Source: a virus
Taxonomy: Duplodnaviria; Caudoviricetes
Reading direction: 5' to 3' (one strand)
Virus record (IMG/VR): IMGVR_UViG_3300006846_000010
Location: 1 to 64,000 of that record
Length of the DNA: 64,000 nucleotides
The notes below the pieces were generated by a model. It saw only the letters and a program-made list of their open reading frames with translations, was not told the origin of the DNA and ran no database searches. The position numbers and the translations under genes are program-made. Below are positions 1-64,000 of this stretch, piece after piece; the stretch's first letter is position 1; each line of letters begins with the position of its first letter.

Positions 1-152
1 ACCGCCACCTCCGCCTCCTCCGATGCGTCCCCCGCCTCCGCCCCCTCCGCAGATCCGGCCGAACCCGCCGCGACCTCCGGGACAACCTCCGGCGCGACCG
101 AACCCGCCGCCGCCGCCGCCGCCACCACCACCCGCGCGCCGGGGGTGCTGAC

Positions 153-308
153 GTGCGGCGGTTGCTGGTCGCAACCTTCATCGTAGGCGTCGGCGGGTTC
201 TACGTGTCGGCGTTCTTCGAGCCGCTGTCGTGGCGCGTGGTCGCCGGAGCGTCGGTTTTCATCGTGCTACTGGCAATCGTCGTCCTGATGAGCGGGGGAG
301 AGGCGTGA
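153..308 (+). CDS. small two-TM membrane protein (paralog of 305..493)
   Basis: Hand-translated GTG..TGA: MRRLLVATFIVGVGGFYVSAFFEPLSWRVVAGASVFIVLLAIVVLMSGGEA; GTGA overlap with next gene. Confidence 0.7.
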   Translation: MRRLLVATFIVGVGGFYVSAFFEPLSWRVVAGASVFIVLLAIVVLMSGGEA

Positions 309-493
309 CCGAAGGTCTGGACCCGGTGATGTCGGCTCAGCAGCTACTGCTCGCGGCGATCATTCTGTGCGCCGGCGGCTTTTTACTCGCGGGGTTCTTC
401 GAGCTGCCGTTCAGGTGGCGGGTGGTCGCCGGAGTGCTGGTGTTCGTGGCCTTCCTGGTGGTCGTCGTCCTGACGAGCGGGGAGGGCACGTAG
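305..493 (+). CDS. small two-TM membrane protein
   Basis: Hydrophobic ORF ...GGFLLAGFFELPFRWRVVAGVLVF...VLTSGEGT; start re-placed at GTG 305 (coupled to upstream stop). Confidence 0.7.
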   Translation: MTEGLDPVMSAQQLLLAAIILCAGGFLLAGFFELPFRWRVVAGVLVFVAFLVVVVLTSGEGT

Positions 494-731
494 TCGTGGG
501 CCGGAACGTGCTGCGCCGGGTCGAGGTGGAACTGACCGTTCGGATCACCGACGCGGATCCCAGCGGTCCCGGACGTGAGATGCTGGCGACCGTGACCGCA
601 GACGCTCTGACGACAGGTACGCTTACATCGCTGCGGCGAGTCGCGGCCCGTGTGATCGGCGTCGCGGCCGCGGATGCGATGCCGCACGTTGACGTCTTTG
701 CCGATCAACGTGAGAAGGTGGGTGATCACCC

Positions 732-926
732 GTGACAGAGAACCTGGACCCGTGCCTGTGCACGGCGGCGCTGGGTGCCGCGGTCGCGGCCGGTACCGCC
801 GTCGTGCGCCAGCGGCGCTGCGATGTCACACGACACCGTTGGGTAGGTCGGCGTCTCGTCGCGGTGGGAGCGGTTGCGCTGGCGGTATGCGTGGTGATCG
901 CCGCGGTAGCTCTGCTCTGGCGATAG
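732..926 (+). CDS. small membrane protein
   Basis: Two hydrophobic segments; overlapping GTGA start. Confidence 0.55.
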   Translation: MTENLDPCLCTAALGAAVAAGTAVVRQRRCDVTRHRWVGRRLVAVGAVALAVCVVIAAVALLWR

Positions 927-952
927 ACCGCGGGTGTGATGTTCGATATAAT
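924..952 (+). promoter_or_regulatory. sigma70/SigA-type promoter
   Basis: TAGACC-17 bp-TATAAT upstream of 995. Confidence 0.65.
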
Positions 953-994
953 ATGACATGTGGAAGTTGAGACGATCGATGGGAGAGCTCAGAC

Positions 995-1513
995 GTGTAT
1001 GACGACTTTGTCTACTCGTTCGACCCGGGTGTGACGACCGGACGCACCGCCGAGCGCGACACGACACGGCGAACATCGCCGGCGAGAGGTCCCCGGGTCT
1101 CGGTGGCCAGCATCGCGGCCACGTTGGGTCAACTTGCTCAGAACTCCGCCCGGCGGGCACCGGGCGAGACGCTGCGCGACCGCCTGGTGCGTGAGCGGGA
1201 CGACCTGGAGGCTGGCCTGGCCGTGGTCGCGCGGCAGCTGGCGCGCCGGACCGAGCAGATCGCACACCTGGACCGCTACCCGGCGAAGGATCCGTTCGCG
1301 GACGGGATGACGCTGGAGTTTATCAAGACGTTCCCGGGCGGCGAGCGTGAGTACACCTACGTCGCGCGGCGGATCGAGGACGTCTGGTACCTCACGGGCG
1401 AGCGGTCGCCGCAGGGCGTCGACTGGCCCGCGCTGGTCGAGTTCATGGGTCTCGGCGTCGCCGAGGTCTACCAGATCGGCGGCCGCGGCGGCCGGCACAA
1501 GGTGATCGGCTGA
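995..1513 (+). CDS. hypothetical phage protein (coiled coil plus C-terminal beta domain)
   Basis: High GC3 ORF, GGGAG RBS, promoter upstream. Confidence 0.75.
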   Translation: MYDDFVYSFDPGVTTGRTAERDTTRRTSPARGPRVSVASIAATLGQLAQNSARRAPGETLRDRLVRERDDLEAGLAVVARQLARRTEQIAHLDRYPAKDPFADGMTLEFIKTFPGGEREYTYVARRIEDVWYLTGERSPQGVDWPALVEFMGLGVAEVYQIGGRGGRHKVIG

Positions 1514-1605
1514 TGCTCACGCCCCGGCAGGCCCTGCTGTACCTGGTCAGCCTCGTGGTACTCGTCGCCGCGGTGACGTGGCTGTTCGCGTCGCTGGGTA
1601 GCTAG
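1513..1605 (+). CDS. 30-aa single-TM protein
   Basis: TGATG coupling; MLTPRQALLYLVSLVVLVAAVTWLFASLGS. Confidence 0.6.
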   Translation: MLTPRQALLYLVSLVVLVAAVTWLFASLGS

Positions 1606-1616
1606 GTGACGACGTC

Positions 1617-1958
1617 GTGGCGTACACGCGTCGCTCGTCGCTGCCGGTGGATGAGGTCGCGGTCGGGTTCGTGGTGAACGGTACGGCCATGCGCCTGGAC
1701 AGCATCGACGACGAGGTCGAGGCGGTCCGGCGCATGGCCGCCCGCGGCGTGACGCTGGCGGAGGCCGCACGGCGGTTGCGTATGAGCACGGACACCGCCC
1801 GTAAGCGCGCCCGGGAGGCGCGAGTTCAGCTGGGTACCGACGTCCCGGAGGCGCACTGGACGTACGCGTACTCCGGGTACGGCGCGGCACGCCGCCGTCG
1901 GAGCGAGACGCGCGCGGCGAGGTTGCGCGGGGACGTGGGACGAGACCGAGATGCGTAA
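1617..1958 (+). CDS. helix-turn-helix DNA-binding protein
   Basis: RGVTLAEAARRLRMSTDTARKR HTH-like segment. Confidence 0.65.
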   Translation: MAYTRRSSLPVDEVAVGFVVNGTAMRLDSIDDEVEAVRRMAARGVTLAEAARRLRMSTDTARKRAREARVQLGTDVPEAHWTYAYSGYGAARRRRSETRAARLRGDVGRDRDA

Positions 1959-2121
1959 GGTCTTGGTGCCGAGTCTGCTGGTTCTCGGCGTAGCTTACCT
2001 CTGGGTGGTGGGCGTGTACGTCAACTCACGTGATGAGCCGGGCGCGCGCCTCGCCGGCGTGGCCCTGGTCACCGTGGGAGCGTTTATCGCCGGTATCTTC
2101 TTCGGCTACGTTGTGAGGTAG
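1951..2121 (+). CDS. 56-aa two-TM protein
   Basis: Hand-translated MRKVLVPSLLVLGVAYLWVV...GIFFGYVVR; overlaps upstream stop. Confidence 0.6.
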   Translation: MRKVLVPSLLVLGVAYLWVVGVYVNSRDEPGARLAGVALVTVGAFIAGIFFGYVVR

Positions 2122-2134
2122 TGAGCGTGGATTC

Positions 2135-2512
2135 GTGTGGTCAGTAACCGATGAAGGAGCTCCCGTGGTAGATATAAGCGAAGACCCGATCATCCGGGAG
2201 GCCAACGCCCAGCGGGAACACGAACGCCTGATGCGGCAGGACGCCCAGCGTAGCGAAGAGAGCCTAGCGGAGATAAAAGCTGTCAGCGGGAAACACCGTC
2301 GTGTCATAGCGGCGGTTGCGCTGGGTGTCCTGGCGGCAGCCGCGGTGATCGTTGCGATCATCTGGGCCATAACTGATGCACAGGCTCAGGACCGTCGGTT
2401 CAGGGACGTCGAGCGGGAGCGCCAGGCCGGGATCGCACGCACCTGCATCGAGGCCGGCAACATCTGGATCGACGATGACTGCCTCTTAGCGGTTAAGAGC
2501 GAAGGGAAGTAG
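2135..2512 (+). CDS. single-TM membrane protein
   Basis: Central hydrophobic helix, C-terminal CIEAGNIWIDDDC; start uncertain. Confidence 0.65.
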   Translation: MWSVTDEGAPVVDISEDPIIREANAQREHERLMRQDAQRSEESLAEIKAVSGKHRRVIAAVALGVLAAAAVIVAIIWAITDAQAQDRRFRDVERERQAGIARTCIEAGNIWIDDDCLLAVKSEGK

Positions 2513-2514
2513 AC

Positions 2515-2676
2515 GTGGATTTAATACTCGCGATCTTGGTCATCCTGGGTGTCTTCGCCGCGGTGCGTGTGCTGCTCCACCGTGATGTCACTTGGCCCTA
2601 CCGGGTGTTTGTGCTGGTCTGCCTGGCCGCCCTCGGCCTGGCTCTCTTCATCGCGGCTAACACCGCGGGAATGTAG
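2515..2676 (+). CDS. 53-aa two-TM protein
   Basis: Hand-translated MDLILAILVILGVFAAVRVLL... Confidence 0.6.
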   Translation: MDLILAILVILGVFAAVRVLLHRDVTWPYRVFVLVCLAALGLALFIAANTAGM

Positions 2677-2684
2677 GTGACGTT

Positions 2685-2861
2685 GTGAGTGCTGCCGCGG
2701 CGGGTGCGCTGGTACTGGGTCTACTCGTGTTTTACGTCGGTAAAAACCTCGCGCTCGACCGGGCGTCGTCCGCGTTCACCCGGGCGCTCGGCGCGGGTAT
2801 GGTCATCGTGAGCCTGACGACCGGGGTGGTCGTGGTCACCCGGGAGCTGGGTGCGTGGTAG
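2685..2861 (+). CDS. 58-aa two-TM protein
   Basis: Hand-translated MSAAAAGALVLGLLVFYVGK...RELGAW. Confidence 0.55.
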   Translation: MSAAAAGALVLGLLVFYVGKNLALDRASSAFTRALGAGMVIVSLTTGVVVVTRELGAW

Positions 2862-2863
2862 CC

Positions 2864-2892
2864 TAGACACGTGTGGTGATTTACGATATAAT
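2864..2892 (+). promoter_or_regulatory. SigA-type promoter
   Basis: TAGACA-17 bp-TATAAT. Confidence 0.7.
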
Positions 2893-2919
2893 CGAACCAA
2901 CGAACCGGGAGGGTTCACC

Positions 2920-3150
2920 GTGACCGGTAGGCCGCGTCTCTGGGACCTGGACGACCTCGTCGCCGTAGGCGACATCGCGCGTGAGTTTCACGTGCGACCG
3001 GGCGCGGTGGTGAACTGGCAGACGCGCTACGAAGACTTTCCCACACCGGTTCACACGGTAAGCTCCGGGCGGCTGTTCAGCCGTACACAGGTGCTCGACT
3101 GCATGTGCAACCACGGCTACGAGAGCCTGGTCGCTAGGATGAGGAGATGA
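2920..3150 (+). CDS. AlpA/excisionase-like HTH DNA-binding protein
   Basis: LVAVGDIAREFHVRPGAVVNWQTRYEDFPTP; GGGAGG RBS before GTG 2920. Confidence 0.7.
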   Translation: MTGRPRLWDLDDLVAVGDIAREFHVRPGAVVNWQTRYEDFPTPVHTVSSGRLFSRTQVLDCMCNHGYESLVARMRR

Positions 3151-3431
3151 TCACGTTGAAGTTCGACCCGGACGCACTGCCGAACGTCCAGACCGTACTC
3201 AAGCTGGGGCTGCGCGTGGCCGTCGACAACGGTCGTGTTGACTCCTATGAGGCGAGCGTCGCCGGAGCGGTGTTGCTGACGGCCCTCGCCGCCGACCCGT
3301 CGTTCGCCGACGAGTTGGAGACGGCGCTGGGTAAGGACAACGCCGGTGTGGCTAAGACCGCACTTACCGAGCTTACGGACATCACGGACCGGCACGCCCA
3401 GCCGGTCGACCTCCCCAGGCGTGTCGCCTAG
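3147..3431 (+). CDS. hypothetical protein
   Basis: ATGA coupling, GAGGAG RBS, high GC3. Confidence 0.7.
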   Translation: MITLKFDPDALPNVQTVLKLGLRVAVDNGRVDSYEASVAGAVLLTALAADPSFADELETALGKDNAGVAKTALTELTDITDRHAQPVDLPRRVA

Positions 3432-3441
3432 GGGACGCAGA

Positions 3442-3599
3442 CGCCCGTCGTCCAGGGGCGCGCGTCCGTCTTCCCCCGTTGACGAGGACGCGCGGACCGT
3501 CTGACGCGCCGGACCACCGACGTCGGGTCCGAGGTCGCGCGGAGGGTTAGGACACCGGCTAGGTGCCGGAGACCCGGGGTTCGAGTCCCCGGCGGGCGA
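3442..3599 (+). ncRNA. tRNA-like RNA with ~90-nt structured insertion in the D-loop
   Basis: Acceptor CGCCCG/CGGGCG, D-stem GTCC(3450)/GGAC(3550), anticodon stem CCGGC-TAGGT-GCCGG, T-arm CCGGGG-TTCGAGT-CCCCGG; fills an intergenic gap. Confidence 0.7.
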
Positions 3600-3626
3600 C
3601 GACAACGTCGCGTTAGGAGAAGTCTT

Positions 3627-4106
3627 ATGACCAAACCGGTCGATGTGAGTCCGGCGGTAGACGTCACCGCTACCACCGTCGAGGAGTCCCAGGCCAACCG
3701 GGTCCGGATCAACTGGAAACTTCTGGGCCAACTTTACACCAGACCGCACCCGAACCAGAACCACGTTCACGTACGTTGTTGCACCGCCGAGCCGTTAGGT
3801 GTGGGTGAGGTTCTTCAAGAGGCCCTGGCCGCACAGCATCTTCTCGACCTGGCCGGCATCCCACTCGGACGTGGTGATGACCGGGACATCGACGCACGCA
3901 CGTGGCTCGCCGTCGAGCTGATCGGCGGCCTGCGGGAGCGGCTCGGCCGCATCTCTGCTTGGCACTCACAGGAGACCGGTCCGGGTGGTCTGGTTGGCAG
4001 TCTCTGCGCCGAGTGCGGCGAGACGTGGCCGTGTGATACCCGCCGGATGGCCGACGGTACGTACGATAACTCACAGGTTGAGACACGTGACGTCGGCCTA
4101 GGCTAG
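3627..4106 (+). CDS. hypothetical protein with C-terminal Zn-binding motif
   Basis: H...CAECGETWPC motif, AGGAG RBS. Confidence 0.65.
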   Translation: MTKPVDVSPAVDVTATTVEESQANRVRINWKLLGQLYTRPHPNQNHVHVRCCTAEPLGVGEVLQEALAAQHLLDLAGIPLGRGDDRDIDARTWLAVELIGGLRERLGRISAWHSQETGPGGLVGSLCAECGETWPCDTRRMADGTYDNSQVETRDVGLG

Positions 4107-4231
4107 GGTCGGTCCGAGCACGGGTAAGGCAAGGCATCACACGCACGCCCGGGCCGCCGGTCCGGACCCGGTATCGACGGGTTCCGGCCCGGCGGGCGCG
4201 CGAGGGCCCCGGGCCGACCTAGGAGCTTGTC

Positions 4232-5062
4232 CTGTCAACCACCGCTACCCACCACAGACCCCGGCACCTGCGCACCGCGGGACCGCCGCGGGTCCGCGCC
4301 ACGGAGCCCGTCATCCGCTCCCACCGCCGCACCCCGAACCTGCGATCGCACCGGCCGGCCGGGCCCGCCTCGTACCGGACGCGCGGCGTCCTGGCGGTGC
4401 TCCTCCTGGCCGGCGGGTTACTCGCCTCCTCCGGGGTCGCCGGACCCGCCGGTACCGGCACGTCCGAGCGCCCCAGCGCCTCGAGCGTCACGGAACACCC
4501 GCCCTCATCAGGCAACTACGCCCCGGACCACCGGGATGCCGAGGGAGGACGTCCGGAGGTCGTCGAGCTGCGCACGTCGCGCTCCGCGAGACGCGGTCGC
4601 GCGGTCTCCGCCGTGCCGACTCCGCGCCCGGTGCCCGTGACCTCCCGCTGGGTGAGCCCGGTGCTCGGCGGCCGGGTGTCGTCGTGCTACGGTCCTCGGT
4701 GGGGCACGACGCACGAGGGCGTGGACATCTCCGCGCCGTACGGCACGACGATTCGCGCCGTGGGCGCCGGCACCGTCACCCAGGCCGGGTGGCGCTGGTC
4801 CGGCTACGGCTACACCGTGATCGTGCGGCACCTCGACGGCTGGTCCACGTTCTACGCACACGCGTCGACGGTCTCGGTCCGGACCGACCAGCGGGTCGCC
4901 GCGGGGCAGGTGATCGGCCGCGTGGGCGCGACGGGTCGCGCGACCGGGCCGCACCTTCACCTAGGGGTGGCGCGAGCGACCGAGCCGAATGTCGTCATCA
5001 CATCGTTCACGGACCCGGCGCCGTTCCTACGTATTCGCGGGATCGCCGCGGGGTGCGGCTGA
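4232..5062 (+). CDS. secreted M23 family peptidoglycan endopeptidase
   Basis: HEGVD (HxxxD), YAH, TGPHLH (HxH); hydrophobic signal segment. Frame is open back to the stop at 4220; start is either CTG 4232 (after AGGAG) or GTG 4397. Confidence 0.85.
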   Translation: MSTTATHHRPRHLRTAGPPRVRATEPVIRSHRRTPNLRSHRPAGPASYRTRGVLAVLLLAGGLLASSGVAGPAGTGTSERPSASSVTEHPPSSGNYAPDHRDAEGGRPEVVELRTSRSARRGRAVSAVPTPRPVPVTSRWVSPVLGGRVSSCYGPRWGTTHEGVDISAPYGTTIRAVGAGTVTQAGWRWSGYGYTVIVRHLDGWSTFYAHASTVSVRTDQRVAAGQVIGRVGATGRATGPHLHLGVARATEPNVVITSFTDPAPFLRIRGIAAGCG

Positions 5063-5129
5063 GACCTTCCTGATATGATGCCGTGCAACGGGTCGACGTT
5101 CGTCGCACGACGGGCGGGAGGTGTGCGCG

Positions 5130-5474
5130 ATGACGGTGGGAGAGACGCCGCAAGAGGCCTATAAGCGCGGCGAGATGGACGGCGGCATCGCCGAACGTCT
5201 CGCGGAGTACGGACGACACTTTGATCGAATCAACGGATCCCAGGAGAAGGTTGCCGAGGAGCTTCAGGAGCTACCTAAGTTGCGCCAGGAGATCCAGCGT
5301 GTCGCGGACGGCGTCGAGTCATCGGCGATCGCCCAGCGGGATCTGGAGGCGGCGTTGCGCCGGGCCGGAGCCGCGCGCTGGTCACCGGTCGAGCGACTTA
5401 TCGCGGTGGTCGTCACGTTCACCGCCGTCGTGAGCGCGGTGGCCTCCGTGGTCTCCCTGATCGCGGCCAACTAG
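5130..5474 (+). CDS. coiled-coil protein with C-terminal TM helix (holin-like or accessory lysis protein)
   Basis: GGGAGG RBS; C-terminal hydrophobic helix; adjacent to M23 peptidase. Confidence 0.55.
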   Translation: MTVGETPQEAYKRGEMDGGIAERLAEYGRHFDRINGSQEKVAEELQELPKLRQEIQRVADGVESSAIAQRDLEAALRRAGAARWSPVERLIAVVVTFTAVVSAVASVVSLIAAN

Positions 5475-5512
5475 GTGTGTTGGAGATCGCATATGTATGA
5501 TATAATGACAAC

Positions 5513-5692
5513 ATGAGGACGCCGATCGACCTGCCGTCCTGGGCACGCTGCGTCAACTGCTACGTGCCGGCGACCGGCGGGCGGATCATCCACCGGCGCG
5601 GTTGCCCGGAGCACCGGCGACCGCGACGCGTCGAGCTGGAGCGCGGCGGCCGGGTTCGCGCGGGTGACCTGCCCGCGTTGATGAGGAGATGA
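5513..5692 (+). CDS. small Zn-finger-like protein, leaderless
   Basis: TATAAT 5501-5506 then ATG after a 6-nt gap; CVNC...H...C. Confidence 0.5.
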   Translation: MRTPIDLPSWARCVNCYVPATGGRIIHRRGCPEHRRPRRVELERGGRVRAGDLPALMRR

Positions 5693-5988
5693 AGTGCGTG
5701 GATTCTTGGTGGGGCTGACCACTCTCGCCGCCGGTATGCTGGCGATGATCGCCGTGTACGTCGCGGGTGTTCTGACCTGGGGATGGTTCGGGTGATCGGA
5801 CCTAGCTTCTGCTCGTGTGGTCACCGACACAACCGGCAGGACGGTTATAAGCAGATCGACCGGGAGCGAAACATCTGGGGGTGCGGCACGTGTGGTCTTC
5901 CGACACGGGCGCACCTCGAGGCCGTGCTCCTCCGGGCACAGGCGGCGCGAGGACTGTAGGAGACCGAACGAGATCGACCGACGAGGAG

Positions 5989-6426
5989 ATGGAACGCGTG
6001 CTGACGCGCGTAAGACGACGACTGTTAACCGCCGCCACGACCGTCTTTGTGACCGCGCTGGTCGCGGCCGGCCTGTGGCTTCAGGCGCCGCAGCTGCGGC
6101 CGGGTAAGGAGCCCGATCCGGACCGCGTGCTGCTCAAGCTCTACGTCCAGCGACTGCCGAACAGCAAGATGTTGACGATTCGTACCAGCGTGAACACCGT
6201 TCCGCAACCAGACCTGTCCTCCGTTCCGTACGGCGCCCCGTACAACTGGGAGCGGAAGAAGGTGGTCCTGGAGACCGACAGGGTACTGCTGTCCGTGACC
6301 CAGGAGGGTGAGGGCTTGGTGACGTGCAGCCTCGTGAAGAAGAACCTGCGAACCGGTAAGGTGGAGGTCGTCGACGACTCCCAGCGGACGGATGCCGGCT
6401 CCGTTCGCTGCTACATGAACCGCTAG
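5989..6426 (+). CDS. membrane-anchored MmpS-like beta-sandwich protein 1
   Basis: GAGGAG RBS; N-terminal TM, C-terminal VTCSL...VRC Cys pair. Confidence 0.55.
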   Translation: MERVLTRVRRRLLTAATTVFVTALVAAGLWLQAPQLRPGKEPDPDRVLLKLYVQRLPNSKMLTIRTSVNTVPQPDLSSVPYGAPYNWERKKVVLETDRVLLSVTQEGEGLVTCSLVKKNLRTGKVEVVDDSQRTDAGSVRCYMNR

Positions 6427-6733
6427 CCAGTGTGATCCTCCGCGGCCCAGACCTCGCCGCGAGTCCTGACCGTAACATATGATAGGAGGTTGTGCGTAGG
6501 TGTTTACGATTAGGAGACTGATCGTGGCGTTCGGTGCGCTGGTGGTGGCGACGGTGGTGTTCACCTACCTGGTGCTGACGTACGGACGGGGTCTACCGTG
6601 AGGGGGAAACTGATAACCGCGTTATTCGCGTTGCTGGTCGCTGTGGTAACGGTGATCGTATACCTGTGGGTTACGGCGAACTTTCAGCCGCGGTAGAACC
6701 CGGCTGACCGGGTGAACGAGACGTAGGGAGGAG

Positions 6734-6991
6734 GTGATAGGCGTGATCCACGGAGGTACCGGAGTCGCCGGGATCCCCGACGTGGATGTTCCCGTCCCCA
6801 ACCCGGCGGACGGGTTGAACGAGGACTCGGTGTTCGACGGGTTCGCCAACTTCGTGACCGAGCACTACCGGGTCGTGTCGGTCGGCATCATCATGCTGGG
6901 TCTAATGATGATGTGGAAGCGTCCGGTGTGGCGCGGTATACTCATCGGGGTGCTGCTGCTGAGCGGCGTCTTGTTTTTCGCTACCGCGTAG
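6734..6991 (+). CDS. two-TM membrane protein
   Basis: Strong GGAGGAGG RBS, two hydrophobic helices. Confidence 0.65.
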   Translation: MIGVIHGGTGVAGIPDVDVPVPNPADGLNEDSVFDGFANFVTEHYRVVSVGIIMLGLMMMWKRPVWRGILIGVLLLSGVLFFATA

Positions 6992-7181
6992 TGCGTAGAC
7001 GTACGCGGGTTCGACGCCGGGTACCTGGGAGGAGGTAGAGAGACTTGGGAAAGAGTAAGGGTGGCTTGGGTAAAAACGTCATCGCCGCCGCGATCGGCAT
7101 CAGCATCGCGTTTGTGCTGGCGCTCATCGTGTTTGGCCCGCCCAGCTGGCTGTAACCGGAAAACACACCCCTAGTGCCGAT

Positions 7182-7235
7182 CGGACCGGCCGCGCGGAGC
7201 CGCATCCTCCGCGCGGCCGGTCCGTGTGCTAGGAT
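7182..7235 (+). terminator. 18-bp perfect hairpin directly followed by a -10 box (terminator plus leaderless promoter)
   Basis: CGGACCGGCCGCGCGGAG/CTCCGCGCGGCCGGTCCG; TAGGAT 7230-7235, ATG 7243. Confidence 0.65.
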
Positions 7236-7242
7236 CAGCACT

Positions 7243-8307
7243 ATGAGGCGAGTTCTGCTGACGGGGGCGGGCGGGTTCACCGGGTCCCACGTGTTACGTC
7301 ACCTACTGATGAACACCGACTGGGACATCATCTGTCCCGTGACGTTTCGTCACCGGGGCAACTCGGACCGAATCGCATCCGCGCTGCGGAGCAACGACGA
7401 CTGGCACCGACGCGTGTGCGTAGACATGTGCGACCTGACGGCACCGGTCGCCGACACGGTCGCACGGCGGTGGGGCGAGGTGGACTACGTCCTCAACATC
7501 GCCAGCGAGTCACACGTGGAACGGTCTCTCGAGGACCCGGTGCCGTTCGTGCGAAACAACGTGGAGCTCATCCTCAACGTCTTAGAATACGCACGGCGCG
7601 TGAAGCCTCGGCTGTTTCTCCAGATGTCGACCGACGAGGTGTTCGGACCGGCGCCGAACGGCGTCAACTACCGGGAGTGGGACCCACACGTACCTAGCAA
7701 CCCGTACTCAGCCTCGAAGTCAGCCCAGGAGGCCATCGCGATCTCGTACTGGCGGGCGTACGGCGTGCCACTTGTGGTCACGAACACGATGAACCTCTTC
7801 GGCGAGATGCAAGACACCGAGAAGTACTTCGCGAAGATCATGCGCGCCGTGACGCGCGGCGAGAAGTTGACGGTGCACGTCGGTCCAAACGGGGAGGCCG
7901 GCTCACGGTTTTACATTCACGCTCGCAACTTCGCCGACGCGTGGCTGCACCTGGTGCGGCTCTTCGACGAGCCGGGCTACTCACCGGACTTCGTTTTCCA
8001 GGATGGGCACACCGGTCCGATGGGGCTTCCCGCGTACGCCGACGGCCACGACCGGCCCGCGCGGTACAACGTCGTCGGCAACCGCGAGGTGGATAACCTA
8101 GCACTCGCGGAGATGATCGCCGACGAGATAGGGCGATCACTCCGCTGGATACCCGTGAACTGGCACGAGTCGCGGCCCGGCCACGACCTACGGTACGCGC
8201 TGGACGGCTCGAAGCTGGCGGCGACGGGGTGGAAGTCGCCCGTGTCGCTGGAGGAGTCGGTGCGGCAGACCGTTCGCTGGACGCTCGATCATCCCGAGTG
8301 GCTGTGA
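7243..8307 (+). CDS. NAD-dependent NDP-sugar 4,6-dehydratase (RmlB-like extended SDR)
   Basis: VLLTGAGGFTG, ASESHV, STDEVFG, PYSASK (YxxxK), RPGHDLRY. Confidence 0.9.
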   Translation: MRRVLLTGAGGFTGSHVLRHLLMNTDWDIICPVTFRHRGNSDRIASALRSNDDWHRRVCVDMCDLTAPVADTVARRWGEVDYVLNIASESHVERSLEDPVPFVRNNVELILNVLEYARRVKPRLFLQMSTDEVFGPAPNGVNYREWDPHVPSNPYSASKSAQEAIAISYWRAYGVPLVVTNTMNLFGEMQDTEKYFAKIMRAVTRGEKLTVHVGPNGEAGSRFYIHARNFADAWLHLVRLFDEPGYSPDFVFQDGHTGPMGLPAYADGHDRPARYNVVGNREVDNLALAEMIADEIGRSLRWIPVNWHESRPGHDLRYALDGSKLAATGWKSPVSLEESVRQTVRWTLDHPEWL

Positions 8308-8513
8308 GTGGCTGGGACCTCATCAACGAGGTTGTCGGTCCGAGCTTCACGTGCGCTGTGTCCTGCGGCGGGATCATCGGTGTGATGTACTTTCTGGTCG
8401 TGATTCACAGCCGACACCGACGCCGGTAAGCCACCGTGCGACGCGAGGCACGGTATCTGCGCGAGATGCTATGCTGTCGACGTACCGCAGACCCCGACGG
8501 CGAGGAGGCCACG

Positions 8514-9539
8514 GTGTCCGTACCGCTACCTACCGGGTGGAGTCCCGGACGCAACGAGGGTGAGAGTGAGGCTGAGGCCGCCGCCCGCCTGCTCGTCGAG
8601 TATCCAGGTACCACGGGAGTTCGGAAGTTCTTCGGCACCAGCACGATCAACTCGGGCGCCGGCGCGCTGGGCGTCCTGCCGAACCACGCCGGAATGCGCG
8701 TCTCGATCAGCTTCGAGCAGCTCACGGTGCCGGTGAACCTGCGCGGTGAGGTCATCGAGCTGGTGCAGCGCGGCTTCGAGGTCGACGTCATCGGGTACCA
8801 CGAGTTCGAGAAGAAGGTGACGCCGACCCAGCTGCTGTCGGTGTACCGGCAGCTCGACACGATGTTTCCGCGCAGCGACCCGCTGCGCGCCGCCGGCACG
8901 GTACAGCTGGTCGTCGTGGCCACGGTACAGCGCGCCCGGGTGTACGCGCCCGACGACCTGCGACGGTTCATCACGCCGGACCTCGCCCAGCTGGTGGACA
9001 TCATCGGGTGGGACTGGTATCCGTCGTACGCGAAGAAGTCGGACATCGATCACTACGAGGATCCGGCCGAGGCCTTCGCGCTGATGCTGAGCTTCGGCGA
9101 CGAGGTGGGCGTCCCGGCGTGGGGACTCTACGAGGAGAACCACGAGCGCATCACCGAGGCGAACGGCTTTGCCGTGAACCTGGACCCGTCCGGTGTGATG
9201 TGTGCCGACTGGATGCTTCGCTCCTATCGCTGGGCGGTCCAGAACCGGTGCGTCCGGTGGTTGCACTTCCACACCAGCGGCGGTCGACTGACCGCACCCG
9301 GCAACGTTCGCGCCCCCGAGTACAACGCCCTGTTGGAGATGATTGCGATGTCAGGACCGGTCACCGAGCCCGTCCCGGGTCCCGACCCGGTACACCCCCA
9401 ATACGTCTACGGCTACGACGCGGGACTCGCCGTGGGCACGGACGCGGGACGCGCGGCCGGGCTGTCAGAGGGCCGGATCGAGGGCGCTCGGTCGTTCGCC
9501 GACGGCGTCACCGCGTACGTCGCGGACCAGCGGCCGTAG
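8514..9539 (+). CDS. glycoside hydrolase-like TIM barrel (clan A, GH26-like)
   Basis: GYHEFE (acid/base-like), DIIGWDWY, WGLYE (nucleophile-like); GAGGAGG RBS before GTG 8514. Confidence 0.55.
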   Translation: MSVPLPTGWSPGRNEGESEAEAAARLLVEYPGTTGVRKFFGTSTINSGAGALGVLPNHAGMRVSISFEQLTVPVNLRGEVIELVQRGFEVDVIGYHEFEKKVTPTQLLSVYRQLDTMFPRSDPLRAAGTVQLVVVATVQRARVYAPDDLRRFITPDLAQLVDIIGWDWYPSYAKKSDIDHYEDPAEAFALMLSFGDEVGVPAWGLYEENHERITEANGFAVNLDPSGVMCADWMLRSYRWAVQNRCVRWLHFHTSGGRLTAPGNVRAPEYNALLEMIAMSGPVTEPVPGPDPVHPQYVYGYDAGLAVGTDAGRAAGLSEGRIEGARSFADGVTAYVADQRP

Positions 9540-9610
9540 CACCGGAAACTCGTAGGACATTTATCGCAATGTGTCGGCTACGGCCGTGTGATGTATGGTA
9601 TGATATATCC

Positions 9611-9832
9611 ATGCTGAACGACGGACAAGTGATGATCGGGGTGTCGGGTATGCCACGTAAGTCGGCGTCGATGATTCGCGCGAACAGACACACGGTGGTG
9701 CTGTTTGGCCGCGACCATAAGATCGTGGCGACTGCGGTTCGAGGCGAGGGCGCGGACCAGATCGTCGTCTTGACGACCGCGGACGGCACCGAGATCCGGC
9801 GGTCTCCGGGCGCCAAGCTAGAGGTTCGGTGA
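9611..9832 (+). CDS. hypothetical protein, leaderless
   Basis: TATGAT 9599-9604, ATG after a 6-nt gap; coupled to next gene. Confidence 0.55.
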   Translation: MLNDGQVMIGVSGMPRKSASMIRANRHTVVLFGRDHKIVATAVRGEGADQIVVLTTADGTEIRRSPGAKLEVR

Positions 9833-10245
9833 CCACCAAGCTGTTCGACCTGTACAGCTGGGTGGCTAAGCTGGCACCGCTGAGCGTCGTGTCGGCGGAC
9901 GGAAGAGCGCTAAGTTGCGGCAAGCCGTGGGAACTCAGGTCGATCAACGTTCCGGTTATGTTGCACTCACCTCGTGTGATGATCGGACACGTCACCGCGC
10001 TGCACCAGACGCGAGACGCGCTCTACGCCGCGGGCGTGATCGAATGCTACTTTGTCGCTCAGGTACGCGGCGATAACCTGAGGCCCCAGGTCGACCTCGG
10101 CGGAGACTGCGTCGTGGAGCGGCAGGGTGAGGTGATGCTGTTTCACGCCGGCAGCGTGGCGGCCGTGACACTGGGTAAGACGCCGACGTTCGACGACGTC
10201 TGGTTTACGATCGGACGTGGGTTTATGAGCGGACGTGTGTTGTGA
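9829..10245 (+). CDS. hypothetical protein resembling a small prohead-protease-like beta domain
   Basis: LAPLSVVSADGR...IGHV...VTLGKTPTF resembles the EGIESGDGR...TTLVEIPAF domain of 35516..37666. Confidence 0.45.
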   Translation: MTTKLFDLYSWVAKLAPLSVVSADGRALSCGKPWELRSINVPVMLHSPRVMIGHVTALHQTRDALYAAGVIECYFVAQVRGDNLRPQVDLGGDCVVERQGEVMLFHAGSVAAVTLGKTPTFDDVWFTIGRGFMSGRVL

Positions 10246-10315
10246 ACAGCATAGGCGTGCGTATGGACGAGAACGGACATTTGGTCTTACGCAACACACG
10301 AGGTGAGGTGACCTA

Positions 10316-10519
10316 GTGCTGTACATCGAGCGCGGACCCGCCGAGGTTCTGCGAGCTCTGCTGTCCGACGATCCGGTGGAGCTCCAGGATGCTATCAACT
10401 TCCAACGCGAGTCATTTCGTGCGCGATACGGCTGCTACCCGGAGGAGTGTGAGATACTGCCCGGCGACCAGGTTGACGTCGACGAGCACGGCAATCCGGT
10501 CTGGCCCGGTGACTCCTGA
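10316..10519 (+). CDS. hypothetical protein
   Basis: GAGGTG RBS; coupled to next gene. Confidence 0.55.
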   Translation: MLYIERGPAEVLRALLSDDPVELQDAINFQRESFRARYGCYPEECEILPGDQVDVDEHGNPVWPGDS

Positions 10520-10707
10520 TGCGCTGGGTGCTCGGTAGGATCTTGATCGTCGCGATCCTGGCACTGTGCATGCTCGGCGGTGTCCTCGGCGCCCTCGGTC
10601 TGGACGGGTTGCTGGGACTGATCGCGGTGTGTCTGCTGGTGTGCGGTGTGGCCTGCTTGATGCTGTTGCTGGACTACACGGTGAAACGAGGACGACACCG
10701 TCGCTGA
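10519..10707 (+). CDS. two-TM membrane protein
   Basis: Hydrophobic ORF ending in basic RGRHRR. Confidence 0.65.
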   Translation: MRWVLGRILIVAILALCMLGGVLGALGLDGLLGLIAVCLLVCGVACLMLLLDYTVKRGRHRR

Positions 10708-10850
10708 CCGGCGGTGCGACGAGAGATGAGGTGTGTGTGTGTGGTGGGTGAGTGGTGGTGCCTCGGTGCGGCCGGGTTGGTCGTGGCGGTGGTCGTCGGG
10801 TACGCGTACGTGTGCGTCCGGTGTAGCCCGGCGGGCGGGAGGCGCGGTCG

Positions 10851-11288
10851 GTGATCCTCGCCACGAAGGTTAAGATGTGGTTGACCGGCGTCATCGTGAT
10901 GCTGATCGGCGCGTTCACGTGGTCGATCTTGCCCGAAAACGTACACACGCCGCCGTGGACGGATGACGGTGAGCGGATCGTGCACATGTACGTGCGATCG
11001 ACGTGGCGAGCGGTGCACATTCACGCGACGGGTAAATCACGTGTGCGCGGCGAGCTGGTGGGTTATGATGACACCACTAAGCCGCCGTGGTCACGCGAGG
11101 TTGTGTTGAGGCGTGGCGAGACGGCGACGTTTGACGTCGTGGCGAACATCCAGGCGAACGCCGACAAGCCGTACGCCGTGGACTGTCAGATCATAGTGAA
11201 CGGCGTCGAGGAGTCGGCGGAGCATGAGACGACGACAACGCACGTTCCGCGCGGCGCGGTGTTCTGTCATCACACGGTGATCGGATGA
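10851..11288 (+). CDS. membrane-anchored MmpS-like protein 2
   Basis: TM, then PWSREVV...VDCQIIVNG...VFC. Confidence 0.6.
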   Translation: MILATKVKMWLTGVIVMLIGAFTWSILPENVHTPPWTDDGERIVHMYVRSTWRAVHIHATGKSRVRGELVGYDDTTKPPWSREVVLRRGETATFDVVANIQANADKPYAVDCQIIVNGVEESAEHETTTTHVPRGAVFCHHTVIG

Positions 11289-11614
11289 GGCTGCGACACG
11301 AGAGTCACGCACCGCACTGCTACGCATGCTCGTTGATCATTCCTAACCCGCGTCGTAACCAGCGGGTAATGGCCGAGAGGCTGGAGCTCTACGAGCGTGT
11401 GGTCGAGCTGGTCGAGGACTGGATTCCTAGCATATCGGTGACCCGCGGTCGCATCCGGTGCTACCTGTACTGGGATGACCTACCCAACATACGAAGGTAC
11501 ACGATGAACTGGGTCGTGGACCGCGCGGTGGCTGACATGATACTGCACGGCGTACTGGTGCGTGAGAGTCACGGTGCGTACCGGGTTCAACGAGAGGATG
11601 ATAAACTGTGCTGA
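11285..11614 (+). CDS. hypothetical protein
   Basis: ATGA coupling, fills the operon. Confidence 0.55.
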   Translation: MRLRHESHAPHCYACSLIIPNPRRNQRVMAERLELYERVVELVEDWIPSISVTRGRIRCYLYWDDLPNIRRYTMNWVVDRAVADMILHGVLVRESHGAYRVQREDDKLC

Positions 11615-11994
11615 CCGGTATACGTCATAAGATCACAGCCGCGCTGGTCGCGCTAGGCGTGGTGGTAGGTCTTATGACGTGGTTTTCGCCGAACGCCGAT
11701 CGACGTCACGGACGGGTGAGGGTCACCATCGAGGTGATCGTAGAGCCGATGCGACACGCCGAGTTGACGTGGCAGATCGGTTCTGAGCAAAACCACATAA
11801 GTCAACGCGTGGGTCGCTGGGATGTTACGCGATACGCACAACCAGGTGACGTGGTTGTCATAGACGTTCGGTCCACCGATCCCGGGGGCATGTCATATAT
11901 CGAGTGTAAGATACGGGTGAACTGGGATGTGGTACGCGGGCCGGTGCGCGGTCGAAGTGCGTGTCGTCTAACGATGATTGTGCCACCTGCGTAA
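11608..11994 (+). CDS. membrane-anchored MmpS-like protein 3
   Basis: TM, then W...PGDVV...IECKIRVNW...AC. Confidence 0.6.
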   Translation: MLTGIRHKITAALVALGVVVGLMTWFSPNADRRHGRVRVTIEVIVEPMRHAELTWQIGSEQNHISQRVGRWDVTRYAQPGDVVVIDVRSTDPGGMSYIECKIRVNWDVVRGPVRGRSACRLTMIVPPA

Positions 11995-12045
11995 CCTGTG
12001 CGTGTGATCAGATATGAGATATGAGAGATGCGAGGATGATAAGCG

Positions 12046-12471
12046 GTGACGCAGACGATAACCTTGCGGTCGTGGCTGGTGCGGAAGCTCGTGATTCCTG
12101 TGATCGTGGTGGTAGCCGTGGGTCTGGGGGTCGCCCGGTATTCGGTGGCCGATGTGGAACGCGAGCGACCTTACCGCGTCACGTTGATCGTCTCGTACGT
12201 ACCCGGCGACCGGTATCCGTTCATCACGTGGTACGCTGGCAAGCGGTTCGACGAGCTCAAGGCGAAGACGCTCTCACAGTGGGACCTAACCATATTCGCG
12301 GATGCCGGCGACGCGGTACAGCTGGCGGCCGGTTCGCCGCACATCACCGGCATGGGTCGCCTGCGATGCACGATCAAGGTGGACTGGCAGCACGTGCCTG
12401 GGTCACCTGACGAGGACGTCGACAGCTGTCAGGTGCGGTATGTGATCCCGCACGTGCGAAGGGCCTTCTAA
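12046..12471 (+). CDS. membrane-anchored MmpS-like protein 4
   Basis: TM, then WDL...AGDAV...LRCTIKVDW...SC. Confidence 0.6.
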   Translation: MTQTITLRSWLVRKLVIPVIVVVAVGLGVARYSVADVERERPYRVTLIVSYVPGDRYPFITWYAGKRFDELKAKTLSQWDLTIFADAGDAVQLAAGSPHITGMGRLRCTIKVDWQHVPGSPDEDVDSCQVRYVIPHVRRAF

Positions 12472-12496
12472 CAGTAGCGTACGGTATAGTGGAATC

Positions 12497-14050
12497 GTGA
12501 TCGACGCACGCCGGAACCACATGCGCTCGCCGCCTCCGGAGTACGGATCCGCGTACGCGCTGGCCGCCGACATGGTGGACCCACCCAACCTGCGGTACCG
12601 AACCGACCCCGCGGCGTGGGCGACGGAGCGTGCGGGCGTCGAGATCTGGTCGCGCCAGCGTGTCGTGATGGAGTCGGTGCGGGATCATCCCAACACGGCG
12701 GTGAGATCTTGTCACTCCACCGGTAAGAGCTTTGTCTCGGCGCTGATCACATGCTGGTGGCTGGACGTTCACCCGGCGGGTGAGGCGCGCGTCATCACGA
12801 CCGCGCCGACCAGTAAGCAGGTGGACGCCGTTCTGTGGTATGAGATCAACAAGCTGCACACGCGGATCGGCCTGGCCGGCATCTGTCACCTGCGCGACTG
12901 GTACCTGGGCCGGCAGCTCGTGGCGCTCGGCCGGAAGCCGCCAGACCACGAGGAGGCGGCGTTCCAGGGCATGCACGCCAAGTACCTTCTCGTCATCTAC
13001 GACGAGGCGTTCGGCATCCCGAAGAACCTGTGGAACGAGGGGTCGTCGCTGGCCTCGAACGAGTACGCGCGCCAGCTGGCGATTGGCAACCCGGACGGAC
13101 CCGGCGAGTTCGAGAACCGGTGCCGACCGGGATCGCCGTGGAACGTGATCCACATCAGCTACCGCGACACACCCGCGTACAGCGGGGAGCGTGTGTCGCG
13201 TGGTCTGCTGGAGAACCTGATCAGCGAGCGCTGGGTGGAGGAGCGACGTGGCGACTGGGGCGAGGACAGCGCCCTGTTCCAGTCGAAGTGCGAGGGTAAC
13301 TTTCCGGGTCAGGGTGACCCGTTCTCGACGATTCCCCACCGCTGGGTGGCCTCGTGTCGCGTGCTGGAGCTGCCCGAGATCGGAGCGGTCGAGGCGGGGA
13401 TCGACGTCGGTGCCGGCGGGGACCGCACGGTCATTCGCGAGCGGCGGGGACCGCGCGCCGGACGCGAGAAGGTGTTCGTAGACGAGGATCCGATGCGGTC
13501 GGTCGGCAAGCTCGTCGAGAAGATCAACGAGTGGGGTGTCACCCGGGTAAAGATTGACGTGACAGGTATCGGCTGGGGGCTGGCGGGACGGCTGCGCGAG
13601 CTGTCCAGCCGGCACAACTCGGCGGGTGCGCTGCACGGTGACACGACGCACAACGCGGAGGTCGTGCGTGTTAACTTCGGCGCCGGTCCTAGCCCGGGTA
13701 AGGAGAGGCAGTACCTGAATAAGCGTGCCGAGCTCTGGTGGGGCGTCGGTCGCGAGAACTCACGCCTGGGTCTGTGGGACCTCACCGAGGTGGACGACCA
13801 GGTGGTTCACGAGTTGACGGCCCCGCGGTATCAGATCCTGGACTCCTACGGTAAGATTAAGATCGAGCGCAAGGTCGACGCCATTAAGCGCCTCGGCGTC
13901 TCGCCAGACCGCGCGGAGGCGCTGTTACTGGCGTTCTTCGACCCGGGTCACGACGCACCGGGTGTGTCGCCGAGCGTCATGTCAGCGTTCGCGGAGGCCG
14001 ACATCCTGGGTGGGATCTCACCGCAAGACTCGCTGGTCGGAGTTCGATGA
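12497..14050 (+). CDS. terL: terminase large subunit
   Basis: Walker A RSCHSTGKS, TTAPTSKQ, Walker B LVIYDEA, IGNP coupling motif, RNase H-like GIDVG...SPDRAEAL; leaderless TATAGT-6 nt-GTG. Confidence 0.9.
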   Translation: MIDARRNHMRSPPPEYGSAYALAADMVDPPNLRYRTDPAAWATERAGVEIWSRQRVVMESVRDHPNTAVRSCHSTGKSFVSALITCWWLDVHPAGEARVITTAPTSKQVDAVLWYEINKLHTRIGLAGICHLRDWYLGRQLVALGRKPPDHEEAAFQGMHAKYLLVIYDEAFGIPKNLWNEGSSLASNEYARQLAIGNPDGPGEFENRCRPGSPWNVIHISYRDTPAYSGERVSRGLLENLISERWVEERRGDWGEDSALFQSKCEGNFPGQGDPFSTIPHRWVASCRVLELPEIGAVEAGIDVGAGGDRTVIRERRGPRAGREKVFVDEDPMRSVGKLVEKINEWGVTRVKIDVTGIGWGLAGRLRELSSRHNSAGALHGDTTHNAEVVRVNFGAGPSPGKERQYLNKRAELWWGVGRENSRLGLWDLTEVDDQVVHELTAPRYQILDSYGKIKIERKVDAIKRLGVSPDRAEALLLAFFDPGHDAPGVSPSVMSAFAEADILGGISPQDSLVGVR

Positions 14051-14053
14051 AAA

Positions 14054-14094
14054 CGCACGTAGGTGCACACCTTAGTGGTGTGCACCTACGTGCG
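14054..14094. terminator. 17-bp perfect hairpin between convergent genes
   Basis: CGCACGTAGGTGCACAC/GTGTGCACCTACGTGCG. Confidence 0.7.
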
Positions 14095-14111
14095 CCTACG
14101 TGCGTTGTACT

Positions 14112-14507
14112 TTAGCCGACCGGCCGCGCCCAGACGTCGGAAGGAGGCGCGTTGGTGCCGTCGTAGATCAGGAACTGCCACATGCGGAACTGTGTCGGCG
14201 CGTCCAGACCCATCACCTTGTACGCGGCGGCACGGCTCTCTAGTTGGAGTCGCTCAACCTCGCCGTACGCCACGGCGGCATCGGGCTCGCTGAACGTACA
14301 TGCGTGTGCTAGCTTGCCGTCGAAGACGCTCAGCAGTGTTCGTCCCGGTACCCAGCAGCTGGGTGGACAGCTCAGCGTGTGCTTGCGGCACTGCTGTGTT
14401 ACGGCTAGTTTTAGGTCCACTTCGGGCTCCCATCTATCGTCGCCGTGCTCTACGGCTATTTTATCACATGATGCAGTGATCAGCAACAGGTACGTTGCTT
14501 GTTGCAC
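14112..14507 (-). CDS. hypothetical protein (start uncertain)
   Basis: Minus-strand ORF between a hairpin and a reverse-facing promoter. Confidence 0.5.
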   Translation of the reverse strand: MQQATYLLLITASCDKIAVEHGDDRWEPEVDLKLAVTQQCRKHTLSCPPSCWVPGRTLLSVFDGKLAHACTFSEPDAAVAYGEVERLQLESRAAAYKVMGLDAPTQFRMWQFLIYDGTNAPPSDVWARPVG

Positions 14508-14531
14508 CGATGGTGTAATGTATGATAAAAT
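14458..14531. promoter_or_regulatory. back-to-back divergent SigA promoters
   Basis: Minus TTGCTG-17-TAAAAT (14486..14458); plus TTGCAC-18-TAAAAT (14502..14531). Confidence 0.7.
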
Positions 14532-14569
14532 AGAACCAGCAACCGGTTAATCGGATGAGGCGATGATCT

Positions 14570-14848
14570 GTGATGACGCACACGGTACGACTCGACATCA
14601 CTAACATGGTGACGCGTGATCACGCCGCGGACGGGATCGTACATCTGCACGAGGCGTTGTGTGACCTGGTGGCCGGGCTTGACGTCGTCTTTGACATAGG
14701 TGACATGATGAATGAGTTTGGTCACCTGACCGTGCCCTTCGTGGGTACCAGGACGGCGCTCGAGGTGTTGATCGACCGGTGCGAGGAAGACACGGATCTG
14801 CGACCGGAACTGTATGAGTCGATCGAGGTTGTGCCGTACTTGACGTAA
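14570..14848 (+). CDS. small hypothetical protein (paralog of 16409..16675)
   Basis: VRLD...ADG...EAL...G..TVPFVG. Confidence 0.65.
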   Translation: MMTHTVRLDITNMVTRDHAADGIVHLHEALCDLVAGLDVVFDIGDMMNEFGHLTVPFVGTRTALEVLIDRCEEDTDLRPELYESIEVVPYLT

Positions 14849-14983
14849 ACGTATCGCCGACGATAGGATGATGCTAGGATGCTGGGCGTAGGTACCCGCG
14901 TACGCGCCGCTTTACTCGTAGGTCTAGTCGGTGTGGTCGGGTGCAACGTCGCATTTATGATCTCCTAGCGAAGGGAGCTCGCC

Positions 14984-15241
14984 GTGAGTAGGCCGTTCGA
15001 CATCCAGATCAGCCACGTTCAGACGTACGCGGCCGGCGGCGAGCTCGTGCTGCGGTGCACGCACTGTCGCGCGCAGCTGCTGCGAACCCGAAAGCCGATA
15101 ACGCTGGTCGAGCAGATGCGCGCGGCGCGGCATCCCGACTGCCCGGTGGAGAGCGAGATGTTGATCGAGGCGCTGGGTGATCTCTACGTAAGAGAGGAGG
15201 CGTCGAGCGCCGCCGTAGTGGGAGATTCGTCAGAGACATAA
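14984..15241 (+). CDS. small Zn-binding hypothetical protein
   Basis: CTHC...H..C; GGGAG RBS. Confidence 0.6.
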   Translation: MSRPFDIQISHVQTYAAGGELVLRCTHCRAQLLRTRKPITLVEQMRAARHPDCPVESEMLIEALGDLYVREEASSAAVVGDSSET

Positions 15242-15275
15242 CGTAACGTTAAACGTCTTAATGAGGAGGAGCTAG

Positions 15276-15767
15276 GTGGATCGAGAGACGAAGAGGGACA
15301 TCCGGGAGGGCAGCGCGATCACGCGCGCCGTCGGCTGGCGGGCGATCGTGGTAATCGTCGTGATTGTCGTGGTGATCGGTGCGATCGGCGCCGCGATCTG
15401 GTACTTCGGCGTCGTCACGTCCGGTGTGAAGGGCGCCGGTGAGCAGACCAAGATCGTCAATGACGGTCGGAACCGGGTCAACGCCCAGGAGTGGTTTCAC
15501 ACGCAGTACAACCAGATCCTCGCCGTGGATCGTAAGATCGACGAGTCTGCGCGAGCTCTGGCCGGTGCGATCGCAGCGAAGAACGAGACCGATCGCATCT
15601 TCTGGAGAGACACCCTCGCCGGGCAGAGAAACCGGTGCGCCCAGATGGTGGGTGACTACAACGCCGAGGCCAACAAGATCTCACGCGGTGGGTGGCGCGA
15701 TCCCGCGTTACCGTACCAGATTGATGACACAGACCCGAAGACCGACTGTAAGGAGACCACTAAGTGA
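15276..15767 (+). CDS. membrane-anchored coiled-coil protein
   Basis: GAGGAGGAG RBS, one TM helix, helical ectodomain with two Cys. Confidence 0.75.
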   Translation: MDRETKRDIREGSAITRAVGWRAIVVIVVIVVVIGAIGAAIWYFGVVTSGVKGAGEQTKIVNDGRNRVNAQEWFHTQYNQILAVDRKIDESARALAGAIAAKNETDRIFWRDTLAGQRNRCAQMVGDYNAEANKISRGGWRDPALPYQIDDTDPKTDCKETTK

Positions 15768-16306
15768 GGTTCGAGATCAACATCAGGTGGAAGCACCTAC
15801 TCGTCGTACCGGTCGCGCTGATCGCGCTGGTCGCCGTGAGCGCCAGCTCGTGTGGGGGCGACGAGAGCATCCCGCAGAACGACCCGGTCGCGCAGGCCAA
15901 CTTCGAAGCACAGAAGAAGAACGACAAGGTACCCAACCTGAACGACTCGCTCGAACGCGGCAACATCATCGAGCATCTCAATCGTAACAACAGGTCAGAT
16001 CGGCTGCGGTACATCTACCTACTCGCGGACACCGGCGGGATCTACGCCTACTTCGTCATCAAGGGCAAGGTCACCTCGACCGGCGCACAACTCACGCCAA
16101 CGGACTCGATCGTGGACCCGTGTACATCGTCTTACTGCCCAACCGTGGTGCAGGGTCCCACCGATGACGGGTCGTTCGGCGGGGACGAGGGAGGCATCTA
16201 CTTCTTCACGGACACCGGGATGGAGGTGCAGTGGAACGGTCGCTGGCTGGTCACCGACGAGCCGATGACCATCAAGACGCCGTCGTTGACCCTGGTCACT
16301 AAGTAG
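15764..16306 (+). CDS. putative lipoprotein
   Basis: Signal peptide with lipobox-like SASSC; SLERGN, YIYL, KGKVTS, DGSFG, GIYFFT; coupled to upstream gene. Confidence 0.7.
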   Translation: MRFEINIRWKHLLVVPVALIALVAVSASSCGGDESIPQNDPVAQANFEAQKKNDKVPNLNDSLERGNIIEHLNRNNRSDRLRYIYLLADTGGIYAYFVIKGKVTSTGAQLTPTDSIVDPCTSSYCPTVVQGPTDDGSFGGDEGGIYFFTDTGMEVQWNGRWLVTDEPMTIKTPSLTLVTK

Positions 16307-16320
16307 GCGGTATGCCGATG

Positions 16321-16366
16321 ACACCACACCACCGGGTTGTCCGGTGGTGTGGTGTTGCGATATAAT
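16321..16366 (+). promoter_or_regulatory. palindromic promoter
   Basis: 15-bp arms 16321-16335/16341-16355; TTGTCC-18-TATAAT. Confidence 0.75.
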
Positions 16367-16408
16367 GAAAACCAGAACGGACCGCGACGAGTGAGGAGCG
16401 ACGGCGTG

Positions 16409-16675
16409 ATGAGTATCAAGGTGGATGTGGTTTTCAGCGGTGACCAGGCTGACGGCGTGAGCGATAACGAGGCGCTCCGGCGCACGGTCGAACGCCTCAC
16501 GGCGAGCACGTCGGTGACGTGGCGTGACACCGGCGTTCGCACCGGCGGCGGGTGGCCCGAGGTCGAGTTCGAGGGTTCTCCCAGTGAGATCGAACTGGTC
16601 GCGTGGCGGTACGCACACGGGCCGAGTGATGACGTCAATCACATTCTCACGGAGCTGTTGAGGTCAACCGGGTAG
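16409..16675 (+). CDS. small hypothetical protein
   Basis: GAGGAG RBS; GGGWPEVEFEG. Confidence 0.7.
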   Translation: MSIKVDVVFSGDQADGVSDNEALRRTVERLTASTSVTWRDTGVRTGGGWPEVEFEGSPSEIELVAWRYAHGPSDDVNHILTELLRSTG

Positions 16676-16684
16676 CACCAGCAC

Positions 16685-16739
16685 ATAGCACATCATCACG
16701 CCGTCGGGGTTGCTCGGTGGCGTGATGATGTGCTATAGT
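16685..16739 (+). promoter_or_regulatory. palindromic promoter
   Basis: 18-bp arms 16685-16702/16719-16736; TTGCTC-18-TATAGT. Confidence 0.75.
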
Positions 16740-16772
16740 AGAACCAGGACGGAAGCACAACACGACGAGGTG

Positions 16773-17171
16773 ATGACGGTGGCTAGGAAGTCCGCTAAGA
16801 CGTTACGCGCCGAGGCTGAGGGCGCCCGGTACTACGCAACGGTCGAGACCGTTCCGGTGGCCATGTGTGACCTGAGGCCCGGTATGGTGCTCGTCCGGCC
16901 GAGCGGCGAGCGCCGCCGGGTGGTTACCGTGGGCGAGGACGTTTGCGGGATCGTCACGGGCCGGATCGAGGCCGCCCGGCTGCGCGGCCTGCCCACCGAG
17001 GGCACATTGTGTTACACCTCGCTGCGGCTCGACACGTGGGGTCTGCAGGGCGCGGATTTCGAGCAGGAGTGTGAGGTGAAGACCGGTCCGACGCTGACGA
17101 TCGCGATGCCCGACGTCTCCGCCGACGTCGTCTACCGAGTCGAGGTCGACTCCGTTCTGACGACGCCGTGA
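16773..17171 (+). CDS. hypothetical protein
   Basis: GAGG RBS downstream of promoter; high GC3; start approximate. Confidence 0.65.
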   Translation: MTVARKSAKTLRAEAEGARYYATVETVPVAMCDLRPGMVLVRPSGERRRVVTVGEDVCGIVTGRIEAARLRGLPTEGTLCYTSLRLDTWGLQGADFEQECEVKTGPTLTIAMPDVSADVVYRVEVDSVLTTP

Positions 17172-18250
17172 CGCACGAGGACGCACCGGTCCGACCTGAG
17201 GACGCGGTGCACCAGCAGCTCGACCTGCTGCTGCGCATGGGACAACCCAGCTTCGAGCAGGTGGTGGTCGGAACGCTCGGTCCGGCATGGAGCAAGGCGC
17301 TGGGTGAGCGGACGCTGGAAATGATGCCCGATGTCATGCGGCGTCACATTCGGGTGGCGTCGACGTACCACGTAAGCGCAGACATGGTGACGCTCGTCGA
17401 GCGCGCCGCAATCCGTCTGAATGATGACGACACGTATGACGTCTCGTCGCCGCCGACGCCCGCCGGGTTCGCGGTGCTCGATCGGCCGCTGTCGGTGGGT
17501 GATGTGTGGGGCAACGAGATGCTGGTGCACGCGGTCGCGTGGGGCCCGATGAAGGTCATCAGCGTGCGGGACCCGGAGGACTCGCGGCGATACCGCGAGA
17601 CAGGTGTGATTGAACGCGACGTGTTAGATCACGACGGCAACGAGGTCAGCGACGCGACACTCTTCGTCATGTACAACGACGTGAATCGGCGGCCAGACTT
17701 CTACGCAGCTAAGATACTCGAGGAGATCGGAGAGCGCCGGTACCGCGAGTCATTTGGTCACCTGTCCCTGATCGGCGCCGAGCTGCTGAAGGACGGCTCG
17801 CAGGTAGGACCTCGTACGGTCGATCCGAAGCGTCTGCCGCTTAGTCAACTACAGCAGGATCAACGGTGGGACACCGAGAAGCCGCGTCCGTTCACCAACT
17901 CGTTCCGGCTTATGTTGGCGATGTTCGAGCTGATGACCCAGCGGGTCACCACCACCGCACGCCGACCGGCCGCGAAGACCACACGTAAGCGTGCCGCCCG
18001 GGAGGGTATGGCCTCCGGCGAGGTGACCGTCGTGACGCTGCGGCGTCACAGCGTGCCCGACCCGGACCGGGAGCGCGAGTCACGGGAGGTGGACTGGAGC
18101 TGCCGCTGGGTGGTCGACGGGCACTGGCACCGGTACCGCGTGGGACCGGGCCGGGCGGGTGTCCGGCGGATGTGGGTAGACGACTACGTGAAGGGTCCCG
18201 ACGACAAGCCACTCAAGGTAACACATAAGATCTACGACCTGCGGCGCTGA
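17168..18250 (+). CDS. conserved phage protein with C-terminal WVVxGHW...W...YVKGP motif
   Basis: Long high-GC3 ORF; C-terminal motif recognised as recurrent in phage proteins of unknown function. Confidence 0.75.
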   Translation: MTHEDAPVRPEDAVHQQLDLLLRMGQPSFEQVVVGTLGPAWSKALGERTLEMMPDVMRRHIRVASTYHVSADMVTLVERAAIRLNDDDTYDVSSPPTPAGFAVLDRPLSVGDVWGNEMLVHAVAWGPMKVISVRDPEDSRRYRETGVIERDVLDHDGNEVSDATLFVMYNDVNRRPDFYAAKILEEIGERRYRESFGHLSLIGAELLKDGSQVGPRTVDPKRLPLSQLQQDQRWDTEKPRPFTNSFRLMLAMFELMTQRVTTTARRPAAKTTRKRAAREGMASGEVTVVTLRRHSVPDPDRERESREVDWSCRWVVDGHWHRYRVGPGRAGVRRMWVDDYVKGPDDKPLKVTHKIYDLRR

Positions 18251-18492
18251 TAACGCGTAAACGATCTTTGACGCGTGCTACGGTGGTAGCCGTACCTACG
18301 GCCGGGTCGATAGGAGGTTCTATCATCGACATCGACCTAGGCGACGTCGTCGCCTCGATCAGGCTACGCACCAAGTGTTGCACACCGCCGCGACTGGTCA
18401 TACGCGTGGGTGTGCCATACCCAACCACACCGGACGACCGGATCATACACATTCGGTCATTCGGTCGCTTCGACAGGAAGGCAGGAGTTAGC

Positions 18493-18810
18493 GTGGACCT
18501 CAGGGCCGACATGCAGGTACCTCTCTCCGTACAGTTCACGGACGAGGTAGGCAACCCGGTGGGTACGCCGGCGGGTGCGACGGTGACGTATACCGTGGAC
18601 GACCCGGCGATCATCAACCTCACCGACAACGGCGACGGCACCGCGGTGGCCGCCGCGACGGGAACCCTCGGCACGGCGAACGTTCACGCTACGGCGTCGT
18701 TCAACGGCACGACGGTGACGGGTGACCTGCAGATCGTCGTGGTCGCGGGTCTCACCGAGCGCGTCACGATCGTCGCGGGTGAGCCGACCGAGGTGACGCC
18801 CGACGCGTAG
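18493..18810 (+). CDS. small Ig-like beta-sandwich protein
   Basis: AGGAG RBS before GTG 18493; Thr/Val/Gly-rich strands (FTDEVGNPV, TYTVDDP, GTANVHATA). Confidence 0.6.
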   Translation: MDLRADMQVPLSVQFTDEVGNPVGTPAGATVTYTVDDPAIINLTDNGDGTAVAAATGTLGTANVHATASFNGTTVTGDLQIVVVAGLTERVTIVAGEPTEVTPDA

Positions 18811-18823
18811 CAGATCACACAAG

Positions 18824-18870
18824 ATTACCGCACGACCGTATTGCCCGGTCGTGCGGTAATGTGATATAAT
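18824..18870 (+). promoter_or_regulatory. palindromic promoter
   Basis: 15-bp arms 18824-18838/18846-18860; TTGCCC-18-TATAAT. Confidence 0.75.
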
Positions 18871-18907
18871 GGTTGTAGTAGGTAGTCGAGCGATGAGGGA
18901 GCCCGCC

Positions 18908-19189
18908 GTGGACGTCAAGGTCAACTCACTGGGTAGCATCGAGATCACCGGTGCGTCGCGCCGGCCCGGCGAGGTCGAGGCGGACCAGATCATGAAGCTG
19001 GTCTCTGAGGCGCTGGGTCGCCGGCTCGAGGCCTTTAAGCTGAGCGGCGCATGGTTCATTTGGGATGACGTGTCACGTACGATGATTGCGGGTGACCAGG
19101 CGCGCGGTCAGCGACGTCGCGCCAGCTTCGCCCAGGCGCTGGCCGACGCGACCGGGCGCGCCGTTGTGCAGAGCGTTTCGCTGGTCTGA
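18908..19189 (+). CDS. hypothetical protein
   Basis: GGGAG RBS after promoter; start approximate. Confidence 0.6.
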   Translation: MDVKVNSLGSIEITGASRRPGEVEADQIMKLVSEALGRRLEAFKLSGAWFIWDDVSRTMIAGDQARGQRRRASFAQALADATGRAVVQSVSLV

Positions 19190-19255
19190 GGACGAAACCA
19201 CCCGCGCGCGGGGGTGGTCGGCGGCTGGTGGCCGTCCCGACGAGTCCGACGAGTG

Positions 19256-19738
19256 ATGAGCGATGAGGAGTTGAGCGCAGTGGCGAAGGACGGGAACGGC
19301 ACGGGTCTGGTCTACCGTGTCGACGAGAAGACGTGGTCCGTCTACGACATGTGGTTTGAGGATCGGGTCATCTTCGAGGTGGCGGTGAACAACACCGACC
19401 CAGAGCTCAAGATTTACGTGGGTCGTCTGGCCGCTACGTGGGCGATGGTTCACGATCTCGATGACGATGAGATGAGCTTTGGCGACCTGATCGAGACGAA
19501 GGGCCGTGCCAAGCGGGGTACCCACGAGGTGGGCGGCACACCCGTCTCGCCCGGCGAGATCAAGGATCACATCGACGGCGCGACGATCCAGTCGTACGTG
19601 TACCCGCGGCTGCTCTTCCTCATGGCAGCCGTGTACGTGCCGCTGAAGCCGCAGGTGCCACCGGTGTCGCCGACCCAGGAGCCTCAGATCGTCGATAAGT
19701 CCGAGGACGTCGACCCGCTGGGTGACACCCAGCTCTGA
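19256..19738 (+). CDS. hypothetical protein
   Basis: High GC3 ORF; start approximate. Confidence 0.65.
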   Translation: MSDEELSAVAKDGNGTGLVYRVDEKTWSVYDMWFEDRVIFEVAVNNTDPELKIYVGRLAATWAMVHDLDDDEMSFGDLIETKGRAKRGTHEVGGTPVSPGEIKDHIDGATIQSYVYPRLLFLMAAVYVPLKPQVPPVSPTQEPQIVDKSEDVDPLGDTQL

Positions 19739-19753
19739 CGAAAACTTATCATC

Positions 19754-19800
19754 ATATCACACCACCGAGCGTTGCTCGGTGGTGTGATATATGATATAAT
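19754..19800 (+). promoter_or_regulatory. palindromic promoter
   Basis: 17-bp arms 19754-19770/19774-19790; TTGCTC-17-TATAAT. Confidence 0.8.
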
Positions 19801-19837
19801 AATCGTAGAGAATAAAAACTGATTGAAGGATGAATCG

Positions 19838-20056
19838 ATGAACGGTCGACCCGAGCACCAAATGCCCGACATGGACATGCGTCAGCGAATGACAGCGTAC
19901 GCCGAGGTCTCAGAACACTTTGATCTACGTTCAGCACAGCGAGATGCGTTGGATGCCACTATGTTGTATCCAGATATTATGCGTGCGGCACACGTTAAAA
20001 ATTGGAATCTCGTTGAGGCGTTGCTCATAGACGCGGCTATCTTGAGTGGAAGGTGA
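19838..20056 (+). CDS. small hypothetical protein (AT-richer than neighbours)
   Basis: First ORF after promoter, directly before the ARH gene; start approximate. Confidence 0.5.
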   Translation: MNGRPEHQMPDMDMRQRMTAYAEVSEHFDLRSAQRDALDATMLYPDIMRAAHVKNWNLVEALLIDAAILSGR

Positions 20057-20062
20057 CGAAAG

Positions 20063-21079
20063 ATGATCACGCGAGACAAGATCGCCGGCTCGTTCTACGG
20101 CCTGGCCCTGGGTGACGCCCTCGGGCGACCCACCGAGTTCATGTCCCTCAAGCACATCAAGCGTACGTACGGGAGCTACGGCGTCATGTCGCTGCCCCGG
20201 CCAGCGCTGTTCACGGACGACACCCAGATGACCCTCGCCGTGGCGAGGGCCGTCGGCGCCGCGCGTTGGTTCGGGCCCAACGAGCTGGTTCGCACCCTGA
20301 CGACCGAGTTCCTCCGCTGGGCGGTGCAAGACCCATCTCGCGCGCCGGGCGTCACGTGCGTGACGTCCGTGCGGCGCCTGGCGATCGCCCGGGTTCGTCA
20401 CGAGGCGTGGACGACGGCGACCACCGTGTCCCGAGGTTGCGGCGCCAACATGCGCGTCGCGCCGACCGCGCTGCTACCGGACGCCGACCTGGCCGTCTCG
20501 GCGTCGCAGCTGCAGGCCGCGCTGACCCACGGCGACCCGGTGGCGATCGCGGCCACCGAGCTGACCGCGCTGGCGATCCGGTACGCCGCGGAGGGCGCCG
20601 ACCTGGTCGAGCTGCCGCGCATGCTGCTGGCTCGTGCGTACACCCAGCGGGGCATATACCGCGACCGGTGGCTGCGCGGACTGCATACCCGCTGGGTGAC
20701 CCGGGGCAACCTAAGCGCCGAGGTCGTCATGGAGCGGGCGTGGGACCGGATCGCCGACACGATCCGAGGCGTTATGATGGCGCTCGCCGACTCGCAGACG
20801 CCCTATGACGTCTGCCGGACGCTCGGCGCGGCGTGGACGGCGGACGAGGCGCTGGCCTGCGCGCTGTACTTCGCCGTGCGGTTCGGCGGGGTGCCGCCGG
20901 TAGCGATCTCGATGGCGGCGAGGACGTCGGGTGACAGCGACTCGATCGCCTGCATCACCGGGGCGATCGTGGGCGCCTATCACGGCGAGTCGGTCTGGCC
21001 ACTGCACTGGCGAGCGCGGATCGAGCGTCGCGGCGACGTCGAGGACGCGGTCGACACGATCTGGCAGCTGTGGGAATAA
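20063..21079 (+). CDS. ADP-ribosylglycohydrolase (DraG/ARH family)
   Basis: GLALGDALG, FTDDTQM, GCGANMR, LTHG, GDSDSIA motifs. Confidence 0.9.
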   Translation: MITRDKIAGSFYGLALGDALGRPTEFMSLKHIKRTYGSYGVMSLPRPALFTDDTQMTLAVARAVGAARWFGPNELVRTLTTEFLRWAVQDPSRAPGVTCVTSVRRLAIARVRHEAWTTATTVSRGCGANMRVAPTALLPDADLAVSASQLQAALTHGDPVAIAATELTALAIRYAAEGADLVELPRMLLARAYTQRGIYRDRWLRGLHTRWVTRGNLSAEVVMERAWDRIADTIRGVMMALADSQTPYDVCRTLGAAWTADEALACALYFAVRFGGVPPVAISMAARTSGDSDSIACITGAIVGAYHGESVWPLHWRARIERRGDVEDAVDTIWQLWE

Positions 21080-21112
21080 CGTACGACTAACGTAATACTT
21101 AGGAGGATCGAG

Positions 21113-21397
21113 ATGCGTCAGGACAGGGCACAGCACACGGTGGACACAATCATCGACACGCACGTCGAACAGCTCGGCGGAACGGGTGACCCGTCCCGGG
21201 TGGCGCAGGCGCTACGCAACGCGAAGAGCGACTTACACCTACTGATCGAGCAGATCTTTGACGAGTGCGGATTCGAGGCGGCTGCGGACCAGGCGATCGA
21301 GTTAACCCGGGAAGATCCGTACGGCGATCGTGCTGAGTCGTTGCGCAAGCGCCAGGCGGAGCTCGAGGCGGAGTATCCTGATGATCAACATCACTGA
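21113..21397 (+). CDS. hypothetical protein
   Basis: AGGAGG RBS. Confidence 0.65.
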   Translation: MRQDRAQHTVDTIIDTHVEQLGGTGDPSRVAQALRNAKSDLHLLIEQIFDECGFEAAADQAIELTREDPYGDRAESLRKRQAELEAEYPDDQHH

Positions 21398-21638
21398 TGT
21401 GTACAGATCAGCAACGGCAACACCTAGGTAAAACAGCTTCCAGGTGATGAGGATGACGTGGGTGGTCGCAACCGTGCGGCGGTACAACTAGCCGCCAACC
21501 TAGGAATCAGGTACGTACACGCGCTGCGACTGTTTCGCGGCGTGTCGGCGGAGTGGGCAGATCTTGACACGTACGATAAGCTGCTCGACCGCTGCCGCGC
21601 CGCACTTACCGAGGAGCGCGGTGGAAGGAAGGTGACGA

Positions 21639-22286
21639 GTGATGAACCCAGCACGTGATAGGTACGATGACCGGCACGTTCGCGAGGACTCGAGTCTCGC
21701 GGACGTCGCCGAGGACTACGTCCAGAGGTACGAGGGCGACTTCCTCTTCTTGCGCGACTGTCGCGAGCGGCTGGCCGTAGGCACGCGCCTGTCCGTCGCA
21801 CAGGTGCGCGGCGTCCTGAACTGCATGCGCGGTGACCCGCGTGTCGGGAATCTGCCGGTGCCAGCCCGAATGGTCGACGTGGTCGGCGAGGTGGTGGACA
21901 TCCGCACGCGGCGGCGCAAGACGGTGGTACCTGTGCGACCCAGCCGGATCGACCTGCCGACTAACTGGAAGCTGGTGTACGGCGTTAGCAGTCACAAGCT
22001 TGCGCGGACGGTCCACCGGGTGGACACGCGGTGGTCAGGTGTCCGGTACTTTCCGCAGAGCGACAGCCCGTTCGCTGACCGGTTTAGCGTCCAGCTGCGC
22101 TGGGTGTGCCCGGCCAACGTTCCGTACCGTTACCCGTCCGGGTGGTTGGCGCCGCGTGAGTACGCGGTCGAGCTGCTGTCACGGACGGACGCGGTAATGC
22201 TGGTTAGGGAACACGTGGACGCCGGCTGGCGGCTCTGTCCGCGGTGCGAGCGAGACGCCGCGCCGTACGGTGGTGACGTCGGGTGA
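21639..22286 (+). CDS. hypothetical protein with C-terminal CPRC
   Basis: Fills the operon; coupled to next gene. Confidence 0.65.
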   Translation: MMNPARDRYDDRHVREDSSLADVAEDYVQRYEGDFLFLRDCRERLAVGTRLSVAQVRGVLNCMRGDPRVGNLPVPARMVDVVGEVVDIRTRRRKTVVPVRPSRIDLPTNWKLVYGVSSHKLARTVHRVDTRWSGVRYFPQSDSPFADRFSVQLRWVCPANVPYRYPSGWLAPREYAVELLSRTDAVMLVREHVDAGWRLCPRCERDAAPYGGDVG

Positions 22287-22957
22287 ACATCCTGTTGGCC
22301 GGCATCGTCGGCTCTACCGCCTATGGGCTGGCCGGTCCCGGCTCTGACGTGGACCGCCTGGGGATGTTCGCCGTTCGCACGGAGACGCTTCACGGCTTAC
22401 ACCCGCCGACCGAGTCGGTTGTCGCCGTCAACCCGGACCGGACATTGCACGAGGTGCGTAAGTACGCACGACTCGCGCTGGGCGGCAACCCAACGGTGTC
22501 GGAGCTGATGTGGCTCGAATCGTATGAGACGGAGACCTCACTAGGCCGTGATCTGGTGGATATCCGCACGGCGTTCCTGTCGGCAAAACGTACGCGCGAC
22601 GCTTACCTGGGTTACGCCACCCAGCAGTTCCGCAAGCTCGAGTCACGCGGTGACGGCTCGTTCTCCGCCGACACGCGTAAGAGAACGGCTAAGCACGCCC
22701 GGCACCTACTAAGGTTGTGCTGGCAGGGTTATAACCTGTACGTCACCGGCGAGCTGATGATCCGACTGGATGACCCACAGAGGTTTTTCGACTTCGGTGA
22801 GCGGGTGGCCGCCGGTGACATTCAGCACGCACGTGAGATGATGTCCAGCTACGAGACGGCGTTCGACCGAGGTCGGTCGGTGCTGCCGGATCGACCCAAT
22901 GAAGCGGCGGTGGAGGCGTGGCTACTGCGGGTAAGACACGCCTACCTGGGCAGCTAG
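22283..22957 (+). CDS. DNA polymerase beta-like nucleotidyltransferase (YcgL/Nuc-transf type)
   Basis: IVGSTAYGL...SDVD (GS-x-DxD), GNPT, YLGYA, KHARHLLRL. Confidence 0.85.
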   Translation: MNILLAGIVGSTAYGLAGPGSDVDRLGMFAVRTETLHGLHPPTESVVAVNPDRTLHEVRKYARLALGGNPTVSELMWLESYETETSLGRDLVDIRTAFLSAKRTRDAYLGYATQQFRKLESRGDGSFSADTRKRTAKHARHLLRLCWQGYNLYVTGELMIRLDDPQRFFDFGERVAAGDIQHAREMMSSYETAFDRGRSVLPDRPNEAAVEAWLLRVRHAYLGS

Positions 22958-23051
22958 GCGAAGTTCTTCGAACCCGCCGCGACCTGGACCTCTGCCGGGT
23001 TTGGAGAATTCGGTGGCGCCGCTTTGCCCATCCTCCTGGTACGGTAACACC

Positions 23052-23426
23052 GTGCCGCTGTGGCTTGTTGTTCTCCTCGTCATTCTCGCGACCCACCGGG
23101 TCACGAGGCTCATCTCCAGCGACGCGATCCCGCTGGTAGCCGTTCCGCGCGAGGCGTTCGTCCGGCGGTGGGGCGTCTACGCGGACGCCCCACCCGAGGA
23201 GCGCTCGCGCGTCTCGATGAACGGACGCCGCACCAACGTCGTCATGCGATCGCTGGCGTACCTGTGGGAGTGTCCGTGGTGCGTCTCGATGTACGTGGGT
23301 GCGGGTATCTCATATGCGGCGTGGACGTGGACCCCGCTGGGTGACCAGCACTGGCTCATCACCGTTCTACTCGCCTTCTCGTCCTCCGGCGTGACGGGCC
23401 TGATCGCGGAACGGGAGAAGGACTAA
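23052..23426 (+). CDS. DUF1360-like membrane protein
   Basis: ATHRVTRLISSD...CPWCVSMY; leaderless TACGGT-6 nt-GTG. Confidence 0.7.
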   Translation: MPLWLVVLLVILATHRVTRLISSDAIPLVAVPREAFVRRWGVYADAPPEERSRVSMNGRRTNVVMRSLAYLWECPWCVSMYVGAGISYAAWTWTPLGDQHWLITVLLAFSSSGVTGLIAEREKD

Positions 23427-23626
23427 TGACGGGTACCCACTTTCGCGACGTCTGCGTTCACGGTGACGTGGTAAGGCAGTGTCGCTGCGCCGGACCTAAG
23501 ACGGACCACATCGTACCGTGTCCGCCGAGTTGTGCGACCCGGCCGCCGGCGTACACGGGACGACACCAGGTCGAGGCACAAGTAAACACCGTTGTCATCG
23601 AGGGTGAGTTGGTAGCCGATGACTAG
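23426..23626 (+). CDS. small Cys-rich protein
   Basis: CVHG...QCRC...CPPSC; coupled. Confidence 0.55.
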   Translation: MTGTHFRDVCVHGDVVRQCRCAGPKTDHIVPCPPSCATRPPAYTGRHQVEAQVNTVVIEGELVADD

Positions 23627-23954
23627 GCCTAGCGTCTGTCGCATGGTGCACTACACCAGCTTCGGAACACCTGGCGGCGAGTATCTGCCTGTTTGTCGCG
23701 CCGCGGTGATCACCGAGGTCGGACAGTGGGTCACCGTCTCCGAGGTTAAGGCCACGAGTTACTCGAAAAGCGAGGGCCGGCCGATCCGGACGCTCGAGCA
23801 GTGGTGGTACGACGACGCCGTGGCGCTGGTTGTGTTGAACCCGACGGGGTTGTTCTTCAACGGAGCCGGACCGGTCGCGTGTAAGCACGACGAACCCTAC
23901 GCCGGTCACGCGCCGGCCGGCGGCACCTGGCACTGGCCCGAGCGCGTCGAGTAG
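23619..23954 (+). CDS. conserved phage protein
   Basis: PSVCRMVHY...CRAAVITEV...LNPTGLFF...GTWHWPER. Confidence 0.7.
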   Translation: MTRPSVCRMVHYTSFGTPGGEYLPVCRAAVITEVGQWVTVSEVKATSYSKSEGRPIRTLEQWWYDDAVALVVLNPTGLFFNGAGPVACKHDEPYAGHAPAGGTWHWPERVE

Positions 23955-23968
23955 CCGAGGAGACACCC

Positions 23969-25738
23969 GTGGGAGACCGTCCCGTCGCCGTTATGCGGCG
24001 TCAGTTGCCGCACGAGGTTGCGTTGCACGGTGCGAACGGGCGTCCGGTAGCGCCGTTCGCCGGGCAGCTGACGGCGGCCGCTCAGCTGATGCTCGGCAGC
24101 GATATCCAGCGTCCGTACATCTCGGAGAGCTGGCAGGAGGAGGCCTGGGACTTCTACGAGGGGCTGGGTGAGTTCAACTACGGCGTCGAGTGGTTCGGCG
24201 AGGCTATGTCCCGCGTTCGTCTCACCGCCGCGGTCGTCGGCCCGGCGGGTGACGAGCCCGAGATACTGGACTCGGGTCCCGCCGTAGACCTGGTCGCGGG
24301 ACTCGTCGGAGGTACCGACGGCCAGGCGCGCATGCTCCAGTCGTTCGGGATCCAGTTGAGCGTTCCGGGTGACTGCTACCTGATCGGTCGCGAGGTCGAT
24401 CCCGGCGAGCTGGAGCTCGGGACCCTGCTGGACGGCGAGCCCGACGAGCACGGCCGGGTGTGGAGCGTTCAGCCGGTGCACACCGTGCGCCCCTCACGGC
24501 GGCTGATCGATGTCTCACTTGGGTTGCTAACCGGCGGTCGACGGCGACGCACCGGAACGCGGCGTGGGTGGCAGGTGCAGGTCGACGAGTCCCGCTGGGT
24601 GGACCTCCCGGGTGAGTCACTGGTCTGTCGTGTGTGGAACCGAAACGAGCGGCTGCCGTGGCGTGCCATCTCGCCGGCGAAGGCCGCGTTGTCAATCATG
24701 CGTGAGATCGACATGTATAACCGACAGATCATCGCCTCGCTGGTGTCACGCGTCGCTCTCAACGGCATGCTCTTCATTCCGGACGAGGTTACGTTCCCGG
24801 TCAACCCGGCGTACCAGAACGCCGGTGATCCGTTCGTCGCCGAGCTGGTTGACATCATGCGCGCGGCGATTAAGAACCCGGGCTCACCGGCGTCCGCGGC
24901 GCCGCTGCCACTGCGAGTACCCGCCGAGTATATCGAAAAGTTTCGCCACCTCACCTTCGCGACGCCGTTGGATGAGAAGCTGTTCCAGTACCGTGAGCAG
25001 GCGTTGCGGCGACTCGCGACGACCCTCAACCTGCCGGCCGAGGTCCTCACCGGCATGGGTAACACGACTCACTGGGCGGCGTGGCAGCTCGAGGAGAGTG
25101 CCATCAAGCTGCACATCTCGCCGAAGGTCGAGACCGTGGTGCAGTGTTTGACCGTGGGCTACCTACACCCGATGCTGCGATCGCTGGGTGAACCCGTTCG
25201 GACGTCGGACGGCAACCGCATCGTGGTGTGGTATGACACGTCCGAGCTTACCCAGCGGACCGACCGTTCTGATGTCGCGCTTAAGCTACGCGACATGCTG
25301 GTGATCAGCGATGAGGCGACGCGGCGGGAGGCGGGCTTCGATGAGGCCGACGCGCCGACCACCGACGAGCTCGAGAGCATGGTTCTCCGGAAGCTGGCCG
25401 TGCAGCCGCAGACGGCGGCGCCGGCGCTGAAGGAGCTGACGGGACTGGAGCTGTCGGTCCCGTCACCGGAGGCCCCGACGGCCGGCGCGTCCTCGGACGC
25501 CGGCGGCCCCGTGGGTGCCGAGACGTCGGAGTCCTCGGACGCCGGCGATGACGCGCCGTCCGTCGGTCCTCCGACGACCCGGTACGACCAGCCTCCGACC
25601 GACGCGACCACGGCGGCGACCGTACCGCCACCGACGCCCGACGAGCGGCGTCGGTTGGTCGTACGACGCATCCACGGACCGCTCCGGAGAGCGCGTGAGT
25701 CCTCCCGAGACGGCCGCCTGACCCGCGTAGGTAGGTAG
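23969..25738 (+). CDS. portal protein
   Basis: WQEEAWDFY..LGE, SRVRL, GMLFIPDE, P.EVLTGMG..HW.AW pattern of actinophage portals; position before head genes. Confidence 0.85.
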   Translation: MGDRPVAVMRRQLPHEVALHGANGRPVAPFAGQLTAAAQLMLGSDIQRPYISESWQEEAWDFYEGLGEFNYGVEWFGEAMSRVRLTAAVVGPAGDEPEILDSGPAVDLVAGLVGGTDGQARMLQSFGIQLSVPGDCYLIGREVDPGELELGTLLDGEPDEHGRVWSVQPVHTVRPSRRLIDVSLGLLTGGRRRRTGTRRGWQVQVDESRWVDLPGESLVCRVWNRNERLPWRAISPAKAALSIMREIDMYNRQIIASLVSRVALNGMLFIPDEVTFPVNPAYQNAGDPFVAELVDIMRAAIKNPGSPASAAPLPLRVPAEYIEKFRHLTFATPLDEKLFQYREQALRRLATTLNLPAEVLTGMGNTTHWAAWQLEESAIKLHISPKVETVVQCLTVGYLHPMLRSLGEPVRTSDGNRIVVWYDTSELTQRTDRSDVALKLRDMLVISDEATRREAGFDEADAPTTDELESMVLRKLAVQPQTAAPALKELTGLELSVPSPEAPTAGASSDAGGPVGAETSESSDAGDDAPSVGPPTTRYDQPPTDATTAATVPPPTPDERRRLVVRRIHGPLRRARESSRDGRLTRVGR

Positions 25739-25819
25739 CCCGTGGTCCAGGCGTGGGAGCCGCAGAACGAGGATCATGCGTCGTCCTTGGGTGTGATTAC
25801 CGGTGATATAATCTCATCT

Positions 25820-28800
25820 ATGAGCGCGCAAGACGATGAGGAGCTCGCGTCGCTGGTGGCCGCCGCTAAGTGGACGCCGAGCGCGCACCCGCGGGGCAAG
25901 GACGGTAAGTTCATTAAGAAGGGCGCGCTCCAGGAGCTGCTGTCCGCGAAGACCGTCTCCGTCACACAGGTGCTCAACGCCGCGGACGACCTCACGGCGG
26001 ATGACTGGCAGAAGCTGACGTCAGCCCAGCAGGACTACGTACAGACGACGCTGAGTAAGCTGCCCGCTACCTCGAACGCCGGTCAGAAGGCCGCCGCGAA
26101 GCTGGCCGAGGTGAAGGCCGCATCCGAGAAGAGTACCGCACAGAAGTCACAGGTTTCCGCCGGTCATAAGGGCAAGCCCGGCGATCCGGCGAAGGTCACC
26201 ACCTCGCTGATCTGGGGTAAGCACGAGCCGGGAACGGTTATCCTCGAGTCGCCTGATGGTACCCAGCGGGTCACGTGGACCGGTAAGAAGTATGTCATTC
26301 AGGATAAGATCACCGATACCGGTGAGTGGGTTAGCGGCACCGAGTGGACTAAGAAGGACACCTATGACATTCTTAAGAACGATGCACAGTGGGTGATCCC
26401 GGCCGGTAGTGGCGATCAAGGTACTGACACGCCTACACCACAGCCGACGCCGGAGCTCGACGTAGGATCTAACAACCCGGATGATCTCTGGGCTAAGGGT
26501 CTTATGACGACCGAGGAGTATGAGGCTACTACCGGTCAGATGCCTCCGTACGAGACGCTGGGTGTGCAGCCTTCCTCAGATATGACGAAGAAGGCTCCTG
26601 AGCTGCCTCACCTACTAACCGGGCAGCAGACGCTCGCCGACGTTAAGAAGTACGTCAACGTGCAGCATCCGCCGGGAACGGCGATCGCGTACTCACCAAA
26701 TGGCTCGGAGCGGATCGTCGATGGCGTCGACGGATATGAGCTTGAGAGCTGGCTTCCCGTGGCCGGGGAGTGGACGCACGAAGGTTTTGAGACGAATGCT
26801 GCGGTTACTGAAAAGATTTGGAGCGAGTGGCCCGTTCCCGCGAACCTGTGGCAGGCGTCGCACGCCGCAGAGCAACTCGAGGCAGATGAGCTGCTCGAGG
26901 GCCTTGATGACCTAGGTACCGACTCGTTTACCCAGCAGGAGAAGGACGCGTATAACACGTACGAGGACGCCGGCGGGTCAGCCGGGACTCTCGAGGAGTC
27001 GTGGCAAGCCGTCCAGGACGGCAAGGCGCTGCTGCCGAAAGGTACGACGGACGCGGAGGCCGTCGCCCTCTTCGATAAGATGGGTGCGGTGAAGTACGGC
27101 GGCTCGCCCGGGTATCTGCAGAAACTCTACGAGGACCTGATCGGCGTTAGTGATGAGCTTGACCTAGGCGGCTACGAAACCGATGACTCGTTTGCCGACG
27201 GTTTCATCGTAGGAAACTCGACGAACATCTCGCTGAAGAAGGCGCACGACTTCGTCGTTAAGACGAAGCACCCCGGGGGCACCGTCATCGCGAGGTCGGC
27301 CAACGGTAAGCTGCGCATCGTACGCAAGGGCAGTGGCTATGAGAGGCAGCTACTCGAAGCCAACGGCGTGTGGGAGCCCGTAGGTGACGTATCAAACGTA
27401 TCGGTGATTCATCGGATTCGCGGCGGCGTGGGCTCATCACAGGAGTGGCACGTTCCAAAGAAGCTGTGGGAGCAGACCGTCGGCGACCAGACGGCTCCGT
27501 CGGTATCACCAACGTCACCGGTGCCGAACACACCTACTGCGACGCCGAACTTCACCAATGAGCAGGTCATCTCGAACTGGCCGGGTGTGGCCGGTAAGAA
27601 GTACGCCGTTGGTGAAGATGTGGCGTTTTCGACCGACGGCTCGTACAAGGTGGTCTATGACGCGGACGGTGACTTCACCGTCGTGGGGGTGCACACCGGA
27701 ACCGTCATCTCTAGCTTCGGAGTCGGCGAGGTTAAGTCCGGTACGCTCGAGTATGTGTTCAACACCGAGTGGTACGTGCCGGCACCGAAGTCACCGTCAC
27801 CGCAGCTTCCCGGCGCCGGGGATCCGGTAACCGCGCAGGCCGTCTTCGACGTTGCCGGCGTGGGCAACGTCCCGGACGGTACGGTGCTCGCCGTCGGCAG
27901 CGACGGCATGGGTGGCGAGTATAAGATGCTGGCCGCCACGTCATTCACGGGTAAGCCGTCCGTCGAGCTGCTGGTCAAGCAGGCGGCGCCGAGCACGATG
28001 TTCCAAAGTGCCGGGACGTACAAGTCGCACGCCGACTACAACATAGACATGGGCATCGTCGGCGTTAAGTGGTATAAGTATGATGATACGTCTCAGCCCT
28101 TTGCGCCGGGTGCGAAGACCGTAGGCGCCCCCGAACTCACGTCTCCGGCCGAACCCGAGCCGTTCGAGGTCACCGCCGCCGATAAGCTGGGTTTCAAGGC
28201 GGCTATGAAGACGGCGAACGTCGGCTACTGGTCGAAGCCCGATAAGATCTGGGACGCGGTCACCGCGATTCAGAAGCAAAACGTTCGTGATGACGACCCG
28301 GGTCACTCGAAGTTTTCGCCGTTACAGATCTTACAGGCGCTGGACGAGCAACTTAAGACGGCCGACCCGAACCCGTACCAGAAGAAGATCCAGAAGTGGT
28401 CTAAGACGGCGGTCGGCCAGGCATACATCTCGGGTAAGAAGAAATCGGCAGATACGACGTCGTTTGCCGACTCGTCAATCGTGCCTAACTTGTGGACACA
28501 AGCTCAGAGTGCGCCGAATGACACCGTTGTTATGACGGGTAAGTCACAGGCCGGCAACGACTACCGAATGGTTGCGGACTACCCATACATTCACGTTCAG
28601 ATCTTTGATGCGAACGCAGGTATGTGGTCCACTCTTACGTCGGCGTACTTTGATAGTCCAGCCGACCTAGTCGCCGTACTTGATGATCCAGATGTGAAGT
28701 GGCAGTTAGTTGCACCAAACGTGTCGGTACCGGCGCCGACACCTGCAACCGTGGGACCTGACACATCCGCCGTTGAGCAGCCAGTAGCCGCTAAGGTTTG

Positions 28801-30418
28801 GGATGACGTACTGAAGTTGCCCACCGGAATCATCATCGCAAAAGGCACTTCTAGCACGGGACTCACGTATCAGATCAAGGTTGCGACATCCGGTGCCGGC
28901 AATAAGATGGCTATGGTGTTCATGCACAGCAAGAACACCAACACGTGGGAACACGTCTCATCATTGTTTAGTGAGTCTGATGTAGCCGATATGTTAAACG
29001 CTCCTGGGATAACCTGGCAGGCGTGGACGCCTACGGAGGCACCGGAGGTCGTGCCTGCGATATCTCAGGGGTTGGCAGGATATCCCACGTCCGACGCCAA
29101 CGTAAACGTGCCGTACACGCTTAAGAACAACCCGAAGATCTCGAACGATGAGATCTTCGAGAAGCTGAAGAGCGCCGCGCCGGGTCAGGTGCTCGCGTAC
29201 GCCCGTGGGCAATACGGAAACACCAAGTATCGCTTGGTAGTGAGTCAGACGGACGACGGAGTGCCGGCCGTCGCGCGTGAGGTGTGGTTTCCACAGACCG
29301 GCTGGTCGTCGAACAAGTATGCGAAATACACAACGTCCGCGTCACTGCATGACAGTACGAAGTTTACCGTCCCGGACGGCAAGTGGGTCACCGCCGAGAA
29401 CGCGAAGATCATCACGGCGAAGAAGGTCACGGCGAAGAAGGCCACTCCGGCGGCCGCGCCGGCGCCGACACCGCTCGACGGTCAGCTAAACATGGGTGGC
29501 AGCAACACGTCGCACATCGCCGAGACGCAGAAACAGTCGCTCTACACCAAGTTCAAGCACCAGCCTGCAACGTACCTCGACTCGCCGCCCAGCGACATCT
29601 ACGCCGCGCTTAAGACCATCGCGGACGACGAGGGCCTGAGCCTACTCCAGATGTTGCGCGTCGTCGATGAGGTGGGCGCGAAGAAGGTTAACCTCGAGGA
29701 TAAGCACCTCTTCGAGGCGAAGATCAAGAGCTGGCTGCAGACGCCGCAGGGCGCGGCGATGGCCAGCGGCAAGCCGATCCCGCTGCCCGACACACCGACG
29801 TACCACCCGGGAGTCGGTCCTCAGAACTTGCCGTCGTTCGAGGCGTCCAGCGGGTTGAAGTACGATGTCGTACCGTCCTCGCAGGCCACGAGCGTCTGGC
29901 AGAAGATCATCGCCAAGCACGGAGACGAGTGGACAGCATCACAGAAGGCCGGTCTACGCGTGTACACCGGCGGTTCGTACTTCTCCATGAACGCGTACCT
30001 GTACGGCAAGCTCGACAGCGTCTCCGCGGCGCACATGAAGAACATCAAGCAGGCACAACTGGGCATGCGGCCGTCCGACCGGCCGATGTTGCTTCACCGG
30101 GGCGTCGGGTGGAACGGTGTCGGGGACGGTAAGAATCACGACGATCTGGTGAAGAAGATCGGCACGACGTGGAAGAGCGGAGGCTTCTTCTCGACCAGCG
30201 TCGGCGGCCACGCGGCGTTCGGCGGTCCGGTGCTCATCGAGGTGGAGGCGCCGCCGGGCACGCCGATGGCGTGGGTCGACCCGATCTCGCTCAACAAGGG
30301 TGAGAACGAGATGTTGCTCGCCGCCGGACTGCACTACAAGATAATCTCCGTCAAGAAGGTCGGCAGTACGAGTGTGGTCCGCGTCCGGGTGGTTCCGCCC
30401 CCGAAGGAGGAGTCGTGA
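25820..30418 (+). CDS. large polyvalent head-associated protein with C-terminal R-S-E ADP-ribosyltransferase (VIP2-like)
   Basis: YTGGSYFSMNAYL, LHRG, FFSTS, ENE; internal repeats; leaderless TATAAT(25807)-7 nt-ATG 25820. Confidence 0.85.
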   Translation: MSAQDDEELASLVAAAKWTPSAHPRGKDGKFIKKGALQELLSAKTVSVTQVLNAADDLTADDWQKLTSAQQDYVQTTLSKLPATSNAGQKAAAKLAEVKAASEKSTAQKSQVSAGHKGKPGDPAKVTTSLIWGKHEPGTVILESPDGTQRVTWTGKKYVIQDKITDTGEWVSGTEWTKKDTYDILKNDAQWVIPAGSGDQGTDTPTPQPTPELDVGSNNPDDLWAKGLMTTEEYEATTGQMPPYETLGVQPSSDMTKKAPELPHLLTGQQTLADVKKYVNVQHPPGTAIAYSPNGSERIVDGVDGYELESWLPVAGEWTHEGFETNAAVTEKIWSEWPVPANLWQASHAAEQLEADELLEGLDDLGTDSFTQQEKDAYNTYEDAGGSAGTLEESWQAVQDGKALLPKGTTDAEAVALFDKMGAVKYGGSPGYLQKLYEDLIGVSDELDLGGYETDDSFADGFIVGNSTNISLKKAHDFVVKTKHPGGTVIARSANGKLRIVRKGSGYERQLLEANGVWEPVGDVSNVSVIHRIRGGVGSSQEWHVPKKLWEQTVGDQTAPSVSPTSPVPNTPTATPNFTNEQVISNWPGVAGKKYAVGEDVAFSTDGSYKVVYDADGDFTVVGVHTGTVISSFGVGEVKSGTLEYVFNTEWYVPAPKSPSPQLPGAGDPVTAQAVFDVAGVGNVPDGTVLAVGSDGMGGEYKMLAATSFTGKPSVELLVKQAAPSTMFQSAGTYKSHADYNIDMGIVGVKWYKYDDTSQPFAPGAKTVGAPELTSPAEPEPFEVTAADKLGFKAAMKTANVGYWSKPDKIWDAVTAIQKQNVRDDDPGHSKFSPLQILQALDEQLKTADPNPYQKKIQKWSKTAVGQAYISGKKKSADTTSFADSSIVPNLWTQAQSAPNDTVVMTGKSQAGNDYRMVADYPYIHVQIFDANAGMWSTLTSAYFDSPADLVAVLDDPDVKWQLVAPNVSVPAPTPATVGPDTSAVEQPVAAKVWDDVLKLPTGIIIAKGTSSTGLTYQIKVATSGAGNKMAMVFMHSKNTNTWEHVSSLFSESDVADMLNAPGITWQAWTPTEAPEVVPAISQGLAGYPTSDANVNVPYTLKNNPKISNDEIFEKLKSAAPGQVLAYARGQYGNTKYRLVVSQTDDGVPAVAREVWFPQTGWSSNKYAKYTTSASLHDSTKFTVPDGKWVTAENAKIITAKKVTAKKATPAAAPAPTPLDGQLNMGGSNTSHIAETQKQSLYTKFKHQPATYLDSPPSDIYAALKTIADDEGLSLLQMLRVVDEVGAKKVNLEDKHLFEAKIKSWLQTPQGAAMASGKPIPLPDTPTYHPGVGPQNLPSFEASSGLKYDVVPSSQATSVWQKIIAKHGDEWTASQKAGLRVYTGGSYFSMNAYLYGKLDSVSAAHMKNIKQAQLGMRPSDRPMLLHRGVGWNGVGDGKNHDDLVKKIGTTWKSGGFFSTSVGGHAAFGGPVLIEVEAPPGTPMAWVDPISLNKGENEMLLAAGLHYKIISVKKVGSTSVVRVRVVPPPKEES

Positions 30419-32982
30419 GCGGCCTACACGCCCCGCTGGGCGGGATGCTGGACGTGATGGTGGAGGCTCAGCGGGGGCTGACGGAGGCGGAGGCCATCGC
30501 GTTTCTGGCGACGGGACAGCTGCCCGACCTATCACGTGATCCTGAAGACGAGGGAGTGGACGTCGACCTGGGACCGGTGCTGCTGGACGACTACGAGGCG
30601 GTGGCGCTGCTGGGGAAGCTGGCGCTGACGGCGGCCGGCGGTTTTTTATCGTCAAGTACGTTGCATCACACGCTGTCTCGTAGTGTTACGATGCGCTTTG
30701 ATCCGTCACAGCCGCGTGATGAAGACGGTAAGTGGACCGACGGCGGGATCGGCAGCCCGGCGAAGCTTCCCGGCCTCGCGTCATCCGGAGTGCGGCTGAC
30801 CCCGGCGAAGATCTATAAGAAGCACGCAGACGGCGCGGTGGTCGCCGTGGCGTCCGGCGGCGACAAGCGGATGCGCTGGGCCGCCGATCGCAAGCGCTTC
30901 GTCATCGAAAAGCTGGCGGCTGATGGCGGCTGGCAGGAGACCGCCGCGCTGACGAAGACCGCGGCGTACGCGGACGCCAAGAAGCCGGGCCGCTGGGATG
31001 AACCAGACGCCGCGACACCGACGGCTGTAGAAGGTACAGATACGGACAAAATTGTACCAACAGAATCACTTCAGACGCCCGAACCTGAACCGGCCGTGGT
31101 CGAACCAACGGCGAAAACCACATCGCCCGTGGTCACTCAGCTGCAGTTTGATGTGACCAACGAGAACATTGATCCCACGCTGGTGGATGACGTCATCGCC
31201 GGGATCGGCCACGACTTTCCGACGGTCACCGAGGGTACACGTGCGATGATCGTAAAGCAGCTCGCCGAGGGCGGACCGAAACGGCTGGGGGAGTACTTTC
31301 CCGGCGCCAACAGTTTCCAACTGAACCAGAGCTTGTGGAACGCCGACGGAACGCCTAAGCCACCCGAGCAGACGCGCGGTAAGTGGTGGTCGCACAACGA
31401 CGCCGAGACCGCGGTGGAGCACTTCGTCACGCATGAGCTGGGTCACCGCGTCGACAAGCTGCTAAAGATCGAGCAGCGCAACGAGATCTTCGCGCGGCTG
31501 TCGAAGTTGTGGAAGGTGTCGCCGCCGACCAACCTGAACACGTGGGTAGAGACCAACCGCGCGCTGATCCAGAAGCACGTGGGGCGGTACGCCTCGGAGA
31601 ACTACAGCGAGCTTCTGGCAGAGTTGTGGGCTGAGTATCGTCTCGCTAAGAAGCCGCGACCGGCAGCCGTTGCGTTCGGAGACGTCGTCACACCGATTCT
31701 CGGCGATGTGAATAAAAACGGGCTGGAGCTTACGACGACGGCAAAAATCGTCACATCTGTGCCTAACACGTCTGGTGCGCACAATGATCTGTACGCAGGT
31801 CCTCGTTTCGAGATGCCCGAGGACATCAATCACGTGTTCGTGGACGAGTACATGGACCTCACGAAGCGAGATCACCTAGCGGCCATCGCCGGCGGAAAGA
31901 AGCTAACCGCGACTGAGAGTGCGCGTCAGTATGAGTTGCGAGATGCGCTTTACGGTCTCCTACCTGCCGTGCGAAGTCGTATAGACCAGGAGGCACAGGT
32001 CACTGCTGCTCTCGAGAAGTGGCAGCGCGATAATGACTTACCGGTTGACTCGTCAGCTAAGTATAAGCGGACGCTCGCCAGGCAGGTACATGAAGCGTTT
32101 TCAGGTAAGCGGATCGGCGTCCGGGTGACGCCGAAAAACCTGGAAAACATACTCGATGACGGGCGCTTCAAGTCGCAGTTTGAGTCGGGTAAGTCGAAGG
32201 GCAACAATGACGCGATGTTGCGGGCGAACGTTGAGGCGTCGTGGTTTGGTATCGGCCAGGATCAACCGGTGCAGAACGCGATCCTCACTGAACCCGAGAA
32301 GAGACCCATCTACGGCTACGTAATGGTCGACGGCGTCCGACCGGTGGGCATCGGTTCAGGTGACTTGTTCGGACCTAGCACAGATGCGCTGTCGCAGTAC
32401 GGTCAGATCCAGGTAGTTCTCCGAGATCATGTGCGTGATCGAACCACGGCTATGTTCGGCGACTCGCTCAACAATCGACACCAGGGTATTCCATCACCGG
32501 TAAATCAACCTACGTGGCAGTCATTTACACCGGCGTGGAAGTCTATGGTGACGCAAGGTCTGGCCGGTCCGGTGCGTGACACAGACTCACCGCAGTTTCG
32601 TCACGGTAACTACGCCGAAGCTCAGGTACACGGCGGGGTTAGCCTGGCCGACATCGCGGAGGTCGTCCTGCCGAGCAACCCGCCGCCCGCACTTCGTAAG
32701 AAGTTGGATGACGCCGGTGTCTCCTGGCGAGTTCTTACGTTTAAGACCGCGGCGACCAACTCATCCGCGGAGGAACGTTCGATCGCACTGCGAATCGCAC
32801 GTGAGGACCGGCAGGTTATAAGTGACGAGTTGGACCACTTACGTGAAAAACTGGCTGACTACCAGAGCCGCGGTGACACATATACCGCTGATCAGACGAG
32901 TGCAGACATCAAGAAGCTGACGCGGCAGCTTACGCTGATTACCGATGCGATTCCCGCGCTGGAGAAGGCGGTAGCACAGTGA
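30415..32982 (+). CDS. polyvalent protein: zincin metallopeptidase plus DUF3626-like domain
   Basis: THELGH(31432)...YASENYSELLAE; ILDDGRFKSQFESG, RPIYG, QYG, YAEAQVHGGV; AGGAGGAG RBS. Confidence 0.75.
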   Translation: MSGLHAPLGGMLDVMVEAQRGLTEAEAIAFLATGQLPDLSRDPEDEGVDVDLGPVLLDDYEAVALLGKLALTAAGGFLSSSTLHHTLSRSVTMRFDPSQPRDEDGKWTDGGIGSPAKLPGLASSGVRLTPAKIYKKHADGAVVAVASGGDKRMRWAADRKRFVIEKLAADGGWQETAALTKTAAYADAKKPGRWDEPDAATPTAVEGTDTDKIVPTESLQTPEPEPAVVEPTAKTTSPVVTQLQFDVTNENIDPTLVDDVIAGIGHDFPTVTEGTRAMIVKQLAEGGPKRLGEYFPGANSFQLNQSLWNADGTPKPPEQTRGKWWSHNDAETAVEHFVTHELGHRVDKLLKIEQRNEIFARLSKLWKVSPPTNLNTWVETNRALIQKHVGRYASENYSELLAELWAEYRLAKKPRPAAVAFGDVVTPILGDVNKNGLELTTTAKIVTSVPNTSGAHNDLYAGPRFEMPEDINHVFVDEYMDLTKRDHLAAIAGGKKLTATESARQYELRDALYGLLPAVRSRIDQEAQVTAALEKWQRDNDLPVDSSAKYKRTLARQVHEAFSGKRIGVRVTPKNLENILDDGRFKSQFESGKSKGNNDAMLRANVEASWFGIGQDQPVQNAILTEPEKRPIYGYVMVDGVRPVGIGSGDLFGPSTDALSQYGQIQVVLRDHVRDRTTAMFGDSLNNRHQGIPSPVNQPTWQSFTPAWKSMVTQGLAGPVRDTDSPQFRHGNYAEAQVHGGVSLADIAEVVLPSNPPPALRKKLDDAGVSWRVLTFKTAATNSSAEERSIALRIAREDRQVISDELDHLREKLADYQSRGDTYTADQTSADIKKLTRQLTLITDAIPALEKAVAQ

Positions 32983-35519
32983 ATGTCGTAGCTGTTCGAG
33001 ATGACGGTGCGCTGTTGGTCACGACCGGTGGTCAAGTCGCCGCGATTGTCTCTGACGAGGGTGCGTGGCTCACCACCCGCGGTGCGGCGTTGGCGCGAGG
33101 TACCTGGACTGAGCCCGGACCGGGTGATACCGTCCCAAGCGCTCAGTATGACGCGATTCAAGTTCGTCTAACTGCGGCACTTTCCTCCGAAGATGGTGAT
33201 GAAACATCACTTGTGGCGACATTTGACGCGTCGCAGCCGCGCGACCCGCTGGGCATGTGGACCGCGGACGGCGGTTCGGACGATACCACCGAGGACGACT
33301 TCAGTAAGATGTCCGAGGACGCGCAGATCGACCTGCTCATCGCGACGATGAACGCGGCGGATGCCGGCGAGCCAGGTGCCCAGAGGGCGCTCGACCGGCT
33401 GCACAAGTGGATCGAGAGCGACGGCAAGGGCGGCGGTGGTGGGGGCGGCTCCGGGGGAGGCGGTAAGAGCCTCAGGGAGAAGGCCGCCGAGAAGGTGAAG
33501 CAGGCGACCGAGAAGGCGGAGAAGGATCGTGAGCGCGAGACGCAGGACGGTCTGCGTCCCGAGGTCGCGAATAAGAAGCACCCCGACGGGTACGTCGCCG
33601 GCGAGTCGAGTACCGGTAAGAGCCGGATCCGGTATGACGCCGAGAAGGAGGACTACGTCGTCGAGCAGCGCTCCGACGTTAAGTCCACCGAGTGGCATGA
33701 GTCGCGGCGTCTCAGTGCGAAGGAGCTCTTCGACGAGCTGTCGGAGCACCCGGAGCGCTGGGAGAGGCCCAGCGACGTGACGCGGTCGCCGGCGAGGTTC
33801 GAGGATCCCCACGAGAGGGCTCCCGCGAAGAAGGCCGCACCCGCCGAGCAAGACGCCGACGAGGATGAGGTCAACCGGAGGCGTCGTATGATCGAGGATG
33901 TACCTACGGTCTCGGCAAGTGAGCCGCACTCCGGTGCGATGGTGGCGCTGGTGCCGTCCGACGAGGACGGGGTCTGGCTGGCGGTCGACGGTGGCGAGGA
34001 CCCAGACGACCTACACGTCACCCTCTGCTTCCTCGGCGAGGCGGCCCTGGTCCCGGCCGAGGTGCGCGAGCGACTGGTGGAGTGCGTCGCACGGTGCGTC
34101 GAGTCGTCCCCGACGGTCATCGGACGTGTGTTCTCGGTGGCGCTGTTCAACCCCACGCCTTCAGGCGCGCCGGGCGACTCGGACGAGACGGCGGCGCTCG
34201 GCGGGCACGAGCCGTGCGTCGTTCTGCTTACTGGAGGGTCGCAGCTCGAGCGGATGCACTTGCTGGTCGCAGAAGACGTGCGCTCGACCCTGGCGTCGGC
34301 CGGCGTCGAGTACCCGAGTCAGCACACCCCGTGGGTACCGCATATCACATTGCTGTACGGGGACGCCGACCCGCGCGAGTACGCCAATCGTACCGGATTC
34401 GTGACGTTCGACAGGGTGCGTGTGGCGTTTGGTGACGACGTCTACGACATCCCGCTGGGCGACAGCGATGCTTATGACATTTCGCTAGGCGATAGCGACG
34501 GTGTTTACGACGCGGTTTCATCCGGCTTTGATCCGAGTCAGCAGCGAGACATCGAAGGTAAGTGGACGGACGAGTCGGGTGGCGGCAGCCTTGGTGATCT
34601 CTGGGAGAACTTCGGAGACCACGTTGGTCAAGTCATTGCCGAGACACTGAAGAATGAATTTGGCGTCAAGCAGCGTGCTGTAGTGCGTGAGAAGAACGGC
34701 AAGCCGTACGTCGAGGTGCAGTCGCAGACGAATGACGGTCCGTGGAAGAAGTGGACTGACATTCGCAAGCAGTCTGACTTCAACGAGCAGATCGCCGAGA
34801 ACGAGTGGGCCGGGTGGAAAAGTGTCTCGCCGCACGAGCCCGACGAGTCTGGTGAGCAAACGTCGATCGGTAAGCAGTACACGCCCATTAACCCGCCGGG
34901 TAGTGACAACTACGGAACACCGCGCGACGAGTGGGTAAACGTCTCGGCGGACGACACGCCCGCTGACTGGTCTACCGGATCGAACGTCATAACGGCCGAC
35001 GAGGCACGGGAAATGCACGACACCGTGATGAGTCAAAAGTCGTGGGACGAAGACACGGCTACGACGATCTACGACTACACGCAGTCGGCGCAACCGATAA
35101 ATGAGGCGCTGCGAAATCGAAGCTCTGTGACCTTCGAGGGAGTAGAGGTCCGAGAGACAACGAGGTATCTGGACAAGGCGATGTATCCCGCGCCGCGTGA
35201 TCTCACGGTGTTTCGGCAGGTGAATCCAAGTGCGTTTGGCGCAACTAACGTTGCCGAGCTGGTGGACGTAGACGGTAAGATGTTCAAGGATCTGGCATAT
35301 CTGTCCACGTCGGTAACGCAGGACAGTCACCTGGACTTCATTTCAGACGTGCACATGAGACTTGATGTTCCAAAAGGTACGAAGGTCGCGTACGTCGCAG
35401 ATGTTAGCCAGTTTCCCGAGCAGAACGAGTTACTTCTTCGCCGCGGAGCGAAGATTAGGATTAACCGCGTCGAGGTGAAGAACGGACGCGCGTTCATCTA
35501 CGCGGAGGTGGTAAAGTGA
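32979..35519 (+). CDS. polyvalent protein: 2H phosphoesterase plus C-terminal R-S-E ADP-ribosyltransferase
   Basis: LHVTL(34014) and PHITL(34341); YT..AQPINEALR, VFR, YLSTS, QNE. Confidence 0.85.
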   Translation: MNVVAVRDDGALLVTTGGQVAAIVSDEGAWLTTRGAALARGTWTEPGPGDTVPSAQYDAIQVRLTAALSSEDGDETSLVATFDASQPRDPLGMWTADGGSDDTTEDDFSKMSEDAQIDLLIATMNAADAGEPGAQRALDRLHKWIESDGKGGGGGGGSGGGGKSLREKAAEKVKQATEKAEKDRERETQDGLRPEVANKKHPDGYVAGESSTGKSRIRYDAEKEDYVVEQRSDVKSTEWHESRRLSAKELFDELSEHPERWERPSDVTRSPARFEDPHERAPAKKAAPAEQDADEDEVNRRRRMIEDVPTVSASEPHSGAMVALVPSDEDGVWLAVDGGEDPDDLHVTLCFLGEAALVPAEVRERLVECVARCVESSPTVIGRVFSVALFNPTPSGAPGDSDETAALGGHEPCVVLLTGGSQLERMHLLVAEDVRSTLASAGVEYPSQHTPWVPHITLLYGDADPREYANRTGFVTFDRVRVAFGDDVYDIPLGDSDAYDISLGDSDGVYDAVSSGFDPSQQRDIEGKWTDESGGGSLGDLWENFGDHVGQVIAETLKNEFGVKQRAVVREKNGKPYVEVQSQTNDGPWKKWTDIRKQSDFNEQIAENEWAGWKSVSPHEPDESGEQTSIGKQYTPINPPGSDNYGTPRDEWVNVSADDTPADWSTGSNVITADEAREMHDTVMSQKSWDEDTATTIYDYTQSAQPINEALRNRSSVTFEGVEVRETTRYLDKAMYPAPRDLTVFRQVNPSAFGATNVAELVDVDGKMFKDLAYLSTSVTQDSHLDFISDVHMRLDVPKGTKVAYVADVSQFPEQNELLLRRGAKIRINRVEVKNGRAFIYAEVVK

Positions 35520-37666
35520 CTAGGCGATCGCCGATGAGTCCAAACGACGCGCGATTTGTCTCGGCTGTAAGTGAGAGCGATGTCAACGCTCCGGGACCCG
35601 GTCACAACCTGCGAAACTACTGGGTGCGCGGCGAGGGTGCGGTGAAGATCAGGTGGGGCACCGACGGCTCGTTCGCGCGGTGCGTCTCGTTGCTCGGAGA
35701 GCACGTGAAGAATCCACAGGGTCTGTGTGCCGAGTATCACAAGGCGGCGACCGGCGAGTGGCCCGCCGAGAAGGGCGTCGAGAGTAGCGGCGAGACGACC
35801 GCCGCACTAGGCTATGCTGGATCAGAGACGGAGGTGGCTGATGTGACTATCGCAGCGACCAAGGAACCCTACGGTGACGTCGAGTACGCCGACACCGGGT
35901 TGCAACCCGACGGCGTTAAGCGGTACCCGCTGAATACCGAAGCGCACGTTCGTGCGGCGTGGTCGTACATCAATCAGCCAGACAACGCGGCTAAGTATAC
36001 AGCGGTACAACTGCGCCGGATTAAGGCGCGCATCCGTCGCGCGATGCTCGACATCGGCGCCCAGGTCGCCGACTCGGACGGCGACTCAGAGGTGTTTCGC
36101 AATAACGCTGACGCCGAAGCGGACGGTGACTGTCCGCCCAAGCACCACAAGATGCCAGACGGCACGTGTATGTCTGATGACGAGATGACGTACGCACTCA
36201 CGGCCGCTGCGGCGGAGGTGGCAGAGAAGCCAGAGGTCGACACACAGGTCGACGAAAATGTTGAGGGTGACGTCACCGGGCCAGACGCTCCGACCGGTTC
36301 CGCGCCGTGGCACGGTGTTCTCACCGTGGAGGGCATCGAGTCGGGTGACGGCCGCATGTTCGCCGCGGGCTCACTGACGTGGGACACCCCGCCGCTGCCG
36401 TTGATGTGGCAGAAGGTCACCAGCCACGGCGGACAGAGCGACGTCTCGGTCAGCGTCGGCAGCATCGACCGGATCTGGCGCGAGCCCGATCCCGCCGGTC
36501 GCGTTGACGTAAACATCATCAAGGGCGCCGGTACGATCGACCTCGGCAATCCCGACGGCCTCGAGGTTCGCCGCCGGATGAGTAATGACTACATGCGTGG
36601 CAACTCGGTGGACGTCGACTCGGTGAAGGGCGCGGATGTCGAGCTGACGTTCCCGGAGCCGACGGTGGAGATGAGCGCCGACGGTGAGACGACCGTGAGC
36701 CCGGTGGTCGCCGCCGAGCCCGTACTCACCACGTTCCACCGCGGCCGAATCCGGGCGACGACGCTGGTCGAGATACCGGCGTTCACCGAGGCGCGGCTGC
36801 AGCTCGGGGTGGCGCCCGATGTCGACGGCCGGGGGCAGACGACCCGGATCGAGCTCGGTGATTCGAACGCCGATGAAGACAGCGGTGATGACGTTGTCGA
36901 CGGTGAACTGTCCGATGACGAGACGCTCGTCGCGGCCGTCGCGGTGTTCGAGATTACCGACGCGCCGCCGCGCTCGTGGTTCGAACGTCCTACCGATGTT
37001 GAGATTAACGGCGCGCTGACCGTCCTGCCCAGCGGGAGGATCTACGGCCGCCTCGCACCGGCTCGCGTTCGTCACCGGGCGTACACCCACGTGGACCGCT
37101 ACGTGCCGATGCGGAACGTCGACTACGACCGGTTCCACGGCGGCGAGACGATCGTCGCCGACGGCGGTCGGGTGTCGACCGGGGTCATCACCATGAACTG
37201 CGGTCACGCATCCACCCTGGTGCGACTCAGCGGCGAGCAGGCCATGCAACACTACGATAACACGTGCTCGGTGGTGGCCTCGGCGCGCGTGGGTGAGGAC
37301 CGCGACGGCGTCTGGATCGCCGGCGCGCTCTTGCCGGACGTGACACCGGATCAGGTACGACGAATCATGTCGTGCCGGCTGTCGGGCGACTGGCGGGCGC
37401 ACCTGGACCGGTCCGGCTGGACCGAGCTGGTGGCGGCACTGCTGGTACCGGTGCCCGGTTTCCCGGAGGCCCGGTCGGCGCCCAGCGTCTCGCTGACGGA
37501 TGGCGTCTTGACCGCGGCGTCCGTACCGGTTCAGGTCGAGCTGCCCGAGGCTGTTCCGCTGGGTGACCGTGTGACGGCCGCCGCGTCCCGGGTTCGGCGG
37601 GCGCGCGTTCGCAGGTCGCGTAGTCGCATCACAGAGTATCGGTCGCGCACCGTTGTGATACAGTAG
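35516..37666 (+). CDS. capsid maturation protease/scaffold with N-terminal accessory domains (including DUF6582-like)
   Basis: WHGVLTVEGIESGDGR, TLVEIPAF, RVGEDRDGVWIAG, LSGDWR, VPVPGFP; EPYGDVEYAD..KRYPLNTEAHVRAAWSYIN; position before capsid. Confidence 0.75.
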   Translation: MTRRSPMSPNDARFVSAVSESDVNAPGPGHNLRNYWVRGEGAVKIRWGTDGSFARCVSLLGEHVKNPQGLCAEYHKAATGEWPAEKGVESSGETTAALGYAGSETEVADVTIAATKEPYGDVEYADTGLQPDGVKRYPLNTEAHVRAAWSYINQPDNAAKYTAVQLRRIKARIRRAMLDIGAQVADSDGDSEVFRNNADAEADGDCPPKHHKMPDGTCMSDDEMTYALTAAAAEVAEKPEVDTQVDENVEGDVTGPDAPTGSAPWHGVLTVEGIESGDGRMFAAGSLTWDTPPLPLMWQKVTSHGGQSDVSVSVGSIDRIWREPDPAGRVDVNIIKGAGTIDLGNPDGLEVRRRMSNDYMRGNSVDVDSVKGADVELTFPEPTVEMSADGETTVSPVVAAEPVLTTFHRGRIRATTLVEIPAFTEARLQLGVAPDVDGRGQTTRIELGDSNADEDSGDDVVDGELSDDETLVAAVAVFEITDAPPRSWFERPTDVEINGALTVLPSGRIYGRLAPARVRHRAYTHVDRYVPMRNVDYDRFHGGETIVADGGRVSTGVITMNCGHASTLVRLSGEQAMQHYDNTCSVVASARVGEDRDGVWIAGALLPDVTPDQVRRIMSCRLSGDWRAHLDRSGWTELVAALLVPVPGFPEARSAPSVSLTDGVLTAASVPVQVELPEAVPLGDRVTAAASRVRRARVRRSRSRITEYRSRTVVIQ

Positions 37667-37695
37667 ATCTCGCCACCGAGAGGCGGGAGAGACAC

Positions 37696-37851
37696 GTGGG
37701 ATGCGGATGCGGACAGCGTAGGATGGAACAGGTCACGTCCACACAACTGGCGCGGGCGGAGGCGGACAGGGCCGCCGAGGCCGCCGCCGAGGCGGCGCGT
37801 GAACGTGCGGCGGCGGAGCGTACGCAACACGTGGGAGCGTCCGCCGGCTAG
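37696..37851 (+). CDS. small MGCGCG-type head-region protein
   Basis: Hand-translated MGCGCGQRRMEQVTS...; GGGAG RBS. Confidence 0.6.
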   Translation: MGCGCGQRRMEQVTSTQLARAEADRAAEAAAEAARERAAAERTQHVGASAG

Positions 37852-37872
37852 AGACACAACACCGCACAACCG

Positions 37873-37914
37873 CACCCCGGAGCGACCCGGCGCTCCGGGG
37901 TGTGATGCTATGAT
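37873..37914 (+). promoter_or_regulatory. hairpin plus -10 box upstream of the capsid operon
   Basis: CACCCCGGAGCG/CGCTCCGGGGTG arms, then TATGAT 37909-37914. Confidence 0.6.
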
Positions 37915-38066
37915 ATGCTGCTTCGCCGTGCTACCTTGCACCGTGATGCGCACCGTGCTACTGTTAGCCTCGGGCCGCAAGCTAATGTTCGAGGTTGCCG
38001 AACACCTCGCTCGAAACGCGAGGTTCGAGGCGGCCACCAGTCCACACGTAGAGTGAGGTATCCCAC

Positions 38067-39809
38067 GTGGACGCGAATGAGGCTGTGGTCTTTCCCCAGG
38101 ATCTCTCCGCGCTGTCCCTGGACGAGCTGACCGCGCTTCAGACGCGTGCGCTCGCCGAGTTCGACACACTCGCCGGAAACGAGGCGATCGACGAGGCCGG
38201 GGTGACACGGCTCGAGACGCTGGCCGGTGGCATCGAGGCCGTCGAGGCCGCGGTCGTTTCCGCGCGCTCGCAGACCCGCGCCGCGAGCGGCCGTTCCACC
38301 GCCATGGCGCGTATCGACAAGGTACGGTCCGCCGCCCAGAGTCGCGCCGACGAGCCGGCCGCGGAAGACTCCGGCGCCGGTGAGAGTGACGGTGACGGGG
38401 ACGGCGGAGGCGACGAGGGTGAGGGAACGGTCGCGGCTAAGGTCGAGACGGCTACCACGAAGCCGACACCGGCACCGGCGCCAACACGTACCGCGCCTCG
38501 AGCCGCGTCGCTGGCCGCCGCGCAGGCGAACGCACCGGCCATCCCGAATCCGGAGACCGCGGTCGGCGGCAGCCTGACGATCGTCGCGGCCGCACCGGCG
38601 TCCGGCATCCAGGTGGGTTCGAACATCACCGACATCGACACGCTGGTCCGGGTCGTTCAGGCGCAGGCGCGCAGCGCCGCGATCACGAACGGCCAGCCCG
38701 GGTTCCAGCTCGTGGCGAGCGTTCAGAACGACTTCGAGTTCGTGCTCGACGGCGAGGGCACCAAGCCCGCCGAGCTCGAGGACCTGCTCCGGCACATCCG
38801 GACGCCCGATCGGATCGACTCGCTGGTCGCCGCGGGCGGCTGGTGCGCCCCGTCCGAGACGCGGTACGACTTCTTCAACATCGCGTGTGATGACGGGATG
38901 ATCGACCTACCGACCATCGGCATCCGGCGCGGCGGTCTCCGCTGGCCGGTGTCGCCGTCCCTGGCCGACGTCTTCACCGGTACGTTCACCAACGCGACCA
39001 ACCCGTGGGTGTGGACCGAGGCGGACGACATCCTCGCCGCCACCGGCTCGCCGACCAAGCCGTGCGTCCGGGTGCCGTGCGCCGGCTTCGACGAAGCCCG
39101 GCTGGAGTGCTACGGCATCTGTCTCACCGCCGGCAACCTGACGGACAACGCGTGGCCCGAGGCGACGCGGAACTTCCTTAAGCTGCTGATGTCGGCGCAC
39201 TATCACGCCATGAACCAGCGGTACATCCAGCAGATGGTGACGCTTTCCACGAGCTCGTCCACCATCCCGTCGGGCTCCTGCCGGGCGATCTCCACCGACC
39301 TACCGGACATCGTGGGCCTGGCTGCCCAGGACTACCGGACGCGGTTCGGCATGTGCGACGATGACGTGCTCGAGATCGTGCTTCCCCGCTGGGCGCGCGA
39401 CGCCATCCGGAGCGACCTCAGTCGTCGTACCGGAGTCGATCCCACGAACTTCTCGAACGCGGACATCGACCGCCTGTTCACCGCCCGCCGGGTGCGCATT
39501 CAGTGGGTCGCCGACTGGCAGATCCGGACCGCGGGTCAGCCGGGTGGCGCCACGCCGCTGCTCGCGTGGCCCGACACCGTGACGTTCATGATCTACGCCG
39601 CGGGTACGTTCTTCCGCGGCAACGGCATGTCGCTGGACCTGGGTGTCGTGCGGGATTCGGTGCTCAACGCAACCAACGACCACACGGCGGCCTGGTCCGA
39701 GGAGTGTCACCTGATCGGTCGGCAGGGTCACCAGTCGCGCCTCTACACCTTGCCCGTCTGTGTCGGTGGTCTCACCGGCGGTACCTGCTCCGAGTGCCAC
39801 GTCGCGTAG
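38067..39809 (+). CDS. major capsid protein with N-terminal scaffold-like extension
   Basis: Coiled-coil/low-complexity N-terminus, then LVAAGGWCAPSETRYD, DLPTIGIRRGG, LDLGVVRDSVLN typical of actinophage capsids. Confidence 0.9.
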   Translation: MDANEAVVFPQDLSALSLDELTALQTRALAEFDTLAGNEAIDEAGVTRLETLAGGIEAVEAAVVSARSQTRAASGRSTAMARIDKVRSAAQSRADEPAAEDSGAGESDGDGDGGGDEGEGTVAAKVETATTKPTPAPAPTRTAPRAASLAAAQANAPAIPNPETAVGGSLTIVAAAPASGIQVGSNITDIDTLVRVVQAQARSAAITNGQPGFQLVASVQNDFEFVLDGEGTKPAELEDLLRHIRTPDRIDSLVAAGGWCAPSETRYDFFNIACDDGMIDLPTIGIRRGGLRWPVSPSLADVFTGTFTNATNPWVWTEADDILAATGSPTKPCVRVPCAGFDEARLECYGICLTAGNLTDNAWPEATRNFLKLLMSAHYHAMNQRYIQQMVTLSTSSSTIPSGSCRAISTDLPDIVGLAAQDYRTRFGMCDDDVLEIVLPRWARDAIRSDLSRRTGVDPTNFSNADIDRLFTARRVRIQWVADWQIRTAGQPGGATPLLAWPDTVTFMIYAAGTFFRGNGMSLDLGVVRDSVLNATNDHTAAWSEECHLIGRQGHQSRLYTLPVCVGGLTGGTCSECHVA

Positions 39810-39862
39810 TGTCGGGGTTCGTACGAACCACGACGCATGAGCCACGAGGGAGGTGAGCGCGG

Positions 39863-40786
39863 GTGGTCGCATTTCGCGAGTATGTGTCGGCACCCGCGTT
39901 CACCTCGCGCCCGTTCGGCCTACTCTCGACCCTACGGACGGAGACGCGCAACCCGACTAATCGTCACTGGCAGGCCGGGGTTACATACGAGCCGCTGTGC
40001 GCGGTGGCGTCAACCACGTATGACGCGTGCTTCGCGGTCACGGGATCGGGGTCGGCGCCCGCCCCGCCGGCCCCGGCGAAGTCCGAAACGTCCCAGCTAA
40101 CGAAGCGCGGCGCCACATCATTCACCGTCTACAGCACGGTGGACTGCTCCGCGCCGGGCTTCTGGGAGCGCCTCGAGGAGCTTCGCGATCGCGCGCTCAC
40201 CGAGGCCGAGCACTACCAGGTGGAGCGGGCGTTCTGGACCGGTACCGCGGCGGGCCAGCCCGTGGTGTATCCGCACCTGGCGGCCAACGCCGCGGTGACT
40301 GATGACGCCGGTGTGACGCTGCAGACGGCCGCGACCGTCGTCGTATCCGGCGCCGTGGCGTTGGACATCGTGGAGGCGCTCGGCCGCCTGGAGGCGACGC
40401 TGGGTGACTGCTACGACGGCGTAGGCGTCATTCACGTTCCGCTGGTGCTCGCACCCGCTCTGGCGAACGCGAACCTGCTGATACGTGACGGCTTCCGCTA
40501 CCGGACGCCGACCGGGAACGTCATCGTGCTGGGCGCCGGGTACACCGGGTCGTCGCCGGCGGGGGTGTCGTCCGGCGCGTCCGCGTGGATGTACGCGACC
40601 GGTGCGATGTTCGTGTATAAGGGTGATCTCGAGGTGGTGTCGGGACGCGAGTCGATCAACCGCGCAACGAACAACCTGCGTACCCTGGCCGAGAGGACGT
40701 TCGTCATCGGCTGGGAGTGTTGTCACATTGCGGTCAACGTCTCGACCGGCGGCGTCGTCGCCGGCGCGGCGGGCACGTCTAGCTAG
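39863..40786 (+). CDS. minor capsid/decoration protein
   Basis: Directly after capsid; GLLS, HWQAGV, VERAFW, TPTG...GAGY, AERT. Confidence 0.65.
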   Translation: MVAFREYVSAPAFTSRPFGLLSTLRTETRNPTNRHWQAGVTYEPLCAVASTTYDACFAVTGSGSAPAPPAPAKSETSQLTKRGATSFTVYSTVDCSAPGFWERLEELRDRALTEAEHYQVERAFWTGTAAGQPVVYPHLAANAAVTDDAGVTLQTAATVVVSGAVALDIVEALGRLEATLGDCYDGVGVIHVPLVLAPALANANLLIRDGFRYRTPTGNVIVLGAGYTGSSPAGVSSGASAWMYATGAMFVYKGDLEVVSGRESINRATNNLRTLAERTFVIGWECCHIAVNVSTGGVVAGAAGTSS

Positions 40787-40795
40787 GAGGAAGCC

Positions 40796-41458
40796 GTGGT
40801 AGCGAGGTGCGTGTCGCCGATCCAGGCACGGGTCGCGCGCCTGATCAAGCTGGACGTGTGCGGTAACCCGGTGACCGGCGCGTCGAGCGCCGTCGTAGTC
40901 ACCGACGGCTTCATCTCCATTGAGCCGTCGCCGCAGTACCAGGACGGCGAGGAGCACACCCAGCGGAAGGCCAACGGGGCGCTGTGCGTCTATCAGAAGG
41001 ACGCGTCTGAGCTGACCCGGGTGGACCTGACGACCAACTTCTGCGTGCTCGACCCGGACGCGATCGTTGTGATCACCGGCGAGAGGCTGCTGACGACCAA
41101 CACGGTCACCGGCACGGGCGTCGCGTACGGCGAGGGTCTGCTGACGTCCCGCCACTCGCTCGAGGTGTGGCAGCCCGTCACCGGGCTCGGGGCGTGTGAT
41201 GCGAGCGGACAGCAGCAGTTCGTGTACTGGGCGTTTATGAACGCGGGCAACGCGAAGATCCAGGACTTCACCTTCGAGAACGCGCCGTTCCAGTTCACCA
41301 CGCTGGTCGAGACCCGGTCGGTCGGACCGCTGTGGCTGTCTCGGTCCGGCGCGGCGACGTGGCTGGGTATCAACACCGTCGAGTCCGGCGAACACTTCCT
41401 GCACAACATCACGACCGCCGCGCCGCCGACGGCGACGTGCGGCGCCGTGCTCCTGTAG
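40796..41458 (+). CDS. major tail protein
   Basis: RLIKLDVCG, GFISI...YQDGEE...KANG.LC, FC..DP, SLEVW; AGGAGG RBS. Confidence 0.75.
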   Translation: MVARCVSPIQARVARLIKLDVCGNPVTGASSAVVVTDGFISIEPSPQYQDGEEHTQRKANGALCVYQKDASELTRVDLTTNFCVLDPDAIVVITGERLLTTNTVTGTGVAYGEGLLTSRHSLEVWQPVTGLGACDASGQQQFVYWAFMNAGNAKIQDFTFENAPFQFTTLVETRSVGPLWLSRSGAATWLGINTVESGEHFLHNITTAAPPTATCGAVLL

Positions 41459-41474
41459 CGGGAGGTGACGTCGC

Positions 41475-42245
41475 GTGCCGCTTCCCTCGGGACTGTGCGA
41501 GACGTGGACGCCGACCTTCTCGTGTGCCGTACCGACGAGTTCATACGCGTTCACCGGCCTAGCCGCCGAGGCATCCACCGAGATCTTGTTCGCCCTGACG
41601 GGGCGCCAGTTCGGCCTGTGCCCGGTGACGATTCGTCCCTGTCGCGAGACGTGCTACGGCGGGTGGGACGGCGGCGCCGGGTTCAGCACGTACCCGGTGC
41701 CACTTCTTCACGCCGGTTCGTGGTACAACATCACGTGTGGTGAGTGTACGACGGGATGCTCGTGCTCGCCCGTCTCCGAGGTAGTGTTGCCGGGGCCGGT
41801 GTACGCCGTCATCCAGGTCAAGGTAGATGGGATCGCGCTACCTACGGGATCATACCGTCTCGATGACGGACGACGTCTCGTGCGCCTCGGCGGAAGCTGG
41901 CCCGAATGCAACGACCTCAACCTGGCCGATACCGAGCCTAACACGTGGTCTGTGACCTTCCAGATCGGTTTGCCGATACCGACGCTCGCTCTGCTGGCAC
42001 ACGGGGTCCTGACGGCCGAGATCGCGAAGATGCTCGCGTGTGACGAGACGTGCGGCCTACCGAAGCAGGTGCAGTCGCTGTCACGTCAGGGCGTCAATAT
42101 CACGTTTTTGGACCCAAATGAGGTCTTCGCGAACGGTAGGACCGGACTCTACCTGCCGGACCTGCTGATACAGACGTACAACCCACGCGGACTCACGCGT
42201 CGCGCGCAGGCGTACGACATCGACAACCCGCCGCGGTACACGTAG
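41475..42245 (+). CDS. head-to-tail adaptor
   Basis: ASTEILFALTGRQFG.C..TIRPC, VKVDG, WP.C.DL, SRQGV, TG...DL.I...NP. Confidence 0.7.
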   Translation: MPLPSGLCETWTPTFSCAVPTSSYAFTGLAAEASTEILFALTGRQFGLCPVTIRPCRETCYGGWDGGAGFSTYPVPLLHAGSWYNITCGECTTGCSCSPVSEVVLPGPVYAVIQVKVDGIALPTGSYRLDDGRRLVRLGGSWPECNDLNLADTEPNTWSVTFQIGLPIPTLALLAHGVLTAEIAKMLACDETCGLPKQVQSLSRQGVNITFLDPNEVFANGRTGLYLPDLLIQTYNPRGLTRRAQAYDIDNPPRYT

Positions 42246-42282
42246 TTCGGCCGCGCACTAACGACGGAGGTGGGACAGCACG

Positions 42283-42783
42283 ATGAGCGTAACGATGACT
42301 CCGCTAACGGTACGCAAGCTGGCGGACCGGTCAACGGGTACCCGGGAGGTGCGCTTCGACCCGGTGACGGGACTGAAGAAGCTGGTTAACCCGGCGACTC
42401 CGGGTGAGGAACACGAGCCGTGGCCCCTCATGGGCGTCGAGGTCGTAGGTGACGTGCCGGCCGCGACGCGCGTGCCTACCCGCTGGGTGGCACGTGGCAT
42501 CTCGGAGGGATGGCTCCAGGGGATCGGCGGCAACCCGGTGGTTCGGCCGGCCGGACCGGCGCAGACCGACTGGAACAGCTCACAGACCGGTGCTCCGCAC
42601 ATGTTCATGCACTACGACCGAATCGTCATCAAAGCGGTGACCGGCGACGTGGTGTATCGTGTGACACACCAGCCCGACAAGTACGTCGCGGACGGCGCTG
42701 ATGACGCCTCGGTGACGCCGGAGTTGTACGCGGCCGGCGAGACGCGGGTTGACCACTTCTACGACCTCGTGCTGGAGGGCTGA
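42283..42783 (+). CDS. hypothetical virion-region protein
   Basis: GGAGG RBS; lies in the structural operon. Confidence 0.65.
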   Translation: MSVTMTPLTVRKLADRSTGTREVRFDPVTGLKKLVNPATPGEEHEPWPLMGVEVVGDVPAATRVPTRWVARGISEGWLQGIGGNPVVRPAGPAQTDWNSSQTGAPHMFMHYDRIVIKAVTGDVVYRVTHQPDKYVADGADDASVTPELYAAGETRVDHFYDLVLEG

Positions 42784-42786
42784 GTC

Positions 42787-43260
42787 GTGGCCGATCTCGT
42801 GTTCAACATCGCTAAGGGGAAGGTCGCGGAGTACGCCGCGCGCGTCAACGCAAATGACCCGACCAACTCGGCGCTGATCATCTCGATTTGGAACAACGAC
42901 GGCAGCTCGACCGACGACCAGGTGCGTGACGCGAATACGGTGGCCGACGTGGAGGCGTTGACCGGCGTCACCGAGCGGGTCGCGACGGGGTGGACGCGCA
43001 AGACGCTGAGTGATGCCGGCGGCATCACGGTAACCGTGGATGACACGAACAACTGGGTCGACGTCGACTGCCCGGACCAGACGTGGACATCGGTTACCGC
43101 AGGTACGGCGACAGACCTGTCATTCTCGTATGACAGTGACACCACCGCGGGTACCGACGCGAACATCGTACCGTGCACCTGGCACGACTTCGTGGTGACT
43201 CCGGACGGCAGTGACGTCACCGCACAGATCGCGACGGCCGGCTTCTTCCGGGCGCAGTAG
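42787..43260 (+). CDS. putative virion structural protein
   Basis: Asp/Thr-rich beta protein, FNIAKG...GWTRKTL...TPDGSDVT. Confidence 0.65.
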   Translation: MADLVFNIAKGKVAEYAARVNANDPTNSALIISIWNNDGSSTDDQVRDANTVADVEALTGVTERVATGWTRKTLSDAGGITVTVDDTNNWVDVDCPDQTWTSVTAGTATDLSFSYDSDTTAGTDANIVPCTWHDFVVTPDGSDVTAQIATAGFFRAQ

Positions 43261-43288
43261 ATCCCCTAGGAGCTAGGGGGATGCGCAC

Positions 43289-45475
43289 ATGGCGCTCGGC
43301 GTACGCACACTGGCCAGCAACACGGCCACCACCGACGGTGCCACCACGCTCTCCGTGTCCCCGACGGGGATGGAGCAGTTTGACTGGTTGATCATCGGTG
43401 TGTGTTCGGCCGGCGGCACAGGGGCGCACACTAACACGGCCGGTGGGCTGTCACGAGCCACGGCCGCAGACATCGCCGGCGGCACGGTCACCGTTGCGTC
43501 GACGTGGAAGAAGAAGTGCGGGGCGGGTGAGGCCGGACCGTACACGTTCTCCTTCGGTGGGTCGACACGCCGGGCGGTGATCATCGCTGTCGCGTACTCC
43601 GGCGGCGACGCGACAGACATCGTGGAATCGGCGCCGGCCGGCGTCGCCTCGGGCGCGTCTGACTCGTCACTGGCCGTTCCCGGGGTGGATCCGGCCGGTC
43701 TCGGTACCACTCACCTCGTCTGGGAGTTCTCCCGCACGGCGGGTGGTGTCCAGCAAGACTTCAACGCGATCACTAACTACCCCGAGACGGTTGAGGTCTC
43801 CTCAACACACGCCACGAACGCAAACGCCAACGCGGCGGTGTCGACGCGGGCACTACCGAACGCTAACGCAACTGGTGACATCACCTTCTCGGTCGTTACG
43901 GCGGACCGGCTGTCCGGGACGAGCGTTCTTCTCAAGCCCGGTCTTCAGACCGTTGCGATAGGGCAGGTCACCGAGACCGACTCCGCGGGGGTTCTAACTC
44001 GTCGTCACACGTACGTCATCGGCCAGGTTACCGAGACAGACTCCGCCGCGGTCATCACACCGGTCCAGACGGGTGGCGGTCAGACGATCGCGGTCGGTCA
44101 AGTTACGGAGACCGACTCGGCCGGTGTTATTACCGTTCGTAAGACCGTAATTCTCGGCCAAGCCACCGAGACGGATGCGGCCGGCATCGTGACGATGCGT
44201 AAGACGATAGCCGTCGGCCAGGTCACCGAAACCGACACCGCCGGTGTCGTCTCACCGATGCGTGTGTATGACGTTGGTCAAGCCGTCGAGACCGACACGG
44301 CAGGTGCCCTCGAGACCGCGAAGACCGTCACGGTCAACCGGGCAACGGAGACGGACTCAGCCGGCACGGTAATCGCAACGCACGTTATCACGGTGGGACA
44401 GGCGACCGAGACCGACGTCGCCGGGGCGCTCGAGGTCGCTAAAGCTGCGGACGTCGCACAAGTCGTCGAGACAGACTCCGCGGGTACCGTGACGGCCCGT
44501 GAGACGTTCGCACTAGGTCAGGCCGTCGAGACCGATACCGCGAGCGCGATCACATTTAGCAAGACTGTTCACCTGGGTCAGGTGACCGAGCTCGACACCG
44601 CCCAGCAGATCACATCGCAGGGCACCAAGGTCATCGAGGTCGTCAAGGTCACGGAGACCGACTCCGCGGGTACGATCACCGCGCTCAAGACGGTCGACGT
44701 AGCCCAGGTGACCGAGACCGATACGGCCGGAGCCGTCGAAGCGGCGAAGACCGCGGCGGTTGGTCGTGCGGTGGAGAACGACTTGGCCGGCGTCGTATCA
44801 CCGCGTCACACGACGGCGATCGGCCAGGTTTCGGAGACGAACGTCGCCCTCCCGCTGGGCGCGCTCAGCACGGTTGGCGTCGCGCAGACGACGGAGATCG
44901 ACACAGCACAACCTATCACCTCGAGCGGGGGTGCAGCGCCCGAGCCCGGAACGGAGGTGGACCTCGTGACGCTGGCATTTATCATTGTGACAGGTGTCGG
45001 GCAGTGCGTCGTGGACGCGCTGGCCGAGACGGAGGGAGGTCCGCCGGCACGGGCCTGCCTAGCCGTTCCGGGCGAGATCGCCTGGGATAACTGCGAGTGT
45101 GGCCAGTTCGCGCAGAGCATCACCAGCGACACACCCGCGCAGACCAACATGACCGCGGCGACCAGCTCGCCGTTCAGCGGATGCGGTCCGCCACTTCTGG
45201 TGATGGACGTCACGGCGTCCATAACACGGTGCGTTCCGGGCATCGACAGTACCGGACATCCGCCGTCGTGCGCCGCGCTGCTCGACGCGGCGCGGATCCT
45301 CGAGGATGACCGGGAGGCCATGCGCCAGGCGATCACGTGTTGTCTCAAGACGCTGTTTGAGGCGTACCGGATCTCCGGGTACACGGTGGGCGCGTCCGTC
45401 ACGGTGGGTCCCCAGGGCGAGTGCGCGGGCGTCAACATCACATATCAGTTCGGGCTCAGCCGGGCGTGCTGCTAG
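43289..45475 (+). CDS. fibre-like repeat protein fused to a tail-completion/terminator-like C-terminal domain
   Basis: N-terminal beta domain, 16 x ~20-aa ETD repeats, Cys-rich C-terminus (PGEIAWDNCECGQ...GPQGECAG). Confidence 0.65.
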   Translation: MALGVRTLASNTATTDGATTLSVSPTGMEQFDWLIIGVCSAGGTGAHTNTAGGLSRATAADIAGGTVTVASTWKKKCGAGEAGPYTFSFGGSTRRAVIIAVAYSGGDATDIVESAPAGVASGASDSSLAVPGVDPAGLGTTHLVWEFSRTAGGVQQDFNAITNYPETVEVSSTHATNANANAAVSTRALPNANATGDITFSVVTADRLSGTSVLLKPGLQTVAIGQVTETDSAGVLTRRHTYVIGQVTETDSAAVITPVQTGGGQTIAVGQVTETDSAGVITVRKTVILGQATETDAAGIVTMRKTIAVGQVTETDTAGVVSPMRVYDVGQAVETDTAGALETAKTVTVNRATETDSAGTVIATHVITVGQATETDVAGALEVAKAADVAQVVETDSAGTVTARETFALGQAVETDTASAITFSKTVHLGQVTELDTAQQITSQGTKVIEVVKVTETDSAGTITALKTVDVAQVTETDTAGAVEAAKTAAVGRAVENDLAGVVSPRHTTAIGQVSETNVALPLGALSTVGVAQTTEIDTAQPITSSGGAAPEPGTEVDLVTLAFIIVTGVGQCVVDALAETEGGPPARACLAVPGEIAWDNCECGQFAQSITSDTPAQTNMTAATSSPFSGCGPPLLVMDVTASITRCVPGIDSTGHPPSCAALLDAARILEDDREAMRQAITCCLKTLFEAYRISGYTVGASVTVGPQGECAGVNITYQFGLSRACC
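43946..44926 (+). repeat. 16 tandem ~60-bp coding repeats (xTVxVGQ(V/A)TETD(S/T)AGxIT)
   Basis: Counted in the translation of 43289..45475. Confidence 0.85.
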
Positions 45476-45484
45476 GAGGACGCC

Positions 45485-45898
45485 GTGGGCATCGACCGCG
45501 CTAAGTTGACCGCGCGTCTTCGAGAAAAACAGGCGAAGGATCTGCTGCGCCGAGGTTTCAAGGTTCAGGCGCGCGCCCGAGTCCTCCTCGGCGGAGCCGC
45601 TGGGCATCCGCGGCGTATCCGTACCAAGCGTCTCTGGTCGAGCGTCCAGGTACAGCTCAGGGCGTTCGGAGGCAGCCCCGTCGTCCGGATCGGAACCAAC
45701 GTACGGTACTCCCGCCGGGTGCATGACGGTACCGGGATCTACGGTCCGCGCCGTCGGCCGATCCGACCGAAGCGCGGCAAGTTCCTGGTGTTCACTCCGA
45801 GGAACGGCATCCAGAGTCGAAAGGTGTTCGTACGTGAGGTTAAGGGTATGCGTCAGAACCAGTACCTGAGAGACGCACTACCCGCGGCCCGTGATTAG
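45485..45898 (+). CDS. neck/tail completion protein (HK97 gp10-like)
   Basis: Basic protein, IGTNVRY..VHDGTG, IRPK..K.L.F, V.G...N.YL.DAL. Confidence 0.7.
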   Translation: MGIDRAKLTARLREKQAKDLLRRGFKVQARARVLLGGAAGHPRRIRTKRLWSSVQVQLRAFGGSPVVRIGTNVRYSRRVHDGTGIYGPRRRPIRPKRGKFLVFTPRNGIQSRKVFVREVKGMRQNQYLRDALPAARD

Positions 45899-45990
45899 GT
45901 GCTCGTGCGCGAAGACGCGCGGAGATGAGACCTACCGTGCATCGGCTACGGTTAACCTCGAAGGGGCCGCACACAGCGAGGAGACGCACT

Positions 45991-46476
45991 ATGACGTACC
46001 CGACCGCTCTGGTAGAGCTACCCGACGCGGATGACTCGATCGAGATCAAGGACTTTACGATCCCCGTCCGGCGGATCAGGTTCAGGATCGCACCGGAGGT
46101 CTACGAGGCGCATCCGATGCTCGGCCTGCCGCTCATGCAGCAGCTGACACGACTCGGTCGAACGATCGGAGACATCACTCGGTCGACGTCAAGCGACGAT
46201 GACGACTCGGGGATTGAGAAGAAACTAGACGTCATCTACGCCATCTTCGACAAGCTGCTCCTGCCGGAGTCGGCGGATAGGTTCAAGGCTCGGATCGCTG
46301 CGAACGAGGTCGACACGACGAGGCAGCTGATCCCGATCGTCATGCACCTACTGGAGGCCTACGGCGCCCGCCCTACACAGCCGTCATCGGACTCGTCCAC
46401 TGGATCACCCAGCGGGACCGGTGGCACATCTTCCACGGACGCTGCGTCGAGCGTGGTGTCCGCCTCGCCGAGCTGA
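45991..46476 (+). CDS. tail assembly chaperone (short form)
   Basis: Position before tape measure; GAGGAG RBS; YGARPT followed by a Ser-rich tail. Confidence 0.75.
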   Translation: MTYPTALVELPDADDSIEIKDFTIPVRRIRFRIAPEVYEAHPMLGLPLMQQLTRLGRTIGDITRSTSSDDDDSGIEKKLDVIYAIFDKLLLPESADRFKARIAANEVDTTRQLIPIVMHLLEAYGARPTQPSSDSSTGSPSGTGGTSSTDAASSVVSASPS

Positions 46477-46703
46477 GCGTCCCCGAGTTTCTGGACCTGG
46501 TACACGTGTACCTGCTGGGCATGCTCGAGCAAGAGGAGGACCGCGTGCGCGTTAACCGGACCCTGGTCGGTCCGCCGCGCGTCGACAGACCGACGGTCGT
46601 GGACGAGCGCACCGGCATCGTGCCTCCTCCGTGGTGGCGCGGCGACGAGTACGCGTCGCGCAGCTCGGCGGCCGCCGCACTGACCCTGCGGCGTAGGGCG
46701 TAG
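46371..46703 (+). CDS. tail assembly chaperone frameshift extension (-1 frame)
   Basis: -1 frame open from CCC TAC at 46371 (PYTAVIGLVHW...) to the stop at 46703, with no good start of its own. Confidence 0.65.
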   Translation, partial: PYTAVIGLVHWITQRDRWHIFHGRCVERGVRLAELSVPEFLDLVHVYLLGMLEQEEDRVRVNRTLVGPPRVDRPTVVDERTGIVPPPWWRGDEYASRSSAAAALTLRRRA

Positions 46704-46719
46704 TCGAGGAGGTAGCGAC

Positions 46720-49266
46720 GTGACCCAGCCGGGCGGACCGATCGACGTCACATACGTCGAGCTGCGCGCCTCCGGGGAGCGCGATGCGGTCCGGGACATC
46801 GACCGTGCCGCGGACGACATCGAGCGTCGGATCGAGAAGCTGTCCAAGGACATGAGCCGGGACATCGACCGGTCATTTAACGAGTCCACGAAGAGCGTCG
46901 TAAAGCATCTGAATAAGTTAGATGACGGCGTTCGCGACGCGTCGGCACGGCAGCGCGCGGAGATCACCAAGGTCACTAAGACGCTCGGCGACAGCTTCGA
47001 GGAGGGTGTGGACGCCGCGGCCGCCGCGGTGGGTCGGCTGTCGCGTAGCGTGGACGGCGAGCTCGAGAAGGTTCGGCGACGGGGTAAGGACACCGGTGAG
47101 TCACTAGGTAAGCAGCTAGGCGAGGCGCTGGACGGACCGGGACTATTTGCCGACCTGGCGCGGATCGGTACCCAGCTCAAGGGGATATCGGCGTTGCTGC
47201 CGTCCCCGCTGGTGGCCGCGCTGGTGGCCGCGGTTCCGGCGATCATAGCTCTGGGTGGCGCGTTGCTGGACCTGAGCGCGTTGCTGTTGGCCCTGCCCGC
47301 GGCGATCTCGGTAGTGATCGCCGCGTTCGCGACGCTGAAGGTGGCGTTCGGCGGCGTCAACGACGCGATCAGCGCGCTGGCGACCGGCGACCTGAAGAAG
47401 ATCGAGGAGGCGATGCGCAACCTGTCGCCCAGCGCGCGCCTGTTCGCGCGTGAGGTCGACAAGCTCAGGAAGCCGTTTCTCGAGCTTCGGAAGGTCGTCC
47501 AGGAGTCGTTCTTCGGACCGCTACGCGGTGATCTCACGGCGCTCGCCAACGCGACGCTGCCGACGCTGCGAACCGGGATGTCCGCGGTCGCGGCGGCGTT
47601 CGCCGGCATGTTCAAGCAGATCGGCGAGCTGCTCGGTTCGAACGACATCGTGGAGGCGCTCGGGGATGTCTTCGAGTCCACGGCACGCATCATCACCAAC
47701 ATCTCGCCGCAGCTGACCAAGTTCCTGGGTACGCTGTTCGGGGTGATTGAGCACGGGTTGCCGTTCATCGAGCGTGCGTTCGCGGCGCTGGGTCGTGGGC
47801 TGGAGTCGCTGTCTGGTTTCTTAAGTGGGTCGCTCAAGACGGGCGACTTCGAGGATTTCCTCGAGACCGCGTTCTCCCTCATGAAGGACCTCGGTGCGCT
47901 GACGGCGTCGGTCGGTAAGCTGTTGGTGGCGCTGTTCGGCAACGCCGGCGACGAGGGCCAGAACCTGATCCGGTCACTTACCCAGATGGTCGACAAGATG
48001 ACCGAGTTCCTGAACAGCGCGGAGGGGCAGGAGGCTCTCCAGCGACTGCTAGACAGCTTGCCGGTTCTCATCCAGTCCCTTCAGGCAGGTCTGATCATCT
48101 TCGGTGCGCTGATCGTTCTGCAGGAGCAGACGTTCCAGATGTTCGAGCTGATCGGTCGCGGGGTCGTAGTTGCCGCGCAGGCGGTCGGTGGCTTCTTCGC
48201 GATGTTGTGGGGCTGGATCCAGACCGCGGGAAGCGCCACCGGTGGCTTCTTCGCCTCGGTCGGTAACTTCTTCGCCACGATCGGCGGTAAGATCGCAGCG
48301 GGTGCGGCGGCCATGTTCTCATTCTTCGGCCAGGTGGTTGAATCTGTGAGGACTCTGCCCGGTCGTCTGCTCGCGGCGCTCAAGGCGCTGCCGGGTGTCG
48401 TGGCTGACATCTTCAACCGGACGTTCGACCAGGCGACGTACATCGTCGGGTTTGCGATCGGGTCGATCATTAAGTTCGCACTGGAGCTACCCGGCAGGAT
48501 TAAGACCGCGATCTCGACCATGATCACGTTTGTGTCACAGGTGTTTACACAGACCAAAGACGCGGCTATCCGGCTCGTGGTCAGTATGATCGAGGGTACC
48601 CTGGCGTTCCTCCGGGCGCTGCCGGGTCGCGTACGCGCCGCGATTGCGGCGATTATCGGCTTCATCGGCGGCGTGTTCACGTCAGCTAAGAACGCGGCGC
48701 TGGGTCAGATCGTAGGTATGGTTAACACGACGCTGGCATACCTAAAGGCGCTGCCAGGACGTGCTAAAACGGCGGTGTCGGCCTTGCCGGGACTGGTGCT
48801 CGGCGTCCTCAGGTCGGTCGTTAGCGGCGCGTATAACATCGGTCTGGACATCCTGCGAGGTGTCGCGAACGGCATTAGCGCGGGCATCGGGTGGGTGTAT
48901 GACATGGCGCGCCGCGCAGCTAGCAACATCCTCCAAGGTATGAAGGACGCGTTAGGCATCGGCTCGCCGTCGAAGGTCTTCGCGGATGAGGTCGGTCGGC
49001 AGATCACGGCGGGTATCGGTGTCGGCGTTCGCGCCGAGATACCGGATCTCCGACGACTGGTGGACTCGCTGGGTGGTCGACTCGTGCCGGGTAGTGCAAG
49101 TACGACGGATCGGAGCATCAACTTCGGTCGCGGCGCCGTTCAGATCGACATGCACGGCGACCCGCCGGACCGCGCGAACGCCGAACGACTTGGGGGTACG
49201 GTTGGCACGGCGATCGCCCGAACGTTGGCGAGGCGGGATGTTCGGACCGCGGTGAGGACGGCGTAG
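46720..49266 (+). CDS. tape measure protein
   Basis: 848 aa Ala/Leu/Gly-rich helical protein, LPG repeats, C-terminal LGIGSPSKVFADEVG. Confidence 0.9.
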   Translation: MTQPGGPIDVTYVELRASGERDAVRDIDRAADDIERRIEKLSKDMSRDIDRSFNESTKSVVKHLNKLDDGVRDASARQRAEITKVTKTLGDSFEEGVDAAAAAVGRLSRSVDGELEKVRRRGKDTGESLGKQLGEALDGPGLFADLARIGTQLKGISALLPSPLVAALVAAVPAIIALGGALLDLSALLLALPAAISVVIAAFATLKVAFGGVNDAISALATGDLKKIEEAMRNLSPSARLFAREVDKLRKPFLELRKVVQESFFGPLRGDLTALANATLPTLRTGMSAVAAAFAGMFKQIGELLGSNDIVEALGDVFESTARIITNISPQLTKFLGTLFGVIEHGLPFIERAFAALGRGLESLSGFLSGSLKTGDFEDFLETAFSLMKDLGALTASVGKLLVALFGNAGDEGQNLIRSLTQMVDKMTEFLNSAEGQEALQRLLDSLPVLIQSLQAGLIIFGALIVLQEQTFQMFELIGRGVVVAAQAVGGFFAMLWGWIQTAGSATGGFFASVGNFFATIGGKIAAGAAAMFSFFGQVVESVRTLPGRLLAALKALPGVVADIFNRTFDQATYIVGFAIGSIIKFALELPGRIKTAISTMITFVSQVFTQTKDAAIRLVVSMIEGTLAFLRALPGRVRAAIAAIIGFIGGVFTSAKNAALGQIVGMVNTTLAYLKALPGRAKTAVSALPGLVLGVLRSVVSGAYNIGLDILRGVANGISAGIGWVYDMARRAASNILQGMKDALGIGSPSKVFADEVGRQITAGIGVGVRAEIPDLRRLVDSLGGRLVPGSASTTDRSINFGRGAVQIDMHGDPPDRANAERLGGTVGTAIARTLARRDVRTAVRTA

Positions 49267-49269
49267 GCC

Positions 49270-51765
49270 ATGGGTGAGTACAACGCACACGCACCGTACA
49301 TCCTGGGTCAGGAGTGGGTACCGATCCGGTACGCGCCCTACCGCATGGACATCGAGACCGAGACCGGACACACGTTCCGGATTCCGACGTCGACGACGAT
49401 TGTCACAGGTGCCTACTACCTCGACAACTTCGTTGAGAGTGGCATCAACATGATGACCGCGCTGATGAGTGTGTATCCGCGCGGGCAGGAGACCCTCACC
49501 GGTCCGATTAAGAAGTTGACTATCCCGGTCAACGCGACCACAACCTTGTTCGGTACGCCTCTTCTCAATGGTGCGGTTAGCATCGTAGACGCACTTCTGT
49601 TGCCGGATGACGGTAAGTCTGTCGCATTTGACGACATACCCGGAGTGACGGCATTTTCTATGTTTTTTGACGTAGACTCGTTCGCGACCGAACTCCAGGG
49701 AAAGCGCATACTCAACGTGGACCTGGTGTACATGGCGAGTGGTCCGCCACCAAACACCGCGATTCGGACGCTGTACTCGGTTCTTGAGCTGGTGGCAACT
49801 CCCAGCTCACGTGCCTTCTACTCGTTAACACCGGAACTCTACGCCAGCACCGGAAACGCCACCCGGATGCTTCGTGTAGGCATGGGCAACGTTAATCACT
49901 TTACGGGTATCACACCCGACGACCAGCGCCGATACCCGTGGCGACTTCAAGACCTACAGCGGATCCAGTCGGGAGCACCCGCGGCGACTCGCCTCGAACT
50001 GGTGTGGGAATCAACCGGTACAAACGCCACAATTAACGACAACATCAGTATGACCTACTCAGCTCTCGAGGTGACGTACTGCGAGGAAACACGTGTCGCC
50101 TACGGTGGATGGTCCGGTCGTAAGAGTAGCCTCTTCTCAGACCTGACGACTCAGGTTCCGTTCAAGGCCGGACAAAACATCGTTCATCTTCGTACGGCGG
50201 CAACCGGTGCGACCACCGGAACGGCGCTCGCCGCAGGTGAATACACGGTGACCGTAGGCGTCGCGGACGCCGGTCCCAGCATCCAGAACGTTGGGGCCAA
50301 GCCGGTGATACGTGCCCTGCACGAGCTGTACGGCATGCCCGCACACACCGGTGTGCAGGTCACCCGGTCGCTGGTCCTCGATGACACGCCTAGCATCGAC
50401 ACCGTGAATGTGCTGCCGCAACTGTCGCTACATACCAGCAGCGCCGCGGTGACCGGGGTCCACGGCTACGGCGTGCAGGTGAAGGCACCCGTGTACGCGG
50501 GAAATGATGTCACACAAGACGTGTTACAGCACGCCGGCGCCTCCGGTGTGTCATTTCCGCAGGTTCGGTTCTACGCACGGCGATACGGCACGGCGTCCGG
50601 GACACTTGAACTGTTTCGGACGGCCACCCCGACGCAGACGGTCAACATCACGCAGGCTGACTTCGACGCACTGGCCGAAATCATGAACGGCTGGCGCGAG
50701 GTTAACCTGAGGTTCTCGGTCGTGCCAACGTTCGACAACTCGGGAAGCAACTCCGAGTGGACGTGGCGCGCGGCGGCCGCAGCGGTTGGTAGTCAGTGGC
50801 AGATACTGGTGGCCGACGCGCCTAGCGTCACAGGTACCGGTGTGCTGAACATCGACCAGACGACGTACGGAGGCCGAGGTACCGACGTGTCTTACCTCGG
50901 CGTCGAAGACGACTCGGCGGATGCCGTGTTGCTGTTCTCACAGGACCCGCCGGCCGTGACCGGCCTAGGTGTGTCTGTGCAGACGCAGACTCTGACGACC
51001 GGGCAGGAGTGCTTACTTCCGCCGGAGTGCGTTCCGACAGGGCTTTACTACCACAGGGTGACGTGGCTACCTGTCACCAGCCTGCCCGCGACGGGTTTCG
51101 GTTACTACGAGCTTCAGCGACAAGATGACGTCGACACCGAGTGGAACACAGTCCTTCGCGCGACGTCGACGGCGGTGACCGGATACTCGGACTACGAGGC
51201 TCGCGTGGGGCTGGAGTCCCGGTATCGGATCCGTACGGCTAACGTGCTAGACTTCTTCGGTGCGTGGTCCGCGACAGCGTCATCGACGCTGACGACTCCC
51301 GGTGTGCTCGGCGTCGCCGACTCGGGAAACTCGGTACTGATCTTCACCACCAACCACCTACAGGACGGGAGCGCCAACCTCGCGTACGTCGAGGTGTGGA
51401 ACGGCGCGGTGGCGGAGGACGTGCAGTTCCCGGAGGCCGACCGCGTCCGGATCAACGAGTTGTACGGCCGGGACTACGCGGTCGCGTTTCGGACGGCGGA
51501 GCGCGGCGGCGAACGGTTCTCACGCACGATGCTCGTTCAGAACTCGGCGGTGTCGACCGGCCGGATGCGCGACGGTTTCACATCACTACGCGACATGGCG
51601 TGGCAGGACTCGCCGTACGTCTGTGTTCGAAATGAGTTGGGAGACCGCTGGCTGGCGACGGTGTTGGTGCCGGGTGGCTCGATTCGACGAAATCGCCAGC
51701 TGTATATGGCGCGTGTGGACATCATCGAGGTCACCGTGACACCCGAGATCGTCGAGCTGCCGTAG
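49270..51765 (+). CDS. minor tail protein
   Basis: Follows tape measure; beta-rich with an FN3-like segment (YYELQR...YRIR). Confidence 0.7.
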   Translation: MGEYNAHAPYILGQEWVPIRYAPYRMDIETETGHTFRIPTSTTIVTGAYYLDNFVESGINMMTALMSVYPRGQETLTGPIKKLTIPVNATTTLFGTPLLNGAVSIVDALLLPDDGKSVAFDDIPGVTAFSMFFDVDSFATELQGKRILNVDLVYMASGPPPNTAIRTLYSVLELVATPSSRAFYSLTPELYASTGNATRMLRVGMGNVNHFTGITPDDQRRYPWRLQDLQRIQSGAPAATRLELVWESTGTNATINDNISMTYSALEVTYCEETRVAYGGWSGRKSSLFSDLTTQVPFKAGQNIVHLRTAATGATTGTALAAGEYTVTVGVADAGPSIQNVGAKPVIRALHELYGMPAHTGVQVTRSLVLDDTPSIDTVNVLPQLSLHTSSAAVTGVHGYGVQVKAPVYAGNDVTQDVLQHAGASGVSFPQVRFYARRYGTASGTLELFRTATPTQTVNITQADFDALAEIMNGWREVNLRFSVVPTFDNSGSNSEWTWRAAAAAVGSQWQILVADAPSVTGTGVLNIDQTTYGGRGTDVSYLGVEDDSADAVLLFSQDPPAVTGLGVSVQTQTLTTGQECLLPPECVPTGLYYHRVTWLPVTSLPATGFGYYELQRQDDVDTEWNTVLRATSTAVTGYSDYEARVGLESRYRIRTANVLDFFGAWSATASSTLTTPGVLGVADSGNSVLIFTTNHLQDGSANLAYVEVWNGAVAEDVQFPEADRVRINELYGRDYAVAFRTAERGGERFSRTMLVQNSAVSTGRMRDGFTSLRDMAWQDSPYVCVRNELGDRWLATVLVPGGSIRRNRQLYMARVDIIEVTVTPEIVELP

Positions 51766-51785
51766 CCGCGGTGAGGAGGTAGTAC

Positions 51786-52931
51786 GTGACTGAACCGTCG
51801 CACTGGGGCGCACAAGCACTAACAGTCGTAGATTCCGACCCGCCATCACTCAACCTACCGACGTATGTCGGACAGGTACAGGCACGGTTTCGGTTCAACT
51901 TGGTGGACGGTGTGACGAATGAGCCGCTGGGTGAGGTGCATCCTCGGCTGGACTCGCCGCCGACCCTCACGCACGACACCACACGTGTGATCATGCGGTC
52001 GCTGTCGCCGATTAACCTCGAACCGGATGAGGCTGAGATCGTTAACCCGGTGCGCGACCGCATCGAACCGGTCATGATCATAGGTGACGTCGAGTATCCG
52101 CTGGGTCGATACATGTTCGGAGATAGCACCGCGTTTGCGGTTAAGCTCGGATATCCGACGTCAGTGGCGGCTGACGCTATGTGGTCGTCCAGCGCACTTC
52201 TTGACGAGATGTTCCTGGTGGATCAGCAACTCGACGTCGGGTTTAGCACGCAAGAGTTTCGTTTGCAAGACATTAACATCGAAAGTGCCGACGCGGCGAT
52301 CAGGAGACTTCTTAGGGAGCTTCCCGTAACTGTGGTTAGCGAGCCCACGCAGTTCTTCTCGAAGGGTGCGTGGCCGGCAGGCACCCAGCGGGGAACGGTG
52401 GTCAATGACCTCGCACTGTTCGGAGACTACCTCGCACCGTGGTTCGGGCACGACGGTTTCATGCACCTCGTGCGTGTGTTTGACCCGGCAACGGTGCCAC
52501 TTAACTTCAACTGGGACGAAAACCTCGTCGTGGTACGCGACTCGCCGGCGGTCACCAGTGACCTGCTGGTGGCGCCAAACCGGATCGTCATCGTGTCGAA
52601 TGATGTGATATCCGAGTCGAGCGCGCCGATCGTGGGGTCATATGATATCCCGGCATCTGCTCCTCACTCGATCACCAACCGAGGATTCGTCGTGCCGGCC
52701 GTCTATGAGATGCAGGTGACGACCGTCGAGCAGGCGAGCGCCGTGGCGGCCAACATCGGCCAGCGGCAGACGATCGTCGAGCGACTCGAGGTGGTCACAC
52801 CGCCGGACCCACGGCACGACTCATATGACGTGATTAGGTGGCAGGACATCAACTGGCTGGAGATCGGCTGGGCGATGCAGCTTCGTGAGGGCGGCGAGAT
52901 GCGTCATACACTTCGAAGGACGTATGTATGA
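51786..52931 (+). CDS. minor tail/baseplate hub protein
   Basis: YPLGRY, PNRIV, PDPRHDSYD, MRHTLRR; synteny. Confidence 0.7.
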   Translation: MTEPSHWGAQALTVVDSDPPSLNLPTYVGQVQARFRFNLVDGVTNEPLGEVHPRLDSPPTLTHDTTRVIMRSLSPINLEPDEAEIVNPVRDRIEPVMIIGDVEYPLGRYMFGDSTAFAVKLGYPTSVAADAMWSSSALLDEMFLVDQQLDVGFSTQEFRLQDINIESADAAIRRLLRELPVTVVSEPTQFFSKGAWPAGTQRGTVVNDLALFGDYLAPWFGHDGFMHLVRVFDPATVPLNFNWDENLVVVRDSPAVTSDLLVAPNRIVIVSNDVISESSAPIVGSYDIPASAPHSITNRGFVVPAVYEMQVTTVEQASAVAANIGQRQTIVERLEVVTPPDPRHDSYDVIRWQDINWLEIGWAMQLREGGEMRHTLRRTYV

Positions 52932-53827
52932 CGCAACCTATACTGCCACCCGAGCTGATCGGCACGTTAATCCAGGAGATAACGGCACGTGCTCCCGCGC
53001 TCGGACTGACCTGGCGGCTGCGACCGGGTGAGGTTATCGCGGTGGTCGGGGACGGCACCGCGACGGTCCGGTATGACGGCGACGAGACCGACATGCGCAC
53101 CATCATTCTGATCAATCGTGTGCGCATTGGCCAGCGTGTTATGGTGATATTCGTACCGCCGGCCGGCAACTACATCATCGGAACGCTGGTGCGTGGCGGA
53201 GATCCGGTTGTGCAGACGTTTCCCGGCACCGACACGTGGACCAAGCTCGACGGTCTGCTGTGGGTGGATGTTGAGGTGCAAGCCGCCGGTGGGCCAGGTG
53301 GCGGAGCACCGGCCACCGCAGCCGGTCAGACCAGCGCGGGAGCAGGTGGACAGGGAGGTGGGTGGGCTCGGTCGATCCTACTGGCCGCCGACTTGACCGA
53401 TACCGAGACCGTTACTCTCGGAGCCGCGGCGTCCGGCGGTACGGGCGCGGGTAGCAAGTCGCCCGACTCCAGCTTCGGCGTTCACGTCGTCGCGGAAGGT
53501 GGTGCCGGCGGTGGAATTCTCAGCGCGTCCGCGACGCCGTTGATCGGTCAAGGCGCCGAGGACAGCATGATCCTTAGTGGTCAGGTTGTCGCAAACGGCG
53601 GTGGCTCGGGAGGGGCGATTCGTCTCGGCGCAACCGGCAGCGCCGGTGGCCACGGCGGCAACTCATACATGGGAGCGGGAGCCCGAACCACCGGTACGGG
53701 TAACAACGGAGGCACCGGCGGACGGTGGGGTGGCGGAGGCTCCGGTGCGTCGAACAACCCGTCGGGTGGAGCGAAGACGGGTGGCGACGGAGGACCTCCT
53801 ATCATCATTGTGAGCGGGTACTTCTAG
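52928..53827 (+). CDS. tail protein with glycine-rich C-terminal domain
   Basis: N-terminal OB-like spike segment, GGGGSG-rich C-terminus. Confidence 0.7.
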   Translation: MTQPILPPELIGTLIQEITARAPALGLTWRLRPGEVIAVVGDGTATVRYDGDETDMRTIILINRVRIGQRVMVIFVPPAGNYIIGTLVRGGDPVVQTFPGTDTWTKLDGLLWVDVEVQAAGGPGGGAPATAAGQTSAGAGGQGGGWARSILLAADLTDTETVTLGAAASGGTGAGSKSPDSSFGVHVVAEGGAGGGILSASATPLIGQGAEDSMILSGQVVANGGGSGGAIRLGATGSAGGHGGNSYMGAGARTTGTGNNGGTGGRWGGGGSGASNNPSGGAKTGGDGGPPIIIVSGYF

Positions 53828-53861
53828 CGATGATAACCTCACCACGTGGTATGCTGGGAAT

Positions 53862-54560
53862 GTGACAGAGATTCCCCGGATCGCGGTGGTGACCACACGT
53901 GATCGTCCGCACCACCTCGCCGACCTCGCCCAACAGCTCGGCACCCAGCGGGTCGAACTGATTGTCGTTGTGGACAACTTATCCGATCCGCCGGTGATGT
54001 CCGGCCAGGTAAGAGAGGCCTCCGGCGGCTGGTCTGCCGTGGCGGTAAAGCCGTACGACAGTGATCCGCCTAACCTCTACGCGATGTGGAACGTTGGGCT
54101 CCGGGCCGCGACCCGCTGGGCGACCGAACACGCCTACGGCGCGTGGGATGTCGGCCTGTTCAACGATGACGCCACGCTACCGGCGGGGTGGTTCGACGCC
54201 GTGGCGAGTGCGATGCGCGCCGGTTCCGCGGGCGCGGCGTCTGGCGACGCGCACGGTCACATCATCGCACCGCACATCGCAACACGGCGGGGTGAGGGCA
54301 GCATCGTGACCCGCATGTGTCCATGGGCGTTCATCATCCGAGGTGAGCTCGGGATCTTCGCAGATGAGGACTACGGATGGTGGTACGGTGATACCGACCT
54401 GGAGTGGCGAGTGCGTGAGCAACACGGCGGGGTGCTGGTGCTGCCCGGCCTGATCTGCGGCAACACGTGCGCTAACTCGACGACCGTCGGGGCGCTGGCC
54501 GAGCAAGCCGGCCGCGACGCGGAGACGTTCGCTCGGAAGTGGGGAGGTCGACCGTGGTAG
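53862..54560 (+). CDS. glycosyltransferase, GT-A (GT2-like)
   Basis: VVVDN, WNVGL, FNDD, WYGDTD; leaderless TATGCT-6 nt-GTG. Confidence 0.8.
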   Translation: MTEIPRIAVVTTRDRPHHLADLAQQLGTQRVELIVVVDNLSDPPVMSGQVREASGGWSAVAVKPYDSDPPNLYAMWNVGLRAATRWATEHAYGAWDVGLFNDDATLPAGWFDAVASAMRAGSAGAASGDAHGHIIAPHIATRRGEGSIVTRMCPWAFIIRGELGIFADEDYGWWYGDTDLEWRVREQHGGVLVLPGLICGNTCANSTTVGALAEQAGRDAETFARKWGGRPW

Positions 54561-54617
54561 ATCTGACATCGGATTTGACTTCATTGATAGCTAACACACG
54601 CTAGGAGAGAGCGATAA

Positions 54618-55853
54618 GTGACGAGGATACTCACCGAGTGCGCCGTCTGCGCCGGCGACATCGAGACGTTTCTGGACTTGGGGGAGTCGCCGCTGGCGAA
54701 TAAACTTCCGCAGACCGTGGATGACAAGGAGGACTTCATCCCCCTCCAGGTCGCCGTATGTACCACGTGTTGGCTGGTCCAGCAGACATACGTACCGGCG
54801 GCCGCGGACGTGTTCGAAGACGACTACTCGTTCTACTCGGGTACGTCGCCGGCCCTGGTCGCGCATCACAAGACGCGTGCCCAGGAGCTACTGAAGCTGT
54901 TCCCGCAGCAGGCTCGGAGGCTGACGCTCGAGGTCGCGTGCAACGACGGCGACCTGCTGCGACACTTTCAGGAGGCGGGTTGCCGGACTCTCGGCGTCGA
55001 CCCGGCGGTAGGTCCGGTCGAGGTGGCACGTGAACGCGGTCTAACCGTCTGGCTCACCTCGTTCGACGTCAACGTCGCGGCCGAGATACGTAACACCCAC
55101 GGACCGGTCGGGTTGCTGATCGCGAATCACGTCGTGGCGCACGTCGAGGACCTGGTCGGATTTATGACCGCGGTGCGTTCGGCACTCGCGCGCGACGGCG
55201 TCGCGTCGCTGGAGTTCCAGTACCTGCCGGACCTCCTGCTGGGTAACCAGCTCGACCACGTGTACCACGAGCACCGCTACTACCTGTCACTGACGGCGTT
55301 GAAGTTTGTGTGTGACCAGGTTGGCCTGGACGTGATCGACGCCCGGCGCGTCTCACCACAGGGCGGCAGCCTGCAGGTCACACTCGCGATTCGCGGAGAC
55401 GGCACGTATCCCGCACAAGACCCGGGCATCTCGCGTCGTTTGCTGTCCGAGAGGTGGCTGCGTCAGAGCGAGTCATACCACGGCACGCAGGGTCGTGCCG
55501 AGTACCTACGAACACGCCTACAAGATGAGCTGGCGGAGGCCTGGAAGATCGGCTCGGTGGCCGGCTACGGCATGCCGGCCAAGGCTGCGACGCTGTTGAA
55601 CTTCTGCGGCATCGGACCGGACACGTTGACACACATCATCGACAGCACACCTCACAAGATCGGTCGGCTGTCGCCGGGTATGAAGATCCCGATCGTCGGA
55701 CTTGGTGACAGGCCGGATCCGGTGACGTACCTGCTGTTCGTGTGGAATTACCGAGGTACGGTGATCCAGCGAGAGGTCAACTTCATTAAGAACGGTGGTC
55801 GGTTCATCATACCGATCCCGGTCCCACTAACGACTAAGGCACTAGGTGGTTAG
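54618..55853 (+). CDS. NDP-sugar C-methyltransferase (TylC3/EryBIII/NovU-like)
   Basis: N-terminal CAVC...CTTC Zn site, LEVACNDG, ANHVVAH, YHEH, GYGMPAKAATLLN, DSTP.K.G, WNY. Confidence 0.85.
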   Translation: MTRILTECAVCAGDIETFLDLGESPLANKLPQTVDDKEDFIPLQVAVCTTCWLVQQTYVPAAADVFEDDYSFYSGTSPALVAHHKTRAQELLKLFPQQARRLTLEVACNDGDLLRHFQEAGCRTLGVDPAVGPVEVARERGLTVWLTSFDVNVAAEIRNTHGPVGLLIANHVVAHVEDLVGFMTAVRSALARDGVASLEFQYLPDLLLGNQLDHVYHEHRYYLSLTALKFVCDQVGLDVIDARRVSPQGGSLQVTLAIRGDGTYPAQDPGISRRLLSERWLRQSESYHGTQGRAEYLRTRLQDELAEAWKIGSVAGYGMPAKAATLLNFCGIGPDTLTHIIDSTPHKIGRLSPGMKIPIVGLGDRPDPVTYLLFVWNYRGTVIQREVNFIKNGGRFIIPIPVPLTTKALGG

Positions 55854-55877
55854 AAAGTGGGGTGGCATGCTGTGACG

Positions 55878-56843
55878 GTGAGGCGTCGAGTTTTCGCGTG
55901 GATTACGGCTGTGGACGCCTGTTTCATCTACAGGATCAAGCTACCACTTGAGGCGCTCGACACGACCCGCTGGGCGGCGACGTGGGGACCACCTCCGCCG
56001 GACATTCACGACTACGATGTTGTGATCGGCCAGCGGCTTGCCGGTTCGAATCCCGAGTGGCTGGCGCTGTGCGCCGATCCGAACGTACTTACCGTCTACG
56101 ACGCGGACGACGACCTCATCTGGCTGGATCCCGAGAACGAGGTGCCGTACTCGATCTACGCGCCGCTCTCGGAGGACACGAAGAGAAACGTCCAGGCGGC
56201 CGACGTCGTAACGACATGCACGCCGTACGTCGCCGAGCGGTACACCGAGCTCAACGACAATGTGCACGTGCTGCCGATCTGCGTCGATGCTATCACGGTC
56301 GAGCGTCCGCTGCTGACGACGCCAGACCGACTGACTGTCGGCTGGGCCGGCTCGCCGTTCCACAGGCACGACTGGGAGGCCGAGAGGCTTACTGAGGTCC
56401 TCGTCAAGTACCTGACTACGCAGCCGCGTGCGACCTTCCACGCTCTCGGCTCCGACTACACCGACGGGCGTCTGGAAGGTCGTGCACGGGTTAGTGGATA
56501 CCAGACACACAACGCGCACCTCGCGTCGTTTGACATCGATATCGGTCTGGCACCGCTCAACCGGACGTCGCACAACCGAGGTAAGTCGTGGACCCGGCCG
56601 CTCGAGTACGCGGCGCGCGGAGCACCGGTCATCGCCACGCGGTGGGGTCAGTATCCGGACTGGGTCCAGCACGGCGTGAACGGCTTTATCGTCGACACGT
56701 TCGGCGAGTGGCTGGATGCGCTAGATGCGCTCACCGATGACACGATGCGTGGGCCGATGAGTACCGCGGCACGTGAAAGTGCGCGTCGCGCTACGATTGG
56801 TAAGCACATTCACTTGTGGGAGAGAGCGTATGAAGCGAACTGA
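55878..56843 (+). CDS. glycosyltransferase, GT-B (GT4-like)
   Basis: YDADDD, VGWAGS, DIGLAPL...N.GKS...LEYAA.G.P; CATGCT-6 nt-GTG. Confidence 0.8.
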   Translation: MRRRVFAWITAVDACFIYRIKLPLEALDTTRWAATWGPPPPDIHDYDVVIGQRLAGSNPEWLALCADPNVLTVYDADDDLIWLDPENEVPYSIYAPLSEDTKRNVQAADVVTTCTPYVAERYTELNDNVHVLPICVDAITVERPLLTTPDRLTVGWAGSPFHRHDWEAERLTEVLVKYLTTQPRATFHALGSDYTDGRLEGRARVSGYQTHNAHLASFDIDIGLAPLNRTSHNRGKSWTRPLEYAARGAPVIATRWGQYPDWVQHGVNGFIVDTFGEWLDALDALTDDTMRGPMSTAARESARRATIGKHIHLWERAYEAN

Positions 56844-57359
56844 GTGCTAGCTGTGAGACTTAATCTCGGCTGCGGTGACCAGTACGCCCCGGGGTGGGTT
56901 AACGTCGACTTCGGTTCTCCGCACCCGAAGGACCTGGAGGTCGACCTCACCGGCGAGCTGCCGTGGGCGCCACTGACGATCGAACGCATCTACGCGGGCC
57001 ACGTGTTGGAACACCTAATGCCACAGCAGTGCGTCGCCCTGCTAACGCGGCTGCTCGACTGCACAGTGCCGGGTGGCCAGTTGCTCGTCGTAGGGCCAGA
57101 CCTCGACCGCGCGCAGGCGATGGCCGACGCGGGAACGCTTATTGACATTACCCTGGGAGAGTTGCGCGACGGTGCCGGGCGCTGGAGCGGAGACGTGCAC
57201 CACTGGGAGTGCACACCAGGCAAGATCATCGATATGATGCGGGATGCGGGATGGTGCGAGGTATCCGAGGTGTATATGCATACGGTGCCGCCGGACTGGC
57301 CGATCGCGTACCGGGGACCGGCGTGGCAGTGCGTCGTGAGTGGAGTGAGGTGGGCGTGA
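56844..57359 (+). CDS. class I SAM-dependent methyltransferase
   Basis: LNLGCG, WVNVD, HVLEH, PGG.L.V..PD. Confidence 0.8.
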   Translation: MLAVRLNLGCGDQYAPGWVNVDFGSPHPKDLEVDLTGELPWAPLTIERIYAGHVLEHLMPQQCVALLTRLLDCTVPGGQLLVVGPDLDRAQAMADAGTLIDITLGELRDGAGRWSGDVHHWECTPGKIIDMMRDAGWCEVSEVYMHTVPPDWPIAYRGPAWQCVVSGVRWA

Positions 57360-57643
57360 GTGAGAACGACGGTCTGCAGAGTAGGTACCGTGTTCAACGG
57401 GTCGACGGCCGAGATCGCCCCGGCGGTGACAAGGCCGGCGCCCGCTACTTCGTCCTGGACTACGTGCACGACCCATACGCGCGGGCAGCGTTAAACGCCT
57501 ACGCCGACGCGTGCGAGATGGGCCTGCCGAAGTTGGCAGCCGACTTGCGTGTAGAGCTGTCGAACACACTTTCGTCGATCGATAAACCGACGGGTGTCGT
57601 GCGAGATGAGGGTGGGGCTGTCGTGGACTATGAGTGGAGCTAG
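57356..57643 (+). CDS. conserved phage protein
   Basis: GL..RY.V.R.DG...YFVLD...DP.AR.AL.AYA; coupled. Confidence 0.65.
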   Translation: MSENDGLQSRYRVQRVDGRDRPGGDKAGARYFVLDYVHDPYARAALNAYADACEMGLPKLAADLRVELSNTLSSIDKPTGVVRDEGGAVVDYEWS

Positions 57644-57644
57644 G

Positions 57645-58214
57645 ATGAGTAAGGTTTCGGTCACAGTCGCGCTGCCGACCATTCCGCCGCGCGTCGGCGG
57701 TCTCCTCAACCGTGCCGTTCAGAGCGTCAAGGACCAGACTAGGCAACCATCCGGCGGCATCTCGTGCGCCTTAGACGTGTTGAAGGAGGGTGCCGCGGCT
57801 ACCCGGCAGCGTGCGCTGGATGCCGTGCGTACGGAGTGGGTGGCGTTCTTGGATGATGATGACTACTTCTACCCACATCACCTCGAGACGCTGATGAAGC
57901 TAGCCGCAGATCACGACGCGTCATACTGTTACTCGTGGTTTGACGGCAACAACCCGTTTCCGATGCACCGGGGACGGCAGATGAATCCGTCCGATCCGCA
58001 CCACACAACGATGACCGTCATGGTGCGAACGGAGCTGGCCCGTGAGGCCGGCTTCCGAAACCACGAGGACGAGAATGACGTGTGGCCCGGTGAGGACTGG
58101 CGATTCACGTTGCGATGTCTCGAGCTAGGTGGTAAGTTCATAGGTACCGGTGATATCACGTGGTGTTACGCGGTGCACTCCGGTAACACCAGCGGACTGG
58201 CTACTAGGTGGTAG
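57645..58214 (+). CDS. glycosyltransferase GT2, paralog A
   Basis: WVAFLDDDD, HH, EDW, NTSG...RW. Confidence 0.8.
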   Translation: MSKVSVTVALPTIPPRVGGLLNRAVQSVKDQTRQPSGGISCALDVLKEGAAATRQRALDAVRTEWVAFLDDDDYFYPHHLETLMKLAADHDASYCYSWFDGNNPFPMHRGRQMNPSDPHHTTMTVMVRTELAREAGFRNHEDENDVWPGEDWRFTLRCLELGGKFIGTGDITWCYAVHSGNTSGLATRW

Positions 58215-58777
58215 CAAGCTTTCCGAGCGACGTCACAGCCGTGATCCCCAGCGTACCGCCGCGGGCGCACGTACTGGTGCAGGCGCTGGAGAGCGTCACC
58301 GCGCAGAGCCGTTCAGTGCGTGGGATCAGCATCGCCGTGGACACACAGCGCGAGGGATCTGCTGTGACGCGCACGCGCGCGTTGGCAGCAGCAGACACGT
58401 CGTGGGTGGCGTTTCTCGACGACGATGATCTCTGGTTGCCGCATCACATCGAGACGCTGCTGGATCACGCGGAGCGGACCGGAGCTGATGTCGTCTACAC
58501 AAACTGCATCGTCACGAACGAGGCCAACGAGGTGGTGTGGAACCCGTTCGGTCAGCCGTTCGATCCGGAGCTGCTGTTCGTTCGACCTTACATCACCGTT
58601 ACGATGCTGGTGCGTACCGAGTTGGCACAGCGGGTTAAGTTCACGAACGAGTGGGATGAGTGGGGTTTTCAGCAGCGTGCGTTTCGCGCCGGCGCACAGT
58701 TCACACACGTCCCCGAGGTTACGTGGATCTGGCGGCACAACCGACACAATACCTCTGGACAACCTGATAGGTGGTAG
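58208..58777 (+). CDS. glycosyltransferase GT2, paralog B
   Basis: WVAFLDDDD, HH, DEW, NTSG.PDRW. Confidence 0.8.
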   Translation: MVASFPSDVTAVIPSVPPRAHVLVQALESVTAQSRSVRGISIAVDTQREGSAVTRTRALAAADTSWVAFLDDDDLWLPHHIETLLDHAERTGADVVYTNCIVTNEANEVVWNPFGQPFDPELLFVRPYITVTMLVRTELAQRVKFTNEWDEWGFQQRAFRAGAQFTHVPEVTWIWRHNRHNTSGQPDRW

Positions 58778-58780
58778 AAC

Positions 58781-59377
58781 GTGAACTTTCCGCGAGACGT
58801 TACGGCGGTCATCCCGCACATCCCGACCCGACCCAACGCCCTGGCGACGGCGGTGAAGAGCGTGGCGGTTCAGACTCAGCGGGTTACCGCCATCGCCGTC
58901 GAGGTGGACGTCGAGCACACCGGCTCGGCCGCGACGCGAAACCGTGCGCTGTCACGCGTGGACACCGAGTGGGTCGCGTTTCTGGACGATGATGACCGGT
59001 GGCTGTCGCATCACGTGAACGTGCTGCTGGAGGCTGCCGAGCTAACCAATTCCGACGTCGTGTATTCGGGCTGCCAGGTCTTGGATAAGGACGAAAATGA
59101 GATACCTCTCCGGGAGGAGTGGGGACGCTTCGGTCAGGAGTTCTCTGCCGCGCTACTGCGTGAGAAGTCGTATATCCCGGTGACCAGTCTGGTGCGATCG
59201 GAGCTCGCGTGCAGCGCACAATTCGGGCCGCCGGTCGGGGTGGAGATCGACTACGACGACTGGGGCTTTTACGTCCGGTTGCTGGACGCCGGTGCGCGTT
59301 TTCACCACGTACCTGAGGTGACGTGGATCTGGAACCACGACGGCAAGAACACCTCGGGAAGGCCGGACAGGTGGTAG
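58781..59377 (+). CDS. glycosyltransferase GT2, paralog C
   Basis: WVAFLDDDD, HH, DDW, NTSG.PDRW. Confidence 0.8.
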   Translation: MNFPRDVTAVIPHIPTRPNALATAVKSVAVQTQRVTAIAVEVDVEHTGSAATRNRALSRVDTEWVAFLDDDDRWLSHHVNVLLEAAELTNSDVVYSGCQVLDKDENEIPLREEWGRFGQEFSAALLREKSYIPVTSLVRSELACSAQFGPPVGVEIDYDDWGFYVRLLDAGARFHHVPEVTWIWNHDGKNTSGRPDRW

Positions 59378-59465
59378 TGACCGGGCAAGTAGCGCTAGGA
59401 GCTCTACTCGGCGTCGTGATTCTCGCACTCACGTGGTGGATTACGCGGAGAGGTGGACACAACCT

Positions 59466-60551
59466 GTGAAAACGTACGTGTATCCCGCCGATGAACACGG
59501 GTGTGGGTATCACCGGCTAATATGGCCCGCACGACAGCTTCATGCAGACGGACACGACGTTGTCATTGTTATGCCCAAGGATCGAAACGCCGCGTTCCAG
59601 GGACGGGTGGACGCGGACGGTAAACTCGTAGACGTCCAGGTACCCGAGGACGCCGATATGATCATTTTGCAACGCATCACACACAAGCACCTGGTGGATG
59701 CGATCGGCATGCTGCGTAGGCGTGGCATCGCAGTGGTGATCGACATGGACGACGACCTCGCCGCTGTGAATCCGAACAATCCCGCGTTTGCCGCCATGCA
59801 CCCGGTCTTCGGCGCAAGCAAGGATCATAACTGGCAGTACGCCCAGCGAGCGTGCGAGGAGGCCACCTTCGTCACCGTGTCCACGGACGCGTTGCTGACG
59901 CGGTATGCACCGCACGGACGCGGCAGGATCCTGTACAACTGTGTGCCGGCGCGCTATCTCGCGGTCGAGCGGGTAGACTCGACGGTAGTAGGTTGGGCAG
60001 GTTCAACGCACTCTCACCCGGATGACCTTCAGGCAACGGGAACCGCACTAGCTCAGTTGTCTCGAGACACCGGAACGCCGTTCCACGTGGTAGGTGACGG
60101 CATCGGGGTCCGGGACGCGCTACGGCTGGATGTCGAGCCTACGAACACCGGACCGCAGGATCCGCTGGTCGGCTGGCCTGCGGAGGTCGCTAAACTGGGC
60201 GTCGGAGTCGCACCGCTGGCGGCGACGAAATTCAACGACGGAAAGTCGTGGCTCAAGCCGTTGGAGTACGCGGCGCTGGGTGTGCCGTGGGTCGCGTCGC
60301 CGAGTCCGGAGTACTTACGCTTTCACCGGCTGGGCGTAGGTCTGATCGCAGATAAACCGAAGCGTTGGTTACGGCATCTGAGGTCTCTGGTCGAGAGTCG
60401 TGACGCACGTGATGAACTGTCTGGTCGAGGACGCGAAATCGCGGCGAACTGGACGACGGAGGGCAACACGTGGCGCTGGGCGGAGGCCTGGGCCGACGCG
60501 TTCGAGACCGAGCGTAGGTTGGCCGGAGAGGTTGCCCGGTACCGTGTTTGA
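59466..60551 (+). CDS. glycosyltransferase, GT-B (GT4-like), paralog of 55878
   Basis: GCGYHR..P, IDMDDD, VGWAGS..H..D, APL...N.GKSW...LEYAA.G.P. Confidence 0.8.
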   Translation: MKTYVYPADEHGCGYHRLIWPARQLHADGHDVVIVMPKDRNAAFQGRVDADGKLVDVQVPEDADMIILQRITHKHLVDAIGMLRRRGIAVVIDMDDDLAAVNPNNPAFAAMHPVFGASKDHNWQYAQRACEEATFVTVSTDALLTRYAPHGRGRILYNCVPARYLAVERVDSTVVGWAGSTHSHPDDLQATGTALAQLSRDTGTPFHVVGDGIGVRDALRLDVEPTNTGPQDPLVGWPAEVAKLGVGVAPLAATKFNDGKSWLKPLEYAALGVPWVASPSPEYLRFHRLGVGLIADKPKRWLRHLRSLVESRDARDELSGRGREIAANWTTEGNTWRWAEAWADAFETERRLAGEVARYRV

Positions 60552-60611
60552 GTCACTTGAGAGCACGCTCGGAACGCCCGGCCGTAGTTCGATCCGGGGT
60601 AAAAACCGGCA

Positions 60612-60923
60612 CTAACTGAGCCACGATAGGCCGCACGCCCGGCAGATCTGGCCACGGCCGGTAGGTGATGCGTAAACCTCGTGCGACCGACAGCCGGGAC
60701 AGCGAACACGTGTTTTCCGGTAGACCAGGACCCGCCGGGCGTCCTCGGTTAGTCCGCCCCAGACGCCGTACTCCTGCCTGGTCTCCAACGCCCACGTTAG
60801 GCAGTCGAGGCGAACTTGACATAATTCACACACGGCGATGGCCTTGGCTGCACGGTCCTTGTCGAAGAACATGTCACGGTCGAGATTACGACACGCCGCT
60901 CGGGACCAGTCTACGTTAACCAC
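60612..60923 (-). CDS. whiB: WhiB family transcriptional regulator with C-terminal Zn ribbon
   Basis: W..AAC...FF...C..C.VR..C...AL...GVWGGLT; extra CPGC...CRAC. Confidence 0.9.
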   Translation of the reverse strand: MVNVDWSRAACRNLDRDMFFDKDRAAKAIAVCELCQVRLDCLTWALETRQEYGVWGGLTEDARRVLVYRKTRVRCPGCRSHEVYASPTGRGQICRACGLSWLS

Positions 60924-61016
60924 AAATCACCACCTCATCCTGGCGCGTTGACGTACGACCGACCGTCGGGACCTGAGGTCCCGACGGATCGGACGTTGCC
61001 TCCCCTAGGTGGTGAC

Positions 61017-61979
61017 TTACGTGTGACTAAGAACGTTTCCGGCGACCTTGTTGATGACGGCGTGCGTCGGTCCCTGGAGGGCGTTGAGGAACCGAGACTC
61101 CGGGGTACCGCCGGTACGACACCAGTCGTAGTACTCGGAGGTGGCGTTTACCAGTCCCCACCCGGTCCAGTCGAAGCCAACCTGCTCTGAGGTGTGCCAG
61201 AGTTGCATGATGCGGTCGACCTGGTCGCCGCGACGGGGCCGGTTGGGTAGGGTGTCGGTCAAGATGCCGCGTGCCTGATCGTCGGTGATTTTTGTCTTGA
61301 TGAGACGCCTGACGACCAGCGGGTAAGCCTGGCCGTACTTCAGCAGGTTGGTCAGCGACTTCTGCGCCTCGGCCAGCTTCGTGTGCATGTTGGTGGTGTG
61401 CGTAACCGCCCAGCGGTGCTCCACACCCGCGGAGAAGCTGCGCAGCGTCAGCTGATTCATGCACCGACCTCGCAGCGGCATCACCATGGCCTCAACCGCA
61501 CGTGAACCGTCGTGGCTGGTACGTAGCACGAGGAACATCTCGTGCGGGTCGACGTCCGCGAGTACGGTGTGTTCGGGGAGCTGGGCGACCACGAAGCCCT
61601 GTCGACCGCCCTTGAGGGCGCCGGCCGCGACGTAGATCGGGTTGACGTGATCGAGGAAGTCGAAGGCCTCGGCGTACTGCAGCAGCGGGTAGTTCTTGGA
61701 CATGATACCGAGCCACTTACCGGTGTCCGCCCGAACGATCGCGAACCGCTCGGAGACACGGTGTGACGGCTGCGACGTCGCCGTGTCATCGCTGTCGCCG
61801 TACCACAGCGGTCGCTTCTCGACGGTGAAGTTGAGACCGCCCAGTTCGGCGGCTTTCGCGGCGGAGCCGGTCGGTTCGCCGAGCTTGCCGAGCTTCAGCC
61901 ACGGCACCTCGCGGGTGCTGAACTGCGTGTTGGTCTGTGGCGCGGCGGTGGTCGTCGGCGCCTCGATTACCTGGGTCAT
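61017..61979 (-). CDS. DUF932 (phage/plasmid-like) domain protein
   Basis: PW..LG, GLNF.V.K, VR.D..LG...Y...Q..EAF.F, GAL.GG, TSHDGS, R..C.N.L, HT, WG..NA..EY.DW. Confidence 0.8.
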   Translation of the reverse strand: MTQVIEAPTTTAAPQTNTQFSTREVPWLKLGKLGEPTGSAAKAAELGGLNFTVEKRPLWYGDSDDTATSQPSHRVSERFAIVRADTGKWLGIMSKNYPLLQYAEAFDFLDHVNPIYVAAGALKGGRQGFVVAQLPEHTVLADVDPHEMFLVLRTSHDGSRAVEAMVMPLRGRCMNQLTLRSFSAGVEHRWAVTHTTNMHTKLAEAQKSLTNLLKYGQAYPLVVRRLIKTKITDDQARGILTDTLPNRPRRGDQVDRIMQLWHTSEQVGFDWTGWGLVNATSEYYDWCRTGGTPESRFLNALQGPTHAVINKVAGNVLSHT

Positions 61980-61982
61980 CTC

Positions 61983-62420
61983 TCATCCTCTCATCTGAGT
62001 GTTACGTCTTGCATCTGACTGTCCTCTTTGGTAGCCGAGGTCCCACATCACGTTGAGTAGGTGAACGTCGGTCTCTTCAAGATCCTGGAGACAGCACTCA
62101 CACATGTGTGTTTGTCTTCGTGTGCCTAATCTCACCGCGCATTTCCGGTCGCCGTACTTACAGCCGTGTAAGGCGCAACAGTGTTCGGTGTGGACGTCTC
62201 CGTCATCGGTCAGATGACCGATCGACTCTCTCATTATGACATCTTCACCGGTATGCCACCCAACCGGTCGATCATTGGCACCTTTCGTTGGCCCGTGATG
62301 ATGATTTCCGGTGAAGTGATGGTGATCGGACGCGTGAACTTGGTGAAGATCTGCACTTGCACGTGGAATGTGTACTCGTGGGTGTAGATCTCGTAGGTGC
62401 TGACGAAGGGTATTCACCAC
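61983..62420 (-). CDS. His/Cys-rich hypothetical protein
   Basis: HCCALHGCKYG...CECC; coupled within the reverse operon. Confidence 0.6.
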   Translation of the reverse strand: MVNTLRQHLRDLHPRVHIPRASADLHQVHASDHHHFTGNHHHGPTKGANDRPVGWHTGEDVIMRESIGHLTDDGDVHTEHCCALHGCKYGDRKCAVRLGTRRQTHMCECCLQDLEETDVHLLNVMWDLGYQRGQSDARRNTQMRG

Positions 62421-63043
62421 TTCCAGCCCCAGATCTTGGCGCAGTCGTGACCGACCTTGGCGGCGCGCGACCGCGGGTTGGACAGCGGCGCGTCGCAGCG
62501 GGCGCAGGTCTGGAAGTGCGTGGCATACAGCTTCGCCGAGGCCACCCAGTCACCCGAGATGGCACGCGCGGCGGCCGCTTGCAGGTTGATCGATAGCTTG
62601 TCGCGGTTCCACGTTCCGGGGTAGCCGAGCAGCCGGTTCACCCAGCGGGTGGGCGGCTTGCCGTTCTGATCGGGACGCTCGATGATCTCGAAGAAGTCGA
62701 GCACGTCGTCAACCTTGCGCGGCAGCGCGTAGTGGCCGACCTGCAAGGTCCTCAGCAGCGTCTGCAGCTCGATGAACCCGGTGGTGGCGGACTTCAGCGT
62801 CTGGGTAGGCTTCAGCATCTGTGTGGGCTTCGCGACCGCGAACAGCGCCTTGATCGCGGCTTTGGCCTCGAACAGCGACACAAACTTGGGGTCCGGGTTG
62901 CCCACGTTGCCCAGGATGTCGAAGACCGTCTCGTACGGCTGACCATTAAGCTGGTCCTGCCAGGCGGGTCGCTCGGCGGCCAGGTTGCGGATCAGCTCCA
63001 GTTGGGGACCGGTAGCGTGTCGTGTGTCCGTGGTGATCATCAT
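62414..63043 (-). CDS. DUF6011 domain protein
   Basis: C-terminal CARCDAPLSNPRSRAAKVGHDCA; GAGGAGG RBS. Confidence 0.7.
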   Translation of the reverse strand: MMITTDTRHATGPQLELIRNLAAERPAWQDQLNGQPYETVFDILGNVGNPDPKFVSLFEAKAAIKALFAVAKPTQMLKPTQTLKSATTGFIELQTLLRTLQVGHYALPRKVDDVLDFFEIIERPDQNGKPPTRWVNRLLGYPGTWNRDKLSINLQAAAARAISGDWVASAKLYATHFQTCARCDAPLSNPRSRAAKVGHDCAKIWGWKW

Positions 63044-63085
63044 TTCGTCGCCTCCTCGGGAGGGTGGTGCGTCGCCGTCCGTTTA

Positions 63086-63114
63086 ATCATATCACAATTG
63101 TGACACTGTGTAAA
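63086..63114 (-). promoter_or_regulatory. SigA promoter with palindromic operator-like site in the spacer
   Basis: TTTACA-17-TATGAT on minus strand; TCACAATTGTGA 63092-63103. Confidence 0.7.
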
Positions 63115-63157
63115 CAGGCAAACACACACCTAACCGTGAGGTTTTTGACCGGTCTAG

Positions 63158-63505
63158 CTACGTGCGCCGGACGCCGTCCTCGCCGACGGGTGCCACGACG
63201 CGGTCGCGGGTCCAGATAGCGACGACCGCCAGCGCGATTCCCATGATTACCGCTTGCCGGTCCGGCGGCAAACCCCAGCCCCACGCGACGGATACGGCCA
63301 AGCTAGCCTCCAGTAGGCCTAGGATCGCCGGTACGACGCGCTCCCTGAGGATCGTTAGCGCGACCAGCAGGCCGATCACCGCGGCGCTAATCGCGTTTAC
63401 CCAGCCCTGTTGGTCAACGGTGAAACCCATGATGAACGTAGACACGAGCAGCACGACGGCGCGTGCCAGCGCACCCCACAGTGCGGGCTCCCGACCAAAC
63501 AACAT
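63158..63505 (-). CDS. holin-like multi-TM protein
   Basis: MLFGREPALW...R.RV.P actinophage holin pattern; GGAGGAGG RBS. Confidence 0.7.
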   Translation of the reverse strand: MLFGREPALWGALARAVVLLVSTFIMGFTVDQQGWVNAISAAVIGLLVALTILRERVVPAILGLLEASLAVSVAWGWGLPPDRQAVIMGIALAVVAIWTRDRVVAPVGEDGVRRT

Positions 63506-63539
63506 TGTGATTCCTCCTCCACTGGGTGGTACGTGTTTT

Positions 63540-63866
63540 CTACGTGATACGCTTGGTGACGGGATCATCGCGGTGCTCGTGAAAGATTTTCTCGATCAAC
63601 CAGACGCGGCCCCAGATGACATACGTAAGGACGCCGAGCAGCGTCGTGACCAGCAGCTCGCGTCCTGGGTAGTCGCCGAGGAACGCATGTGCGACGTCGA
63701 GCAGCATAATGAGTGCTAGTGACATCATCAACACCATGACGTTGCGGCCGATCGCCGTACGACGCCACGCACCGCGGCTCCTCATCCAGTAGAGCACGAT
63801 GAACACGAGTGTGCCGGCCGCGCCGACGCACAGTTCGATAAGTGTGATGATGTGGACCCACGTCAC
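63540..63866 (-). CDS. three-TM membrane protein (second putative holin)
   Basis: F...Y...WRRTAIGRNVM pattern; GGAGG RBS. Confidence 0.6.
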   Translation of the reverse strand: MTWVHIITLIELCVGAAGTLVFIVLYWMRSRGAWRRTAIGRNVMVLMMSLALIMLLDVAHAFLGDYPGRELLVTTLLGVLTYVIWGRVWLIEKIFHEHRDDPVTKRIT

Positions 63867-64000
63867 GGTGAACCTCCTACGGCCTGTCCTGGAACAACCT
63901 GTGCATCTCCTCACCAAAGTGGTTTCTGCCGCTCTCTCCGATCAGGTATGAGGTAGTGCGGTGTACACGATCCCATCGCTCGTGCGTCTCCTGGAGATGC

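What the first reader, a model, noticed from the sequence alone, without database searches (positions are those of the whole stretch)
3442..3599. tRNA-like RNA with a two-hairpin insertion in the D-loop, a 5-nt anticodon loop and a 6+6 acceptor/T stack
Seen: all cloverleaf arms pair. Acceptor 3442-47/3593-98, D-stem 3450-53/3550-53 preceded by GGTTA, anticodon stem 3555-59/3565-69, T-arm with TTCGAGT loop. About 90 nt are inserted in the D-loop and fold into two hairpins (CGCGCGTCC/GGACGCGCG 3459-3494; 3505-3541). The anticodon loop is only TAGGT and there is no encoded CCA. Established: canonical tRNAs have 7-nt anticodon loops and a 7+5 stack. tRNA mimics such as tmRNA and bacterial Y RNA exist but have different topology. 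Inference: a non-decoding tRNA mimic, e.g. a decoy for anticodon nucleases or toxins, or an RNase P-processed scaffold displaying an RNA module. Standard tRNA scanners would probably miss it.
Basis: partly seen in the sequence, partly recalled or inferred. Interest (0 to 1): 0.75.

Follow-up and report, generated by a model that had tools for sequence, protein, structure and literature searches.

The report
Interrupted, non-decoding tRNA relic in phage
A soil phage carries, between two genes, a tRNA-derived sequence whose D-loop is stretched by about 89 bases of local repeats and whose anticodon loop is too short to decode; it is most likely a broken tRNA gene, not a proven new RNA tool.

Summary
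The element fills the non-coding gap between two + strand genes of a complete 103-kb, 64% GC phage. ARAGORN and Rfam miss it.

The part from G18 to A73 (3545-3599) is clearly tRNA-derived. Removing about 89 nt in silico gives an ARAGORN tRNA-Pro(AGG) call.

Whether the 5' acceptor and D strand 100 nt upstream belongs to it is only borderline. Strict pairing is expected 0.014 times per 150 nt. By ARAGORN score, 116 of 717 random upstream sequences do as well.

The insert is built from local repeats, including a diverged copy of the element's own anticodon arm. It is not a mobile element.

I found no homologue: not upstream of four homologues of the downstream gene, not in five related phage records, and not in 1.0 Mb searched with a covariance model. 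No RNA data exist. An attP reading is weak, because the phage has no integrase and no matching host tRNA was found.

Two other elements pass the same null cleanly as tRNA genes with ~115-nt inserts. One is in this phage and one in a relative.

Verdict: a lineage-specific interrupted tRNA relic that cannot decode. A function as a tRNA mimic is possible but unsupported. Interest is moderate to low.

The parts
3147..3431 (+). Upstream ORF of 94 aa with no family match. Its stop codon lies 10 nt before the element.
   Evidence: GC by codon position is 0.69/0.43/0.85, which is coding-like. No Pfam or PHROG family.
3442..3448 (+). Acceptor 5' strand CGCCCGT. C1 pairs with G72. T3448 is either pair 7 or U8, depending on the register.
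3450..3453 (+). D-stem 5' strand GTCC, followed by A3454, which corresponds to A14.
3454..3457 (+). AGGG, the first copy of a 4-nt direct repeat that brackets the insert. The second copy is at 3543-3546.
   Evidence: Read directly. Removing one repeat copy with the insert leaves a 7-nt D-loop, AGGGTTA.
3458..3546 (+). Insert of about 89 nt in the D-loop, GC-rich and made of local repeats.
   Evidence: There is no second copy elsewhere in the genome.
3459..3494 (+). Hairpin 1: a perfect 9-bp stem, CGCGCGTCC with GGACGCGCG, and an 18-nt loop.
   Evidence: pair I6, 100% complementary. Pair probability 0.97.
3487..3522 (+). Tandem repeat of 16 nt, 2.2 copies. It overlaps the 14-nt direct repeat at 3483-3496 and 3530-3543.
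   Evidence: 80% matches, score 42. (repeat D2, 13 of 14 identical).
3495..3548 (+). Hairpin 2 of the minimum-free-energy fold. Its base pairs C3497-C3498 with G3545-G3546. The stretch 3483-3513 is a diverged copy of 3530-3570 and so includes a copy of the anticodon arm.
   Evidence: In one search, 39 of 3000 random segment pairs aligned as well.
3545..3549 (+). GGTTA, corresponding to G18, G19, U20, U20a and A21 of the D-loop.
3550..3553 (+). D-stem 3' strand GGAC.
3555..3569 (+). Anticodon-like hairpin: a 5-bp stem CCGGC with GCCGG and the 5-nt loop TAGGT. ARAGORN instead reads a 4-bp stem with the 7-nt loop CTAGGTG and anticodon AGG.
3575..3591 (+). T arm: CGGGG, TTCGAGT, CCCCG.
3592..3599 (+). 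Acceptor 3' strand GCGGGCG and discriminator A. No CCA follows. The trailer CGAC is shared with the phage's tRNA-Glu.
3594..3614 (+). 3' partner of a competing long-range helix. 3434-3443 pairs with 3606-3614, and 3446-3453 pairs with 3594-3601. This helix replaces the acceptor and D stems once flanks are included.
   Evidence: minimum-free-energy fold of 3432-3626. (acceptor probability falls to 0.01).
3627..4106 (+). Downstream ORF of 159 aa, with an AGGAG ribosome-binding site 8 nt before the ATG.
   Evidence: Homologues at 65-75% identity in L064-L067.
2864..2892 (+). Promoter-like site, TAGACA-17-TATAAT, 11 of 12 matches. No terminator-like site lies between it and the element.

Best explanation
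The element descends from a phage tRNA gene and can no longer decode.

Shown:
- The stretch from G18 to A73 (3545-3599) is a tRNA 3' part.
- The anticodon loop is 2 nt shorter than in the closest tRNA.
- About 89 nt of GC-rich local repeats sit where the D-loop should be.
- Those repeats are a 9-bp inverted repeat, a 14-nt direct repeat, a 16-nt tandem repeat and a diverged copy of the element's own anticodon arm.
- A strand that pairs perfectly with the acceptor and D 3' strands lies just upstream, at 3442-3453.

Inferred:
- That upstream strand is the original 5' half, so this is an interrupted gene and not a truncated one.
- The expansion arose by slippage or duplication inside the gene.
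- The element is co-transcribed with the flanking + strand genes.
- If the cloverleaf forms, it would offer RNase P and 3' processing enzymes an acceptor/T-arm helix. Cleavage there would cut the mRNA between the two cistrons.

I take it to be a decaying or neutral relic, with at most a residual role as a processing site.
For: - In-silico removal of the insert gives an ARAGORN call in 109 of 140 deletion variants. The top call is tRNA-Pro(AGG), score 111.8, starting at 3442. The phage's own tRNAs score 116.7, 119.4 and 105.3.
- A covariance model built from the element aligns end to end with ordinary tRNAs of related phages at 15-27 bits.
- The closest tRNA is a tRNA-Arg(CCT) that also starts with C1, in a related phage (L003 17198-17270). 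It shares 38 of 51 aligned columns in the 3' part and 13 of 16 in the 5' part. Its anticodon loop is 2 nt longer.
- The insert is of local origin. It has no second copy in the genome.
- AGGG flanks the insert on both sides. Excision at this repeat leaves a canonical 7-nt D-loop.
- The gap 3432-3626 has flat GC by codon position, 0.72/0.72/0.71, so it is non-coding.
- The same design passes the null cleanly in two other elements. E2 (G000 101757-101945) scores 117.1, reached by 0 of 803 null trials. E3 (related record, 13723-13918) scores 116.4, reached by 0 of 488 null trials. E2 also holds a duplicate of its own 5' half; 25 of 3000 random segment pairs aligned as well.
- Related phages carry 23 and 29 ARAGORN-called tRNAs, while this phage has 3. 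This fits an array that is decaying.
- No homologue of the element exists where the downstream gene is conserved.
Against: - The 5' half is not statistically secure. Random upstream sequence does as well in 116 of 717 trials and in 64 of 309 trials.
- Fold energy is unremarkable, z = -1.65.
- With only 10 nt and 27 nt of flank, the predicted acceptor and D pairing probability falls from 0.99 and 0.76 to 0.01, in favour of a different 17-bp helix. The same collapse happens in 10 of 62 real tRNAs.
- All stems are free of mismatches, which is unexpected for an old pseudogene. It could mean selection for the fold.
- No RNA data exist.
Confidence: 0.5

Rival explanations
1. Only 3545-3599 is tRNA-derived: a 3' fragment left by a deletion or recombination. 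The complementary strand at 3442-3453 is a chance match in GC-rich DNA. The repeats between them are unrelated non-coding or regulatory DNA, for example protein-binding sites upstream of gene 3627.
For: - By ARAGORN score, 116 of 717 trials and 64 of 309 trials with random upstream sequence complete the tRNA as well as the real one.
- Three other 7-mers within 300 nt upstream also pair 7 of 7, or 6 of 7, with the acceptor 3' strand.
- The motif GGWCGCGCG occurs 3 times in 3459-3541, but 13 times in the whole window against 12.3 expected. This is a local cluster, as operator-like sites would form.
- Partial tRNA gene fragments are common in prokaryote genomes (PMC9897764, abstract seen).
Against: - Strict pairing is expected only 0.014 times per 150 nt, and 0.0027 times with A14.
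- With a fixed junction, 17 of 20,000 random 5' pieces score as well.
- The flanking AGGG repeat restores a canonical D-loop.
- Two statistically secure interrupted tRNAs exist in the same phage lineage.
Confidence: 0.22
2. The element is a functional non-decoding tRNA mimic. It would be processed by RNase P and 3' enzymes and stabilised by the tRNA core. It would then act as a decoy for tRNA-directed host toxins, as a scaffold that displays the two hairpins, or as a punctuation signal that separates the two cistrons.
For: - All 21-22 stem pairs are intact.
- U8 (in the 6+6 register), A14, G18-G19, A21 and the T-loop are kept.
- The element fills the intergenic gap exactly, on the transcribed strand.
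- It shares the 3' trailer CGAC with the phage's tRNA-Glu and with E2.
- The phage keeps several other well-folded aberrant tRNA-like elements. One of them, a non-canonical tRNA, is conserved with 2 compensatory pairs in a metagenome relative.
Against: - No homologue was found in 4 loci that keep the downstream gene, in 5 related records, or in 1.0 Mb searched with the covariance model.
- The insert is repeat-derived.
- The phage encodes no Ro60, CCA-adding enzyme or RtcB.
- The fold is not predicted once flanks are added.
Confidence: 0.18
3. The element is a relic of an integration module. The tRNA 3' part would be an old attP core, the repeats would be arm-type recombinase or excisionase sites, and the upstream weakly excisionase-like DNA-binding ORF (2851-3150) would be a leftover partner.
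For: - tRNA 3' parts next to short direct repeats are typical of attP sites. This is recalled knowledge, not from any call.
- ORF 2851-3150 has a weak match to a PHROG DNA-binding family (E = 0.003).
Against: - The complete record has no tyrosine or serine recombinase.
- The 24-nt T-arm and acceptor end has no exact match in one genome from each of 185,579 prokaryote species, nor does the 26-nt version in viral contigs.
- The shortened anticodon loop could not restore a host tRNA.
Confidence: 0.05

Closest known systems
Phage-encoded tRNA genes (Rfam RF00005), in particular the C1:G72 tRNA-Arg(CCT) of a related phage record (L003 17198-17270)
   Same: Acceptor with discriminator A, D stem GTCC, G18-G19, a 5-bp anticodon stem, a 4-5-nt variable loop, the TTCGAGT T-loop and no encoded CCA. 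It shares 38 of 51 aligned columns in the 3' part.
   Different: About 89 extra nt in the D-loop. The anticodon loop is 2 nt shorter. It is not detected by ARAGORN or Rfam.
tRNA gene fragments and pseudogenes in prokaryote genomes (PMC9897764, abstract seen)
   Same: A partial or non-canonical tRNA-like sequence standing outside a working tRNA set.
   Different: Those fragments mostly arise from integrating elements or CRISPR activity. Here there is no integrase, both halves seem to be present, and the disruption is an internal repeat expansion.
Interrupted tRNA genes of archaea (introns at non-canonical positions with a bulge-helix-bulge motif; recalled, plus the listing of a 2026 bioRxiv preprint)
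   Same: An intervening sequence at a non-anticodon position of a tRNA gene.
   Different: The context is bacterial-type: an M23 peptidase, Shine-Dalgarno sites, and a large terminase related to those of actinobacterial phages. The phage has no RtcB ligase. I did not test the bulge-helix-bulge motif formally.
tmRNA and bacterial Y RNA (YrlA)
   Same: Non-decoding RNAs that keep a tRNA-like acceptor/T-arm module.
   Different: tmRNA has G3:U70, a tag reading frame and no D stem. YrlA has a permuted topology and works with Ro60. Here pair 3:70 is C:G. ARAGORN and Rfam give no tmRNA or Y RNA hit. The phage has no TROVE protein.
mascRNA/menRNA tRNA-like RNAs (RF01684)
   Same: Weak structural likeness of 3534-3600, an acceptor-like stem plus a T arm.
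   Different: It scores 17.4 bits against a gathering score of 42.5. That family is eukaryotic, so this is not a member.

Membership tests
Canonical tRNA (RF00005 / ARAGORN) | Detected by the family model at its threshold | tested here: not met
   ARAGORN finds 0 genes in the window. Rfam finds 0 matches at gathering score. No RF00005 match at E up to 10 in 3300-3750.
Canonical tRNA (RF00005 / ARAGORN) | 7-bp acceptor with discriminator, 5-bp T stem and a TTCRANY loop | tested here: met
   3442-3448 pairs with 3592-3598 (6 Watson-Crick pairs and 1 G-U), with A3599 as discriminator. The T arm is 3575-3591.
Canonical tRNA (RF00005 / ARAGORN) | D-loop of 7-11 nt with G18-G19 | tested here: not met
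   G18-G19 are present at 3545-3546, but 96 nt (3454-3549) lie between the D-stem strands.
Canonical tRNA (RF00005 / ARAGORN) | 7-nt anticodon loop with U33 and a purine at position 37 | tested here: not met
   The predicted loop is the 5-nt TAGGT, with stem probability 0.95. The 7-nt alternative, CTAGGTG, has U33 but also U37 and a pair-capable C32/G38.
tmRNA (RF00023) | Model match, G3:U70 and a tag reading frame | tested here: not met
   ARAGORN -m finds no tmRNA in the genome. Rfam gives no hit in the window. Pair 3:70 is C:G.
Bacterial Y RNA (YrlA) | Ro60 (TROVE) partner and RNA ends in the Ro-binding stem | tested here: not met
   No TROVE match in the complete record. No Rfam hit. The ends of this element lie in the acceptor stem.
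attP core in a tRNA gene | A recombinase encoded by the phage | tested here: not met
   PF00589 and PF00239 give 0 matches at E up to 1 in the record, which is rated 100% complete.
attP core in a tRNA gene | Identity to the 3' end of a host tRNA gene | tested here: inconclusive
   No exact 24-nt match in genome contigs. The host is unknown and only exact matches were searched.
Group I or group II tRNA intron | Match to an intron model and adequate size | tested here: not met
   No Rfam match. The insert is about 89 nt.
Miniature inverted-repeat element (MITE) | Terminal inverted repeats, a target-site duplication and several copies | tested here: not met
   The ends share 8 of 10 bases as inverted repeats, and AGGG flanks both sides. 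There is no second copy in the 103-kb genome, and the 3' inverted repeat is itself part of an internal direct repeat. Host genomes could not be searched.
Archaeal bulge-helix-bulge intron | Bulge-helix-bulge motif at both junctions and a splicing endonuclease and ligase in the host | not tested
   No formal motif search was run. The minimum-free-energy fold shows no helix joining the two junctions. The phage has no RtcB. The host is unknown.

The most novel reading that the evidence does not exclude
This phage lineage may make a class of expanded tRNA-like RNAs. Each would keep the acceptor, T-arm and D-arm core, which RNase P, 3' processing enzymes and CCA addition recognise. Each would carry a structured insert of 90-115 nt at the D-loop or D-arm hinge, and would have lost a usable anticodon loop. 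The members would be the target, E2 in the same genome and E3 in a relative. They could serve as stable decoys for host toxins that attack the tRNA acceptor end or elbow, or as tRNA scaffolds that display small RNA modules.
Probability: 0.12. Interest if true: 0.75.

Novelty: new variant of a known kind. Interest (0 to 1): 0.35.

Why it matters
If the relic reading is right, the main lesson is for annotation. Phage tRNA arrays decay through internal duplications, and the products still fold like cloverleaves, so a tidy fold in GC-rich DNA is not evidence of function.

If instead these elements are expressed and processed, they would be the first phage tRNA mimics with a large D-loop or hinge expansion. 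My three literature searches found no described case. The passages I read of a review of non-canonical tRNAs (PMC7609411) list none either. They would bear on the long-standing question of why phages carry odd tRNA-like genes.

Tried and rejected
**Homologue searches**
- The flanking proteins, used as single queries against viral contigs, found no relatives.
- ORF 3147-3431 found none in metagenome contigs.
- ORF 3627-4106 found none in genome contigs and none in GenBank phages.
- blastn of 3300-3750 against GenBank phages gave no match.
- Exact 26-nt and 24-nt patterns from the T-arm and acceptor end found nothing in viral contigs or genome contigs.
- A 23-nt pattern from the conserved non-canonical tRNA found nothing in viral contigs.

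**Synteny**
- The related record G001 keeps the order tRNA array, homologue of ORF 995-1513, M23 peptidase. It has no tRNA-like element between them.
- An alignment of the gap with the regions upstream of the homologues in L066 and L064 was not meaningful.

**Sequencing runs**
- Five DNA holders were listed and no RNA holder.
- Contigs from four runs were laid on 2900-4300. They showed no variant and no joint inside the element, so they gave no covariation and no evidence on expression.

**Statistics that proved uninformative or negative**
- Fold energy against shuffles is not significant.
- A general null that used the 3' parts of real tRNAs was too permissive to be useful: 600 of 1219 trials reached 111.8.
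- A supposed duplicate of the 5' strand at 3463-3474 is not significant: 734 of 3000 random pairs aligned as well.
- No sigma-70-like promoter or terminator lies inside the gap.

Full report
**Context.** The window is the first 64 kb of a 103,486-bp virus record rated 100% complete, with about 64% GC. It is a tailed phage. It has a large terminase 33-40% identical to those of Arthrobacter and other phages and an M23 peptidase. It comes from rhizosphere metagenomes.

The element at 3442-3599 lies in the 195-nt gap between two + strand ORFs, 3147-3431 and 3627-4106. The ORFs show coding-type GC periodicity. The gap is flat at 0.72/0.72/0.71. A strong promoter-like site lies at 2864-2892. No terminator-like site lies between it and the element, so I infer co-transcription with the flanking genes.

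**Observation.** The minimum-free-energy fold of 3442-3599 is the expanded cloverleaf, at -87.9 kcal/mol. Helix probabilities are 0.99 for the acceptor, 0.76 for the D stem, 0.95 for the anticodon stem, 0.84 for the T stem and 0.97 for hairpin 1. The 6+6 and 7+5 registers are about equally likely.

ARAGORN finds nothing in the window, and Rfam finds nothing at gathering score. At E up to 10, Rfam gives only a 17.4-bit likeness to mascRNA, whose gathering score is 42.5.

**Is it a tRNA?** Deleting the insert in silico gives an ARAGORN call in 109 of 140 deletion variants. The best is tRNA-Pro(AGG), score 111.8, starting at 3442. The phage's own three tRNAs score 116.7, 119.4 and 105.3.

A covariance model built from the element alone aligns end to end with ordinary tRNAs of related phages at 15-27 bits. 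The closest is a tRNA-Arg(CCT) in a related record. It also starts with C1:G72 and has the same D stem. It shares 38 of 51 aligned columns in the 3' part and 13 of 16 in the 5' part, and its anticodon loop is 2 nt longer. I therefore regard the tRNA descent of 3545-3599 as secure.

C1:G72, A73, G35 and G36 are the identity set of bacterial tRNA-Pro. This is recalled knowledge, not a tool result. The loop is either 5 nt, or 7 nt with U37 and a pair-capable C32/G38, so decoding is unlikely.

**Is the 5' half real?** The evidence here is weak, and the answer depends on the test.
- With the junction fixed, 17 of 20,000 random 5' pieces score as well as the real one.
- Strict pairing (7 of 7 acceptor pairs, 4 of 4 D pairs) occurs at 80 of 880,024 positions, or 0.014 per 150 nt. 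With A14 required it is 0.0027. I chose this criterion after seeing the sequence.
- A full deletion scan puts the element's own 3' part behind random phage sequence. It reaches 111.8 in 64 of 309 trials with 260 nt upstream, and in 116 of 717 trials with 137 nt upstream and the true halves left out.
- Fold energy is unremarkable, z = -1.65.
- Adding only 10 nt and 27 nt of flank drops the acceptor and D probabilities to 0.01. A 17-bp long-range helix (3434-3453 with 3594-3614) takes over. The same collapse happens in 10 of 62 real tRNAs of these phages, so this counts only mildly against the cloverleaf.

**What the insert is.** It is not a foreign or mobile element. There is no second copy in the genome and no Rfam match. 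It is made of local repeats:
- a perfect 9-bp inverted repeat, which forms hairpin 1;
- a 14-nt direct repeat at 3483 and 3530, 13 of 14 identical;
- a 16-nt tandem repeat at 3487-3522;
- a stretch, 3483-3513, that aligns with 3530-3570 and so includes a diverged copy of the anticodon arm. Only 39 of 3000 random segment pairs align as well.

AGGG stands on both sides of the insert (3454-3457 and 3543-3546). Excision at this repeat leaves a canonical 7-nt D-loop. This is the signature of slippage or duplication inside a gene.

**Parallels.** I scanned all T-arm motifs that ARAGORN does not call. Three of 15 in the six phage records have a deletion solution above 110: the target, E2 (G000 101757-101945, score 117.1) and E3 (a related record, 13723-13918, score 116.4). 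The other 12 score 108.3 or less, or have no solution. None of 22 such motifs in 497 kb of further loci reaches 110.

E2 and E3 pass the null cleanly, at 0 of 803 and 0 of 488 trials. Both have perfect 7-bp acceptors, intact D and T arms, and about 115 nt inserted at the D-arm hinge. E2 holds a second copy of its own 5' half; 25 of 3000 random pairs align as well.

So interrupted tRNA genes produced by internal duplication are real in this lineage. That raises the prior for the target. Two related records, G001 and G002, carry 23 and 29 ARAGORN-called tRNAs, while this phage has 3 plus several aberrant ones. This fits a decaying array.

**Conservation.** I found none.
- The flanking proteins have no relatives in viral contigs.
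- Four metagenome loci keep the downstream gene at 65-75% identity. None has the element upstream. One has ordinary tRNA genes about 340 nt upstream instead.
- The closest syntenic record lacks both the element and its neighbouring genes.
- The covariance model finds no long match with E below 1 in 67 sources totalling 1.0 Mb.
- Metagenome contigs that hold the locus are identical to it.

**Rival readings.**
- An attP core is unlikely. The phage has no recombinase, and no exact match to the 3' end was found in viral contigs or in 185,579 species genomes.
- A Y RNA or a spliced intron gets no support. The phage has no TROVE protein, CCA-adding enzyme or RtcB.
- A functional mimic cannot be excluded. 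All stems are intact, the tertiary-contact bases are kept, and the 3' trailer CGAC is shared with the phage's tRNA-Glu and with E2.

**Literature.** Three full-text searches and the passages I read of a review of non-canonical tRNAs (PMC7609411) turned up no natural tRNA with a large D-loop insertion and no phage case. The abstract of PMC9897764 documents how often partial tRNA fragments are mistaken for genes. Supplements were not consulted.

**Verdict.** The element is an interrupted tRNA-derived sequence that cannot decode and is specific to this lineage. It is most probably a relic (0.5). A truncated fragment with a chance complement (0.22) and a functional mimic (0.18) are the main rivals.

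Noticed in passing
L042 1758-1946 (G000 101757-101945, outside the window): E2 is a 189-nt tRNA-like gene in the phage's tRNA cluster. It has a perfect 7-bp acceptor, an intact D arm and T arm, and an insert of about 115 nt at the D-arm hinge. Removing the insert gives ARAGORN 117.1, reached by 0 of 803 null trials. The insert holds a second copy of the element's own 5' half.
   Followed up: partly
L043 3224-3419 (related record G001 13723-13918): E3 is a 196-nt element of the same design in a related phage. It has a perfect acceptor, a canonical D arm and about 113-117 nt inserted after it. ARAGORN gives 116.4 after removal, reached by 0 of 488 null trials. Rfam instead sees a weak 115-nt tRNA inside it, at 24.4 bits.
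   Followed up: partly
L042 2165-2237 (G000 102164-102236) and L066 698-770: This non-canonical 73-nt tRNA is conserved between this phage and a metagenome relative. It has no linker between the acceptor and D stems, a 6-bp D stem with a 5-nt loop, and a 6-bp anticodon stem. Two pairs change on both sides (2:71 and one anticodon-stem pair). The anticodon is GCG in one and GTG in the other. Rfam gives only 28 bits, to tRNA-Sec.
   Followed up: partly
L042 2265-2360 and 2648-2784 (G000 102264-102359 and 102647-102783): Two further aberrant tRNA-like elements. The 96-nt one has a 7-bp acceptor, a T arm and an overlong branched middle arm. The 137-nt one holds three T-loop motifs between matching acceptor strands. 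They look like rearranged tRNA pieces.
   Followed up: partly
window 3599-3603; G000 101476-101480 and 101945-101949: The tetranucleotide CGAC follows the discriminator in the target, in the phage's tRNA-Glu and in E2. In 6 of the 7 T-arm elements listed, the base after the discriminator is C. This may be a shared 3' processing context.
   Followed up: no
window 3436-3449 and L066 at about 890-910: The 14-mer GACGCAGACGCCCG covers the last bases before the element and its acceptor 5' strand. It recurs upstream of the homologous downstream gene in a metagenome relative, although the regions are otherwise unalignable.
   Followed up: no
window 2864-2892: A near-consensus promoter-like site (11 of 12 matches) lies just inside the listed start of ORF 2851-3150. 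The real start of that gene is probably further downstream.
   Followed up: no
window 3962-4107: A small 2020 run of a coded organism (X5) holds a 146-nt piece of the downstream gene with 2 differences. This may be a clue to the host or to a cultured relative.
   Followed up: no
related records G001 and G002 (L043, L003): Two related records, G001 and G002, carry arrays of 23 and 29 ARAGORN-called tRNAs, while this phage has 3. The arrays sit at different places relative to the terminase gene.
   Followed up: partly

Follow-up and report, generated by a model that had tools for sequence, protein, structure and literature searches.

The window, the whole 64,000-nucleotide stretch analysed here, comes from an uncultured soil phage with a genome of 103 kb. 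At positions 25742-35519 it holds a cassette of three very large plus-strand ORFs (gpA, gpB and gpC), lying between the portal gene and a protease-like gene (gpD) and near terminase, portal and capsid genes (Table 1). PHROG matches confirmed this position, which the original prediction had already assigned. The gpA/gpB and gpB/gpC junctions are 4-nt GTGA start/stop overlaps, as is the gpC/gpD junction at 35516, and the three cassette genes are translationally coupled. Three coupled giant ORFs had been described before; that description stands, but the start then given for the first (the ATG at 25820, ~1530 aa) is probably too late. Initiation at a GTG at 25742 yields a protein of 1558 aa, recorded as an exact match in Logan/ENA and JGI/IMG; the gpA residues 5′ of the ATG still align with homologues. 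A near-DNA search with the cassette returned no matches among 50,697 GenBank phages, and there were no RNA runs among the sequencing runs listed.

Table 1. Features of the cassette and neighbouring genes, with positions in the window.
Feature	Position	Strand	Evidence
ADP-ribosylglycohydrolase (ARH), candidate immunity/eraser enzyme	20063..21079	+	PF03747 E 8.9e-58
Portal protein, 589 aa	23969..25738	+	phrog_776 E 6.5e-111; 62% identity to sister portal
gpA, 1558 aa: short N-terminus, tag, helical bundle, ~8 beta-domain repeats, two helical modules, C-terminal ART; no MuF	25742..30418	+	ORF, HMMs
gpA tag, H-P-R-G-x-D-G-K-F type	25862..25927	+	tag HMM E 1.5e-7
gpA adaptor: helical bundle aa 62-134 and first beta domain aa 157-217	25925..26392	+	AF2 pLDDT >90; module HMM 6.9e-32
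gpA array of degenerate beta-domain repeats and helical module	26633..29386	+	weak HMM repeats at aa 306, 507, 618, 711
gpA predicted ART: R1453, S-T-S 1484-1486, E-x-E 1521-1523	29903..30364	+	PF03496 2.4e-13; PDB 8za7 8.7e-6
gpB, 855 aa: leader, tag, beta domain, Pro-rich linker, HExxH region, SopF-like ART, coiled coil	30415..32982	+	ORF, HMMs, model
gpB-type N-terminal leader, aa 1-71	30415..30627	+	leader HMM 4.2e-27
gpB tag	30694..30753	+	tag HMM 2.5e-11
gpB beta domain, 4 strands and helix	30811..30999	+	pLDDT ~95; module HMM 1.4e-30
gpB HExxH region (HELGH 31432-31446, aa 340-344)	31162..31650	+	motif; zincin-like, candidate
gpB DUF3626 / SopF-like ART-fold domain	31792..32754	+	PF12294 26.9 bits; Foldseek 7dn8, 7dn9; pLDDT >90
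gpC, 846 aa: leader, tag 1, helical region and beta domain, 2H, tag 2, beta domain, ART	32979..35519	+	ORF, HMMs
gpC tag 1	33213..33281	+	tag HMM 5.5e-7
gpC beta domain 1	33564..33764	+	module HMM 1.5e-31
gpC predicted 2H phosphoesterase; H-V-T aa 346-348, H-I-T aa 455-457	33888..34559	+	phrog_2659 7.9e-25; phrog_18402 4.3e-24
gpC tag 2, degenerate Q-Q-R-D	34527..34586	+	tag HMM E 0.028
gpC beta domain 2	34650..34808	+	module HMM 3.4e-21
gpC predicted ART: R746, S-T-S 776-778, Q-x-E 815-817	35052..35480	+	PF03496 3.9e-24; C3stau2 1ojq 2.8e-10
gpD, 716 aa: N-terminal Cys-containing domain, DUF6582, protease-like region, C-terminal domain	35516..37666	+	PF20223 3.5e-17; phrog_859 2.2e-66; phrog_18402 1.5e-28
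Major capsid protein, 580 aa, without tag	38067..39809	+	phrog_777 3.2e-138; nothing with tag HMM

The domain inventory first drawn up for the cassette was borne out, with the zincin as its weak member. PF03496 spans residues 1388-1541 of gpA and 692-834 of gpC, and by their motifs both are predicted to be C3/VIP2-type R-S-E ARTs with intact catalytic motifs; in gpA, R1453, E1521 and E1523 are invariant in aligned homologues. The 2H phosphoesterase predicted in gpC has both H-x-T motifs, and its Pfam matches fall below the cut-offs (PF13563, 18.7 bits; PF02834 also under). Near the start of gpA, the tag residues H49, P50, R51, G52, D54, G55 and F57 are invariant across 9 aligned homologues, and additional beta-domain copies were recognised in gpA by eye. 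A model of gpA residues 1-300 gave a best E of only 0.044 in a BFVD fold search; in VIA (48,161 chains) its best Z was 5.6, for a generic helical match to residues 53-135 that barely covered the beta domain.

Models parsed the domains of gpB unevenly, the SopF-like fold standing well (Foldseek 2e-6) and the HExxH region remaining at low confidence (pLDDT 50-70). The latter includes a Glu-rich stretch at residues 399-405 and has 'Pro-Pro endopeptidase' and 'anthrax lethal factor' types as its nearest ESM Atlas clusters (score 0.96), while no Pfam peptidase family matched it; a zincin peptidase in gpB is weakly supported, and we treat it as a lead only. PF12294 (DUF3626) aligned with residues 577-687 at 0.1 bit below the Pfam cut-off of 27, and the family is precomputed on 17 of 30 listed proteins, the first being gpB itself. 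The best Foldseek match to this region, 7dn8_A (E 2.1e-6, probability 1.00, TM (target) 0.48), is an NAD-bound structure of SopF, and was followed by OspC3/CopC and DarT; by sequence, phmmer found no meaningful match to gpB in the PDB. SopF is an ART whose NAD-binding/catalytic residues are given as Y224, Y240 and E325 in PMC11937434. The DUF3626 domain of gpB is modelled with a SopF-like ART fold and, because of this resemblance, is counted here as the third predicted ART of the cassette. In other proteins, DUF3626 cargo occurs in fusion with MuF (P0026, P0031, P0032) or a Mu-type portal (P0027) and, in sequences read by eye, with protease-like regions (P0032, P0039). Gene 2 of mycobacteriophages L5 and D29 is also among the homologues of DUF3626.

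Of the genes flanking the cassette, gpD is called protease-like because its assignment as a head protease follows from PHROG names and position only. The label of phrog_18402 is 'head maturation protease'; searches of gpD found no Pfam protease family and no meaningful phmmer match among PDB sequences, and its candidate His and Ser were picked by eye. The enzyme at 20063 proved to be an ARH, as had been anticipated, and lies 4.7 kb upstream of the cassette rather than adjacent to it. Its orthologue in the closest relative, a sister contig (L021), is found ~1.6 kb upstream of the portal (E 1.2e-119). That it acts as a producer-cell immunity enzyme, or 'cognate eraser' of the cassette ARTs, is plausible by analogy with Bxa and given the synteny in L021. 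In the case of Bxa, PMC11699363 describes an adjacent ADP-ribosyl hydrolase immunity gene and MuF as a capsid-targeting domain for toxins. Against the eraser role, L021 is the one locus among 30 others with a syntenic ARH, flanks of 7-10 kb having been covered.

The common parts from which the cassette is built are best represented by the tag, present in four copies, and the beta domain. The tag is ~20 aa long and of F-D-P-x-Q-P-R-D-x-x-G-K-W type, and the beta domain, of ~60 aa, is repeated across the proteins, such that gpA has one tag and ~8 beta domains, gpB one of each and gpC two of each. The leader, which had been listed as a third common part, fared less well: its HMM matched gpB alone among the three proteins, and a leader common to gpB and gpC, but not gpA, is weakly supported by an alignment of their N-termini (E 0.004) that includes the tag. 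Elsewhere in the genome the tag HMM found no copies outside gpA, gpB and gpC.

A family profile built from the four window copies of tag plus beta domain matched 403 protein cluster representatives at E≤1e-3, 150 of them at ≤1e-10. Half of these best 150 (75/150) were positive for a lineage-specific MuF HMM and 25 had the gpB-type leader, while 28 had neither and carried the tag within their first 70 residues. A Pfam scan of 35 matches, hand-picked and mostly full-module, detected MuF in 23 and PF03496 in 31. In 50 of 55 measurable cases the tag lies 20-47 aa after the MuF C-R-C motif; it follows a lambda-type portal domain in L009, and stands ahead of each enzyme in the bead-on-a-string proteins P0064 and P0083, which have 7-8 tags. 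Its broader pattern is F/Y-D-P-x-Q/H-P-R-D/G-x-x-G-K/R-W/F. As judged from these matches, cargo units in hundreds of protein clusters begin with the tag irrespective of their anchor, and a MuF domain is what normally precedes the tag plus beta module. No usable match to the beta domain was found in the ESM Atlas, and tblastn with the gpA and gpB tag/beta modules gave none at E≤1e-3 or E≤0.1 among the 50,697 GenBank phages, a set that may omit near relatives. Literature searches and the parts of PMC5512222 and PMC9503650 that were available yielded no published account of the tag. Self-cleavage of the tag at Asp-Pro was rejected as a candidate because the residue preceding Pro is variable (D, N, S, T, K) among the tags compared.

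What the tag does may be considered in several ways. It could mainly be a proteolytic processing site, in which case an anchor would load the cargo and the prohead protease or the gpB-like zincin would cut at the tags inside the head, freeing the enzymes. The tags do sit exactly at anchor/cargo junctions (after MuF, portal domains or leader) and before each enzyme in the proteins with 7-8 copies, and the gpB tag is in a low-confidence stretch (pLDDT 31-54) that is probably disordered; moreover, Iyer et al. (PMC5512222) propose that zincin peptidases process polyvalent proteins. However, 28 of the 150 best matches have a tag near the N-terminus and no anchor to release, the tag of L025 is on a separate gene from MuF, and many tag proteins are without a zincin. 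The gpA-type tag, for its part, is invariant and modelled within a folded unit (pLDDT 80-93), and the tag is not a general head-protease site, since no copy was found in this phage's capsid protein, portal or gpD. We therefore hold processing to be a possible main function of the tag, though a rather doubtful one. Alternatively, the ~8-beta array of gpA might act as a hub, its beta domains serving as receptors for the gpB and gpC tags as ligands, so that the three proteins enter the head as one complex. The unequal numbers of tags and beta domains in gpA, gpB and gpC would suit such piggy-back loading, as would the co-occurrence of tag and beta domain among the profile matches, where each also occurs apart. 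Yet the gpB tag is not docked on the neighbouring beta domain in the model, and a gpA hub would still need its own route into the head, making this arrangement improbable.

The absence of a MuF motif, part of the original prediction, was confirmed genome-wide. Pfam MuF (PF04233) matched none of gpA, gpB, gpC and gpD at E≤10, a six-frame search of the whole 103-kb genome produced 0 candidates at the same threshold, and the lineage-specific HMM reached a best E of 0.77 on the whole genome, compared with 5e-82 to 2e-57 for controls; a conventional MuF that might explain loading was thus found neither in the proteins nor in the genome. Logan contigs from 2 runs, which may be the source samples of the IMG/VR record, span the MuF-less junction with 0 differences. 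Over its length gpA is 32-53% identical to MuF-ART fusion proteins, with full-length alignments to the MuF-bearing P0052, P0053 and P0059 at 33, 40 and 53% identity, and it also aligns with the gpA-type protein of L021. On these alignments, gpA is orthologous to MuF-bearing proteins outside the MuF domain and begins right at the point where MuF would end.

The sister contig L021 has the same four-gene cassette in the same order (ARH, portal, gpA-type with MuF, gpB-type, gpC-type, gpD-type, capsid protein), its gpD-type gene product being 57% identical to gpD. MuF is on its first protein (Pfam 6.6e-12; lineage HMM 5e-82), with an insert that matched no intein family by Pfam, and its gpB-type and gpC-type proteins are without MuF. 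On cassette variability across relatives, proposed earlier as a check, the gene order is kept in L021, and elsewhere the anchors vary between MuF, portal and leader. Domains are shuffled between relatives, and L025 is a split form, in which a MuF-only gene is followed by a tag-first ART gene. With gpB as query, IMG/VR gave tag-level matches only for related loci; P0060 as query gave one unrelated 32% locus. Since the tag/beta segment normally follows MuF, and the closest relative has MuF on the orthologous first protein, we read the cassette as a MuF-less derivative. The proposal of a separate 'MuF-independent system' cannot be upheld, given MuF in 75 of the 150 best matches, in 23 of the 35 Pfam-scanned and in L021: as far as sequence comparison can tell, the cassette is not a new system of that kind.

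The junction with the portal gene suggests one further possibility, that read-through at the TAG ending the portal gene joins part of the gpA made to the portal protein, mimicking natural portal-tag-cargo fusions such as L009 and P0027. The portal and gpA ORFs share a reading frame at a distance of one codon, and a single TAG separates them. A shared frame is expected by chance one time in three, however, and TAG is an ordinary stop that ends 29 of 64 long ORFs; the stop falls within a run that places TAG in all three frames, no suppressor tRNA was found in the genome, and L021 has an 8-nt overlap at the corresponding junction instead. We consider read-through highly improbable.

A more serious alternative is that the proteins are not packaged but act late, as cytoplasmic enzymes of the producing cell, virion association having been lost with MuF for gpA at least. 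The lack of MuF in the genome is in keeping with this, and the ARH in the same genome leads one to expect that ADP-ribosylation in the producing cell matters. A leader-portal complex prediction (portal, 7-row alignment, with gpB 1-125) scored 0.00 and gave no verdict; it lent no support to leader-portal binding and is no evidence either way. Conversely, the genes are translationally coupled within a head module, homologous modules occur as fusions with MuF, portal and protease-like proteins, the gpB-type and gpC-type proteins of L021 also do without MuF while adjoining a MuF-bearing gpA, and gpA has kept an uninterrupted 1558-aa reading frame in which the catalytic and tag residues are invariant. 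Non-packaging of all three is unlikely in our view, although gpA, having lost MuF, may no longer be loaded at all.

We conclude that the cassette probably belongs to the known MuF/portal-linked polyvalent effector family, as a variant without MuF, and encodes packaged and injected head cargo. Proteins of this lineage usually consist of anchor, tag, adaptor and enzyme(s), where the anchor is MuF, a portal domain or the distinct leader of ~70 aa. gpA, gpB and gpC would be synthesised together with the head genes and enter the procapsid by means of their N-terminal parts (leader and/or tag plus beta adaptor), where they might be trimmed, before exiting alongside the DNA and acting in the next host. 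The predicted activities are three ARTs (E-x-E, Q-x-E and SopF-like), a 2H phosphoesterase and, less certainly, a zincin peptidase, and ARH would remove self-inflicted ADP-ribosylation in the producing cell. Packaging, injection and the roles of tag and ARH are what we infer from this arrangement, tag plus beta adaptor being a candidate loading or processing element.

Tentatively, tag plus beta domain could even be a portable, anchor-free capsid cargo-loading signal, with MuF, portal fusion and leader as optional reinforcements. If so, hundreds of phage lineages, of high and of low GC content, would load diverse enzymes by the tag, and a natural MuF-null phage beside a MuF-bearing sister would be the proof of principle. 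To our knowledge, the entry of cargo into capsids is understood in only a few model phages, through the signals of T4 and the binding of SPP1 gp7/MuF to the portal, and head-packaged effectors are thought to be a widespread phage first strike. Retention of the tag in a MuF-null phage offers a testable handle on loading or processing, and possibly a tool for foreign capsid cargo, while SopF-like (DUF3626) domains emerge as a third ART type in phage head cargo.

Among the nearest known systems are MuF-toxin fusions, such as 'MuF polymorphic toxins' (Jamet 2017, PMC5576092), Bxa (PMC11699363) and the MuF-VIP2 ARTs of Microbacterium phages (PMC7302621). The cassette resembles them in lying in a head-morphogenesis module, with the portal directly upstream of gpA, and in the C-terminal VIP2/C3-type ARTs that end gpA and gpC; like Bxa it has an ADP-ribosyl hydrolase on the same element, although that of Bxa is adjacent and the cassette ARH is 4.7 kb away. 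Unlike them, its proteins and genome are without MuF, and the proteins are much larger, with beta-domain arrays and three cargo genes in a row. Polyvalent proteins, as described in the available portions of Iyer et al. 2017 (PMC5512222) and Iyer et al. 2022 (PMC9503650), likewise combine several effectors per polypeptide (ART, 2H, zincin-like), beside portal/terminase-type head genes, with domains shuffled between relatives; packing into the head and injection are predicted for them, and their ART and 2H domains occur in fusion with MuF or portal. In the same manner, gpB combines the HExxH region with the SopF-like ART and gpC a 2H domain with an ART, near portal-terminase head genes. The cassette differs in having no match to the Pfam LPD or MPTase-PolyVal families. 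The recurrent tag plus beta adaptor was not found in those portions of either article, nor does 'SopF' occur in that of PMC9503650 or 'DUF3626' in that of PMC5512222.

Salmonella SopF (DUF3626; PDB 7dn8, 7dn9) has the ART fold in common with gpB at 15% identity. SopF is a type III effector that, from the PDB titles, needs host ARF, whereas the gpB domain is in a phage head-module context and no ARF partner is expected in bacteria. For function, the model is T4 Alt, a packaged and injected ART according to PMC5512222. The short N-terminal signal ahead of the cargo in T4 internal proteins is our proposed analogy for the tag, no sequence relation between the two having been seen. T4 capsid-targeting signals are cut by gp21. 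The cargo-loading peptides of encapsulins offer a second analogy, that of a short conserved peptide steering varied enzymes into an HK97-fold shell.

The giant-ORF effector cassette of the original prediction, lying between the portal gene and a protease-like gene, is real, and to it we add a third ADP-ribosyltransferase (ART) domain and a defined reach for the family of tag and β-domain modules that its proteins carry. The parent record is 103,486 bp long and rated complete by CheckV, the window being its first 64 kb; the window has a G+C content of ~64%, and the + strand carries nearly all of the long, high-GC3 ORFs. The portal-capsid interval consists of four ORFs, the giant cargo genes gpA, gpB and gpC and the protease-like gpD, all linked by GTGA overlaps, and G+C is lower in the cassette (0.58–0.63) than in its flanks (0.67–0.69). 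Genes in the ~10-kb gap between terminase and portal (14050–23969) are mostly without known function. Beyond the window, close to the genome's right-hand end (101189–102236), lie three tRNA genes (Asp-GTC, Glu-CTC and Arg-GCG).

Features of the head module and its upstream flank, with their best matches
Feature	Position	Strand	Length (aa)	Match and remarks
Terminase large subunit	12497-14050			phrog_2, 8.8e-30
ADP-ribosylglycohydrolase (ARH)	20063-21079	+		PF03747, 8.9e-58
RlaP-like nucleotidyltransferase	22283-22957			PF10127, 7.4e-19; in terminase-portal gap
Portal	23969-25738	+		phrog_776, 6.5e-111
gpA	25742-30418	+	1558	
gpB	30415-32982	+	855	
gpC	32979-35519	+	846	
gpD	35516-37666	+	716	
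Major capsid protein	38067-39809	+		phrog_777, 3.2e-138

A PF03496 ART domain forms the C-terminus of both gpA (2.4e-13) and gpC (3.9e-24). Alignments with C3-type toxins, together with motif positions, place the motifs R / S-T-S / E-x-E in gpA, where they are invariant across nine homologues, and R / S-T-S / Q-x-E in gpC. GpC also has both H-x-T motifs of a 2H phosphoesterase, with a strong PHROG match and a Pfam score under the cut-off. The C-terminal half of gpB is DUF3626-like (26.9 bits versus a Pfam cut-off of 27), and residues 460–855 have pLDDT >90 in an AlphaFold model based on an alignment of 38 sequences. Among solved structures, this model comes closest to Salmonella SopF, both by itself and together with NAD (Foldseek E 2e-6, probability 1.00), followed by OspC3/CopC and then DarT. 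DUF3626 is mentioned in connection with SopF in PMC6682159, and PMC11937434 describes SopF as an ART; thus, ART-superfamily domains in the cassette number three rather than two. In gpB, the HExxH region (HELGH at 340–344) is poorly modelled and has no Pfam match; an ESM Atlas look-alike search likens it to Pro-Pro-endopeptidase and lethal-factor-type zincins (score 0.96), and we treat this candidate zincin-like peptidase as a lead. Mycobacteriophages L5 and D29 each encode a homologue of the gpB DUF3626/SopF-like domain in gene 2, whose product is annotated as hypothetical (tblastn E 1e-15 to 1e-17), making these products candidate ARTs. For Gordonia phage McKinley (L003:5807–8425), cluster relatives place 2H in an 872-aa protein, labelled ‘head maturation protease’ in RefSeq and ‘RNA ligase’ in GenBank; its position downstream of a true MuF gene represents an alternative route for 2H into the head module.

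All three cargo proteins have in common a ~20-aa tag (F-D-P-x-Q-P-R-D-x-x-G-K-W type) and a ~60-aa β-domain, modelled in gpB as four strands and a helix (pLDDT ~95). In gpA a single tag is accompanied by a helical bundle and ~8 β-domain copies, the later ones degenerate, while gpB has one tag and one β-domain, and gpC two of each. A tag HMM was built from 239 instances in other proteins, its fixed positions being partly imposed by regular-expression selection; across the whole genome it found exactly four sites, all in gpA, gpB and gpC (E 2.5e-11, 1.5e-7, 5.5e-7 and 0.028), and the next-best match (0.062) was in a minus-strand ORF. A leader common to the cassette proteins, also predicted, is not supported in gpA and is weak in gpC. 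A conserved Pro-rich linker (P-E-P-x-P-A-V-V-E-P-T type; window 31078–31116) follows the β-domain in gpB-type proteins P0005, P0012 and P0035–P0039, and perhaps serves as an additional hinge or point of processing; the nearby HExxH region is Pro-Pro-endopeptidase-like in the ESM Atlas search.

We built a family profile from the four window copies and ran it on 1.84 billion cluster representatives, of which 403 matched at E≤1e-3 and 150 still did so at ≤1e-10. Many of these matches are 1000–2900 aa long, with the module starting near residue 260–290. Pfam Phage_Mu_F was present in 23 and PF03496 in 31 of 35 matches that were hand-chosen, mostly whole-module and thus a biased sample, and their consensus runs from the MuF motif directly into a gpA-type tag, helical part, β-domain and the same C-terminal ART. 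Among the 150 best matches, which include the window’s own gpB and gpC, half (75) match a lineage MuF HMM, a count partly true by construction because the HMM was largely made from the same proteins. A gpB-type leader occurs in 25; 28 have neither MuF nor leader and carry a tag no further in than residue 70; 13 have another N-terminus, and 9 have no tag by regular expression. Of the 55 proteins in which the spacing could be measured, 50 have the tag 20–47 residues after the MuF C-R-C motif. GpB-type proteins combine a constant leader, tag, β-domain and Pro-rich linker with variable cargo (including GNAT-like, PI3/4-kinase-like, ParB-like, ARTs, 2H, zincin-like region and DUF3626, labelled partly from precomputed Pfam matches and partly by eye), and hybrids P0050, P0071 and P0076 join a gpB-type leader to a gpA-type tag. 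Tags also stand behind portal domains of lambda (L009) and Mu (P0027) type; in further viral contigs they precede ART-PolyVal and PF03496 domains, one such protein (P0043) being of low G+C.

The closest relative, a 105,970-bp metagenome contig (L021), has the same order of ARH, portal, gpA-, gpB-, gpC- and gpD-type and capsid genes, with 62% identity in the portal and 57% in gpD. Its gpA-type protein (1831 aa) starts with a MuF domain (Pfam 6.6e-12, lineage HMM 5e-82). In the window’s whole 103-kb genome, Pfam MuF gave no candidate at E≤10 and the lineage HMM a best E of 0.77; gpA starts four bases past the portal stop, and its alignment with relatives begins just behind the MuF motif. MuF is fused in L020, L024, L029 and L031; in L022 and L030 it is joined to a short tag-ART, after which comes a second giant gene that begins with a tag, and in L025 it is a separate 258-aa gene directly ahead of a tag-first ART gene. 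Unlike window gpB, L021 gpB lacks the HExxH insert, and L021 gpC lacks the first tag and β unit; the differences across the three proteins show that modules are swapped at tag and linker borders. An identical 1558-aa gpA is on record from Logan/ENA and JGI/IMG, and in two runs Logan contigs read through the portal-gpA junction without any difference or alternative joint, which excludes an assembler artefact, although the runs are perhaps source samples and hence not an independent occurrence. The portal ORF ends in TAG, and gpA begins with GTG one codon away in an unchanged reading frame (25727–25744). The 11-nt run holding this stop supplies a TAG to each of the three frames; TAG commonly terminates ORFs here, and the genome has no suppressor tRNA. 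In L021 (5516–11011), a ~270-aa insert splits the MuF of the gpA-type protein inside its conserved C-R-C motif; with Cys first and Asn then Cys at its end it looks intein-like, and at E≤1e-3 it matches no intein family of Pfam.

Position, coupling and homology make gpA, gpB and gpC probable head-module polyvalent effectors, and kinship with polyvalent and MuF-toxin effectors suggests that they would be packed in the head and then injected. The tag starts every cargo unit irrespective of its anchor (MuF, portal domain or gpB-type leader). P0064 and P0083 carry strings of 7–8 tags with one domain behind each, and such bead-on-a-string proteins, like the tags at anchor-tag junctions, keep alive the explanation that the tag is purely a cleavage site. 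However, it is also kept on anchorless proteins and split genes, the gpA-type tag is invariant and modelled within a folded unit (pLDDT 80–93), and the HMM found no tag in the portal, gpD or capsid protein. Because the tag persists without an anchor, is invariant and modelled as folded in gpA-type proteins and is absent from capsid protein and protease, we favour, from sequence and models, a loading (docking) role, possibly plus trimming.

GpD itself matches phrog_18402 (‘head maturation protease’, 1.5e-28), phrog_859 (2.2e-66) and Pfam DUF6582, but no Pfam protease family and no relative among PDB sequences, so ‘protease’ is a label from PHROG name and position. Besides DUF6582, it has a conserved Cys-containing N-terminal domain (phrog_6439; window 35516–36100), and conserved gpD-type parts were also noted in the sister contig (L021:14727–17243). 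P0039 is a fusion in which both gpD parts come after a leader-tag-ParB-like-ART-2H protein; thus, a single polypeptide can hold both cargo and protease.

The ARH is syntenic in L021 and was not seen within the short flanks of the other 29 loci searched. According to the available text of PMC11699363, an ADP-ribosyl hydrolase adjoining the MuF-ART toxin Bxa serves as immunity, a case that the window ARH would fit by analogy.

The original interpretation as a MuF-independent loading system is partly right: with no MuF found in the genome, any loading in this phage must be MuF-independent. The widespread tag and β-domain adaptor seems new, as does the natural pair of MuF-null phage and MuF-bearing sister, within the literature searched, and this pair lends itself to testing the adaptor. 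The system itself is not new. Judged by sequence, the cassette belongs to a known kind of MuF- or portal-linked effector, of which it is a MuF-less form, resembling the polyvalent effectors of Iyer et al. (PMC5512222, PMC9503650) and the effectors in MuF-toxin work (PMC5576092, PMC11699363, PMC7302621).
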